Assembly (NCBI RefSeq): GCF_000010625.1
Contig: NC_010296.1
Location: 4,440,001 to 4,472,000 of the forward strand
Length of the DNA stretch: 32,000 nucleotides
Origin: Microcystis aeruginosa NIES-843
GTDB lineage: Bacteria; Cyanobacteriota; Cyanobacteriia; Cyanobacteriales; Microcystaceae
Reading direction: 5' to 3'
How positions within the stretch are numbered: position 1 is the stretch's first letter; every line of letters begins with the position of its first letter. Below are positions 1 to 32,000 of the stretch, piece after piece. Both the position numbers and the translations under genes were made by a program. The notes under the pieces are model-generated. The model had not been told where the DNA came from. It made no database searches and saw nothing but the letters and a program-made list of their open reading frames with translations.

Positions 1-344
1 GTATCCGTTTGCAAGGTTTCCCTAGCATAATGCAGCATCGGGCTAAATTTTACCGCTTTATTGCACTGAGAACAGGGCAGCGGTGTGATTCCCGCTTCGT
101 AACCGGAAACTAGATAATCAATAATTTCTTTTTGGAAAAGCTCGCGACTATCGACGATATGATGGGGAACCCCCAACTGCTCACAAATAAAGGCCGCATC
201 TACCATCCCCTCGGAGCAGCATTGACCTTTACCCTTCATTAACCACAGGGTCAAGCCAATAACATCATAACCTTGAGCGTGTAAGGCGGCAGCGGCAACA
301 GAGCTATCTACTCCCCCCGATAGACCGACAACAACTTTTCCCAT
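1..344 (-). CDS. mnmA: tRNA 2-thiouridine(34) synthase MnmA, N-terminal part (gene runs off the left edge)
   Basis: The minus-strand translation reads [100 protein letters not shown]... It carries the PP-loop SGGVDS motif and the conserved Cys region typical of MnmA. An alternative in-frame ATG lies at 356. Confidence 0.85.
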
Positions 345-449
345 AAACCTTGTCATGATTTTTAACCAATATACTTTCTAGACTAGCATCTCCTCCTTTA
401 AAATTTGGACATGGTGTACCCAAATTTCGTGTGAGGACAAACCAGCACA

Positions 450-1085
450 ATGAGAACAAACCTACTGTTTTTCTCGGCTTTATTTTGGTTAAAAGTCGGG
501 ATAATCGCTCAAGGAACGCTACTGCTAAAAGCAAACTTATCTTTTGCCCAGAATCTTTATCCCGGTCGTCGTTTGCCCCCACCGCCGGCGGTGAGACAAC
601 CAACTAAACGTTCAGACAGTCCCAGTGCTGTTAATTGTTCCCAATGTTCACCCTTAAATTTACCCCCAGTTAATTCTCCATCAGTTCGCCCCCCGGTGGC
701 TGCCCCAGTTTCTGGTAATCAACCCCTGAGAGAATACGTTTTTCAAGCTCCCGCTACCGTGCGTCCCGCCGATGCTACGGTGATTAATAATCATCCTCGT
801 CCGACTGTCAATCCACCAGCACCCAGACCTCAAAATCGCGCCAATAAACCCCCCGCACCACAGCAGCGGGTTATTGCCGCTAATCAACTCTTTCGCGTGG
901 AAGTTAGTAGTAATAGTGCGGAAGCGTTGGCAAAAATTCAAGAAATTGAACCCCTCGCATTTATCCGCGCGGGAGAAAATGTGATTCAAGCGGGGTTATT
1001 TCAGCAACAATACCAAGCTAAACAACGGGTACAAGAGTTAACTAAACAGGGTTTTAGCGCCCAGATTATTACCCTCAATAATTAG
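450..1085 (+). CDS. Secreted proline-rich protein with a SPOR-like C-terminal domain
   Basis: The N-terminus is hydrophobic and signal-like (LLFFSALFWLKVGIIAQG). A long P-rich linker follows. The C-terminal ~70 aa (FRVEVSSNSAEALAKIQEIEPLAFIRAGENVIQAGLFQQQYQAKQRVQELTKQGFSAQII) resembles SPOR peptidoglycan-binding repeats. The TAG stop at 1083-1085 is the first 3 nt of the MITE inserted there. Confidence 0.55.
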   Translation: MRTNLLFFSALFWLKVGIIAQGTLLLKANLSFAQNLYPGRRLPPPPAVRQPTKRSDSPSAVNCSQCSPLNLPPVNSPSVRPPVAAPVSGNQPLREYVFQAPATVRPADATVINNHPRPTVNPPAPRPQNRANKPPAPQQRVIAANQLFRVEVSSNSAEALAKIQEIEPLAFIRAGENVIQAGLFQQQYQAKQRVQELTKQGFSAQIITLNN

Positions 1086-1250
1086 GGTATGCTGAAACAG
1101 TCTGTTGGTGGGGTGTAGGGTGTGGGGTGTAGGGTGTGGGGTGTAGGGTTTTATTCCCCCCCGTTCACTCCAATGGCTGACACTTTTTGATATCAAAAAA
1201 GTCTAAAATTTTTATCCAACAAGGTTTTTAGATTTATTCAGCAAACCCTA
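1083..1250 (-). mobile_element. MITE family A, copy 1 (reverse orientation, shorter)
   Basis: Termini are TAGGGTATGCTGAA ... TTCAGCAAACCCTA. The core is a G-rich (GGGTGT/GGGGTGTA)n tract. It belongs to the same family as 16548-16764 and 27721-27943. Short direct duplications flank it (AATT/TAATT). Confidence 0.7.
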
Positions 1251-1340
1251 ATTATGCAATAATTCTCTAGAATTTCAGCTAATCTCGATCGAATCTCTTG
1301 CCTCTTGCCTATCCTAACCAAAAAGTTAATTTTACCCTAT

Positions 1341-1475
1341 TAAGTAGTCGGACATAAATTCTGTTGTCTATCTTAAGAAATGTAAATTGCCGCAATTCTT
1401 ACTGACGACCGGCTCCTGACGACCGGCTACTGACTCCTTACCCCAGAGTTAACTTTACTTTTGTCCAACTACTTA
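1341..1475. repeat. Small inverted-repeat element (MITE-like) with an internal 13-bp tandem repeat
   Basis: The left end is TAAGTAGTCGGACATAAA. The right end, reverse-complemented, is TAAGTAGTTGGACAAAAG. Inside is CTGACGACCGGCT x2. A solo copy of one end (CCCCACAGTTAACTTCACTTCTGTCCAACCAC) recurs at about 27169-27200. Confidence 0.4.
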
Positions 1476-1476
1476 C

Positions 1477-2454
1477 CTAGCACATAGAGTTAATTTTGTC
1501 AAGCAAAATTCTGACCGCATCGATGATCACATCTGGTTGATCCATCCAGACAAAATGACTACTTTTATCCGCTTGTATTTCCCTAAAATCTCTGGATAAC
1601 TTGCCTAATTCTAGGTGCATCTCCTCCCGGAGTCGGTTGGCACTTTTGAGGGGAATAAAGCGAGTCCAAAGGGAAGGTTTAAAAAAAGAATTAGCTTTAA
1701 TACTAACTATCGGTAAATTACCGAAATTGTTAGCCTCACTCACCTGACGAGCGCTTTGGTCGAGATTAAACATTTCTCTACTCATCGTCATCCAGTGTTT
1801 AGCGCGACAGAAAGAACGCTTAACTCGATGACAAGAATCTGGGGAAAAGCGACGTAATTCTGGTTTTAATAATTCAAAAACTCCCAGAACTCTCAAAACT
1901 CGGATAATGCCTAAAATTGAGCCAATAATCGACATCCAAAATCCGGAGATGAAAAATAATTTTAATGCCTTTAATGCTGGCGACATTTTCAGCATTCCTT
2001 TGTCGTGTAAACCGTCGGTGAGTACCAAACCTACTACTTTTTCTGGGAACAGATGAGCATACAGTCGAACATTATAACTGCCAAAAGAATCACCAACTAA
2101 AATATAAGGTGGTTCTATTTTTGCTTGGGTTAGTAATTGATCTAATTCCTGAACAATTTGGTAGCTATTTCGTGGATGGGGACTAGGATCACTCCAACCA
2201 TAACCGGCTCGATCATAAATACAAACCCTAGCCAATTGTGACAATTCTTCTATCAAAAAATATCCCTCAATTCCCCCTAAACTATGGTCAATAATAATAG
2301 TGGGACTAGCCGATCCCGCTAGACAAAAATGTAGGCGATATTTACCTAGATTAATCAAATTACCCGGCGGTGCTTTTTGTTCTTCTAACCAAACAGATAA
2401 CGTCTGATAAACTGTCGTAGCTACTAGGAGAATTACTCGAATTGATAAAGACAT
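1477..2454 (-). CDS. Alpha/beta-fold hydrolase
   Basis: 325-aa ORF with an N-terminal hydrophobic segment, an HSLGG oxyanion-region motif and a GDSFGS nucleophile elbow (G-x-S-x-G). The length is typical of the fold. Confidence 0.75.
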   Translation of the reverse strand: MSLSIRVILLVATTVYQTLSVWLEEQKAPPGNLINLGKYRLHFCLAGSASPTIIIDHSLGGIEGYFLIEELSQLARVCIYDRAGYGWSDPSPHPRNSYQIVQELDQLLTQAKIEPPYILVGDSFGSYNVRLYAHLFPEKVVGLVLTDGLHDKGMLKMSPALKALKLFFISGFWMSIIGSILGIIRVLRVLGVFELLKPELRRFSPDSCHRVKRSFCRAKHWMTMSREMFNLDQSARQVSEANNFGNLPIVSIKANSFFKPSLWTRFIPLKSANRLREEMHLELGKLSRDFREIQADKSSHFVWMDQPDVIIDAVRILLDKINSMC

Positions 2455-2801
2455 AACTACACCTCTTGTAAAAATAAAAAATTCTCTTGGTTGCTGGAGA
2501 ATTAACCATGAATAATCATCAATTAAATGGTCAATTTAGCTGTGATTAAAAGAGAGCGCCAGTATTGCAGACAAAATATAATACAAATGAACGCTTGCCA
2601 CGATGATTTTGAGCCAAGTATTTCTAGTCAATTAAGCATAAATACTTAAAATAGCCTCAAATGCGAGCTGCTACGCAGTGCCTTCGGCATCGCATTTACC
2701 GAAGAAAAAGCGCTTAATAAGTTGTTAAATTTCGAGAACAACATTAGCAGTATGCTGAAAATTGGCGAAAACCATTAAGATCATAGACCGAGTTTAATCT
2801 T

Positions 2802-3656
2802 ATGCTAGAGAAAATACTATACGCTGATTCCGGCGCAGGTCAAACCCAAGAAATGCTACAAGCATTGATGGATCTCCCCGCTATCCGGAAAGCGTCGATT
2901 ACCATTCTCCGGGTTGTTCCCCCTCAGATTACCACCGAAGCTCTGGCCAGTAAATGGGAAGAGGGAACCCAAATGCTGACTAAAATCCTGCAAGAAGTCA
3001 AAATTGAACCCAGCAAAGTTTCCACTATTCTGCGTCAAGGAGATCCCAAAGATACCGTCTGTCAAGTTGCCGACGAAATCGGTGCCGATTTGATCCTGAT
3101 GGGTTCCCGAGGACTAAAGCGACTGGAGGCAATTCTAGAAAATTCCGTCAGTCAATACGTCTTTCAACTGACTAATCACCCGATGTTGTTGGTAAAAGAC
3201 GATATTTACGTCAAAAAAATCAAAAAGGTGATGGTAGCCCTCGATAAGTCTAGCTCGGCTGATTTAGCTCTCGATCTGGCTATTTATCTCCTGCGGGATT
3301 ATCCTTCAGCAGAGTTAATTCTGGCCCGCGTCAACCCCGACTTAAAACCGGAATTTGCCCCCACTTCCCCCAAAGAAATGGAAGAAAACCCGATTTTAAG
3401 GCCAGCAGTAGCAAAAGTGAAACGGATGAATATACCCTATCGCTGCCTGGTGACGGGGGGTAAACCGGGAGAACAACTCTGCAAACTCGTCGATGATTAT
3501 AATGTCGATCTCTTACTGTTGGGTTCGCCCGATCGCCGTCCTTCCGTGGCTAAGAGTTTACCAGATCTCGATCGCCTTCTCGGTACTTCCCTCTCGGACT
3601 ATGTGCGGGTTAATGTTAATTGTCCTGTCCTTTTAGCTAGAAAAGAAGGGATTTAG
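2802..3656 (+). CDS. Universal stress protein, tandem Usp domains
   Basis: Two Usp-like halves each end in the ATP-binding-type motif: GADLILMGSRGLKRLEAILENSVSQYVFQLTNHPMLLVK and VDLLLLGSPDRRPSVAKSL...GTSLSDYVRVNVNCPVLLAR. Confidence 0.8.
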   Translation: MLEKILYADSGAGQTQEMLQALMDLPAIRKASITILRVVPPQITTEALASKWEEGTQMLTKILQEVKIEPSKVSTILRQGDPKDTVCQVADEIGADLILMGSRGLKRLEAILENSVSQYVFQLTNHPMLLVKDDIYVKKIKKVMVALDKSSSADLALDLAIYLLRDYPSAELILARVNPDLKPEFAPTSPKEMEENPILRPAVAKVKRMNIPYRCLVTGGKPGEQLCKLVDDYNVDLLLLGSPDRRPSVAKSLPDLDRLLGTSLSDYVRVNVNCPVLLARKEGI

Positions 3657-3885
3657 CCCCTATTGGGTGTAGGCAGGTAAGTCTTGACTCATTTGGTTTA
3701 AGTTGCTGGCAATGGCTTTCATCGTCATAAAAGCCGAGCTAAAGGCGATTAGCTCATTTAAGGGATAACTTCGACTCTCAACCCGCAAGCTCAGTAACTG
3801 CTTCTCAAGAGATTCAATTTCTTCGATGAGCAATCCTAACTTTGGTGGGTTGAGAATTACCTGGGCAGCGATCGCAGCTTGTTGT

Positions 3886-3914
3886 GCGGTCTCGCGTAGC
3901 GAGCGCGTTGCGAC
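3886..3914. repeat. REP-like hairpin repeat (single unit)
   Basis: GCGGTCTCGCGTAGCGAGCGCGTTGCGAC contains the palindrome CTCGC-GTA-GCGAG. The same unit occurs twice in tandem at 22159-22201. Confidence 0.5.
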
Positions 3915-4023
3915 CGCTGGTAATTCATTTGGTTGCTAAAACTGTGAAAATTTGTTCGAGACCGGCAATCTTAACCGAGGCTCGCTCGACCCCGTGTCGG
4001 TTGAATGACAGTGACCACTGCAC

Positions 4024-4205
4024 CTACTATCTAACAAAAATAGCATTTTCTGAATTAGAAATTATTTGTCTTGCTGACTTACTCAGAGTTTTATTATTAT
4101 CTAACCACCAAAGCAAAATATGAGTATCTAGTAAATATTTTAAAATTACTCTCTTTCAAAACTGTTAATAATATCATCGGGTAAAACATCAAAATCATCA
4201 GCCAT
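4024..4205 (-). pseudogene. Degenerate vapB/vapC-like toxin-antitoxin remnant
   Basis: The minus strand carries a 19-aa ORF, MADDFDVLPDDIINSFERE* (4146-4205), which resembles an antitoxin C-terminal tail. It is followed by ...KYLLDTHILLWWLDNNKTLSKSARQIISNSENAIFVR**, which resembles a PIN/VapC N-terminus of ~35 aa. That stretch has no proper start codon and ends in two stops at 4024-4029. Confidence 0.4.
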
Positions 4206-4314
4206 TTTTAGCTACTAATAATTAAGGTTCTAATATCGATAACGGTAGCAGTCATAATTTAATAATTCCCTGGTTTATTATGTAAATTATAGACTATCTG
4301 TCATCACCAATCAG

Positions 4315-4362
4315 TCAATCATCAAGGGGACTTCTCACACCTCTGCCACCTCTGGCTAAAAC
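4315..4362 (-). pseudogene. intI: Displaced 3' tail of the integron integrase gene
   Basis: The minus strand reads (V L A) R G G R G V R S P L D D *. This continues ...MIYTHVLA from 5950-5958 once the IS and one copy of its 9-bp duplication are removed. The RGGRGVRSPLD tail is typical of IntI C-termini. Confidence 0.75.
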
Positions 4363-5949
4363 CTATCCATTAGTCGGATCTTTCTTAACAAAAAGAGAAG
4401 AAACTTAAAAAAAGGGGAAACGATTGATAGGTATAGTTTTGAAAGAAGGAATTAAGGTGGAGGTAAGCAAAAAAATGGAGAAATGGGCAGCCCAAGAATT
4501 ACAGTATGCAGACCTAGGGGACACCAGAAGAAAGAAAAGGTTAATCAGTATCGTGGAAAACTTGGCCAGTCAACCTAGTACAAGTGTGCCACAAGCTTCA
4601 GGAAATCTAGCCGCAGCGAGTGCCACCTACGACTTTTGGAATTCCCCCTATTTTCACCCCTCAGATATAATTGCCGCCCAGGCCAAAAGTACAGTAGAAA
4701 GAATCAAAGAACATCCAATAGTTTTGGCAGTGCAAGACACAACAAGTTTAGACTTTACGACGCAAAAAGCCAAAAAAGGCATGGGTTATCTAGATTATAA
4801 AAAATCCTTTGGTCTCAAAGTTCATACCACCTTAGGAGTGTCCCCAGTCGGAATACCTTTAGGACTGATTAATCAATATGTCTGGGCAAGAGAAGAAAAG
4901 AATTTAGGGATTGCCAAGCAACGCAAAAAAAGAGAAACCCAAGAAAAAGAAAGTCAAAGATGGTTAGATTCTTTGTCAGAAACACAACAACAGATACCCG
5001 AAGATATTCAAGTAGTAACAATCGGAGATTGTGAGGCAGACATATTTGATTTATTTGCCCAATCAAGAAGTCCTAACTCTCATTTATTAATTCGAGGAAC
5101 TCATAACCGAAAAGTTAACTATCTCGAAGACAAGCAAAGGTCAGGGCATTCAGAGCCTAAATATTTACATCAATCCATCAGAGAAATAAAAGCCTGTGGG
5201 ACCTTAGATGTGCAAGTAAAACGCAATCCTAATCACGAGGCTAGACTAGCTAAACTAACAGTTAGATTTGCCAGTTTTGAAATACAAGTACCTAGCCATC
5301 ACTCCAAGGCGACCCCTCGTCAACCGGTCAAATTACAGGTAATTTTAGCTGAAGAAGAAAATCCGCATAGCGGAGTTAATCCTATCAGTTGGCTGCTCTT
5401 AACTAGCCTAGACATTAGTAGCTTTGAATCAGCGATAACCTGTGTGCGCTGGTATAGTTATCGCTGGTTAATAGAACGCTATCATTTTGTTTTAAAAAGT
5501 GGTTGTGGATTAGAAAAACTGCAATTAGAAACGGGTAGGAGAATTGAGATGGCCTTAGCTACCTATTCAATTGTAGCTTGGAGATTACTTTGGTTAACCT
5601 ATCAAGCACGCTTACACGGAGAGGAGAGTTGTGAAAGTTTTTTGGAAGAACATGAATGGCAATCTTTGTGTGCCACTATTCATAAAAAGAGTCCGCCACC
5701 TGAAAAGCCGCCCTCCTTTCGAGAAGCGGTCAGAATGATTGCTTCTCTTGGGGGGTTTTTAGGTAGAAAAGGTGACGGTGAACCTGGTGTTAAAACTATT
5801 TGGTTGGGACTGCGAAGGTTACATGATATCAGCCAGACTTGGAAACTATCTCATCAAATTAGTCCCCCTATAGAACCCCCTTGAGCCATCTGGCACACTT
5901 TTCTCTTTTTGTCAAATTTTATGTTAAGAAAGATGTGACTAATGGATAG
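4363..5949 (+). mobile_element. IS4-family insertion sequence (1587 bp)
   Basis: Imperfect terminal inverted repeats CTATCCATTAGTCGGATCTTTCTTAACA / CTATCCATTAGTCACATCTTTCTTAACA (reverse complement). A perfect 9-bp target duplication GGCTAAAAC lies at 4354-4362 and 5950-5958. The element encloses one transposase ORF. Confidence 0.85.
4475..5884 (+). CDS. IS4-family (Tn5/IS50-like) DDE transposase
   Basis: The N-terminal part [23 protein letters not shown]... looks like a Tn5-type DNA-binding region. VQDTTSLDF and [11 protein letters not shown] are acidic motifs, and [17 protein letters not shown] matches the Y-(2)-R-(3)-E-(6)-K signature. The ORF is open from TTG 4424, but ATG 4475 follows AAGGTGGAGG. 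Confidence 0.85.
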
Positions 5950-6878
5950 GGCTAAAACGTGGGTATAAATCATCGTCGTCCTCACGTCTTTATGGCCTAA
6001 CAATTCTTGAACGGTGCGAATATCATAGCCATTTTGCAGTAAATGGGTAGCGAAACTATGGCGAAAGGTATGGCAACTGACTCGCTTAGGCACGCCGGAT
6101 TGCTGAACGGCTTGTTTGAGAGCTTTTTGGATGGTGCTTTCGTGGAGATGATGGCGGCGAGTTTCACTGGAACGCGGGTCTTGGGATAGGGTGTAGGACG
6201 GAAAAATATATTGCCAAATCCATTCACGGTCAGCTGTTGGATATTTTTGCGCCAGGGCGTAGGGCAAATAAACAGAACCGTAACCTCTTTCCAAGTCTTG
6301 TCGATGTAGGCGTTGTACAGTTTGGAGATGTTCTTTGAGAGAGGTTTGAAGGCGTTGGGGTAGGGGGGTTACGCGGTCTTCCTTGCCTTTGGTATCGCGG
6401 ATAATCAGTTGATTTTGGGCAAAATCTACATCCTTGACTCGCAAATTGAGGGCTTCAGCCAATCTCAACCCGCTACCATAAAGCAGTTGAACGATAAGAT
6501 GCTCTACGCCACTGAGGTGCTTCATGACATTTTGCACTTCTTCTTTGGTGAGGACGGTGGGCAGGCGTTTGTGACCTTTTGCCCGTAAATATGCACCGAT
6601 ATTTTCCAGTTCAATTTTAAGAACTTCTCGATAAAGGAAAAGGATGGCGTTGAGGGCTTGGTTTTGGGTGGCGGCGGCAACGTTTTTATCAACGGCAAGA
6701 TGGGTCAAAAAGGCTCTAATTTCTTCACCCCCCATTTCACGGGGATGTTTTTTCTGATGGAAGAGCAGATAACGCTTAATCCAGTCCAGATATGTTTGTT
6801 CGGTGCGGTAGGAGTAGTGTTTGAGGCGAATGTTTCACGCACTACGTCTAGGAGTTTTCGGGGTGGGGGAGGGTTCAT
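5950..6878 (-). pseudogene. intI: Integron integrase, main body (frameshifted and IS-interrupted)
   Basis: Tyrosine-recombinase motifs are present: [51 protein letters not shown]. The IntI-specific extra segment [44 protein letters not shown] is also present. The N-terminus [16 protein letters not shown] (start 6878) is in a different frame from [42 protein letters not shown] 1-nt shift near 6830-6838 separates them. Confidence 0.85.
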
Positions 6879-6911
6879 AGCAGAGTATACTAATCGGCAT
6901 AACACGCTTAT

Positions 6912-7034
6912 CGTAATATTATACGGAAAACTTCTCACGATCACTCCATTTGAGCGTAATATACGGAAAGATTCTTTAAAAAGTGCGTATTTAGCGTAAT
7001 ATACGGAAAATTTCCGCATAATATATAGTTAGAC
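6912..7034 (+). promoter_or_regulatory. attI-like recombinase-binding repeat array with GTTRRRY core
   Basis: Three direct repeats: CGTAATATTATACGGAAAA (6912-6930), GCGTAATATACGGAAAG (6954-6970) and GCGTAATATACGGAAAA (6994-7010). The third forms a palindrome with TTTCCGCATAATATATAG (CGGAAA-A-TTTCCG). GTTAGAC follows at 7028-7034 and matches GTTRRRY. The array lies 34-156 bp upstream of the divergent intI start. Confidence 0.5.
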
Positions 7035-7181
7035 TGCAATAGACCTCTTGCATAATTTTTTTATGGTATAATATAAGGTTTTGCTTTTTTCTCAATTCTT
7101 AGATTGAAGTGGAAAAAAGAATAAAATGTGATCTTAGGTCAGGAAATCATCTATAATTTTGCTATGTTTATTAGCAAAATT

Positions 7182-8021
7182 ATGGATTATCAAAACTTAT
7201 CAGATGAACAATTCAAACGCCGTTTCGGTGTGTATAAACAAACCTATAGAAAGATGGTAGAATCAGTAAAAAGTGTTGAAGCCGACTCTAATTCACCATC
7301 TAAAAGGGGACCGAAACCTAAACTATCTATAGAAGAACAAGTTTTAGTAACGTTAGAATATTGGCGAGAATATAGAACATATTTTCACATTGGTACAAGC
7401 TGGGAACTATCAGAATCAACTATATGTCGGATTGTAAATAAGACGGAAAAAATGCTTTTACAATCGGGAAACTTCCGTTTAAAAGGAAAAAAAGCTTTAC
7501 TCAATCAAGCAGAGATACCGGTCATAACGGTAATGGATGTAACGGAAACTCCCATTGAACGCCCCCAAAAGAAACAGAAAGATTTTTTGGGGGGTAAAAG
7601 AGGTTATCATACTTTAAAATCCCAATTAGTAGCTGATCAAAATACAAAGGAAATTATCTGTGTCTTTTGTGGGAAAGGTAGAGGTCATGATTTTAGTTTA
7701 TTTAAAAAAAGTCGAGTTCGTTTTCATCCTTTAACTACCAGCATAGAAGACAGTGGTTATCAGGGAATAGCTGCATACCATAGTAATAGTTATACACCGA
7801 AAAAGAAATCGAAAAATAGAAAATTAACAGAGTTAGAAAAAGAGTATAACAAGGCTTTAGCCAAAGAAAGGATTATCATTGAACCTATAAATAGGAAACT
7901 CAAAATCTTTAAAATCTTATCCTGTAAATATCGGAATCGTCGTCGAAGATATAGTTTAAGAGTTAACTTGTTGGCGGCTATTTATAACTGTGAGTTAGGG
8001 ATAGGTATAGCAGCTTCTTAA
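7182..8021 (+). CDS. IS5/Harbinger-type (DDE_Tnp_4-like) transposase
   Basis: An HTH-like N-terminus (RGPKPKLSIEEQVLVTLEYWREYRTYFHIGTSWELSESTICRIV) is followed by acidic motifs VMDVTETPIERP, HDFSLFK and IEDSGYQGI, then ERIIIEPINRKLKIFKIL. The ORF is open from GTG 7128. ATG 7182 (MDYQNLSDEQFKRRFG) looks like the native start. I could not define the element ends. Confidence 0.65.
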   Translation: MDYQNLSDEQFKRRFGVYKQTYRKMVESVKSVEADSNSPSKRGPKPKLSIEEQVLVTLEYWREYRTYFHIGTSWELSESTICRIVNKTEKMLLQSGNFRLKGKKALLNQAEIPVITVMDVTETPIERPQKKQKDFLGGKRGYHTLKSQLVADQNTKEIICVFCGKGRGHDFSLFKKSRVRFHPLTTSIEDSGYQGIAAYHSNSYTPKKKSKNRKLTELEKEYNKALAKERIIIEPINRKLKIFKILSCKYRNRRRRYSLRVNLLAAIYNCELGIGIAAS

Positions 8022-8282
8022 AAGTTGCCTAAAGATTAATCAAGTCAAGGAGAATTTATTCTCAATTTTTATAATTGAGATAGTTTGTGCCGCTTAAATA
8101 AAGAGGTTTTGATAACCAAATTAAAGCAGCTCTAAAGAGTTTTGAGTTAAAAGTTAAACTTCAAGTTTTCATTCAGGACAAATGTACTGATTAACTAATT
8201 TTTTGGGGAAAATTAGTTAACCCATCATTATAACATATAATTAATTTGCAAGAGTTCTAATATCGTGAGGTGTAGATGAGAC

Positions 8283-9452
8283 ATGAAATCCATATTAAAT
8301 TTAGGAATAACAACAACTATCGCTGCAAACTCAATTCTATTTGCGACCTCTTCATTTTCTACTGAAGCTTTCTCATTGCCGCACAAGTCTATCCTTCTAG
8401 CTCAGTCAAGCAACACCATTAGCTTTAGAAATGCCTGTTCATCTCCTTTCCGACTAGCTATTCACTTTAAAAACCTTTCAGGACAGTGGGAGACAAAAGC
8501 TTGGTATTCTTTTTCACCTGGCGAACAATCACGCCTCAATGGAGTAGATACCAGAAACAGATATCTCTTTTACTATGCAGAGGCAACTGATGGTTCTGGC
8601 AAGGTGTGGTCAAGCAACGACACAAGCCAAACAATCGGGGGAAGAACTTATAATATGAAGAAATTTGATATAGGTTCTCAAGTTGTTAATTGGACTCAAA
8701 CCCTGACCTGTCCAGATCAGCAACTCATTTCAGCACTAAAAAGAATTCCTTCAAAATATCAGCCCCTACCTACAGAAGATTATGTTACGTTTCGTTATAA
8801 TCCGAATTCTTTAGAAATTGGAGTACGCATAGGCCCGGCTGTTCTCCGTAATGAGATTGAAAAAATTCCTGAACAGAGGCTTAAGTATACTGACTACAAT
8901 CGCCATACAGTTAAGTGGTTTAAATATAAGGGAATTGATGTTTCTAGAAGACAAATTCTAATTGGTTTTAGATATAGGTATCAGAAATTAGAAGATCGAC
9001 CTCTAATTGGTGGGCGTTTCACAGTATATGATAATGCTGCCAATGTCGATGTGGGAGTCAACCTTGAGGTAAAGAATAAGCAGCTAGATGGGAATGTTAA
9101 TGTTCGCAATGTAGAAGCTGACTGGGCAAGTGGAGTTCTAGGTTTAGTTCAGAACACATATGAAATTATGTTTGGTAGCTTGACTTTTTTAGTTGACGGA
9201 AAGTTTATCAGACCCTCTGATTTCGCAGCAGCAGTGGCACCTTGGGTAATAAATGCATCGACTACAGACCAAAGAAACCTTAGTCGCTTCTTCGGTGACT
9301 TAAATGACTTAAACAGTAAAGGAGTCATTTACCTTAAGCGAATTGACTATGATTCTCAAGGTGTATGGTATCAATTTTCAATAGACGAATCGCTCTTAGC
9401 CCAATCAGCTTCGAGGCTTGAATCAATGTTAAATAGCTGGGCAAATCGCTAA
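8283..9452 (+). CDS. Secreted protein with a DUF1036-like N-terminal domain and an uncharacterised C-terminal half
   Basis: Signal-like N-terminus (MKSILNLGITTTIAANSILFATSSFS). Residues ~45-145 (ISFRNACSSPFRLAIHFKNLSGQWETKAWYSFSPGEQSRL...YLFYYAEATDGSGKVWSS) follow the pattern I recall for DUF1036. I do not recognise the remaining ~240 aa. Confidence 0.5.
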   Translation: MKSILNLGITTTIAANSILFATSSFSTEAFSLPHKSILLAQSSNTISFRNACSSPFRLAIHFKNLSGQWETKAWYSFSPGEQSRLNGVDTRNRYLFYYAEATDGSGKVWSSNDTSQTIGGRTYNMKKFDIGSQVVNWTQTLTCPDQQLISALKRIPSKYQPLPTEDYVTFRYNPNSLEIGVRIGPAVLRNEIEKIPEQRLKYTDYNRHTVKWFKYKGIDVSRRQILIGFRYRYQKLEDRPLIGGRFTVYDNAANVDVGVNLEVKNKQLDGNVNVRNVEADWASGVLGLVQNTYEIMFGSLTFLVDGKFIRPSDFAAAVAPWVINASTTDQRNLSRFFGDLNDLNSKGVIYLKRIDYDSQGVWYQFSIDESLLAQSASRLESMLNSWANR

Positions 9453-9586
9453 GATGTCTAACAAATCGATGAAGCGGACGGGCAAGTTATGTTAATAGAG
9501 TTATCGAAGTTATCTGCCGCCGCTTATCTTGGTCGTTAGGTCGTTTCCAGCTTTGATGATAAACGTCATTAGAAGGAGTAAACGTT

Positions 9587-9832
9587 ATGAATACTTTGAT
9601 ATCGGGGGAATCTGATATGGGTACTGCTCGCTATAGTGATTTGGAAGTTGTCTCAGTCAAGAATCATTTTAGAGAAGACCTTTTCGATACTTACAATCCT
9701 AGTCGGCTATACTGTGGCTTAGGAAAATGCTATGGAAACAATGGGTGGTGTGGTTGCGGACACTTTCAAGAACAACCCGGTAATACGTGGTGGTGTAAGT
9801 GCGGACATCATTATAATGAGCACGGCTCCTGA
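9587..9832 (+). CDS. Small Cys/Trp/His-rich protein with a duplicated W-C-x-C-G-H motif
   Basis: 81-aa ORF preceded by GAAGGAG 9 nt upstream. The C-terminal half is CGLGKCYGNNGWCGCGHFQEQPGNTWWCKCGHHYNEHGS. No signal peptide is apparent and I recognise no family. Confidence 0.5.
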   Translation: MNTLISGESDMGTARYSDLEVVSVKNHFREDLFDTYNPSRLYCGLGKCYGNNGWCGCGHFQEQPGNTWWCKCGHHYNEHGS

Positions 9833-9960
9833 CCGTGAACGCTGTAAGGCGCAATAACGGTACTCCGCGTATTGCACCGAATGGATAAAAAGAGCAAAAT
9901 CCATAATCCCCGGTTTGTCTCCCTGCCCACCCGCCTAATATATAGTTAGGCAGATGCTAG

Positions 9961-11139
9961 GGGAGCATCCCAGTTTTGCAATGAGTAAAAATACTCAGGC
10001 AATATCGCCGTTGAGATAAGCACAACGTAGCTTCAAATACTGAGGAACATTCTCTGCTTTCCATTGTGCTCCCACAATTTTCATTCTTGCACCTATTTGC
10101 TTAATCTTTGACTCTACACTTCCAGAACCGATGCAAATCCCTTGTGATTGATAGAGTTCGTAATTGGGTATTCTTTCTCGATGTTTATCGACATATTTGG
10201 TGAAATTTATAGCCTGTTTCTTTTTGCATCCCTCTAATTCCTCTAAAACTCTTTTCACCTCTCCTTTCCATAAATTCTCTTTGATTCTATTCAGACGCTT
10301 GTTTGACCCGCCTATTTTCTTCATATTCTCTACTAAATGATACCAATCCAATATTTCTCTCCTTTTAACACCGATTTTCTCCATCAGATTCCACACCCCA
10401 TCATGACCATCTCCTAAACAGGTGACTACCTCTGTTAAGGGCTGACGGTTCACCCATTCCAGTAATTCTTCATTTTGCTGAAAAAATCCCGCACATTCTT
10501 GACCATGCAGACTTACTGCTTTGTAATCTCGACCTTGACTCGGTTGTCCTTTGGGCGTTCTGATTCTGACTTTTCCGACCTCTACACTCAATGCTTCTAC
10601 CGGACTCTTTGCTTCTGCTTCCTCAAATTTATATCTTTGTACAAGCCTCTGTTGACTACTGCCTGAAACTGCCATTCCTGTCGCCATTTTGATAGCTTTT
10701 TCCGCATCTTCAAAAGAGACTTTAGCCACTGCTCCTAAGCAACATTTCTCCAGCATGGGACTTAATCGATTATTCTTGCTTAATCCTAGTTTATCGGCTT
10801 GTTTCTCGCTTATCTTGACTTTCCCTATGATACTGCTTACGCTTTTGGTTCGCCCTGCTTGGGTTCCTGTTGCTGATTCAAAAAAAAATTGCCTATGGCA
10901 GGACCCAATGTAGTCAGCCAATGGTCTCGCAGGGCGGTTTCAATGCCCTCAAAGCTACGTAGTTGTTCTTCTGGGGTATTATCGACTAGAATTTGAGCAA
11001 TGGCTTTTAAATGTTGATCTAGTTGTTCTTTTTGGTCTGTATTCATGATTCTACCGTTTAATTGTTTCTCTTTATTTTGCCTTAGCTAACGTTTTTAGTC
11101 TCTAAGCATTTATACTTATGGCAAAATTGGGATGCTCCC
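9961..11139 (-). mobile_element. DDE insertion sequence, copy 1 (ISKra4-like family, assigned from memory)
   Basis: Terminal inverted repeats are GGGAGCATCCCAGTTTTGCAATGAGTA at 9961 and its imperfect complement ending GGGATGCTCCC at 11139. It belongs to the same family as 11410-12677 and 16882-18077. No target duplication is visible. Confidence 0.7.
9995..11046 (-). CDS. Transposase orfA/orfB joined by a -1 frameshift
   Basis: orfA (10837-11046) and orfB (9995-~10890) overlap at a T9 run (minus strand GGC AAT TTT TTT TTG). A -1 slip joins ...LGPAIGNFF to FESATGTQAGRTKSV... orfB carries CLGDGHDGVWN and ILDWYHLVEN acidic motifs. Confidence 0.7.
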
Positions 11140-11409
11140 AATTCCCTGTTCAATTTCAATGGTTTTTAATACTTTTTCTCCGTCTAAATGTTGTGGAGCA
11201 TTTAAGTTTTGTTTAAGGTGATCTTTAATTTGCTTAACAACTTCTCGTTTTTCTAAAAAAAGTTTATCTGCTACAAAATTCTGATAAGCAATTTCAGATA
11301 GCAAAATTTCTTCTTGCTCAATACTGAGATTTTCATAAACTAAACCGCGATTAGGTAAACGTTTTTCGGCTGACCATTTTTCCAATAAAATTCGTAACGC
11401 ATAACGCAT
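11140..11409 (-). pseudogene. Internal fragment of a NACHT/STAND-type NTPase gene
   Basis: ...RYALRILLEKWSAEKRLPNRGLVYENLSIEQEEILLSEIAYQNFVADKLFLEKREVVKQIKDHLKQNL...HLDGEKVLKTIEIEQG resembles the post-NTPase helical region of cyanobacterial NACHT proteins, from memory. Both ends are cut exactly by IS termini. The last residues of the 97-aa ORF are encoded by the IS inverted repeat. Confidence 0.4.
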
Positions 11410-12677
11410 GGGAGCATCTCACCTTTGCATTAAGCATTTATGCTTAATGAGGTAAATAAAAAAGTTAAAAAAGAGAACCATTCAGATAGGCACAGCGATG
11501 ACGAAGGACTTGCGGTACATTGCCAGAATTCCAACTTGCACCGGCAATTTTAACACGAAAACTAATTTGTTTCACCTGAGATTCCACAGAGCCAGAACCA
11601 ATGGAAATCCCCTCTTCTTGAAAATAACCATAATTGACAATTCGATGTTTATGCTTGTTCAAATAAATAATAAAATTCTCCACTTGCGGCTCTGACCATC
11701 CCTCAAAACAGGAGATAGCAGCATCCACTTCCCCCTTCCATAGAAAACATTTTACCTCATCAATCCGCTGGAATGACCCGCCAACTTTATAGAGGTTTTC
11801 GATTAAATGATACCAATCCAATATTTCAATTCTTTCCTGTTTCTCTCCTATCTGACCAAATAAATTCCAGATACCATCATGTCCATCTCCTAAACAAATT
11901 AAAGGTTTAGCCAAAACTTGAGAATTAACCAAATCTAATAAAGCTGAGTTATCTTGAAAAAAAGCCGCTACCCCCAGTTGATGAAAACTCACTGCTTTAT
12001 AATCACGCCAAATTAAGGCTTTTCCCTTGGCAGTTCTTAGTCGTACCTTACCGCCATCTAGGCTCATTTCTTCCACTTCCACTTCCACTTCTGGGTTAGA
12101 CGGTAATTCTTCAAAAGCATAGCGATGTACGAGGCGTTGTTGGGTACTGTGAGAAACAGCAATCCCTGTCAATGATTTGATTTTCTGCGCCGATTTCTCG
12201 TAGGATTCATCGCCACTTAATAGCAAACAGTTCTTCTCTAACATTGGACTCATCTGAGTCCGAGACTTTATTTCTAATTTTTTCGCTTGTTTTTCTGTAA
12301 TTGGTAATTCCCCCAAAATACTTTTCACTTTTCTCGTCCGACCGGCAGTTTCTTCTGTGCTTGTTTTGACAAAAAAATACCGATTTCTGGGTTAACATAA
12401 TGAATCATTAAATCTCTGACTGTCTCCTCTATCTCTCCCAAGTTATTAAATTTCTTAATTTGGGATTGCTCATAGAGACATTGCCCTAACTCTTGACATA
12501 ACTCTTTAATTCTTTTTTCATTTTCTGATAACATGGAATTATTACTCCCATCGAGAGCTATTCTGAATTGTAAGTTATAACTATTATAATCTCATTTCTC
12601 TTTGTGATCAAGTTCAGGATTTTCTAGTTTTTGACTGCTATAAGCATTAATACTCATTGCATAAGTGAGATGCTCCC
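11410..12677 (-). mobile_element. DDE insertion sequence, copy 2 (same family)
   Basis: Inverted repeats are GGGAGCATCTCACCTTTGCATTAAGCA at 11410 and the complement ending GAGATGCTCCC at 12677. No target duplication is visible. Confidence 0.7.
11465..12534 (-). CDS. Transposase orfA/orfB joined by a -1 frameshift
   Basis: orfA is 12325-12534 and orfB is 11465-~12370. They overlap at the minus-strand sequence GGT ATT TTT TTG (heptamer T TTT TTG). A -1 slip gives ...EIGIFF-VKTSTEETAGRTRKVKS..., colinear with copy 3. Confidence 0.7.
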
Positions 12678-12722
12678 GGTTAAATTAAAACTATCCATTG
12701 ACATTCAAGGAGAGAATTTCCG

Positions 12723-13112
12723 ATGTCTTATCAGCTTATTTCGGAGTTATTGGCGAAATATTTTCATCAGATTAAACAAGTTTTGACCCAAAAATCCCTA
12801 ATAGTGCTTCTTTTAGTTTGGACTCCTATACTTTTTCTCCAAACAGGGATAATGCAATATCTGGATGCTCAAAAATTGCCCCTTGCTAATTCTCCTGAAA
12901 TTTCCACAAACTATCGTGGAATCAACCCTGGATTATTACCAGTACCTGTAGATCCTGTATCAGAACGAATTAGAGAAAATCTATATTTAGATAATCTAGA
13001 TATAGAAGAATCTTCGGACAAAGATGAGAACTCTTTGGACTGGTTGATTCCCGTAGCAATCGGAGCAGGTGCGATCGCGTTATGTTTAGCTACTGGCTGT
13101 TTAATACCCTAG
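12723..13112 (+). CDS. Small membrane protein (two predicted TM segments), unknown function
   Basis: 129 aa with AGGAGAG upstream. One hydrophobic segment is SLIVLLLVWTPILFL. The C-terminal segment is DWLIPVAIGAGAIALCLATGCLIP, similar to the C-terminus of the next ORF. Confidence 0.5.
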   Translation: MSYQLISELLAKYFHQIKQVLTQKSLIVLLLVWTPILFLQTGIMQYLDAQKLPLANSPEISTNYRGINPGLLPVPVDPVSERIRENLYLDNLDIEESSDKDENSLDWLIPVAIGAGAIALCLATGCLIP

Positions 13113-13122
13113 AGGAGAAAGA

Positions 13123-13515
13123 ATGATGTCTCAAGACCTTAGAAATCAGAAACCTGATGTTGATAATTCTAGCGACATCCGAGTAAAACAGTCTCCAAAC
13201 GGAGAGTTAAAGCAATTTCTGAAGCAGCCGTTTGGTATAGCTTTAGCAATGATACTCATAGTGCTTTTATCAGGAACAACATTTGTTGTAGGTAAAGCTT
13301 CAGTAAGTCGAAGTTTTTGTATTGCGAGCTTTAACTGTCAGGCAAATACCGATAATGATATAGGAGGTAATACATCAGCGAAAGCAGGGAAAAACGGCAC
13401 AGTTAATATCGAACAACCATCCACACAGCAAAAACCTTCTGAAGATCATTGGACGGAAATAGCAATAGGCGTGGGAGCAATAGCAATAGCCTTGTGGTGG
13501 ATCGTACTCTTGTAG
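13123..13515 (+). CDS. Small membrane protein (two predicted TM segments), paralogous architecture
   Basis: 130 aa, starting 10 nt after the previous stop, with GAGGAGAAAG upstream. Hydrophobic segments are FGIALAMILIVLLSGTTFVV and the C-terminal WTEIAIGVGAIAIALWWIVLL. Confidence 0.5.
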   Translation: MMSQDLRNQKPDVDNSSDIRVKQSPNGELKQFLKQPFGIALAMILIVLLSGTTFVVGKASVSRSFCIASFNCQANTDNDIGGNTSAKAGKNGTVNIEQPSTQQKPSEDHWTEIAIGVGAIAIALWWIVLL

Positions 13516-13645
13516 ATGTTTACTGGCATTCTCAACTATTTAACCTTTTGTTGTCAAAGATATGAGTGTAATCAACTTATAGAATGTTTCTAAATTCTTC
13601 CGTGTCGAAAAAAGTGAGGAATGCCCCGATGGGATTCGCCAAGCT

Positions 13646-14296
13646 TTGAATGACATAAGTTTGACGATAAACGAGGGAGAGTTCGTTCTTTTACTAGGAC
13701 TGAATAGTTCGGGGAAAACTACTGCCCTCAACATAATAACAGGAGTCTATACTCCCTCTGAAGGTCAGGTAGAGCTTTTTGGCAATCAGCTATCAGATAA
13801 TCTAATCCCAAGGGAAATTAAAGAACGCATGGGAATAGTTTTCTCAAAGGTGGAATTACCTGAACAACTTACTGTAGAAGAAATTATCAGTCTTTTTCAG
13901 AGCTATTACTCCAATCCCTTCGGGATAGATGAAGCAATTAAGCTATTCGAGCTTAAAAATTGGCGCAAAACTCTTCTAAAAAATCAGCAAGAACTTAGTC
14001 AAGGCAGGAACAAGAGGCTTCTGATTGCTCTAGCTTTATCTGGCAACCCCGATCTATTACTTTTTGATGAGCCAACCGCTAATTTAGACCCACCAGGAAG
14101 AAGACTATTTTGGCAACTCATGAGAGATTTATCAAGTCAGGGTAAAACTATCCTAATTTGTATGCCAGAGGAGAATTCTGCTCAAACTGAACAAACAACG
14201 TCAACAATTGAAGATCTGTCACGTGCCAGAGAACTGGCGACTAGAATTGGGTTCTTCGGTTTGTGTTATGCAATGGACGGGAGTTATAAGGGATGA
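13646..14296 (+). CDS. ABC transporter ATP-binding part (likely a pseudogene fragment)
   Basis: Walker A GLNSSGKTT, signature-like LSQGRNKR and Walker B LLLFDEPTANLD are present. The true 5' end appears to be ATG 13562 (MSVINL), followed by an in-frame TAG at 13580 and then NVSKFFRVEKSEECPDGIRQALNDISL. The last 15 codons (GFFGLCYAMDGSYKG*) are MITE sequence. Confidence 0.7.
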   Translation: MNDISLTINEGEFVLLLGLNSSGKTTALNIITGVYTPSEGQVELFGNQLSDNLIPREIKERMGIVFSKVELPEQLTVEEIISLFQSYYSNPFGIDEAIKLFELKNWRKTLLKNQQELSQGRNKRLLIALALSGNPDLLLFDEPTANLDPPGRRLFWQLMRDLSSQGKTILICMPEENSAQTEQTTSTIEDLSRARELATRIGFFGLCYAMDGSYKG

Positions 14297-14437
14297 AACC
14301 ATTATATAGAAAGACATTGCTTCGATTTTTGCCAATTGTTTTCAATCTAGAACGAGCTAATCAATTAAGTCTCTTGCCAGATAAGGATTTAGCCGATTTA
14401 TGCCCCCTGATCGAACCATACCAAGTAACGAAGAACC
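14250..14437 (-). mobile_element. MITE family B, copy 1 (reverse orientation)
   Basis: 188 bp with terminal inverted repeats GGTTCTTCG...CGAAGAACC. A perfect 8-bp target duplication TAGAATTG lies at 14242-14249 and 14438-14445. It belongs to the same family as 21245-21431 and 23471-23656. Confidence 0.85.
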
Positions 14438-15368
14438 TAGAATTGTAGAATTCAATAATGGCGAAATAGTGAGTGATACTGTCATTTCATCAATTACTAA
14501 TCAAGTAGATAGTTTAAGAGAAGTGAATGTATCTCCCCCAAATAAATCATTTGAGATCCTTAAAGAGCAAGTTCGAGTTGAGTTTCTTCAGTTGTGGCGC
14601 AAGCCAATGGTGCTGGTTTTTAGTCTGCTGCTGCCTCTATTTATCGTATATATATATAGTAATATGGTCGACAAACAGCTAATTTACCAGCAGTTAATTG
14701 CCTATGCGATTTTAGGTCTATTAATCATTTCTATACAAACTTTTGGAACAAAAGTGGCTGAAGAAAAAACCAAGGGTTGGATGAAATTATTGCAAGTCAC
14801 GCCTCTTCCTCCACCAATATATATAGTGGCTAAAATTATAGTTGCTATATTTATTTCAGGGCTTTGCCTTGCCTTACTCTTCTCCTTTTTTGCCGTAACT
14901 TTAGACTTTGACCAACCCTTTTTGACCTGGCTATTTGTTTTCTGTATTTTGATAGTCGGCATGATTCCTTTGAATGCAATGATGCTTGCTTTGGGATACT
15001 GGATTGATAAAGATATTTTCGGTTATTTCACTCTGCCGATTATGATAGTGTGGATTGTATCGGGACTGATTTTACCAATAAAAATCTTACCTAAAACTGT
15101 ACAAAATTTACTTCCTTACCTGCCCATACCTACCTACCACTATGCTCAAATCGCTCTTTGGGCAGGAGGAATACCCAGTGAAAAAGTTCATATTTGGCTA
15201 GATTGGCAATGGCTAATCTGGGCTACAGTTGTCTTTGGAATGCTAGCAGCCTGGGGATATCAGCGCAGCCAAATCGATCAGAAACTAACCTGGTTTAGTT
15301 TATTAGAGCAAATCAAAAAGAAATTGAGTAAGTTTAGCTTATTAGAGCGATTATTTGCTCGCTTTTAA
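14400..15368 (+). CDS. ABC-2-type permease part (originally fused in frame to the ATPase)
   Basis: About six hydrophobic segments follow residue 70. The first 13 codons (MPPDRTIPSNEEP) are MITE sequence. The native sequence resumes at 14446 with (I)VEFNNGEIVSD, which is the normal C-terminal strand of an ABC ATPase. Confidence 0.65.
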   Translation: MPPDRTIPSNEEPRIVEFNNGEIVSDTVISSITNQVDSLREVNVSPPNKSFEILKEQVRVEFLQLWRKPMVLVFSLLLPLFIVYIYSNMVDKQLIYQQLIAYAILGLLIISIQTFGTKVAEEKTKGWMKLLQVTPLPPPIYIVAKIIVAIFISGLCLALLFSFFAVTLDFDQPFLTWLFVFCILIVGMIPLNAMMLALGYWIDKDIFGYFTLPIMIVWIVSGLILPIKILPKTVQNLLPYLPIPTYHYAQIALWAGGIPSEKVHIWLDWQWLIWATVVFGMLAAWGYQRSQIDQKLTWFSLLEQIKKKLSKFSLLERLFARF

Positions 15369-15381
15369 AGCTACTTTTTAC

Positions 15382-15583
15382 CTAATTCATCTGTTGCTTT
15401 ACCCATAAAATTGCACATTTTGGTTGAGACAATGTAGAGCTAATGAAAAGATTATTAGTTTTCCAATTGTTATGATTTCCGTCGCTGTGATGCAGTCGGA
15501 CTTTCTCTTCGTCGACGAATTTTAGACCACATACTGTACATGAATGGTTTTCTCTAATTAAGGTTTTGCTGTTGCTCCATCAT
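15382..15583 (-). pseudogene. Small HNH-endonuclease-like gene, frameshifted
   Basis: The minus strand reads MMEQQQN, then a 1-nt frame change, then LIRENHSCTVCGLKFVDEEKVRLHHSDGNHNNWKTNNL... The C-x-x-C ... HH-x-D-G-N-x-x-N pattern fits an HNH motif. Each piece is under 60 aa, so it is absent from the ORF track. Confidence 0.35.
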
Positions 15584-15697
15584 AGAGTTTAAAGATCGCC
15601 GATCTTGTAGGCTGGGTTGACGCTCAGGAAACCCAACACCCTCGGAAACAAGAGTAAATCTGGTAGGATAGGGATTGGAGAGATTTTCTAGATTTCT

Positions 15698-16171
15698 GTG
15701 AGCGAAACCGTCTATATTGAAACCAGTATCTTAGGCTACCTTACCGCTCGACCGAGCAGAGATATTATTGTGGCGGCTAATATTGAAATAACGAGAGAGT
15801 GGTGGAATACACGCCGCGGTGACTTCCAACTCTACTCCTCACAAGCGGTTGTAAAAGAAACCTCACAAGGCGATGTCGCGATCGCGTCTCAACGACTAGA
15901 AATTCTCGGTAATCTATCTTTACTCGACTTGAATCAAAATGTACTCGATTTAGCAGAGCGATTTTTGGAACGTAGCAACCTTCCAACAAAAGCTGATGTT
16001 GATGCTGTTCATATCGCGGTCGCGACTGTTCACGGCATGGATTATCTGCTGACATGGAATTGCAAGCACATTGCCAATGCTCAAATACAGGGAAAATTGG
16101 CGGAGATTAGCCTTGATCTTGGATATCAGTTACCGATTCTTTGTACACCTTATGAACTTCTAGGAGGTTGA
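15698..16171 (+). CDS. PIN-like domain protein (putative toxin)
   Basis: 157 aa with a GTG start. VYIETSILGYL, DAVHIAVATVHGMDYLLTWNCKHIAN and the overall length fit a PIN-like fold. The usual first Asp is Glu here. The next ORF is translationally coupled to it. Confidence 0.55.
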   Translation: MSETVYIETSILGYLTARPSRDIIVAANIEITREWWNTRRGDFQLYSSQAVVKETSQGDVAIASQRLEILGNLSLLDLNQNVLDLAERFLERSNLPTKADVDAVHIAVATVHGMDYLLTWNCKHIANAQIQGKLAEISLDLGYQLPILCTPYELLGG

Positions 16172-16173
16172 TT

Positions 16174-16401
16174 ATGTTTCAAGATGAAATTGTCGAAGAG
16201 ATTCACAGAATTCGTGAAGAGTATTCTCGGTCATTCAATCATGACTTGAAAGCCATCTTTGCTGACTTACAAAAGCAACAAGAGGAAGGCGGCAGAGAAG
16301 TTGTAAACTTGTCTCGAAAACACGGTCTAACAACACGTTGGAGCGGACAGAGAAAAGAGGTTGGTGACGATGCAACAGAAATTAGCCGCCGCTCAACTTA
16401 G
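16174..16401 (+). CDS. Small partner protein of the PIN-like gene (putative antitoxin)
   Basis: ATG 16174 lies 7 nt after TAGGAGG and right after the upstream stop (16169-16171). The sequence starts MFQDEIVEEIHRIREEYSRSFNHDLKAIFADLQKQQEEGGREVVNL. The last ~28 codons lie in a dispersed repeat (GGTCTAACAACACGTTGGAGCGG...). Confidence 0.5.
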   Translation: MFQDEIVEEIHRIREEYSRSFNHDLKAIFADLQKQQEEGGREVVNLSRKHGLTTRWSGQRKEVGDDATEISRRST

Positions 16402-16547
16402 CCGTTAGGCGGGATTACATCAAAGGAAATAATCATGAACAGATTTCATAAATTATTGATAACTACAACTATCATGACTTCTTAGCCGTTAGGCGGGATT
16501 ACATCAAAGGAAATAATCATGAACAGATTTCATAAATTATTGATAAC
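16397..16547 (+). repeat. 84-bp tandem duplication covering the RBS, start codon and first 15 codons of a small gene
   Basis: CTTAGCCGTTAGGCGGGATTACATCAAAGGAAATAATCATGAACAGATTTCATAAATTATTGATAACTACAACTATCATGACTT occurs at 16397-16480 and again from 16481. The second copy is interrupted by the MITE at 16548 and resumes at 16765. Confidence 0.85.
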
Positions 16548-16764
16548 TAGGGCTTGCTGAATAAATCTAAAAACTTTGTTGGATAAGGCTTTTAGACTTT
16601 TTTTCCCTCAAAAAGTGCCTACCATTGGAGTGATCGGGGGTAAAATTCCTGGACTTTTTCCCTGAAAATTAGGTAACTGACTACCTCAAAATCGGTAAAA
16701 CCCTACACCCTACACCCCACACCCCACACCCTGCCCCCACGAAAAACTTTTTCAGCAGACCCTA
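16548..16764 (+). mobile_element. MITE family A, copy 2
   Basis: TAGGGCTTGCTGAATAAATC ... (CCCTACACCC/CACACC)n ... TTTTTCAGCAGACCCTA. It is nearly colinear with 27721-27943. Short direct duplications flank it (AACTA). Confidence 0.8.
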
Positions 16765-16881
16765 ACTACAACTATCATGACTTCTGTATTAGCCGGAAAT
16801 AGCAACTTGGTAATACAAGCACAATCTTCCAATAGACGTGGAAGTTGCCAAAATAATTCCTCTATGAAAACAGCCTACTCC

Positions 16882-18077
16882 GGGAGCAAGTCAAAGCTGA
16901 AGAACAAATAAACTACTTGACAAAAGCATCAATTGGGTATGGGATAGAGAAAAGAGTAGGGAAAAGACAAAAATGACTCCAGAGCAACAACAAGAACTTA
17001 ACCAACATATTCAAGCGATAGCCAAGATTCTTCATCAGGAAGCTGAGGCTGAAAAAATTCAAACTTTAGAGGGAATAGAGACGACAATAAGAGAACAGAC
17101 CTGAAAATATATAACTCCGAAACTAGGATTTTTTTTGGTCACAAAAACGACAGGAACTCAAGCCGGGAGACCGAGAAAAATAAAAAGCATCATCGGAGAA
17201 TTATGCCTGACAGAAAAACAAGCAATCCGTTTAAATATTCCTCGTAATAACCAAATTAGTCCTTACTTAGAACGCTGTTGTTTAAGAGCTAGTGCCAATG
17301 TTTCTTATGAAAATGCCGCCAGAGATATTCAATTTTATATAGGGATGAAGGTCTCGGCTAGGACTCAACAACGATTAGTCCATCGCCACCAATTTGCCGA
17401 AGAAGAATCAGGAAACCCCGTTCAAGAAATTAGTCTAGATGGAGGAAAAGTGCGCTTAAGAACCGAAACTAAGGGAGAGGCTTGTATCTGGAAAGATTAT
17501 CAAGCAATCTGTGTTGATACTTTCCTAAGAAAAGCTTGGTTTGGAGAGAATGAATCGTTAATATATTGGGTTAATCAACAACCTTTATCTGACCCCCTTA
17601 CCTGTTTGGGAGACGGACATCCCGGTATTGGGAAAATTGTGAAAAACTGGGATTGTCCAGGAGAAAAAAGAGAAATACTTGACTGGTTTCATTTGGTAGA
17701 AAATCTTCATAAAGTCGGCGGTTCAGTGAAGAGATTGAAAAAAGCAGCAAGTTTATTATGGCAGGGCAAAATTGAGGAAACAATAGCATTAATCTCTCCT
17801 TTAAAAAACGAACGAGCTGAAAATTTCTGTCGTTATTTAGAGATTCATCGTCATCGAATTGTTAATTATAATTACTATCAACAAGAAGAGATTTGCTCTA
17901 TTGCTTCGGGAGCCGTTGAATCCACGGTTAAACAGATTGACCGACGACTGAAAATTTCTGGAGCCCAGTGGAATGAAGAAAATATCCCTCAAGTGCTTAA
18001 ACACCGCTGTGCTTACCTAAATAACAGTCTTTAGCTATTGAATAGTATTTATGTTCTGACAAAACTGACTTGCTCCC
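16882..18077 (+). mobile_element. DDE insertion sequence, copy 3 (same family), intact ends
   Basis: Inverted repeats are GGGAGCAAGTCAAAGCTGAAG at 16882 and the complement ending CTTGCTCCC at 18077. A perfect 9-bp target duplication GCCTACTCC lies at 16873-16881 and 18078-18086. Confidence 0.85.
16973..18034 (+). CDS. Transposase in a single frame, interrupted by an in-frame TGA
   Basis: MTPEQQQELNQHIQAIAKILHQEAEAEKIQTLEGIETTIREQT is followed by TGA at 17102-17104. The same frame then continues KYITPKLGFFLVTKTTGTQAGRPRKIKS...CLGDGHPGIGK...ILDWFHLVEN... No frameshift is needed in this copy. Confidence 0.65.
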
Positions 18078-18411
18078 GCCTACTCCAGTGGTTGGTCGGC
18101 AGGTTTTAATGGAGGTACACACAACAATACATCAGAAAATGAACGCAGTCGTAACTGCTATGATTGGGGTTATACGGATGGTAAAATCGAAAAATCTAAA
18201 CTGGATATGCAAAGAATGCGTAATGAATCGTATATATATCGGATGTGCCTCAGTACTCGAATTTTAGATCCTAGCATTCAGTGTCAGCAACCTCGTTTTT
18301 AGTGCGATCGCTGATCGCCGTAGGCTGGGTTGACGGCAGGAAACCCAGCATTGCTTTTCTCTATCAACACTAACCAAAAGCACGATCCCACCCAAAACAC
18401 ATCGACCCTTA

Positions 18412-18825
18412 TTAGAAGCGGATAATTTCGATCGTGCATCGCGATCGTTGAAAACAGACATCAAATTCTCGAAAAAAGTTCGTTTGCCCAAGAATTAAGG
18501 GTATCTGAGAAGTTTTTGCCCAAGCAAAGGCTAGACGAACAGGTTCCAAATTCCCAATTTGAACATACACAAATAACCCTCGTGCTTCAACCCTTGCAAG
18601 ATTTCCGGCCAATGGCAAGCGGACAGTTTGTTCCTCCCAAATTGCACCCAATTGCGGCCCGATGTCGTAAGGTAATAGATTGACCGTAGATCCGGTATCC
18701 AGCAGGGCATTCGCAGAAACAGAAAGGCCTGCATGACTCAGAGTGATGGGAATCGTGGGTAATGCTTCATCGTCGGAAAGGGGAAATTCGACTGTACTAG
18801 GCATGGGTAGATGCCTCTCCGTCAT
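18412..18825 (-). CDS. Retropepsin-like aspartyl protease domain protein
   Basis: 137 aa with the LLDTGSTVNLLP active-site motif (D-T-G-S) and a single-lobe size. An alternative start at ATG 18804 overlaps the upstream stop. Confidence 0.65.
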   Translation of the reverse strand: MTERHLPMPSTVEFPLSDDEALPTIPITLSHAGLSVSANALLDTGSTVNLLPYDIGPQLGAIWEEQTVRLPLAGNLARVEARGLFVYVQIGNLEPVRLAFAWAKTSQIPLILGQTNFFREFDVCFQRSRCTIEIIRF

Positions 18826-19015
18826 CCTGAATCATATGCATCAGAATATTGGCGGCTTCCGTGGCATCGTAGGGCGACCAAATCGGATACTCTGATGCGG
18901 AAAAGATAACCTGTAGTTCAGCATCCGGGATTTGTGCAGCTAGGAGTTTGAAGAGTGATAATTTGTCTGTCTGGCTCAGATTGTTGACCAGAAGAATTAA
19001 CTCAGTGAGTGACAT
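18797..19015 (-). CDS. Small acidic protein coupled to the retropepsin-like gene
   Basis: 72 aa, MSLTELILLVNNLSQTDKLSLFKLLAAQIPD... Its stop overlaps the start region of the protease ORF, so the two look like a two-gene operon. Confidence 0.5.
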   Translation of the reverse strand: MSLTELILLVNNLSQTDKLSLFKLLAAQIPDAELQVIFSASEYPIWSPYDATEAANILMHMIQDDGEASTHA

Positions 19016-19102
19016 GGCTTAAACTTCTAGATATGCGAGAATAAATTGATCATAAGCGATCTGTGAGGTACGGTCTAACAATCCCGTTGCACACCGACCG
19101 TA

Positions 19103-19204
19103 TCAGGTTGGTCGGTGCTGAGTAACAAGAACCACATCATGTCCAGCATCAATTAGAAATCTCGCAGTGATTGCGTAAACGTCTTGATCGAGAAGAAATT
19201 TCAT
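19103..19204 (-). pseudogene. Truncated DUF5615/PIN-like toxin (N-terminal 33 codons only)
   Basis: MKFLLDQDVYAITARFLIDAGHDVVLVTQHRPT* starts 3 nt after the DUF433-like stop. The sequence after codon ~29 is replaced by a dispersed repeat (…CCGACCAACCTGATACGGTCGGTGTGCAACGGGATTGTTAGACC). Confidence 0.5.
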
Positions 19205-19206
19205 TA

Positions 19207-19440
19207 TTAAGCCGACACAAGTTTAATGTCTTCAGCCGCTACTAAAGCGATAGCATATTGCAGACAAGCACGAATGTCTTCAATTTGTAAATCAGGGTAA
19301 TAATCCTGAATAATTATACTGAAAGAGAGTCCCTCATTTAGCAACTCAAGAACACTCTGCACAGTGATGCGCGTCCCTTCTATGCAGGGCTTCCCAAAAT
19401 GAATTTGAGGGTTAACAGAAATTTTATACATTGTTGTCAC
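19207..19440 (-). CDS. DUF433-like small protein (putative antitoxin)
   Basis: 77 aa. PQIHFGKPCIEGTRITVQSVLELLNEGLSFSIIIQDYYPDLQIEDIRACLQYA matches the DUF433 pattern as I recall it. Confidence 0.6.
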   Translation of the reverse strand: MTTMYKISVNPQIHFGKPCIEGTRITVQSVLELLNEGLSFSIIIQDYYPDLQIEDIRACLQYAIALVAAEDIKLVSA

Positions 19441-19534
19441 CTAGTCGTAAGATGCCCTTATTTTAGATCACATTGCACAAAAACAGCCGTATAACAAGTC
19501 GCTGCACCAGAACGCCGTCACTTGGTTGGTTGAG

Positions 19535-19700
19535 TGCGATGCCGAAGGCACTGCGTAGCAGCACGCCGATCTTGTAGGGTGCGTTAATGAAATGTAACGG
19601 TGCGATTCGTTTCTAGGGGAATAAATAGCCTAGAGTAGCCTGTAGGTTGAACTTCGGCCGTGAGCCTTTGCCGAACGGTTGACGCAAGGAAACCCAACCA
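19535..19700 (+). repeat. Composite dispersed repeat upstream of hicBA
   Basis: GAGTGCGATGCCGAAGGCACTGCGTAGCAGCACGCCGATCTTGTAGGGTGCGTTAATGAA ... CCTGTAGGTTGAAC...GACGCAAGGAAACCCAAC. The same modules recur at 20211-20375. Partial copies occur at 2664-2695 (reverse), 15597-15640 and 18316-18352. Confidence 0.7.
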
Positions 19701-19795
19701 TATCAAGTTTGCTGTGAGGTTCCGCTGTTGCTACAATTTGATCCCACATCCATAATTCTATCAAGCTAAAATGGAGTGCTATCTAGAAGGAACTT

Positions 19796-19996
19796 ATGAT
19801 GAAATACAAAATTGTCCTTTATCGTTCTGAAGAAGGAATTACTGTTGGCGTTCCTGCGCTCCCCGGTTGTTGGTCCGAGGGAGATACTGAGGAAGAGGCA
19901 TTAACCAATATCCAAGATGCAATTCGTGAGTATCTTGCAGCCTTAGAAGAACGCTTGCAAGATGGGGAAATTCGTGAAATTGAAATGCAGGTGTAA
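19796..19996 (+). CDS. hicB: HicB-family antitoxin
   Basis: 66 aa. YKIVLYRSEEGITVGVPALPGCWSEGDTEEEALTNIQDAIREYL is the typical HicB N-terminal fold signature. It is followed 2 nt later by hicA. Confidence 0.8.
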   Translation: MMKYKIVLYRSEEGITVGVPALPGCWSEGDTEEEALTNIQDAIREYLAALEERLQDGEIREIEMQV

Positions 19997-19998
19997 CT

Positions 19999-20211
19999 AT
20001 GCCTAGAATTCCTGGCGTAAATCACCTAGATGCAGTACGAGCCTTGGAGAAGGTAGGCTTTCGGATCATTCGCCAAGGCAAACATATCATCATGAGTGAT
20101 GGGGTGCGTCAAGTTGCTCTTCCAAGGCACAATCCAATTAAGGCATTTACAATGGGTGGAATTGTTCAAGATGCTGGTTTGACAGTCGCAGAATTTCGTC
20201 AACTATTATGA
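19999..20211 (+). CDS. hicA: HicA-family mRNA interferase toxin
   Basis: 70 aa. AVRALEKVGFRIIRQGKHIIMSDGVRQVALPRHNPIKAFTMGGIVQDAGLTVAEFRQLL shows the YcfA/HicA pattern, including the conserved G-x-H. Confidence 0.8.
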   Translation: MPRIPGVNHLDAVRALEKVGFRIIRQGKHIIMSDGVRQVALPRHNPIKAFTMGGIVQDAGLTVAEFRQLL

Positions 20212-20375
20212 GTGCGATGCCAAAGGCACTGCGTAGCAGATCGCCTCGCCCGTAGGTTGGATTGACGCAAGGAAACCCAACATCAATCAACTCATAACAG
20301 AGTGCGATGCCGAAGGCACTGCGTAGCAGCACGCCGATCTTGTAGGGTGCGTTAACGAAGTGAACGCACCTTATC
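20211..20375 (+). repeat. Composite dispersed repeat downstream of hicBA
   Basis: GAGTGCGATGCCAAAGGCACTGCGTAGCAG...CGTAGGTTGGATTGACGCAAGGAAACCCAAC... is followed by a second GAGTGCGATGCCGAAGGCACTGCGTAGCAGCACGCCGATCTTGTAGGGTGCGTTAACGAA. The orientation matches 19535-19700. Confidence 0.7.
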
Positions 20376-20487
20376 TAATGTTCAAAATCCGTGGGTTACG
20401 CTAACGCTAACACAGGCTACATCATATCGATCGCCAAGATTAAGTGATTGCCAAAGCGATCGGGTATAACACAACGTTGCACCTGAC

Positions 20488-20670
20488 TTAATAAAGCAAC
20501 GGCTTTCTAAACCTATGACCATCCGGTTCTACGACTATAAATGCTCCTGCTAGTTCCACTTCGGAGTAATTTTTGATGATTCGCGCTAATTCCCCATGAA
20601 CTGCATTAACTGTCGTGGGTAATACCCGAAGGTAAATATACTTTGCACGGCTACAACTTGCATTTTTTAC
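20488..20670 (-). pseudogene. C-terminal remnant of a PIN-like (possibly DUF5615-type) toxin gene
   Basis: An open minus-strand frame has no start codon: ...AKYIYLRVLPTTVNAVHGELARIIKNYSEVELAGAFIVVEPDGHRFRKPLLY*. It resembles the C-termini of DUF5615-type proteins as I recall them. Its upstream part is missing at the IS630-like element boundary. Confidence 0.3.
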
Positions 20671-21244
20671 TCAAGGACAATAATATAGTTTAAGAGTCAT
20701 AATTAGAAGCAAAGCACTCATTAAAAACATGATTAACCTAGAATTCACGGAAGAAGAAAAGAACTCACTGTCTTAGGAAAGATTTCATCATCCCCATCCC
20801 CGGGTTCAACTGAAGATGGAAGTTCTCTGGTTAAAGAGCCAAAAGATACCGCACAAAAAAATTTGTCAGTTAGCAGGAATCTCGCCAAATACCTTATTAA
20901 CCTATCTTCGAGATTATGAAGAAGGCGGAATAGAAAAATTAAAAGAAATCAACTTCTATCGCCCTAAAAGTGAATTAGAGTCTCAAAAAGAAACGCTCAA
21001 AAAATACTTCGATAAAAATCCACCAGCCACAATAAATGAAGCTGTATATAGGATAGAAGAATTGACGGGAATAAAACGAAGTCCTACCCAAGTGAGAAAA
21101 TTTTTAAAATCAATGGGAATGAAATGTTTAAAAGTAGGTTCTCTTCCTTCTAAAGCTGACCGGGATGAACAAGAGGAATACAAAGAAAAAAAGCTAGAAC
21201 CCAGACTAAATGAGGCTAAAGAAGGAAAAAGGGCTGTTTTTTTT

Positions 21245-21431
21245 GGTTCTTCGTTACTTGGTATGGTTCGATAGGGTGGCATAAATCGACTAAATCCTTA
21301 TCTGGCAAAAGATTTAATTGATTAGTTCGCTCTAGATCAAAAACAATTGACAAAAATCGCTAAATGCCTTTCTCTATAAGGGTTCCATCCCTTATAACCC
21401 TCGTCCATTGCATAACACAAACCGAAGAGCC
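21245..21431 (+). mobile_element. MITE family B, copy 2
   Basis: GGTTCTTCGTTACTTGGTATGGTTCG...CAAACCGAAGAGCC, 187 bp. It is flanked by an 8-bp duplication TTTTTTTT (21237-21244 and 21432-21439). Confidence 0.8.
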
Positions 21432-21508
21432 TTTTTTTTGTTGATGCCGCTCACTTCGTCATGGGAGCATTTCTCGGTTTTGTTTGGTGTTTTGAGAGAC
21501 TTTTTGTT

Positions 21509-21599
21509 AATACCAAATTTCTAAATCCATGACAGACATCCACGCTCGAATGCTTGCCAAGCCTGTATTCGTTGTGACGCGAATAAAGAAAAATGGTAT
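21509..21599. mobile_element. 91-nt miniature insertion with short inverted ends
   Basis: It interrupts ...CFERLFV|KSPSGRK... of the transposase and shifts the frame by +1. Its ends are ATACCAAATTT ... AAAAATGGTAT, which are imperfect inverted repeats. Confidence 0.45.
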
Positions 21600-22064
21600 A
21601 AGTCACCGAGCGGGCGTAAACGCTTCAATGTTTTAGGAGCATTAAATGCAATAACTCATGAAGTTATTCTGGTTACGAATGACACTTATATTACAGCAAC
21701 TCAAGTCTGTGAACTCCGGTCAAAAATAGCTGCTTTAGGACTAATGATTCCCATCACTCTCGTATTAGATAATGCCCGCTATCAGAAATGTAAAATTGTT
21801 AAAAAATTGGCTCTTTCTTTGTCAATAGAGCTACTCTATCTACCGTCTTATTCGCCTAATCTAAATTTAATTGAAAGGCTGTGGAAATTTGTCAAAAAGA
21901 AATGTTTATATGGTAAATATTATGAAAACTTTTCTGACTTTTCTTCAGCCATTTATGAATGTCTGAATGATGCCAATCTGAAACATAAAAAAGAACTGTA
22001 TTCCTTGCTGACTCTCCGATTTCAGAAGTTTAATAAATCTCAGATTATGAACGTCTAAAGTATA

Positions 22065-22360
22065 GTCTCCCTTTGATTCTTTTAATTATTGTGGTCGGGG
22101 AATAACTAGGGTCTGATTCCAAAAATAAATGAATATGATCTGGCATTATTTCTAATGCGTTCTCGCGTAGCGAGCGCGTTCTCGCGTAGCGAGCGCGTTG
22201 CGACCAACCTCCAGTTATTTTCTTTGCACAGGTCAAAAATAATCGACTGCGCTCTTAACTTAATGTCCCCTTTTAATACCGCTTTTCTCCGTTTTGGACA
22301 CCAGACAAAGTGATAGTTAAGTAGTGTTACCGAATGAGGATTTCTTCTATAATCTTCCAT
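22065..22360 (-). pseudogene. tnpA: IS200/IS605-family Y1 (HUH) transposase TnpA, truncated and frameshifted
   Basis: MEDYRRNPHSVTLLNYHFVWCPKRRKAVLKGDIKLRAQSIIFDLCKENNWRLV is followed by a 43-nt repeat insertion, then ALEIMPDHIHLFLESDPSYSPTTIIKRIKG. The HUH motif (HIH) is present. The C-terminal third, which holds the catalytic Tyr, is missing where the IS630-like element begins. Confidence 0.75.
22159..22201. repeat. REP-like hairpin repeat, two tandem units, inserted in tnpA
   Basis: GTTCTCGCGTAGCGAGCGC GTTCTCGCGTAGCGAGCGC GTTGC. Each unit holds the palindrome CTCGC-GTA-GCGAG. The 43 nt break the tnpA frame between ...NNWRLV and ALEIMPDH... Confidence 0.7.
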
Positions 22361-22417
22361 CTACCCTTGACAAATAGTGTATTTCCAACATATCCTATAT
22401 ACAGGAGGTAAGTCAAG

Positions 22418-23934
22418 ATGTACGGAGTTCAAGAAGTTCTCATCCATACAGACAGCGAGATAAGGGCTGTCTTAGAGTTTGTCTGTGAAGAAGCTAACAA
22501 GCTGGCTAATTGTGGTATTTATTATTGTCGGCAAATGCTTTTTAAGGCAGGGCGATATATCGGTAAATATGACCTTGATTCTCAGTTGAAAAATAACCCT
22601 CATTTTCGAGCCATGCGGTCATGTTGCGCTCAACAATTGCTACATGATGTTGCTGAATCTTTTTCTTCCTATAAAGGGCTTTTAGGTCTTTGGAATAAAG
22701 GGCAATTACCTAATAAGCCTAGACCACCTAAATATCGAAAGAAAGGGGGGATGGCAGTAGTAACCTATACGGCAAGATATGTGAAGTTAACCGAAAAAGG
22801 GTTAAGGTTTTCGTTGGGGGATCAGGTAAAAGCTTGGTTCGGGATTGATAGTTTTTATCTGCCAATGCCGTCTAATTTGAGGTTTGAAGACATTAAAGAG
22901 TTTCGGATCGTTCCTAGAAATCTTAGTTTTTATCTTGAGTGTGTTTATAAGCAACCCGATCAAGAGAAAGTTAAGCCTAATAACACTGTACTAGGAATAG
23001 ATCACGGATTGGGTAACTGGTTAACCTGCGTTTCTAACACGGGAAAGTCTTTTATCTTTGACGGAAAAAAGGCTAAGTCTCAAAATCAATGGCATAACAA
23101 GCGAGTTGCTCAAATTAAGACTGGTAAGCCGCCGGGTTACTGGGATGATGAATTAGCTAAAATAACCGAAAGGCGTAACCGACAGATGAGAGACGCTACC
23201 AATAAAGCTGCTCGTTTTATTATCAATTGGTGTCTCGGCAATGACATTTATACTGTCGTTTTTGGAGGGAATCAGCGACAAAAAGACTCGATTGAGTTAG
23301 GAAAGAAAGTTAATCAGGAATTTGTTAGTATTCCCACAGCGAAGCTTAAAAATCGCATTTGTCAATTGTGTGAAAAGTACGGGATTAAATTCGTTGAGAC
23401 TGAGGAAAGCTACACCTCAAAGGCTTCTTTTTTAGATGGTGATTCGCTACCTAAATTCGGTGAGAAACCCGGTTCTTCGTTACTTGGTATGGTTCAATAG
23501 GGGGGCATAAATCGACTAAATCCTTATCTGGCAAGAGACTTAATTGATTAGTTCGCTCTAGATCGAAAACAATTGACATAAATCCCCGAATGTCTTTCTA
23601 TATAAGAGTTTCATTCCTTGTAACCCTGTCCGTTGCATAAGACAAACCGAAGAACCAGAAACCCGAAGGGTGGCAGTCATCAGGTAAAAGAATTAAAAGA
23701 GGTTTGTTTAAAGCTTTTAGTGGTCAATTAATTAATGCTGATTGCAACGGTGCGGCCAATATCATTAAAAAAGTAGCCACACAGCTAGGGGTTTCTCTAG
23801 ATAAGGTGGGTAGGGCATCTTTGACAGTGCCACAACGATATAAATTGGATAGCCTTTCTAAAATAGATCGTAATCGAATAGAAGCGCGGTTTCAACCCGC
23901 TTCTATTCACCGATTAGAATCCCCGTCTTTTTAA
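22418..23934 (+). pseudogene. tnpB: IS605-type TnpB (OrfB) RNA-guided nuclease homologue, split by MITE B
   Basis: RuvC-like motifs are GIDHGLGNW, VETEESYTSKAS and NADCNGAANI. Removing 23471-23664 restores ...LPKFGEKP|EGWQSSGKRIKRGLFKAFSGQLINADCNGAANI... It is divergent from tnpA, which is the IS605 arrangement. Confidence 0.8.
23471..23656 (+). mobile_element. MITE family B, copy 3
   Basis: GGTTCTTCGTTACTTGGTATGGTTCA...CAAACCGAAGAACC, 186 bp. An 8-bp duplication AGAAACCC lies at 23463-23470 and 23657-23664. Confidence 0.85.
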
Positions 23935-23951
23935 AGCGGGGAGATGTCAAC
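23900..23951 (+). ncRNA. IS605-like right end and 3' part of a presumptive omega-RNA (reRNA) scaffold
   Basis: GAATCCCCGTCTTTTTAAAGCGGGGAGATGTCAAC overlaps the tnpB stop and forms a CCCCG/CGGGG hairpin. A homologous motif, GAATCCCTCGCATGAGTGCGATGGGAGTGTCAAAC, ends the second tnpB copy (27427-27461, minus strand). Confidence 0.4.
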
Positions 23952-24142
23952 CCTGGCAATTTCCCTAGGATGTCCTTGTAATCGCATTAAGCGAACCCAC
24001 CAGTAGCGACAGGAGCGCGTCAGACGATTAATTAGGCTATTTTCTTTATTTCTCGCTTTTAATGACCGTGAGCGCATATTTTCGGGCATAAATGCTGACA
24101 AAATTGATACCGACTTCAATTTTAGCAAGGAGTGATTAAGAG

Positions 24143-25516
24143 ATGTTAAACACAGGGGATACGATCGCCGCCATCGCTACGGCGATCGTTCCGGAACAGG
24201 GTAGCATCGGTATTGTCCGTTTATCCGGTAGTGAAGCAGTGGCGATCGCTCGTCGGCTTTTCCATAGCCCCAATCGTCAAAAATGGCAAAGTCATCGTCT
24301 TCTCTACGGTTATATCCGGCATCCCCAAAGTCAAGCAATTATCGATGAAGCTTTGCTGTTGCTCATGTTAGCGCCCCGCTCTTTCACCCGCGAGGATGTG
24401 GTGGAATTTCACTGTCATGGCGGCATTATGCCCGTACAACAGGTGTTACAGTTATGTCTAGAAAATGGGGCGCGTTTGGCACAAGCGGGGGAATTTAGCC
24501 TGCGTGCCTTTCTCAACGGCAGAATTGACCTAACTCAAGCCGAAAGCGTCGTCGATCTCGTTGGGGCGCGTTCTCCCCAAGCGGCACAATTTGCCCTCGC
24601 TGGTTTACAGGGGAAACTCGCTCAACCGATCCGCCATTTGCGCGCCACCTGTCTCGATATTTTGGCTGAAATTGAGGCCCGTATTGACTTTGAAGAAGAT
24701 TTACCGCCCTTGGATCACGCGGCGGTTCTCCATAGCATAGAACAGGTTTTTTGTCAAGTAAATTTAATTTTGGCCACCGCCGAGCGCGGGGAATTGCTGC
24801 GTAGTGGTCTGAAAGTGGCGATCGTGGGGCGGCCGAATGTGGGTAAATCCAGTTTGTTAAATGCTTGGAGTCGGAGCGATCGAGCGATTGTCACCGATTT
24901 ACCCGGCACTACCCGCGATATTGTCGAATCTCAGCTAGTTGTGGCGGGAATCCCCGTACAAGTCCTCGATACGGCAGGAATTCGCTCGGCCAGCGATCGA
25001 GTCGAACAAATTGGGGTGGAACGTTCCCGTCAAACGGCCCGGTCTGCTGATTTAGTTCTCTTAACCGTCTCCGCAGAGTCAGGATGGACCCAGGAAGACG
25101 AGGAAATTTATCGCTCTGTCAGCGATCGCCGATTAATTTTAGTGATTAATAAAATTGATTTGGCTAATCCAGAAACAGTAATTTACCCAGCAGAAATTAA
25201 GCGCGTTGTCAAGCTATCCGCCGCCCAAAATCAGGGTATTGAAGACTTAGAAAAAAGTCTTATTAATGCTGTCCAAAATCAAGAATTACAGGCGGCTAAT
25301 TTAGATTTAGCCATTAATCAACGACAAGCGGCCGCTTTAACTAGGGCGAAAATTGCTTTGCAACAGGTCAAAAAAACAATTGACCAAAATTTACCTTTTG
25401 ATTTTTGGTCGATCGATCTGCGTACTGCCATTCAATCCTTAGGAGAAATTACCGGCGAAGAAGTGACTGAATCGGTACTTGATCGCATTTTTAGCCGTTT
25501 TTGTATTGGTAAATAA
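24143..25516 (+). CDS. mnmE: tRNA modification GTPase MnmE (TrmE)
   Basis: 457 aa. DTIAAIATA at the N-terminus, G1 [13 protein letters not shown]3 DTAG, G4 NKIDL and the C-terminal FCIGK motif are all present. Confidence 0.95.
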
Positions 25517-25600
25517 GCAATGAGGAAATCCAGTCAAACAGAAACAAGGTTTTATCCTTTTGTGTTCGGTTAACTGTAGTCTTGTTGAGAATTAGAGAAC

Positions 25601-25897
25601 TCAGATATTACTGGAAAAAAATACTTTCCAAGCAGCCGTAATAATGGCACTTCCCAAAAGGATGATTAATGTCCAGACCTGATTTTTTTGGGTTCCCTCT
25701 ACTGATCTGAGCCGATTGTCGATGCCTTCAATTTTCCCGTCTAACACTTTAATATCCCCTTTGAGATCGGCTATTCCTATTTCTACTTTTGTCAAGCGCT
25801 CATCAATCTTATCGAATTTTTGACTAACTTCCTTGATACTGTCTTTAATTTCTTTAAGGACGACATCCAGGGAATAAGTGACAGTTTCGTTAGACAT
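25601..25897 (-). CDS. Tail-anchored coiled-coil protein, paralogue A (98 aa), XhlA-like architecture
   Basis: MSNETVTYSL... has a heptad-like KIDERLTKVEIGIADLKGDIKVLDGKIEGIDNRLRSVEG segment and the C-terminal TM VWTLIILLGSAIITAAWKVFF. Confidence 0.65.
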   Translation of the reverse strand: MSNETVTYSLDVVLKEIKDSIKEVSQKFDKIDERLTKVEIGIADLKGDIKVLDGKIEGIDNRLRSVEGTQKNQVWTLIILLGSAIITAAWKVFFSSNI

Positions 25898-26009
25898 TGG
25901 CTAAACTCCTATACTGCATCTGGTTGGATATAATTTTATCTTAGTCTAGGCTTTAAGAAAATTTTCTTTCAGGAGCGATTAACTGTAGTCTTGTTGAGAA
26001 TTAGAGAAC

Positions 26010-26318
26010 TCAGATATTACTGGAAAAAAATACTTTCCACCCAGCCGTAATAATGGCACTTCCCAAAAGGATAATTAATGTCCAGACCTGATTTTTTTGG
26101 GTTCCTTCCACTGATTTTAGCCGATTGTCGATGCCTTCGATTTTCTCGTCTAACACTTTAATATCACCTTTGAGATCAGTTACTCCTATTTCTAGTTTGG
26201 TTAACCGATCTTCTACCTTGTCAAATCTTTCGTTAACCCGCTTCTCAAGCGAGTCGATCTTTCCCTCAATCCTTGTGAGGACAGCTTCTAGGGAATAAGT
26301 AACAGTTTCGTTAGACAT
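26010..26318 (-). CDS. Tail-anchored coiled-coil protein, paralogue B (102 aa)
   Basis: Same N-terminus and C-terminal TM as the other paralogues. It carries 11 extra residues in the coiled-coil part relative to the 91-aa copies. Confidence 0.65.
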   Translation of the reverse strand: MSNETVTYSLEAVLTRIEGKIDSLEKRVNERFDKVEDRLTKLEIGVTDLKGDIKVLDEKIEGIDNRLKSVEGTQKNQVWTLIILLGSAIITAGWKVFFSSNI

Positions 26319-26431
26319 TTGGTAAACTCCTATACTGCATCCGGTTGGATATAATTTTATCTTAAGTCTAGGCTTTAAGAAAATTTTCTTTCAGGAGCGG
26401 TTAACTGTAGTCTTGTTGAGAATTAGAAAGA

Positions 26432-26707
26432 TCAGATATTACTGGAAAAAAATACTTTCCATCCGGCCGTAAAAATGGCACTCCCCAAAAGGATAATTAA
26501 TGTCCAGACCTGATTTTTTTGGGTTCCCTCTACCGATATTAGCCGATTGTCGATGCCTTCGATTTTCTCGTCTAACACTTTAATATCCCCTTTGAGATCG
26601 GTTAATCCTATTTCTACTTTTGTCAAGCGCTCATCAATCTTATCGATCTTTCCCTCAATCCTTGTGAGGACAGCTTCTAGGGAATAAGTAACAGTTTCGT
26701 TAGACAT
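26432..26707 (-). CDS. Tail-anchored coiled-coil protein, paralogue C (91 aa)
   Basis: The protein is identical to paralogue D. It has its own RBS. Confidence 0.65.
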   Translation of the reverse strand: MSNETVTYSLEAVLTRIEGKIDKIDERLTKVEIGLTDLKGDIKVLDEKIEGIDNRLISVEGTQKNQVWTLIILLGSAIFTAGWKVFFSSNI

Positions 26708-26820
26708 TGGCTAAACTCCTATACTGCATCCGGTTGGATATAATTTTATCTTAAGTCTAGGCTTTAAGAAAATTTTCTTTCAGGAGCGGTTAACTGTAGT
26801 CTTGTTGAGAATTAGAAAGA

Positions 26821-27096
26821 TCAGATATTACTGGAAAAAAATACTTTCCATCCGGCCGTAAAAATGGCACTCCCCAAAAGGATAATTAATGTCCAGACCT
26901 GATTTTTTTGGGTTCCCTCTACCGATATTAGCCGATTGTCGATGCCTTCGATTTTCTCGTCTAACACTTTAATATCCCCTTTGAGATCGGTTAATCCTAT
27001 TTCTACTTTTGTCAAGCGCTCATCAATCTTATCGATCTTTCCCTCAATCCTGGTTAGGACAGCTTCTAGGGAATAAGTAACAGTTTCGTTAGACAT
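26821..27096 (-). CDS. Tail-anchored coiled-coil protein, paralogue D (91 aa)
   Basis: The protein is identical to paralogue C. In the stretches I compared by eye, the DNA differs at two synonymous positions (CTC ACA in C versus CTA ACC in D, in VLTR). Confidence 0.65.
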   Translation of the reverse strand: MSNETVTYSLEAVLTRIEGKIDKIDERLTKVEIGLTDLKGDIKVLDEKIEGIDNRLISVEGTQKNQVWTLIILLGSAIFTAGWKVFFSSNI

Positions 27097-27446
27097 TGGC
27101 TAAACTCCTATACTGCATCTGGTTGGATATAATTTTATCTTAAGTCTAGGCTTTTTGGCATTCCTTACCCCACAGTTAACTTCACTTCTGTCCAACCACT
27201 GAGATAGTGTTAGGTGAAAACTTCGCTACTTTCTTGTCACTGATTAGCGGTTACTGTTCATTCTCTGCGAAAAAACCCTAACCCCTAACACCGATAACCC
27301 TAACCCCAAATTTTTTCGGGAACTTCCTAACATCCCATTCATCTTAAAGCCTAGATTCCGCCTGGAAAAAGGAGGAAATCCAGAGGAGTTTCCGGCTTTT
27401 TTCCTAGCCCTCTCGGTTTTCTTTTGGTTTGACACTCCCATCGCAC

Positions 27447-28822
27447 TCATGCGAGGGATTCTTCGTTCACAGGGAGATGCCTTGCAAAAGCAGTGCCTTT
27501 ACTTGGTCTTACTCTCCCTCCAGAAGCAGTAGCGGTATGCCCTACCGCCAAAATTCGTAAACCTTCATCCCGAATATTCTTAGCGGCATTGATGTCTCTA
27601 TCGTGGTTTTCTCCACACTTAGGACATTGCCAACTACGAATATCTAAACTCAAACTATCAACAGGATTTAAACAGTTACTACAAGTCTTAGAGCTAGGAA
27701 AGAATCTATCTACTTCTATATAGGGCTTGCTGAATAAATCTAAAAACCTTTTTGGGTAATACTTTCAGACTTTTTGTCAATCAAAAAGTACCAGTTCTGG
27801 AAGCGATCGGGGTAAAATTCAGGTACTTTTTCTCTGAAAATTAGGTAATTGACCAGATGAGAATCGGTAAAAACCTACACCCCACACCCCACACCCCACA
27901 CCCCACACCCTGTCCCTACGAAAAACTTTTTCAGCAGACCCTATATAGATTTTTCCTTCCCATTCAGCCTTGTATTTTAACATAGTACAGAATTGACCCC
28001 AACCAGCATCACTAATTGATTTTGCTAGTTTAGGGTTTTTGACCATGTTTCTGACTGCCAGATTTTCCACCACTATGACTTGGTTTTCGTCAACTAATTT
28101 ACGACTTAGTTTGTGCAGAAAATCTTCACGACAACGAACGATTTTAGAGTTAACTTTAGCAACTTTAACTCTAGCTTTATTTCGATTCTTAGAGCCTTTT
28201 TGCTGGCGGCTTAGTTTCTTTTGTCTCCTCGCTAATCTTTGTTCGTACTTACGATAGTATTGAGGATTCCCGTGTTTAGTCCCATCTGATGTAATAGCAA
28301 AATGGGTTAGTCCAACATCTATCCCGACAGCTTTTCCTTCTGATGATTTTTGGGGTAAATCCTTGCCATCATCATAGAGACAAGATGCGAAATATTCTCC
28401 TGATGGATTAACTGAAACCGTAACAGACTTTAAGTCTCCCTCTGGTTGCCGTGAAACTTGGCAATAGACTTCACCAATTTTAGGTAATACCAAAACATCA
28501 TCTTTTAACTTACAGTGTTGAGGAAATCTAATCGACTGCCTATTTTGCTTTTTCTTGAAGTTAGGATATTTAGCTCTACCTTCAAAAAAGTTAAGGAAAG
28601 CACTAGAAAGATTTAAAGCAGCTTGTTGTAATACCTGCGACGGTGCTTCGCTTAACCACTCATGCTCTTTTTTTAAGGAAGGCAGCAGCTTAATTATTTC
28701 GTCTCTGCTTAATCCTTTTCCAGTTTGCTTGTAAGTTTCGGATGTTAAGTTTAGAGCGTAATTGTAAAACCATCTAGCACAGCCAAACGACTTGGCAAGC
28801 AAAACTGATTGCTCACTGGTCG
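27447..28822 (-). pseudogene. tnpB: TnpB (IS605 OrfB-type), codons 15 to end, interrupted by MITE A
   Basis: [25 protein letters not shown]...[10 protein letters not shown]...[11 protein letters not shown]...[10 protein letters not shown] is followed by the MITE (27721-27943). The frame then continues EVDRFFPSSKTCSNCLNPVDSLSLDIRSWQCPKCGENHDRDINAAKNI, which holds the zinc finger and the third RuvC motif. Confidence 0.8.
27721..27943 (+). mobile_element. MITE family A, copy 3
   Basis: TAGGGCTTGCTGAATAAATC ... (CACCCCACACCC)n ... TTTTTCAGCAGACCCTA. It splits tnpB between ...GKIYI and EVDRFF... Short direct duplications flank it (ATATA). Confidence 0.8.
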
Positions 28823-31193
28823 GTTGCCCTAAGCCAGATATGTCACCATTCTGGCTCGGCTTCAAAACGGTGCGTGAGACTTTCACCTCACACCGCTCCT
28901 CTCTCCAATGGCTCTTTGTCATGAGTACCAGTTTTATCTAATGCAGTTTTAGAATCGTGGCAATGTCGATGGAGTAACTGTTTATTATCTCGATTGTTTT
29001 TACCCCCTTTTGATTTAGGGATAATGTGGTCGGTTTCGAGTATGTCTCCATCTTGGAAATATAGTCCACAATATGCACAACGTCCTTGCTGTCTTTTGAG
29101 TAGAACAGCTTTTTCTGGTGGCATTTCTGGGTGTTTACCCATTCGACTACTCCAATATATTAAATCCCCATCATAGGGACTTTTATCCCCTTTCACCTTG
29201 ACGTATCTTACGATTTTTGTATCTAGGTGTCTTGCCAGTTTGAAGGGGTTTTTACCTTCTCTTGTGCTGAATACCCAATTATCTTTTCCCTCAGTATGCC
29301 AATATTTACGCATTATCCAAGTTTTGTTTTTCATTGGGTGTCGTCTGTCTGCCCATCTTTTGAGTTTTTCAAAGAAGTAGTAATCACAATCTGTGAATGT
29401 TTTTGAGCTTACTACTGATGAATAGTAATTGCTCCATCCTCTAATGATTGGATTGAGTCGTTTGATTAAGGCATCCTGTGGGGATGACTTCTGACTATTT
29501 ACTACTTCTCCCAATTTCTTTAGATGGGACTTGACTTTTTCAGCACTAGGCTTGATTAGGTTTTTAAAACCTAGTTTGACTCCTTTACTACTTTTTGCCC
29601 CGTGATGTTTTCCGACTTGGTATTGCCTGATGTTGAATCCGAGAAAATCAAATCCAACGTAATCATCATAAGTTTCAAGAGTATGGGATATTCTTGTTTT
29701 ACTAGGCTTCAGTTCTAGCCCCATTTCTGCTAACCATTGTTTAATGATTTCCTGACATTCCTTTATTACCTTTAAATCTTCGTGCAGGATAACAAAATCA
29801 TCTGCATATCTGATTAGGGTTAAGGCTTGTTCATTTTTGGATTTATTGCCTTTCAGAGTTCTTGCATATTGCTTAACTCTTTCTTCCATGCCGTGTAAGG
29901 CTATGTTAGCTAGTAAAGGGGAGATTACACCTCCCTGTGGTGTGCCTTCATTGGTAGGGAATAGGTTTTTTCCATCCATGACTCCACTCTTTAGCCATGC
30001 TTTGATTTGTTGTCTTAGCTTGGGGTAAGTTTGAAGTTTTGTCAGTAGTTTCTGGTGGTTTATTTGATCAAAGCATTTACTTATGTCCGCATCTAGCACA
30101 TATTTGGGCTTTTTGTTGATGCTTATGTAGATTGCTCCGATTGCGTCATGGGCTGAACGTGCTGGTCTAAATCCATAACTGTTAGGTTCAAATTTTGCTT
30201 CCCATTCGGGTTCTAATGCCAGTTTTACTAAGGCTTGTAATGCCCGTTCGTACATGGTGGGAATCCCTAGAGGTCGCTTTTCATCCGTATTGGGTTTTGG
30301 TATCCATACTCTACGAGTTGCTTTTGATTTATTGCCAAGTTTTAGATTATTGACAAGTGCCATTCTTTGTTTGGGTGTTAAGGATTTTATCCCATCTACC
30401 CCGGCGGTTTTCTTGCCTTGATTATCTTGGCTAACCCGTCTGACGGCTATCAGTTTGGCGTACCAGCTTTTTAGGAGTAGCCTTTGTAATTTGTGGACTA
30501 ATTTGACATCACCCCGTTGACTGGCTTTGAATATTCTTTTTGGTAACTTAAAAACACATCTTTCAGCTTTTCGCCAGTTGATGTCCTTCCATTCATACAT
30601 CGGTTTTGTTGCCGTGTTCATAACTTTTTCATTACTACTTAAGACCATTCATTCCATTGAACAGTGTGTACGTCAGCATATCCTTATCTATTACAGATAG
30701 GCGTTGGCTTCTTACACAATCCTTTCCTATATGAGTCTTACGCTGGTTACTACTTAGATTTCGACCTATCTAAGAGATTCATAAGGATTACTTCGTTCCC
30801 AACCACCGTATTCCTAACTTTAGTGTCTTCCTCTATACCGAAGCTGTGTAGATGATTCTGGTTGAACTCTATCTTTTCCCAGTACGTTAGCTTGTTAACA
30901 TTTTGTTGCCAGCCAATAATCTGTGTAGGCTAGGTTTCAGTGACGATACTTCTGACGGAAGTTCTTATTCATACACATAGTTAGATGCTAGACAGGTTTT
31001 GATGTCAGATTCATCTTTACTGCCATTTAACCCCGCTTTTCCCCTTTTGATGACCGTTCTCCACAGGAAGGGGTTATGCTGTCACTCCATCATCTGGAGG
31101 GAAGGACTTTCACCTTCACGGTTATTGAGTTATCAAGGTTCTCAACCTTGTCCTACCCACGTCTGTTAGACTTTTGGTAGGAACGAGTCGCAC
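28823..31193 (-). mobile_element. Group II intron (2371 nt) with intron-encoded protein
   Basis: The minus-strand 5' end is GTGCGAC at 31193. Domain V is GAGCGGTGTGAGGTGAAAGTCTCACGCACCGTTT at 28865-28898, followed by a domain VI-like hairpin. The 3' end ...GGGCAAC is at 28823. The flanking exons join in frame to give a TnpB N-terminus. Confidence 0.85.
28888..30648 (-). CDS. Group II intron reverse transcriptase/maturase with C-terminal HNH endonuclease domain
   Basis: RT motifs are [43 protein letters not shown] and RYADDFVIL. The maturase X region has RGWSNYY. The HNH region is CAYCGLYF...[27 protein letters not shown]. The likely start is ATG 30621 ([11 protein letters not shown]). Confidence 0.9.
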
Positions 31194-31236
31194 GATAGAT
31201 TCTGTACTTAAACGCTTTTAATATCTTGTTTACCAA
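31194..31236 (-). pseudogene. tnpB: tnpB exon 1 (first 14 codons plus 1 nt)
   Basis: TTG GTA AAC AAG ATA TTA AAA GCG TTT AAG TAC AGA ATC TAT C encodes (M)VNKILKAFKYRIY. Spliced to 28822 it gives ...[19 protein letters not shown]..., the canonical TnpB N-terminus. Confidence 0.7.
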
Positions 31237-31395
31237 ACTAAATTTACTATGGTAAGCTATGCAAGGCTAAATTGTCAAGGATTTAATCGTGCTTCGCTGT
31301 TTTATATTGGTCGGGGTTTCATCCTGTCAGTACGAGGGTCTTCACCCCGACATCTGTGATAAATTGGGTTATGTGTGCAAAGGAGTGAGCGAGTG

Positions 31396-32000
31396 GTGTT
31401 TAGCATCGAACCAAAAATTATCAATCCGCCCAAAAACCGTCATGATTATCAATTGTCGGAAGCAATTCGCTATCGTGCTTGGGTAGAGATTGATCGCTCG
31501 GCCTTACAACAAAACGTGCGAAAAGTCAAGGCCTTATTAGCCCCAAAAACGGAATTAATAGCGGTAATTAAAGCCGATGCTTACGGACACGGGGCAGTTA
31601 AGGTGGCTAACAGCGTTTTAGAAGCTGGAGCGCAATCTTTAGCCATCGCGACTATCGGGGAAGGTATCGAACTACGGGAAGCGGGAATCGTTGCCCCAAT
31701 TATGATTTTAGGGGCAGTGAACACCCCGGAAGAAGTGGCAGCCTTAGCCCATTGGCAATTGCAACCCACCCTGGTGCAAATCGAACAGGTGCAAATTTTT
31801 GCCAGCGTGATGAGACGCTTAGAGCAGCGGCTGCCGGTTCATATCAAACTAGATACGGGGATGTCTCGCTTAGGTACACAATGGCAAAACGGCACAAAAT
31901 TCGTCGAACAGGTTTTAGAGGCTCCTAACCTGAAAATTGCCAGTATATACTCGCATTTTGCCACGGCTGACGATCCCAACCCCGAAATCATGCAGTTACA
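31396..32000 (+). CDS. alr: Alanine racemase, N-terminal part (runs off the right edge)
   Basis: The frame reads ...AWVEIDRSALQQNVRKVKALLAPKTELIAVIKADAYGHGAVKVA... (PLP-lysine motif KADAYGHG) ...HIKLDTGMSRLG...YSHFATAD. The start is GTG 31393 or 31396, after AGGAG. Confidence 0.85.
   Translation, partial: MFSIEPKIINPPKNRHDYQLSEAIRYRAWVEIDRSALQQNVRKVKALLAPKTELIAVIKADAYGHGAVKVANSVLEAGAQSLAIATIGEGIELREAGIVAPIMILGAVNTPEEVAALAHWQLQPTLVQIEQVQIFASVMRRLEQRLPVHIKLDTGMSRLGTQWQNGTKFVEQVLEAPNLKIASIYSHFATADDPNPEIMQL

What the first reader, a model, noticed from the sequence alone, without database searches (positions are those of the whole stretch)
4315..6878. Integron-type integrase killed twice: a 1-nt frameshift plus an IS4-family insertion with a 9-bp duplication
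The minus-strand gene has all tyrosine-recombinase boxes. It also has the extra segment between patches II and III that distinguishes IntI from XerC/D-type recombinases ([23 protein letters not shown]...[15 protein letters not shown]). Its first 16 codons are in a different frame from the rest. An IS (4363-5949, duplication GGCTAAAAC) sits after the catalytic-Tyr box. Removing the IS and one duplication copy rejoins ...MIYTHVLA to RGGRGVRSPLDD* exactly. An integron platform in a cyanobacterial chromosome would mark the plus-strand genes beyond 7034 as possible cassettes.
Basis: partly seen in the sequence, partly recalled or inferred. Interest (0 to 1): 0.7.

Follow-up and report, generated by a model that had tools for sequence, protein, structure and literature searches.

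The report
Broken integron integrase in Microcystis chromosome
This is a genuine gene-capture element (an integron) in a Microcystis-type cyanobacterial chromosome whose recombinase gene was very recently disabled by a jumping gene and a one-base loss, which is a correct but fairly ordinary finding because such decayed integrons are well known.

Summary

- **Integrase.** With the IS removed and one base restored, the minus-strand gene at 4315-6878 gives a 322-aa protein. It scores 471.5 bits on the integron-integrase model TIGR02249 (cut-off 265) and aligns end to end with Vibrio IntI4 (2A3V).
- **IS insertion.** A 1587-bp IS4-family element (4363-5949) sits after codon 310, flanked by the 9-bp duplication GGCTAAAAC. 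Two related genomes carry the empty site.
- **Frameshift.** One base is missing at 6831/6832. A metagenome contig (L095) has the same intI allele intact, identical at every other aligned position (1084 columns).
- **Integron.** There is an attI core (GCATAATATATAG|TTAGAC, 7016-7034). There are two canonical attC sites (9456-9541 and 16325-16410) and one attC remnant (from 19073). L095 lacks the first cassette, with a junction that is exactly the attI x attC product.
- **Third hit.** An IS5-family element (about 7041-8258) lies about 12 bp past the crossover.

Cyanobacterial integrons and decayed intI genes are already documented, and Microcystis orthologues are already named "integron integrase". 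This is therefore a new member of a known kind. The frameshift could still be an assembly error.

The parts
4315..4362 (-). 3' fragment of intI, cut off by the IS. It encodes ...(L)ARGGRGVRSPLDD plus the stop codon (4315-4317). Its last 9 bp (4354-4362, GGCTAAAAC) are copy 1 of the target-site duplication.
   Evidence: The tail RGGxGVxSPLD is conserved in 80 IntI relatives and in VchIntIA.
4363..5949 (+). IS4-family (Tn5/IS50-like) insertion sequence, 1587 bp, with terminal inverted repeats CTATCCATTAGTC... The transposase ORF is 4424-5884 (486 aa from the TTG start) and appears intact.
   Evidence: NF033590, 481.8 bits; Tnp_DNA_bind, Dimer_Tnp_Tn5, DDE_Tnp_1. Empty sites are in L003 and L017.
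5950..5958 (.). Copy 2 of the 9-bp target-site duplication GGCTAAAAC.
   Evidence: The 9-mer is single-copy in L003, L017 and L095.
5950..6878 (-). Main body of the integron-integrase pseudogene (codons 1-310; ATG at 6876-6878). One base is missing between 6831 and 6832 (codon 16, ACC to AC), which puts codons 1-15 out of frame with the rest.
6879..7034 (+). attI region. It holds three direct repeats TA(A/T)TATACGGAAA at 6917-6929, 6957-6969 and 6997-7009, spaced 40 bp apart. The core site GCATAATATATAG|TTAGAC is at 7016-7034, with the crossover between G7028 and T7029.
   Evidence: Eight platforms with different first cassettes diverge right after GTTA/GTTAG. The motif TAATNNNTAGTTAG also lies upstream of intI in Chloroflexota and Acidobacteriota relatives.
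7041..8258 (+). IS5-family insertion sequence inside cassette 1, about 12 bp past the attI crossover. Inverted repeats are AGA(C/A)CTCTTGCA, the duplication is 3-4 bp (AAT/AATA), and the transposase ORF is 7128-8021.
   Evidence: The element is absent at this position in L008-L012.
7029..9535 (+). Cassette 1, 1286 bp without the IS5. Its ORF (8283-9452) encodes a 389-aa protein of unknown function with a hydrophobic N-terminus that looks like a signal peptide (by eye, not tested). Its attC site is 9456-9541: R'' GTCTAAC, R' GTTAGGT.
   Evidence: L095 lacks the cassette precisely, with junction ATATATAG|TTAGGTCGTTTCC. The window, L008 and L013 diverge right after the GTTA of R'.
9536..9951 (+). 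Second unit, carrying an 81-aa ORF (9587-9832). It ends not in an attC but in a second attI-type core, GCCTAATATATAG|TTAGGC (9933-9951).
16325..16410 (+). attC site 2, closing a unit with a PIN-domain ORF (15698-16171) and an overlapping 77-aa ORF (16168-16401).
   Evidence: 85.3 bits. An 87%-identical unit with its own attC is in L017, and the two diverge after GTTA.
19073..19120 (+). attC remnant. R'' GTCTAAC, L'' and L' are present. The 3' end including R' is lost, joined to downstream DNA at a GCTGAG microhomology.

Best explanation
The window carries a sedentary chromosomal integron of a Microcystis-type cyanobacterium, sitting next to a universal-stress-protein gene at a locus shared by many strains.

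Its integrase gene, which would catalyse cassette insertion and excision between attI and attC sites at the G|TT crossover, is non-functional here. An IS4-family element transposed into codon 310/311, just after the catalytic tyrosine, making a 9-bp duplication and replacing the conserved C-terminal tail. One base is also missing in codon 16, which separates the start codon from the rest of the reading frame. A third mobile element, of the IS5 family, landed about 12 bp past the attI crossover, between the platform and the first cassette gene.

The lesions are very recent, because an intact allele with no other nucleotide difference exists in nature. The cassette array is real and was recently active, and it is now frozen unless an integrase is supplied in trans.

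Shown: the identity of the integrase, the IS with its empty sites, the missing base, the attI and attC sites, and the cassette presence/absence polymorphism at exact crossover points. Inferred: loss of activity, the unknown order of events, and the polar effect of the IS5.
For: - Integrase identity: TIGR02249 471.5 bits against a cut-off of 265, and far above the XerC/XerD models. There is a full-length alignment to IntI4 (2A3V), E 3.9e-94, that includes the IntI-specific segment.
- IS4: inverted repeats, 9-bp duplication, in-frame rejoining and empty sites.
- Missing base: seen against six orthologues, including the otherwise identical L095.
- C-terminal tail: G312 in 77, V316 in 78, S318 and P319 in 79, L320 and D321 in 76 of 80 relatives.
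- attC model: 18 base pairs, 9 of them with changes on both sides, 94% of cells paired, and 0 of 500 shuffles reach the covariation score.
- attC hits: two in the window at 87 and 85 bits. All 36 hits in related loci lie in the orientation expected relative to intI.
- attI x attC1 junction in L095.
- attI crossover defined by eight different first cassettes.
- Orthologues are publicly named integron integrase in Microcystis.
Against: - The frameshift rests on one base in one assembly. That allele was not found in JGI metagenome contigs, so a sequencing error is possible.
- The IS leaves all catalytic residues intact, so inactivation by the IS alone is inferred from conservation and not shown.
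- The attC hairpins are not thermodynamically exceptional (z -1.2 to -1.4).
- Only two complete attC sites are present in about 12 kb, so much of the DNA between them cannot be assigned to cassettes.
- No promoter signal above chance was found for Pc or PintI.
Confidence: 0.9

Rival explanations
1. The gene was hit only once. The IS4 insertion is real, but the missing base at 6831/6832 is an assembly or sequencing error in a two-base homopolymer.
For: The window differs from the intact L095 allele at this single position in 1084 aligned columns. The exact frameshift allele was absent from the metagenome contig collection. The base lost belongs to a GG/CC dinucleotide.
Against: Elsewhere the window matches independent short-read assemblies almost perfectly: 100% over 1280 bp with L008-L013, and 99.97% over 2946 bp with L007. 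The assembly's error rate is therefore low. The IS4 junction was also absent from the same collection, so absence there says little. Independent frameshifts in the same N-terminal stretch occur in relatives, such as the +1 in NIES-4325, and 274-aa products are common in the protein clusters.
Confidence: 0.25
2. The integron is not dead. Either the IS-truncated enzyme keeps activity, or another intact intI elsewhere in the same genome serves this array in trans.
For: All catalytic residues (R, K, H-x-x-R, H, Y) lie upstream of the insertion. One relative (L004) carries two platforms in tandem, one of them intact. Nemergut et al. report more than one intI in over one-fifth of integron-bearing lineages (PMC2426708).
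Against: If the frameshift is real, the longest ORF starts at Met49 and lacks half of the N-terminal domain. The replaced tail is almost invariant across phyla. No second intI is present in the 32-kb window.
Confidence: 0.1
3. The gene is an ordinary XerC/D-type or phage-type tyrosine recombinase, and the neighbouring repeats are unrelated.
For: It shares the generic Phage_integrase and SAM-like domains. One orthologue is labelled XerD in a public record.
Against: It scores 471.5 bits on the IntI model, against 158 and 147 on XerC and XerD, both far below their cut-offs. The IntI-specific insertion is aligned with 2A3V. attI and attC sites and a cassette polymorphism lie next to it.
Confidence: 0.01

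Closest known systems
Xanthomonas sedentary chromosomal integrons (intI next to ilvD; Gillings et al. 2005, as summarised in PMC12444791)
   Same: The integron sits at one conserved chromosomal locus across the genus. intI is inactivated independently in different lineages by frameshifts, stops and large deletions, while a few strains keep a full-length gene. Cassette arrays differ between lineages.
   Different: The host is a cyanobacterium and the flanking gene is a Usp gene. Arrays are short, with 2-4 recognisable attC sites per locus in the loci examined here. In this window the lesions include an IS insertion and are so recent that an otherwise identical intact allele is still found.
Vibrio cholerae superintegron integrase VchIntIA / IntI4 (PDB 2A3V)
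   Same: The two proteins align end to end (query residues 11-321; E 3.9e-94), including the IntI-specific segment and the C-terminal RG..GV.SPL tail. The attC sites share the R''-L''...L'-R' layout, with two unpaired positions in the 5' arm.
   Different: The Microcystis array is tiny compared with the large Vibrio arrays (more than 100 cassettes, from my own knowledge). Only about 4% of Vibrio intI genes are pseudogenes (PMC2426708), whereas this one is broken.
Class 1 integron attI1 (simple site plus direct repeats DR1/DR2; from my own knowledge of the literature)
   Same: The core has two inversely oriented half-sites around a 7-nt spacer, with the crossover at G|TT. Direct repeats lie upstream, between the core and intI.
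   Different: Here there are three repeats at an exact 40-bp spacing with an unrelated sequence (TATACGGAAA). Whether IntI or a regulator binds them is unknown. The protein is below the class 1 model cut-off (337 against 435 bits).
IS50/Tn5 group of the IS4 family
   Same: It has a DDE transposase with Tn5-type DNA-binding and dimerisation domains, short terminal inverted repeats and a 9-bp target duplication.
   Different: It is a cyanobacterial member. I could not compare it with ISfinder, so no IS name is assigned.

Membership tests
Integron | intI encodes a tyrosine recombinase with the IntI-specific additional segment | tested here: met
   TIGR02249 471.5 bits (cut-off 265), against XerC 158 and XerD 147. 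The segment is aligned with 2A3V.
Integron | attI site next to the intI start, with the crossover at G|TT | tested here: met
   Core GCATAATATATAG|TTAGAC lies at 7016-7034. Eight platforms with different first cassettes diverge after GTTA/GTTAG. The core motif is conserved upstream of intI in other phyla. Binding and recombination were not tested.
Integron | attC sites: imperfect inverted repeats R''-L''...L'-R' with unpaired bases, RYYYAAC...GTTRRRY, on the cassette strand | tested here: met
   Sites at 9456-9541 and 16325-16410. Covariation in 8 sequences: 9 of 18 pairs change on both sides, and 0 of 500 shuffles reach the score. Invariant unpaired G and A sit in the 5' arm. Folding energy alone is not significant. 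IntegronFinder's own attC model was not available.
Integron | Cassettes are discrete units gained or lost at the crossover points | tested here: met
   L095 lacks cassette 1, with junction ATATATAG|TTAGGTCG.... The window, L008 and L013 carry different DNA after the same attC. L017 and the window differ after the PIN-unit attC.
Integron | Cassette promoter Pc in or near intI/attI | tested here: inconclusive
   One weak sigma-70-like match on the + strand (6894-6922, 9 of 12). The number of matches is not above the shuffled expectation.
Integron | Functional integrase | tested here: not met
   In this window the gene is interrupted by the IS4 and a frameshift. Intact 322-aa orthologues exist in L004, L015, L016, L018, L019 and L095. 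The locus is therefore an integron with a pseudogenised intI.
Sedentary chromosomal integron (as opposed to a mobile integron) | Same chromosomal location across strains of the taxon, not on a plasmid or transposon | tested here: met
   A Usp gene is followed by intI or its remnant in L001-L005, L008-L010, L095 and the window. The usual criterion of a large array (more than 19 attC; PMC4889954) is not met.
IS4 family insertion sequence | DDE transposase of the IS4 family, terminal inverted repeats, direct target duplication, and an empty site in relatives | tested here: met
   NF033590 481.8 bits. Inverted repeats match at 26 of 28 positions, with a 9-bp duplication. Empty sites are in L003, L017 and L095.

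The most novel reading that the evidence does not exclude
The 411-bp unit with the 81-aa ORF (9536-9946) may be a cassette that uses an attI-type site instead of an attC. It is bracketed by two copies of the attI core: GCATAATATATAG|TTAG at 7016 in the cassette-1-free state seen in L095, and GCCTAATATATAG|TTAGGC at 9933. That arrangement is what integration of a circle by attI x attI recombination would leave. If true, this IntI clade would capture genes without attC sites. The clade's attI core, TAATNNNTAGTTAG, is conserved from Cyanobacteria to Chloroflexota and Acidobacteriota.
Probability: 0.15. Interest if true: 0.5.

Novelty: new member of a known kind. Interest (0 to 1): 0.3.

Why it matters
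It shows that a bloom-forming, highly IS-ridden cyanobacterium carries a real integron that was active very recently. One near-isogenic pair differs by a precise cassette gain or loss. The integrase is being lost repeatedly and in different ways across the population: a two-part deletion, +1 and -1 frameshifts, and an IS. This mirrors Xanthomonas and fits the view that integrase activity is only intermittently favoured. Practically, it marks 7029 to about 19120 as cassette territory, containing genes of unknown function and toxin-antitoxin-like pairs. It also supplies an intact allele (L095) and defined attI and attC sites for anyone wishing to test a cyanobacterial integron experimentally. 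It does not change what is known about how integrons work.

Tried and rejected
- **Strict motif and energy scan for attC**. It found only the two real sites plus false pairs inside coding repeats at 25.7-27.1 kb and 31.0 kb. Those were rejected because they lack the L boxes and score 10 bits or less with the model.
- **Folding energy as evidence for attC**. The z-scores, -0.3 to -1.4, are not significant, so I relied on covariation and breakpoints instead.
- **Promoter scan**. Matches were not above chance.
- **Look-up of the chimeric 293-aa ORF**. It is not on record, so the source assembly could not be identified.
- **Metagenome scans for the frameshift allele and for the IS4/intI junction**. 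Both were empty, so neither lesion could be confirmed independently.
- **Supplementary tables of the IntegronFinder paper**. They are not held.
- **Literature search for a described Microcystis integron**. Nothing specific turned up.
- **The 80-nt TCTCAACCC...GGGTTGAGA inverted repeat near 3776-3855 as an attC.** It appeared in the scan of related loci. It was rejected because it lies on the wrong side of intI, inside a small ORF, without the attC layout.
- **The GTAGGYTGGGTTGACG...GAAACCCAAC repeats as cassette boundaries**. They are short hairpin repeats, not attC-like.
Full report
**1. Checking the observation**

The region was read directly and reconstructed by script.

- **IS insertion.** GGCTAAAAC occurs exactly twice in the window, at 4354-4362 and 5950-5958. 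The 1587 bp between the copies begin and end with the inverted repeat CTATCCATTAGTC(GG/AC)ATCTTTCTTAAC. Removing 4363-5958 joins ...[13 protein letters not shown] to RGGRGVRSPLDD-stop in one frame.
- **IS family.** The internal ORF (4424-5884, +) scores 481.8 bits on the IS4-family transposase model NF033590. It has the Tn5-type DNA-binding and dimerisation domains.
- **Empty sites.** L003 (HE973734.1) is 100% identical up to the insertion point. L017 (Microcystis aeruginosa NIES-4325) is the second case. Each has a single copy of the 9-mer and no IS.
- **Frameshift.** The N-terminal 15 codons ([15 protein letters not shown]) are in another frame. Aligning nine homologous copies shows that those carrying the window's sequence variant read GAAACCATT where the window reads GAAA-CATT.

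**2. What the gene is**

With the IS removed and the base restored, the 322-aa protein scores 471.5 bits on TIGR02249, the integron integrase model (cut-off 265). It scores 158 on XerC and 147 on XerD, both far below their cut-offs.

It aligns over residues 11-321 with the solved Vibrio cholerae integron integrase IntI4 (2A3V, E 3.9e-94).

A metagenome contig (L095) encodes exactly this protein, uninterrupted. At the DNA level the window and L095 are identical over 1084 aligned columns of intI and attI, apart from the single missing base between 6831 and 6832. Both lesions are therefore very young, or the frameshift is an assembly error.

**3. Whether the IS kills the gene**

The insertion lies after the catalytic tyrosine, so every catalytic residue is retained. 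Only the last 12 residues are replaced by 31 IS-encoded ones.

That tail is one of the most conserved parts of the family. Among 80 relatives from Cyanobacteria, Chloroflexota, Acidobacteriota and Proteobacteria the counts are G312 in 77, V316 in 78, S318 and P319 in 79, and L320 and D321 in 76. The Vibrio enzyme has the same tail. Loss of function is thus a strong inference and not a demonstration.

With the frameshift, the longest ORF starts at Met49.

**4. The integron around the gene**

*attI.* Between the intI start (6878) and 7034 lie three direct repeats TA(A/T)TATACGGAAA, spaced exactly 40 bp apart. They are followed by the core GCATAATATATAGTTAGAC.
- Eight platforms were compared: the window with L008, and L001, L004, L015, L016, L017, L019 and L095. 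All share this region and then diverge immediately after GTTA/GTTAG into unrelated first cassettes. This behaviour places the attI crossover between G7028 and T7029.
- The motif TAATNNNTAGTTAG also sits 100-250 bp upstream of intI in more distant relatives, including Roseiflexus, Anaerolineae and Pyrinomonadaceae contigs.

*attC sites.* After the first plus-strand gene (389 aa, 8283-9452) comes an 86-nt site: GTCTAAC-N5-GATGAAGCGGAC...GCCGCCGCTTATC-N6-GTTAGGT (9456-9541). A second site of the same design lies at 16325-16410.
- Six more such sites from related loci gave an alignment in which 9 of 18 proposed pairs change on both sides. In it, 94% of cells pair, and no shuffle out of 500 reaches the covariation score. 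An invariant unpaired G and an invariant unpaired A interrupt the 5' arm.
- A covariance model built from this alignment scores the two window sites at 87 and 85 bits, and nothing else above 16 bits.
- In related loci the model finds 36 sites, all on the strand expected from the orientation of intI, with 2-4 per array.
- A third, truncated site starts at 19073. It keeps R'', L'' and L' and lost its 3' end at a GCTGAG microhomology.
- Folding energies alone are unremarkable.

*Cassette mobility.*
- The window, L008 and L013 are identical through attC1 and diverge right after the GTTA of its R' box.
- L095 lacks cassette 1 altogether. Its junction reads ATATATAG|TTAGGTCGTTTCCAGC, which is the attI left half joined to the DNA that follows attC1 in the window. 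This is exactly the product of attI x attC recombination.
- The PIN-domain unit ending in attC2 recurs in NIES-4325 at 87% identity, with different DNA after GTTA.

**5. Further damage in this window**

- An IS5-family element (about 7041-8258; transposase 7128-8021; inverted repeats AGA(C/A)CTCTTGCA; 3-4 bp duplication) sits about 12 bp past the crossover. It is absent there in L008-L012.
- Two degenerate ISLre2-like (UPF0236) elements occupy 9961-11139 and 11410-12677.
- A MITE interrupts an 84-bp tandem duplication just after attC2.
- About 12 kb of array therefore contains only two complete attC sites.

**6. Population context**

- The locus is the same in many assemblies: a Usp gene, then intI or its remnant, then plus-strand genes.
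- Most strains carry a two-part deletion that removes window 3889-6539, except for about 22 bp that match 4190-4211. Only the N-terminal third of intI is left.
- NIES-4325 has an independent +1 frameshift in the same N-terminal stretch.
- L004, L015, L016, L018, L019 and L095 have intact 322-aa genes.
- Public records already name these proteins "integron integrase [Microcystis ...]".

**7. Comparison with what is known**

- Integrons in Cyanobacteria were reported by Boucher et al. 2007 (as cited in PMC2426708), Nemergut et al. 2008 (PMC2426708) and Cury et al. 2016 (PMC4889954).
- A Cyanobacteria-specific attC model exists (PMC8352920).
- Nearly one third of chromosomal intI genes are pseudogenes (PMC2426708).
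- The Xanthomonas integron is a close parallel. It has a fixed locus, lineage-specific inactivation by frameshifts, stops and deletions, and a few species with intact genes (PMC12444791).
- I found no paper describing the Microcystis integron itself.
- The finding is therefore a correct identification of a new member of a known kind.

**8. Open points**

- The frameshift allele and the IS4 junction were both absent from the metagenome contig collection. Neither lesion is independently confirmed. The IS is secure because of its duplication and empty sites. The frameshift needs reads.
- The role of the three 40-bp-spaced repeats is unknown.
- The 81-aa unit ends in a second copy of the attI core. 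The exact 14-mer TAATATATAGTTAG occurs only at 7019 and 9936 in the window, and the downstream copy travels with that unit in all 11 contigs carrying it. This would fit attI x attI capture, but no strain was seen in which the right-hand boundary varies.

Noticed in passing
window 9933-9951 (also L095 2978-2996 and 10 other contigs): A second attI-type core, GCCTAATATATAGTTAGGC, lies 411 bp downstream of the real attI crossover position, at the end of the 81-aa ORF unit. It shares an exact 14-mer with attI (7019-7032). It always accompanies that unit. It might mark attI x attI capture or a collapsed attC.
   Followed up: partly
window 6917-6929, 6957-6969, 6997-7009: Three direct repeats TA(A/T)TATACGGAAA sit at an exact 40-bp spacing between intI and the attI core. 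Position and sequence are conserved in Microcystis, Snowella and a contig that is 79% identical (L019). Each contains a small CGTA...TACG palindrome. They may be accessory integrase sites or an operator. Their function is unknown.
   Followed up: partly
L023 9749-9762, L029 4019-4032, L045 258-271, L068 123-136, L082 68-81: The attI core motif TAATNNNTAGTTAG lies just upstream of intI in Synechococcales, Roseiflexus, Anaerolineae and Pyrinomonadaceae contigs whose IntI is 59-66% identical. The attI core is therefore shared across phyla in this IntI clade.
   Followed up: partly
window 7041-8258: An IS5-family element with an intact 297-aa transposase is inserted about 12 bp past the attI crossover.
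   Followed up: yes
window 3889-6539 compared with L001, L002, L004 (first copy), L005, L008-L012: Most related strains carry the same two-part deletion, which leaves only about 22 bp (matching 4190-4211) between the Usp flank and the N-terminal third of intI. L004 and L017 also carry a second copy of the 3659-3888 segment several kb away. In L004 that copy sits beside a second, intact platform.
   Followed up: partly
window 16397-16564 and 16550-16759; second copy 27723-27937: An 84-bp tandem duplication starts inside the 3' end of attC2, so that CTTAGCCGTTAGGC occurs twice. The second copy is interrupted by a MITE of about 210 bp with terminal repeats GGGCTTGCTGAA/GGGTCTGCTGAA, a CCCCACA-type internal repeat and 6-bp duplications (TAACTA, TATATA).
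   Followed up: partly
window 9961-11139 and 11410-12677: Two degenerate ISLre2-like (UPF0236) elements with inverted repeats GGGAGCATC... have transposase frames broken into several ORFs. The same fragmentation is seen in an independent short-read contig (L007).
   Followed up: partly
window 14253-14444 (-), 21242-21431, 23471-23661; L001 18328-18520: A repeat of about 190 bp (probably a MITE) is present three times in the window. One copy lies between the ABC ATPase and permease genes. In L001 a copy is inserted after the last attC.
   Followed up: no
window 15605-15638, 18318-18351, 19679-19698, 20250-20283; 19532-19594, 20210-20272, 20300-20362: Families of short hairpin repeats (GTAGGYTGGGTTGACG..GGAAACCCARC and GAGTGCGATGCCGAAGGCACTGCGTAGCAG...) are scattered through the array region. 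They are not attC-like.
   Followed up: no
window 25567-27154: Four tandem copies of a 390-420-bp unit (90-97% alike over most of the unit), each carrying a 91-102-aa minus-strand ORF. It is a coiled-coil protein with a borderline XhlA match (34.4 bits against a 34.7 cut-off).
   Followed up: partly
window 20816-23500 and 27819-30648: More mobile DNA. It includes a split IS630-type transposase (HTH 20816-21274, DDE_3 21744-22058), an IS200 TnpA fragment (22106-22360) with an IS605 TnpB-like ORF (22418-23500), another TnpB-like ORF (27819-28922), and a group II intron reverse transcriptase/maturase with an HNH domain (28888-30648). The core gene mnmE/trmE is at 24143-25516.
   Followed up: partly
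L001 11723-15927: In strain CP097576.1 the first cassette after attI is a single 1357-aa DUF4011/AAA_11/AAA_12 helicase-like gene, followed by an attC (66.8 bits). This is an unusually large cassette, possibly defence-related.
   Followed up: no

Follow-up and report, generated by a model that had tools for sequence, protein, structure and literature searches.

A region of Microcystis aeruginosa NIES-843 DNA is, in the reading we consider best (probability roughly 0.6), a pseudogenised copy of a conserved cassette, A-B-ABC, in which genes for two small membrane proteins (A and B) precede a single-chain ABC transporter gene; the intact cassette would encode a type V exporter that acts as a homodimer, together with two partner proteins of the envelope dedicated to it. 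As judged from sequence comparisons, the fusion of ATPase and permease is conserved, along with both upstream genes for membrane proteins, in at least eight genera of cyanobacteria and also on two plasmids. The cassette is previously undescribed, and public annotation of its genes is generic ("ABC transporter ATP-binding protein/permease" and "hypothetical protein").

Cassette layout and reconstruction of the ABC gene

Throughout, the window is the whole 32,000-nucleotide stretch that was analysed; the cassette genes lie on its plus strand. Gene A (12723 to 13112) and gene B (13123 to 13515), both taken from the ORF list, encode membrane proteins of 129 and 130 aa that belong to families A and B, respectively. 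The ABC gene follows in two pieces. Its ATPase half (NBD), identified from the translation, the Pfam ABC_tran model, and a motif table, runs from 13562 to 14249, where a MITE is inserted; the remainder, assigned with Pfam, AlphaFold, and Foldseek, comprises a linker, a predicted ABC-2 (type V) TMD, and a C-terminal tail, and runs from 14446 to 15368, ending in TAA. The window ORFs leave 10 nt between A and B, as an earlier note on this DNA had it, and 46 nt between B and the ABC gene rather than the 47 nt given there. From this spacing we infer an operon; a scan of the region for promoters and terminators returned no more matches than shuffled sequence did. The shared strand, the close spacing, the fit of A to its family HMM, and the fit of both A and B to a related locus, L068, place the window genes within the A-B-ABC definition. 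The earlier description of a four-ORF operon needs correction: three genes make up the ancestral unit, with a fourth only where B has been duplicated.

The element that splits the ABC gene is a 188-nt MITE (14250 to 14437) with a 9-bp terminal inverted repeat (GGTTCTTCG...CGAAGAACC), flanked by the 8-bp target-site duplication TAGAATTG on its left (14242 to 14249) and right (14438 to 14445). It is short and noncoding, two further copies, ~89% identical, bring the number in the window to three (21245 to 21428 and 23471 to 23656), and alleles with an empty site exist; every feature expected of a MITE is thus present. The published MaeMITE elements are likewise short and noncoding, with terminal inverted repeats, target duplication, and many copies (PMC2779907). 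One of them, MaeMITEb, is 187 bp long and has 132 copies in the NIES-843 genome (PMC2779907), and our element (188 nt) is tentatively assigned to it by length alone.

In silico removal of 196 nt, the MITE plus one copy of the duplication, joins the two frames (...ELATRIVEFNNGEIVSD...) into an ORF of 536 codons ending at 15368. Three loci from three sequencing runs or assemblies (L065 to L067) match the window at 100% identity except that exactly those 196 nt are missing, and contig L001 also lacks the 188-nt MITE. These empty-site alleles, the reconstruction, and an intact Microcystis allele encoding a 535-aa protein (P0132) bear out the proposal, made from the window alone, of a single ancestral ORF of ~535 codons with the ATPase at its N terminus.

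The fused gene and the two small genes upstream are widespread in cyanobacteria

Related loci were retrieved with a five-sequence transmembrane alignment as the query. A protein search with the full-length alignment was dominated by generic ATPases, while one with the transmembrane-only alignment returned five proteins; a single-protein query of genome contigs gave distant ATPase matches only. Relatives of the ABC protein are single chains throughout (~46 proteins of 470 to 550 aa, 27 to 43% identity). In ~20 representatives chosen at the 50%-identity level (465 to 547 aa), query residues 1 to 480 are aligned in one stretch, and fused ORFs of 472 to 543 aa are present in ~35 of the 52 metagenome loci. 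Named relatives come from Pseudanabaena, Dolichospermum, Anabaena, Tychonema, Microcoleus, Calothrix, Nostoc, and Aulosira; plasmid-borne copies lie on Nostoc plasmid pNPM4 and Aulosira plasmid1, of which one is mobilizable and one conjugative.

In ~28 distinct loci, among them L009, L068, and both plasmids, the ABC gene is preceded by A and then B, all three on one strand; the two small genes are present at nearly every locus. Locus L030 is an exception: its upstream sequence is ample, yet neither A nor B accompanies the fused gene. We looked for the arrangement that the earlier note had named as contrary to its reading, separate ATPase and permease genes with unconserved small ORFs; the intact homologues are fused, with both small genes directly upstream. 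The ATPase-permease fusion is ancestral and no accident.

A and B are distinct families with a common C-terminal helix

In the gene A product, hydropathy places an N-terminal TM helix (..LLLVWTPILFLQT..) and a C-terminal helix (PVAIGAGAIALCL) on either side of an outward-facing loop of 60 aa; in the gene B product, a TM helix and the motif GKASVSRSFCIASFNC come first, and a loop then leads to the C-terminal helix (IAIGVGAIAIALWWIVLL). A family A HMM, from whose construction Microcystis was left out, scored 20.1 bits on gene A, a score reached by 0 of 500 shuffles, and over TM1 gene A is 55% identical to the A gene of L068, the closest related locus (E = 2e-8). Because the wider B family HMM gave a nonsignificant 4.0 bits on Microcystis B, homology of B was demonstrated through L068 as an intermediate: gene B is 51% identical to the first B of that locus (E = 3e-28) and 36% identical to the second (E = 2e-16). 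Searches of Pfam, NCBIfam, and PADLOC with families A and B yielded nothing above noise.

Microcystis A and B have a 31-residue C-terminal stretch in common (13 of 31 residues identical; pairwise E = 8e-5). This similarity is weak, and we uphold it because A and B belong to conserved families having the same tail, a small-residue C-terminal helix of the form ..AP..VAVGxGxAxW... At each of 28 loci, an HMM of the shared tail matched two ORFs and no others in the flanks (~9 kb around each locus). The common tail that had been noticed in the window is genuine. The last helix is all that the two proteins share, however; they come from two distinct families and cannot be called close paralogues.

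Type A proteins have a variable outward-facing region made of proline-rich spacers or Ig-like domains. A Big_9 Ig-like domain is found in the A loop of L068 (32.3 bits, above the cut-off), and Big_2-like repeats can be read from the sequence of the Aulosira A loop; these Ig-like domains argue for a loop position outside the cytoplasm. Cys-containing motifs directly outside the membrane open this variable region. The motif QHSC was considered as a lipobox and rejected because the residues preceding Cys do not fit. A and B of other loci can have three segments, while the Microcystis and L068 forms have two, so any docking model must allow both topologies.

The ABC protein is predicted to be a type V exporter

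The reconstructed ORF encodes an N-terminal ABC ATPase (Pfam ABC_tran, PF00005; E = 6e-29, 101.8 bits versus a cut-off of 25) and a C-terminal ABC-2 permease (ABC2_membrane_3, PF12698, 38.5 bits with a cut-off of 31.6; ABC2_membrane, PF01061, 34.1 bits with a cut-off of 26.9). The best PDB matches of its AlphaFold model (pLDDT 83.5, pTM 0.82) identified by Foldseek were ABCG25, ABCG2, ABCG1, ABCG5/G8, and ABCH-9C, with TM-scores of 0.57 to 0.72. Scores above the Pfam cut-offs and a modelled six-helix fold with an elbow helix assign the TMD to the ABC-2 (type V) class, and we conclude that the predicted fold is that of an ABCG/ABCH half-transporter, a type V exporter.

The cassette protein resembles these half-transporters in carrying its ATPase ahead of a six-helix type V TMD on a single chain, that is, in the NBD-TMD order of the ABCG subfamily, in aligning with them structurally over its full length, and in its presumed dimeric state. 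It differs from them in that identity is only 14 to 18%, the host is cyanobacterial, and two small membrane-protein genes lie alongside. In a PDB profile search with the ATPase, no ABCG protein was among the best 60 sequence matches, in which ABCA3, ABCA4, ABCA7, and ABCA1 came first, followed by ABCB proteins and NosF. Prokaryotic relatives of ABCA/ABCG ATPases were previously found to be single-domain, and prokaryotic half structures of the NBD-TMD type are also on record (PMC4649718). The simplest reading is that the cassette fusion is independent of the eukaryotic ABCG fusion.

Among bacterial systems, DrrAB and NodIJ share the transmembrane families PF12698 and PF01061 with the cassette protein, and the best NCBIfam matches were drrA and the DrrB family; both scores fall far below the model cut-offs (TIGR01188, 113.9 versus 312.45; TIGR00025, 29.5 versus 146.9). 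In DrrAB and NodIJ the ATPase and permease genes are separate and partners A and B are lacking, whereas the cassette gene is fused. MacB, a type VII protein, likewise places the ATPase N-terminal to the permease in one bacterial chain and has a periplasm-spanning partner, MacA, but it combines four TM helices with a periplasmic domain that is large (FtsX fold), and the reconstructed ORF, with its predicted type V TMD, had no Pfam match to FtsX. The domain order, which had been called unusual for bacteria, is accordingly uncommon for ABC-2 proteins and not unique (MacB; PMC4649718). Scores against the NCBIfam lantibiotic ATPase model (LanFEG type) were far under the cut-off. An analogy with fraCDE, in which an ABC-2-like permease is encoded beside two membrane proteins, was also considered and dropped, the cassette being present in unicellular Microcystis.

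The Q-loop Gln is retained in 46 of 46 non-Microcystis members, as are the L-x-G-G signature and DEPT. The H-loop position in these proteins is occupied by His, Asn, or Gln, and the presence of Asn in place of His in about half of the family casts doubt on ordinary ATPase cycling.

Possible roles of the cassette

By analogy with other type V exporters, a homodimer of the ABC protein would export from the cytoplasmic membrane a substrate that is hydrophobic or linked to lipid. A and B may be dedicated partner subunits, with the conserved small-residue helices at their C termini as docking elements; A would project into the periplasm its variable region, in which Cys motifs lead into either a Pro-rich spacer or Ig-like domains, and both could act as adaptors or reach-out elements of the exporter. 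Of the roles suggested earlier for the two small proteins, we favour accessory subunits over substrates or immunity proteins.

A bolder reading, which we regard as doubtful, is that the cassette is a new cyanobacteria-specific envelope machine and not simply a solute pump, with an ABCG-like motor powering or positioning two tethered, Ig-like or Pro-rich, periplasm-spanning proteins. Two forms of it are conceivable, a pathway for sorting or extracting proteins by their C-terminal helix and a mobile conflict or defence module. If it were true, about half of these motors would work with an unusual catalytic loop in which Asn replaces His.

It is unlikely, in our estimate, that A and B are cargo whose tail serves as a C-terminal sorting signal and which the ABC protein extracts from the cytoplasmic membrane and passes to the envelope or cell surface, as LolCDE does with lipoproteins. 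The tail consists of a Gly/Glu-Ala-Pro turn, a hydrophobic helix, and a basic residue, and can be likened to the sortase-type signals of Ig-domain surface proteins; A and B have no other element in common, and the family conserves it throughout. Some A proteins also carry Ig-like domains, which are typical of surface proteins, and each protein has an N-terminal hydrophobic segment with a conserved Cys close behind. However, sorting systems usually serve multiple cargoes, and the tail occurred in no other ORF in the flanks searched (~9 kb at 28 loci). The N-terminal segment is often preceded by 30 to 60 hydrophilic residues, unlike a signal peptide, and by our reading QHSC does not fit a lipobox. 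Finally, the type V fold is not known to include members that extract proteins, which also argues against a cargo role.

A role for the cassette in conflict, either self-immunity or defence, is improbable as well. A and B would then be membrane-active proteins with glycine-zipper-like helices that the ABC protein controls or expels, in the manner of LanFEG and McbEF immunity transporters or abortive-infection membrane effectors, and their helices are indeed rich in small-xxx-small motifs. Mobile and defence contexts are frequent: besides the plasmids and the PIN toxin gene near the window copy, the cassette at five loci has an MmeI-type restriction-modification enzyme on one side and GmrSD on the other (at L036 also with DrmA), and CHAT, NACHT, caspase-like, and dynamin-like genes adjoin it in some loci. 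Such flanking genes are equally compatible with a role other than that of a partner-subunit exporter. Adjacency is nonetheless weak evidence, since cyanobacterial genomes abound in defence genes, and many other loci have housekeeping neighbours. In PADLOC-DB 2.0, A and B had no matches save a marginal one of Microcystis B to PDC-S11 (E = 0.0083), and the ABC protein had generic ATPase matches only. Toxin-like leaders and proteases are absent, and a survey of 81 flanking proteins found no bacteriocin precursor peptide, modification gene, or processing gene.

A compact, widespread cyanobacterial cassette is now defined that pairs predicted bacterial ABCG-like single-chain exporters with two partner families for which databases have no model. 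For structural biology, it offers a small bacterial proxy for half-transporters of the ABCG type, with natural partner proteins included, and natural His-to-Asn variants of the catalytic loop are available within the family. The proposed roles can be tested in culturable strains, as intact plasmid copies exist in Nostoc sp. N6 and Aulosira laxa NIES-50. The Nostoc N6 proteins WP_104902340/41/42 represent a canonical member.

Stepwise decay of the cassette in Microcystis

The ATPase frame opens at ATG 13562 and reads MSVINL*NVSKFF, where translation and allele comparison reveal a premature TAG at codon 7 (13580 to 13582, plus strand). The corresponding codon in the intact allele P0132, which reads MSVINLQNVSKFF, is CAG (Gln). 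TAG was found in every MITE-free allele of the window haplotype and is therefore older than the MITE. The ABC gene here is pseudogenised, by a CAG-to-TAG change at codon 7 and then by the MITE that split it, and the cassette is dead in NIES-843. Both lesions had been recognised from the window; their order is added here. Allele comparison further identified ACCTGGT at 15288 to 15294 as the empty target site of a second MITE, 126 nt long, which occupies it in alleles L001, L007, and L008 and replaces the last 24 residues.

Walker A (GLNSSGKT) and Walker B with its catalytic Glu (LLLFDEP) can be read in the Microcystis ATPase. In both Microcystis alleles, however, Ser replaces the Q-loop Gln, the signature is LSQGR or LSSGR, and the H loop has a 12-aa insertion without His, so that neither allele has the catalytically competent set of Q-loop Gln, LSGGQ, and H-loop His. 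Judged by these motifs, the Microcystis ATPase was degenerate before TAG and the MITE arose. Since the Q-loop Gln, signature, and H-loop His had already been lost, the Microcystis module was probably under relaxed selection before it broke; NBD dN/dS between the two alleles is 0.47.

It is very unlikely that the split genes still work as an ATPase and permease pair with TAG bypassed by a restart at TTG 13646: the MITE does supply an in-frame stop (14294 to 14296) and, with AAGGA upstream, the ATG (14400) of the annotated 322-aa "permease" ORF, and gene callers annotate products of 216 and 322 aa, but the TTG start loses the first 28 residues, including the adenine-stacking aromatic strand (NVSKFF), of an ATPase whose Q loop, signature, and H loop were already degenerate, and three disrupting events (TAG and two MITEs) segregate in the population, the pattern expected of a dispensable gene.

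The Microcystis locus thus offers a clear, datable case of gene decay, a nonsense mutation followed by two different MITEs in different lineages, with inter-allele recombination also part of its history. In the window, the cassette is flanked by insertion-sequence remnants and a PIN toxin gene.

The fused transporter and its relatives

The sequence facts of the earlier note (the ORFs, the premature stop, the MITE, its duplication, and the 196-nt joining of the two frames) were all reproduced. In the window, gene A (12723-13112) and gene B (13123-13515) precede an ATPase frame that starts at ATG 13562 and is interrupted by a TAG at codon 7 (13580-13582). A 188-nt MITE (14250-14437; 9-bp terminal inverted repeat, 8-bp duplication TAGAATTG) splits this frame from the permease frame, which ends at 15368. 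Excision of 196 nt yields a single 536-codon ORF with the junction ...ELATRIVEFNNGEIVSD..., to which ABC_tran, ABC2_membrane_3, and ABC2_membrane were matched, all above Pfam cut-offs. Further copies of the MITE, ∼89% identical, lie on the minus strand at 21245-21428 and 23471-23656, the latter just after an IS605 OrfB/TnpB-like gene (22418-23500).

An exhaustive HMMER search returned ∼20 representatives of 465 to 547 aa that match query residues 1 to 480 in one stretch (27 to 43% identity). A scan of metagenome contigs, queried with an alignment of the transmembrane domain, identified 52 loci, ∼35 of which encode a fused ORF of 472 to 543 aa whose Walker A lies around residue 40; the most remote matches are ordinary unfused 249-aa permeases outside the family. 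Named members occur in Pseudanabaena, Dolichospermum, Anabaena sp. UHCC 0187, Tychonema, Microcoleus, and Calothrix, as well as on Nostoc sp. N6 plasmid pNPM4 and Aulosira laxa NIES-50 plasmid1, and their database annotation is generic. These single fused chains bear out the proposal that the ancestor was one ATPase-permease ORF, demonstrating that the NBD-TMD fusion is ancestral and a family trait. The cassette of Calothrix sp. CSU_2_0 (L063, 7639-9915) is apparently damaged too: gene A has no C-terminal tail, and a frameshift near 8956-9001 splits the ABC gene, which could be decay or assembly error.

An AlphaFold model of P0132, the 535-aa protein of the uninterrupted Microcystis allele (pLDDT 83.5; pTM 0.82), gave full-length alignments to ABCG25, ABCG2, ABCG1, ABCG5/G8, and ABCH-9C (TM-scores of 0.57 to 0.72), although sequence identity to these structures is just 14 to 18%. 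In light of this full-length match, P0132 is predicted to be a bacterial half-transporter with ABCG architecture. By sequence, the ATPase is nearest to ABCA proteins and NosF, and the membrane domain bears only a distant resemblance to the DrrB family. The domain order, previously called unusual, has precedent in prokaryotic NBD-TMD half structures (PMC4649718) and so by itself is not new. The cassette is nevertheless an undescribed, new variant among well-known ABC-2 exporters; what is novel is the conserved pairing of the fused transporter with two unannotated protein families.

Two small membrane-protein families accompany the transporter

The small upstream ORFs proved to be conserved beside the transporter: at ∼28 distinct loci, two genes lie 5′ of it on the same strand, always A then B, demonstrating that A-B-ABC synteny is conserved. 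An HMM of their shared tail matched precisely two ORFs in each of 28 loci, with no other match in the flanks, and no model in Pfam, NCBIfam, or PADLOC matched either family. At locus L030 neither A nor B accompanies the fused gene, and in L041 a 69-aa Gly/Ala-rich, glycine-zipper-like ORF (1058-1267) lies just 5′ of gene A.

Family A proteins (about 115 to 466 aa) comprise a TM helix (..LLWTPLL..), a usual motif QHSCxP(M/L)..W.....C, a variable region, and a C-terminal hydrophobic hairpin ending ..AP..VAVGxGxAVWL..R... The variable region contains Pro-rich or low-complexity spacers in some members, two Big_9 domains in L068, the closest relative, and Big_2-like repeats in Aulosira. Family B proteins (61 to 148 aa) contain a TM helix, after which TKGSDFC..S.C is often present, and a hairpin like that of family A. 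Within the Microcystis/L068 sub-lineage, the small proteins end in one C-terminal helix with no hairpin. Microcystis A scored 20.1 bits against the family A HMM, which none of 500 shuffles attained. Although Microcystis B has diverged too far for the wide family B HMM, it shares 51% identity (E 3e-28) with the B gene of L068, where the gene order is A-B-B′-ABC.

The identity of the parts is established; as to their function, we propose that the transporter is a homodimeric type V exporter acting on a hydrophobic or lipid-linked substrate, with A and B as partner subunits docking via small-residue helices; A would display its variable region to the periplasm. A standing alternative is that A and B are cargo, with the C terminus as a sorting-like signal.

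Genomic neighborhoods

A second alternative that stands beside the partner-subunit model is that the cassette is a conflict or immunity module. In a five-locus sub-clade an MmeI-type enzyme lies on one side of it and GmrSD on the other (L036 has DrmA farther out), and at other loci its neighbors are CHAT, NACHT, caspase-like or dynamin-like genes, or plasmid functions. Housekeeping genes surround it in many loci, and the neighbor survey found nothing consistently linked besides A and B. The cassette is self-contained and mobile.

In the window, the cassette is flanked by UPF0236-type transposase remnants and a PIN-domain gene. Two minus-strand ORFs directly upstream of gene A (9995-10921 and 11465-12534) gave partial, near-cut-off matches to UPF0236, a family of ISLre2-type transposases, and probably represent fragments of disrupted insertion sequences. 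A ∼42-nt repeat lies 3′ of the ABC gene (15594-15635), with a second, 86% identical copy 2.7 kb off (18306-18347). A possible paralogous array of small membrane proteins is formed by four tandem minus-strand ORFs of 91 to 102 aa (25601-27096); three of them were scanned and gave weak XhlA-like or coiled-coil Pfam matches, all below cut-offs. Group II intron domain V/VI Rfam matches above gathering scores (28829-28901, minus strand) overlap the start of a 586-aa minus-strand ORF (28888-30648).

Decay of the Microcystis alleles

All 46 non-Microcystis members retain Walker A, the Q-loop Gln, the L-x-G-G signature, and DEPT; their H-loop position holds His in ∼20, Asn in ∼22, and Gln in 3. Asn (VTNN) stands for the catalytic H-loop His in about half of the fused transporters, with all other ATPase motifs kept (family alignment of loci L011-L047, L009, L010, L071, and L072). 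Both Microcystis alleles, the uninterrupted one included, have Ser for the Q-loop Gln, a signature reading LSQGR or LSSGR, and a 12-residue insertion that lacks His. The uninterrupted allele shares this degeneration, so the Microcystis motor was atypical or failing even before the TAG or either MITE arose.

Decay by TAG and MITE, as the earlier note described it, is real. Apart from lacking exactly the 196 nt, assemblies of three separate sequencing runs (L065-L067) match the window at 100% identity, and they retain the TAG, demonstrating that the nonsense mutation predates the MITE. A lake metagenome contig (L001) matches window 12436-16380 at 100% identity except that the MITE is absent, and in the P0132 allele (L007, L008) codon 7 is CAG and 535 aa are encoded. 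The L001, L007, and L008 alleles carry a second, unrelated MITE of 126 nt (inverted repeat GGCTCTTC, 7-bp duplication ACCTGGT; L001 2664-2796) that rewrites the C-terminal tail of the ABC protein; its site is empty in the window (15288-15294). Up to 14187, L007 and the window disagree at 57 of 770 positions, and the next 858 are all identical. This sharp mosaic (window 13480-15294, against L007/L008) indicates that the alleles recombined near the ATPase/permease junction. NBD dN/dS between the Microcystis alleles is 0.47.

The ABC feature in the window is itself a pseudogene, and it is unlikely that the split genes keep residual function in NIES-843. The ATPase part takes its in-frame stop (TGA 14294-14296) from the 188-nt MITE, which is also the source of an AAGGA and of the ATG at 14400 for the permease part. 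A single insertion therefore converted the fused gene to the usual two-gene layout, and MITE insertion here is a possible route for gene fission.

What the first reader, a model, noticed from the sequence alone, without database searches (positions are those of the whole stretch)
25570..27153. Four-gene tandem array of tail-anchored coiled-coil proteins whose lengths differ by 7 and 11 residues
Whole units (ORF, RBS and upstream region) are repeated head-to-tail with periods of 409, 422 and 389 bp. The proteins share MSNETVTYSL, an (I/V)-x-x-(L/I)-rich coiled-coil segment and a C-terminal TM (VWTLIILLGSAI...). This architecture resembles XhlA-type small membrane proteins. The lengths are 91, 91, 102 and 98 aa, so they differ by one heptad or one hendecad. 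That preserves coiled-coil register and suggests selection on rod length. Copies C and D encode identical proteins. In the stretches I compared by eye they differ at two synonymous sites, which points to recent duplication or gene conversion under purifying selection. The function is unknown. The array lies between mnmE and a dead IS.
Basis: partly seen in the sequence, partly recalled or inferred. Interest (0 to 1): 0.65.

Follow-up and report, generated by a model that had tools for sequence, protein, structure and literature searches.

The report
Tandem tail-anchored coiled-coil stalk genes
Four head-to-tail copies of a small membrane-anchored rod protein in a Microcystis genome are real and conserved, and belong to an uncharacterised family of at least 20 genes per genome whose rod lengths change in steps of 7 and 11 amino acids.

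Summary
Four minus-strand ORFs of 91, 91, 102 and 98 aa form a 389-bp-period tandem array at 25567-27154. The two 91-aa copies encode identical proteins and differ at two synonymous sites.

The organism is Microcystis. The array is syntenic, convergent with mnmE, in 19 fetched related loci, with one to four copies. Purifying selection is strong (pN/pS 0.06-0.14).

The proteins have:
- a conserved, disordered N-terminal peptide (MSNETVTYS);
- one continuous amphipathic helix of about 60 residues with 3.5-residue periodicity;
- a C-terminal transmembrane helix with a 4-residue tail, which makes them tail-anchored.

The array is one locus of a cyanobacterial family seen in Microcystis, Pannus, Crocosphaera, Gloeothece and Pleurocapsales. 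Two complete Microcystis genomes each carry at least 20 paralogues at eight or more loci, in arrays of up to seven genes. Length varies through 33-bp (hendecad) and 21-bp (heptad) repeats, and one subclass runs 91, 102, 113 ... 179 aa.

XhlA (PF10779) is the nearest known family, but the match is sub-threshold. The XhlA motif and the lysis-gene context are both absent.

The function is unknown. My best inference is a membrane-anchored oligomeric stalk that holds a conserved N-terminal head at graded distances from the membrane.

The parts
25567..27154 (-). Whole tandem array: 3.9 units of about 389-422 bp, each unit made of leader, CDS and trailer.
   Evidence: TRF period 389, 89% matches, score 2145. 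Sequence read on the minus strand.
26821..27096 (-). Copy 1 (promoter-proximal), 91 aa: no hendecad module, 7 continuous heptads, then the transmembrane helix.
   Evidence: Hydrophobic periodicity 3.51 residues per turn. pN/pS 0.09 among 9 orthologous CDSs.
26432..26707 (-). Copy 2, 91 aa. The protein is identical to copy 1, with 2 synonymous differences. This is the recent extra copy.
   Evidence: Absent from most related strains, which carry 91-102-98. Present in L004.
26010..26318 (-). Copy 3, 102 aa: copy 1 plus one 11-residue (hendecad) module, SLEKRVNERFD.
   Evidence: The AF2 model has residues 1-9 disordered, helix 10-69, a kink, then helix 72-99, with mean pLDDT 72. Best Pfam hit is XhlA at 34.4 bits against a cut-off of 34.7.
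25601..25897 (-). Copy 4, 98 aa: a variant head (LDVVLKEIKDSIKEVSQKFD) that is one heptad longer than copy 1.
   Evidence: pN/pS 0.14 among 7 orthologous CDSs.
27097..27161 (-). Leader of copy 1: AGGAG ribosome-binding site at 27109-27105, TAAAAT -10-like hexamer at 27137-27132, and a unit-specific -35-like ATGCCA.
   Evidence: Promoter-like site found by consensus scan only. Sequence.
26708..26820 (-). Inter-unit spacer and leader of copy 2: trailer, AT palindrome AAGAAAATTTTCTT, TAAAAT at 26748-26743, and AGGAG.
   Evidence: Function is inferred, not shown.
26319..26431 (-). Inter-unit spacer and leader of copy 3, with the same elements (TAAAAT at 26359-26354).
25898..26009 (-). Inter-unit spacer and leader of copy 4, with the same elements (TAAAAT at 25938-25933).

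Best explanation
The array encodes four paralogues of a cyanobacteria-specific family that is greatly expanded in Microcystis. The proteins are small and tail-anchored.

Each protein has three parts: a 9-residue unstructured, highly conserved N-terminal peptide; one uninterrupted amphipathic helix; and a C-terminal transmembrane helix followed by only 4-8 residues.

Inferred mechanism:
1. There is no signal peptide, and the only hydrophobic segment is at the extreme C-terminus. The proteins would therefore insert post-translationally, with the rod in the cytoplasm.
2. The rods would self-associate through the conserved membrane-proximal heptads into parallel coiled-coil bundles, possibly trimers.
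3. This would place the conserved N-terminal head at a distance from the membrane set by the number of 11-residue and 7-residue modules. That distance is roughly 9-10 nm for the window's copies and up to about 23 nm for the longest relatives.

On this reading they act as membrane-anchored spacers or tethers of graded length.

Length diversity arises from slippage or unequal recombination among 33-bp and 21-bp intragenic repeats, and among tandem gene copies. Only indels that preserve the coiled-coil register survive.

Shown: gene reality, purifying selection, architecture, family size, indel spectrum, synteny and copy-number variation.
Inferred: topology, oligomerisation and the spacer/tether role.
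For: - Real genes: pN/pS is 0.06-0.14 with pS 0.12-0.17 among orthologues.
- Synteny: convergent with mnmE in 19 fetched related loci, with 1-4 copies in varying combinations.
- Architecture: AF2 gives one helix at 10-69 plus a transmembrane helix at 72-99 for the 102-aa copy. A 144-aa relative has a single 95-residue helix with pLDDT up to 92.
- Periodicity: the hydrophobic moment peaks at 3.51-3.53 residues per turn in the window copies and at exactly 3.667 (11/3) in the hendecad repeats. Only 27% of repeat residues are hydrophobic, forming a narrow stripe at positions 4, 7 and 11.
- Tail anchor: the transmembrane segment is the last roughly 22 residues. This fits the definition of tail-anchored proteins, and cyanobacterial Get3d binds such proteins in vitro (PMC10248533).
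- Modular family: a constant head, 0-9 hendecads, heptad modules and four alternative transmembrane modules.
- Indel spectrum: 4, 7, 11, 14, 15, 18, 22 ....
- Length series: 91 + 11n up to 179 aa.
- Family size: at least 20 paralogues at eight or more loci in each of two complete genomes.
- No partner gene: neighbours differ from locus to locus.
- Weak PDB profile hits are mostly proteins I know as trimeric coiled coils, such as TRAF7, P22 gp26, coronavirus S2 HR1, GP2, reovirus sigma1 and YadA.
Against: - There is no experimental datum on expression, localisation, topology, oligomeric state or binding partner.
- No paper on the family was found.
- The oligomer state rests on weak, composition-prone matches.
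- AF2 models are monomers of moderate confidence (pLDDT 66-72).
- The indel spectrum is also what repeat slippage alone would give, so graded length may have no functional meaning.
- The nearest sequence family, XhlA, acts in membrane permeabilisation rather than tethering.
Confidence: 0.4

Rival explanations
1. XhlA-type function. The proteins are distant cellular homologues of the PBSX and SPP1 XhlA (gp24.1) holin-like proteins. They would oligomerise in the membrane to permeabilise it, for autolysis, programmed cell death, vesicle release or export of a partner.
For: - PF10779 is the best or near-best Pfam hit for all family classes tested: 20-34 bits, with E down to 2.5e-8.
- Many relatives carry a precomputed PF10779 assignment.
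- hhalign of the family profile against a Bacillus XhlA profile gives 64% probability and E 6.7e-5 over 69 columns, covering rod plus transmembrane helix in the same order.
- The size and architecture match SPP1 gp24.1.
- XhlA-like proteins of SPP1 and PBSX are reported to act as holins (PMC8878798).
Against: - All four window proteins fall below the Pfam gathering score.
- Aligned identity is 16%, and these are compositionally biased coiled-coil and transmembrane sequences.
- The invariant XhlA motif LERTSDRHDQQI...ENTTWIKR is absent.
- No holin, endolysin or prophage genes lie next to any locus examined.
- tblastn found no homologue in 50,697 phage records, and only one borderline case turned up among 2.9 million viral contigs.
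- Twenty or more constitutive-looking copies with a strongly conserved N-terminal peptide and variable rod length are hard to reconcile with a lethal holin.
Confidence: 0.2
2. Lipid-surface or granule binding. The 11-residue repeats would form apolipoprotein-, perilipin- or phasin-like amphipathic helices that lie on a lipid droplet, PHB granule or membrane surface.
For: - Sub-threshold hits to Apolipoprotein (PF01442, E 5e-8 for a 135-aa member), Phasin and PhaR_Bmeg (TIGR02132, 31 bits).
- NCBI names some members 'PhaR'.
- From general knowledge, 11-mer periodicity is typical of such proteins.
Against: - The scores are far below the cut-offs: 31 against 148 bits, and 33 against 90 bits.
- The apolar stripe is only 3 of 11 residues, and 35% of residues are charged. 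That fits a coiled-coil core rather than a broad lipid-binding face.
- The window's own copies have zero or one hendecad and are heptad-periodic.
- A bona fide transmembrane anchor is present.
Confidence: 0.08
3. Stress or stationary-phase tail-anchored adaptor, analogous to E. coli ElaB/YqjD/YgaM. These are small tail-anchored proteins whose cytoplasmic helix binds ribosomes or protects membranes.
For: The overall design is the same: about 100 aa, an N-terminal cytoplasmic helix, a C-terminal transmembrane helix, several paralogues per genome and chromosomal housekeeping neighbourhoods. The ElaB/YqjD biology is recalled from my own knowledge and was not tested here.
Against: DUF883 does not appear among the Pfam hits listed for the window proteins at E up to 10. 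Nothing in that family resembles the modular hendecad expansion or the conserved MSNETVTYSL head.
Confidence: 0.1
4. Assembly artefact, or decaying and selfish repeat DNA with no selected protein product.
For: Near-identical 389-bp units are prone to mis-assembly. A few relatives have frameshifted or truncated C-termini, such as P0052, P0062, P0099 and the L025 48-aa fragment.
Against: - An independent contig has the same 4-copy structure with no gaps.
- The two near-identical units carry 5 distinguishing bases.
- pN/pS is 0.06-0.14.
- The locus is syntenic across the genus.
- 122 intact family members were found, against only a handful of broken ones.
Confidence: 0.02

Closest known systems
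XhlA family (Pfam PF10779): Bacillus PBSX XhlA and SPP1 gp24.1, holin-like lysis proteins
   Same: - About 80-100 aa, with an N-terminal helical or coiled segment, one C-terminal transmembrane helix and a very short tail.
- Best Pfam match for the window proteins.
- Profile-profile alignment covers rod plus transmembrane helix collinearly.
   Different: - The score is below the Pfam cut-off and identity is 16%.
- The XhlA signature LERTSDRHDQQI/ENTTWIKR is missing.
- The genes are not in prophages or lysis cassettes.
- There are at least 20 chromosomal copies in tandem arrays.
- The rod length is modular and the N-terminal head is conserved. Neither feature is seen in the Bacillus XhlA alignment.
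E. coli tail-anchored paralogues ElaB/YqjD/YgaM (DUF883), recalled from my own knowledge
   Same: Small chromosomal tail-anchored proteins with a cytoplasmic helical domain, present as several paralogues.
   Different: No sequence similarity was detected. That family has no repeat-number variation and no tandem arrays.
Length-setting coiled-coil or repeat proteins: Braun's lipoprotein Lpp as a periplasmic ruler, GvpC 33-residue repeats on cyanobacterial gas vesicles, and tape-measure proteins (from my own knowledge)
   Same: Helical proteins whose length changes in quantised repeat units. In those systems length has a structural read-out. A 33-bp unit here (11 residues) is about 1.6 nm of helix.
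   Different: No homology. Here the rod is anchored by a C-terminal transmembrane helix, and many lengths coexist in one genome. No structural read-out is known.
Archaeal S-layer stalk SlaB and the stalks of trimeric autotransporter adhesins
   Same: A membrane-anchored coiled-coil stalk, with mixed heptad and hendecad periodicity in the autotransporter stalks. Weak profile hits were found: NF040788 SlaB, YadA and SadA constructs, and a 1551-aa adhesin, P0126.
   Different: Those stalks are exported by Sec or type V secretion and are extracellular. The Microcystis proteins have no signal peptide and no passenger or head domain beyond 9-20 residues.
Eukaryotic tail-anchored coiled-coil proteins: SNAREs and transmembrane golgins (from my own knowledge)
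   Same: A cytoplasmic heptad-repeat rod placed directly before a C-terminal transmembrane helix. In golgins the N-terminal tip is the functional capture site.
   Different: No homology. There is no polar 'zero layer': all a/d positions from L10 to V59 are apolar (my reading of the sequence). The organism is prokaryotic.

Membership tests
XhlA (PF10779) | Whole-protein score at or above the Pfam gathering cut-off (34.7 bits). | tested here: not met
   The scores are 34.4 (102 aa), 23.5 (both 91-aa copies) and 20.3 (98 aa) bits. Other family classes score 22-32 bits. Some longer relatives carry a precomputed PF10779.15 assignment.
XhlA (PF10779) | Architecture: about 80-100 aa, an N-terminal helical segment, a single C-terminal transmembrane helix and a short tail. 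| tested here: met
   AF2 models, hydropathy, and comparison with SPP1 gp24.1.
XhlA (PF10779) | Conserved core motif of the Bacillus family (R..LER.SD.HDQQI ... NTTWIKR). | tested here: not met
   These are invariant columns in the XhlA alignment A4. They are absent from alignments A1, A2 and A3.
XhlA (PF10779) | Profile-profile homology to bona fide XhlA proteins. | tested here: inconclusive
   hhalign of A3 against A4 gives probability 63.7%, E 6.7e-5, 69 columns and 16% identity. A2 against A4 aligns only the transmembrane helix, at 78%. A3 against the single gp24.1 sequence gives 0.8%.
XhlA (PF10779) | Location in a prophage or phage lysis cassette next to a holin (XhlB) and an endolysin. 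| tested here: not met
   Neighbours are alr, mnmE, IS elements, an M50 peptidase, an ABC transporter, kdp and others. There was no phage hit, and only one viral contig, at its edge.
Tail-anchored membrane proteins (class) | A single transmembrane domain within about 30 residues of the C-terminus and no N-terminal signal sequence. | tested here: met
   The definition comes from PMC10248533. The only hydrophobic segment starts at residue 67-69 of the 91-aa copy, and the N-terminus MSNETVTYS is polar.
Tail-anchored membrane proteins (class) | Post-translational insertion with N-in, C-out topology. | not testable with these tools
   This needs protease protection or reporter fusions.
Coiled coil (heptad or hendecad) | Uninterrupted a/d (3.5) or a/d/h (3.67) apolar periodicity over a long helix. 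| tested here: met
   The moment maximum is at 3.51-3.53 residues per turn for the window copies and 3.667 for the hendecad repeats. AF2 predicts continuous helices.
Coiled coil (heptad or hendecad) | Actual self-association and oligomer number. | not testable with these tools
   The only support is weak PDB profile hits, mostly to proteins I know as trimeric coiled coils. No multimer modelling was available.
DUF4164 (PF13747), the name NCBI gives many members | Score at or above the Pfam cut-off (27.2 bits). | tested here: not met
   18.5 bits for the 102-aa copy. The family is not listed for the other three copies.
PhaR / phasin (TIGR02132, PF05597), the name NCBI gives some members | Score at or above the curated cut-off. 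| tested here: not met
   TIGR02132 scores 31.3 bits against 148.4. PF05597 scores 16.1 against 28.8.
ElaB/YqjD/YgaM (DUF883) | A Pfam DUF883 match. | tested here: not met
   It is not among the hits listed at E up to 10. Every hit was shown for three of the copies; for the 102-aa copy only the best 25 of 39 families were displayed.

The most novel reading that the evidence does not exclude
Microcystis and its relatives would encode a genomic 'ruler set'. This would be twenty or more tail-anchored coiled-coil stalks whose lengths are quantised in steps of about 1.0 nm (heptad) and about 1.6 nm (hendecad), spanning roughly 9 to 23 nm. Each stalk would present the same N-terminal capture peptide. 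Four alternative transmembrane modules might target different membranes. The set would fix or tune the spacing between membranes (thylakoid-thylakoid or thylakoid-plasma membrane), or between a membrane and a cytoplasmic body. Repeat slippage would provide rapid, heritable adjustment.
Probability: 0.12. Interest if true: 0.8.

Novelty: new variant of a known kind. Interest (0 to 1): 0.5.

Why it matters
Microcystis is the main toxic bloom-forming freshwater cyanobacterium, yet a family of at least 20 genes per genome under strong purifying selection has no described function. Databases give it contradictory names, including PhaR, phosphomannomutase, DUF4164 and FlaC.

The family is a natural series of tail-anchored coiled coils. 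Rod length varies in register-preserving quanta, while the head and the membrane-proximal part stay fixed. If length has a functional read-out, this would be a prokaryotic example of genetically encoded spacing control at a cytoplasmic membrane face.

If it has none, the family is still useful in three ways:
- as a clean case of how repeat slippage and coiled-coil register constraints shape protein evolution;
- as a VNTR-like marker for strain typing;
- as a candidate client set for the cyanobacterial Get3d pathway.

Tried and rejected
- NCBIfam, PHROGs and PADLOC scans gave only weak, composition-driven coiled-coil hits with nothing near a cut-off.
- tblastn against 50,697 phage genomes found no match.
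- Two IMG/VR scans found one contig, with the gene at the contig edge beside a tape-measure-like ORF. The flanks are not shared with other loci, so I judged it a host/prophage border.
- The PDB sequence profile search gave only weak coiled-coil hits.
- Foldseek of the AF2 model gave nothing (E 8), as expected for a single helix.
- hhalign against a single XhlA sequence was uninformative, so I built an XhlA profile.
- I looked for an RNA-level element behind the conserved start. Only the ribosome-binding site and codons 2-4 are conserved at synonymous sites, while codons 5-6 vary freely, so I rejected this.
- Upstream and downstream regions of dispersed paralogues are unrelated apart from the ribosome-binding site. 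The units are therefore not a mobile cassette.
- No intrinsic terminator was predicted in the array.
- Literature searches on XhlA plus cyanobacteria, Microcystis plus DUF4164, locus tags and tail-anchored cyanobacterial proteins found nothing on this family.
- The AncM primary paper was not held.
- The listing of cluster members on distant relatives gave no organism names.
Full report
**1. Observation**

The window carries four ORFs on the minus strand: 26821-27096 (91 aa), 26432-26707 (91 aa), 26010-26318 (102 aa) and 25601-25897 (98 aa). Tandem Repeats Finder sees one array at 25567-27154, with period 389, 3.9 copies, 89% matches and score 2145.

Each unit contains a trailer, an AT-rich palindrome, a TAAAAT -10-like hexamer, an AGGAG ribosome-binding site 8 nt before the ATG, and the CDS.

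The two 91-aa copies encode identical proteins. Their CDSs differ at two synonymous third positions, and their non-coding parts differ at three bases. The stated periods (409, 422, 389), protein lengths, shared N-terminus and C-terminal hydrophobic segment are all correct.

An independent metagenome contig (L004) is 99.88% identical to the window over 4258 ungapped bases and has the same four copies.

**2. Organism, synteny and selection**

All close relatives come from Microcystis. The array lies convergent with mnmE in 19 fetched loci from Microcystis isolate genomes, MAGs and metagenome contigs. It usually sits downstream of alr, with or without an IS605-family tnpB in between.

Array content varies: 91-102-98 is the most common, and 91-91-102-98, 91-102-105, 84-91-102-105, 84-91-105-102, 91-102-98-105, 102-105, 91-105 and 98 alone also occur. 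The window's second 91-aa copy is therefore a recent strain-level duplication.

Orthologues of each length class show pS of 0.12-0.17 but pN/pS of only 0.06-0.14. Paralogues within the window show pN/pS of 0.13-0.32. These are selected protein-coding genes. Broken copies exist in relatives but are rare.

**3. Protein anatomy**

AlphaFold2 with a 40-sequence alignment predicts the following for the 102-aa copy: residues 1-9 unstructured, one helix at 10-69, a two-residue kink, and a helix at 72-99 (mean pLDDT 72). A 144-aa relative has a single 95-residue helix, with pLDDT up to 92 in the repeat region, followed by the transmembrane helix.

In the window copies every a/d position from L10 to V59 is apolar. 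The hydrophobic moment peaks at 3.51-3.53 residues per turn.

The only hydrophobic segment is the last 22 or so residues, followed by four residues (SSNI). There is no signal peptide. This meets the definition of a tail-anchored protein, and cyanobacterial Get3d has been shown to bind tail-anchored proteins in vitro (PMC10248533). Topology (N-terminus in the cytoplasm) and oligomerisation are inferred, not shown.

**4. The array is one locus of a large modular family**

A pattern-plus-tblastn scan of one genome per species found 154 relatives. The 79 loci kept are almost all Microcystis, plus Pannus and Crocosphaera. Profile searches add Gloeothece, Hydrococcus, Xenococcaceae and Pleurocapsales. 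They also find 672 clusters at 50% identity with E up to 0.001.

Two complete Microcystis genomes each have at least 20 paralogues at eight or more loci. Tandem arrays reach seven genes (L077).

Members share several features:
- a constant head, MSNETVTYSLE(A/S)VL(TR/KE)I...;
- a conserved membrane-proximal heptad region, RLTK(L/V)E(I/V)GQ...;
- one of four alternative transmembrane modules.

They differ in the number of 11-residue modules (NQKFDSLQKDV or EKIDSLEKRID, 0-9 copies) and 7-residue modules (ERFDKVD, KGDIKVL).

One subclass has lengths of 91, 102, 113, 124, 135, 146, 157, 168 and 179 aa. In 2944 pairwise alignments within transmembrane classes, gaps have almost only register-compatible lengths: 4, 7, 11, 14, 15, 18, 22, 29, 33, 40, 44 and so on. 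Lengths of 1, 2, 5, 6, 9, 10, 12 and 13 are nearly absent. The pairs are not phylogenetically independent.

At DNA level the modules are 33-bp and 21-bp tandem repeats that are 76-100% identical. This gives an obvious slippage or recombination mechanism.

The hendecad region has exact 11/3 periodicity with a three-residue apolar stripe. That is typical of coiled-coil cores and not of lipid-surface helices.

**5. Comparison with known families**

XhlA (PF10779) is the best Pfam match, but every window protein is below the gathering score (34.4, 23.5, 23.5 and 20.3 bits against 34.7).

I built a Bacillus XhlA profile from homologues of SPP1 gp24.1. hhalign against the cyanobacterial profile gives 64% probability, E 6.7e-5, 69 collinear columns and 16% identity. 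This is suggestive but not decisive for sequences made of coiled coil plus a transmembrane helix. The invariant XhlA motif (LERTSDRHDQQI...NTTWIKR) is absent.

Gene context also argues against an XhlA-type role:
- no locus sits in a lysis cassette or prophage;
- no phage genome encodes a relative;
- only one viral contig carries one, at its edge.

The names found in databases (DUF4164, PhaR, phosphomannomutase, FlaC and others) are not supported by scores. PADLOC gave nothing. PDB profile hits are weak and mostly to proteins I know as trimeric coiled coils. No paper on the family was found.

**6. Mechanism**

The best-supported reading (confidence about 0.4) is a membrane-anchored, self-associating stalk. 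It would hold a conserved N-terminal peptide at a distance from the cytoplasmic face of a membrane set by the module count. At 0.15 nm per residue, that is about 9-10 nm for the window's copies and up to about 23 nm for the family.

Repeat slippage would generate the length variants, and selection would remove out-of-register ones.

The rivals are:
- an XhlA-like membrane-permeabilising role (about 0.2);
- an ElaB/YqjD-like stress adaptor (about 0.1);
- apolipoprotein- or phasin-like surface binding (about 0.08);
- an artefact or decaying repeat (about 0.02).

Whether length itself is selected remains open.

**7. Verdict**

It was too narrow, because the array is a typical locus of a large family that appears undescribed in the searched literature. 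It was also slightly too confident about XhlA.

Novelty: a new variant of a known kind, namely small tail-anchored coiled-coil membrane proteins.

Interest is moderate (0.5). The family is striking and cleanly documented, and it occurs in an ecologically important organism. It has no functional anchor yet.

Noticed in passing
window 28829-30648 (-): A group II intron. The ORF at 28888-30648 carries RVT_N, RVT_1, GIIM and HNH domains. Rfam places domain V/VI at 28829-28901. The intron's 3' end overlaps the nominal start of the adjacent tnpB ORF, so it appears to have inserted at or into the 5' end of the IS.
   Followed up: partly
window 27447-28922 (-), microsatellite 27877-27910: The IS605-family tnpB is split. 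The N-terminal 367-aa ORF (HTH_OrfB_IS605 plus OrfB_IS605) ends in an odd Gly/Val/Trp-rich tail encoded by an (ACACCCC)x4.9 repeat. The TNB zinc-ribbon part is a separate 68-aa fragment. Related strains have an intact 376-393-aa tnpB at this position (L002, L011) or no IS at all (L003, L005, L015).
   Followed up: partly
window 20816-23500 (+): There are more mobile-element remains upstream of mnmE: an HTH fragment (20816-21274), a DDE_3 fragment (21744-22058) and a second OrfB_IS605 ORF (22418-23500). The array therefore sits in an IS-rich stretch.
   Followed up: no
family-wide; window copies end at 25601, 26010, 26432 and 26821: Nearly all transmembrane classes and distant relatives end in -(G/P)NP at the C-terminus (FFSGNP, FGFFPNP, LLGGNP, VFFPNP, IVGNP). 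The window's subclass ends in -SSNI instead. A conserved extracytoplasmic C-terminal dipeptide shared across otherwise different transmembrane modules is unexplained.
   Followed up: no
L103 1396-1731 (IMG/VR UViG_3300049811_000649): The only viral-contig relative is a class-iv family member 1.4 kb from the contig end. It is convergent with a 1552-aa tape-measure-like ORF and next to a rhodanese-like gene. Its flanks are not shared with the gene's loci in Microcystis genomes. It is probably a prophage/host border, but this is the one possible phage link.
   Followed up: partly
window 25983-26003, 26392-26412, 26781-26801 (-): Every inter-unit junction contains about 21 nt (ctcctgaaAGAAAATTTTCTt, with a perfect AT palindrome) that is absent from both outer flanks of the array. 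The repeat unit was therefore not generated simply by duplicating a single gene with the present flanks. The stretch could be an operator or a weak terminator.
   Followed up: no
window 26125-26298, 26547-26687, 26936-27076 (+): Antisense ORFs of 46-57 aa recur inside copies 1 to 3. They are mirror images of the repeat and I did not test them for coding potential.
   Followed up: no
L053 6001-8161; L077 3413-6333; L040 3882-6309: Other Microcystis loci hold arrays of 5-7 paralogues. In L053 the lengths rise monotonically along the array (92, 114, 128, 132, 135 aa). In L077, genes with two different transmembrane modules are interleaved in one array, which implies module shuffling by recombination.
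   Followed up: partly
L082 (contig labelled Crocinitomicaceae MAG): A 2.5-kb contig binned to a Bacteroidota MAG carries four typical Microcystis-type family genes. This is most likely a binning contaminant from Microcystis rather than horizontal transfer.
   Followed up: no
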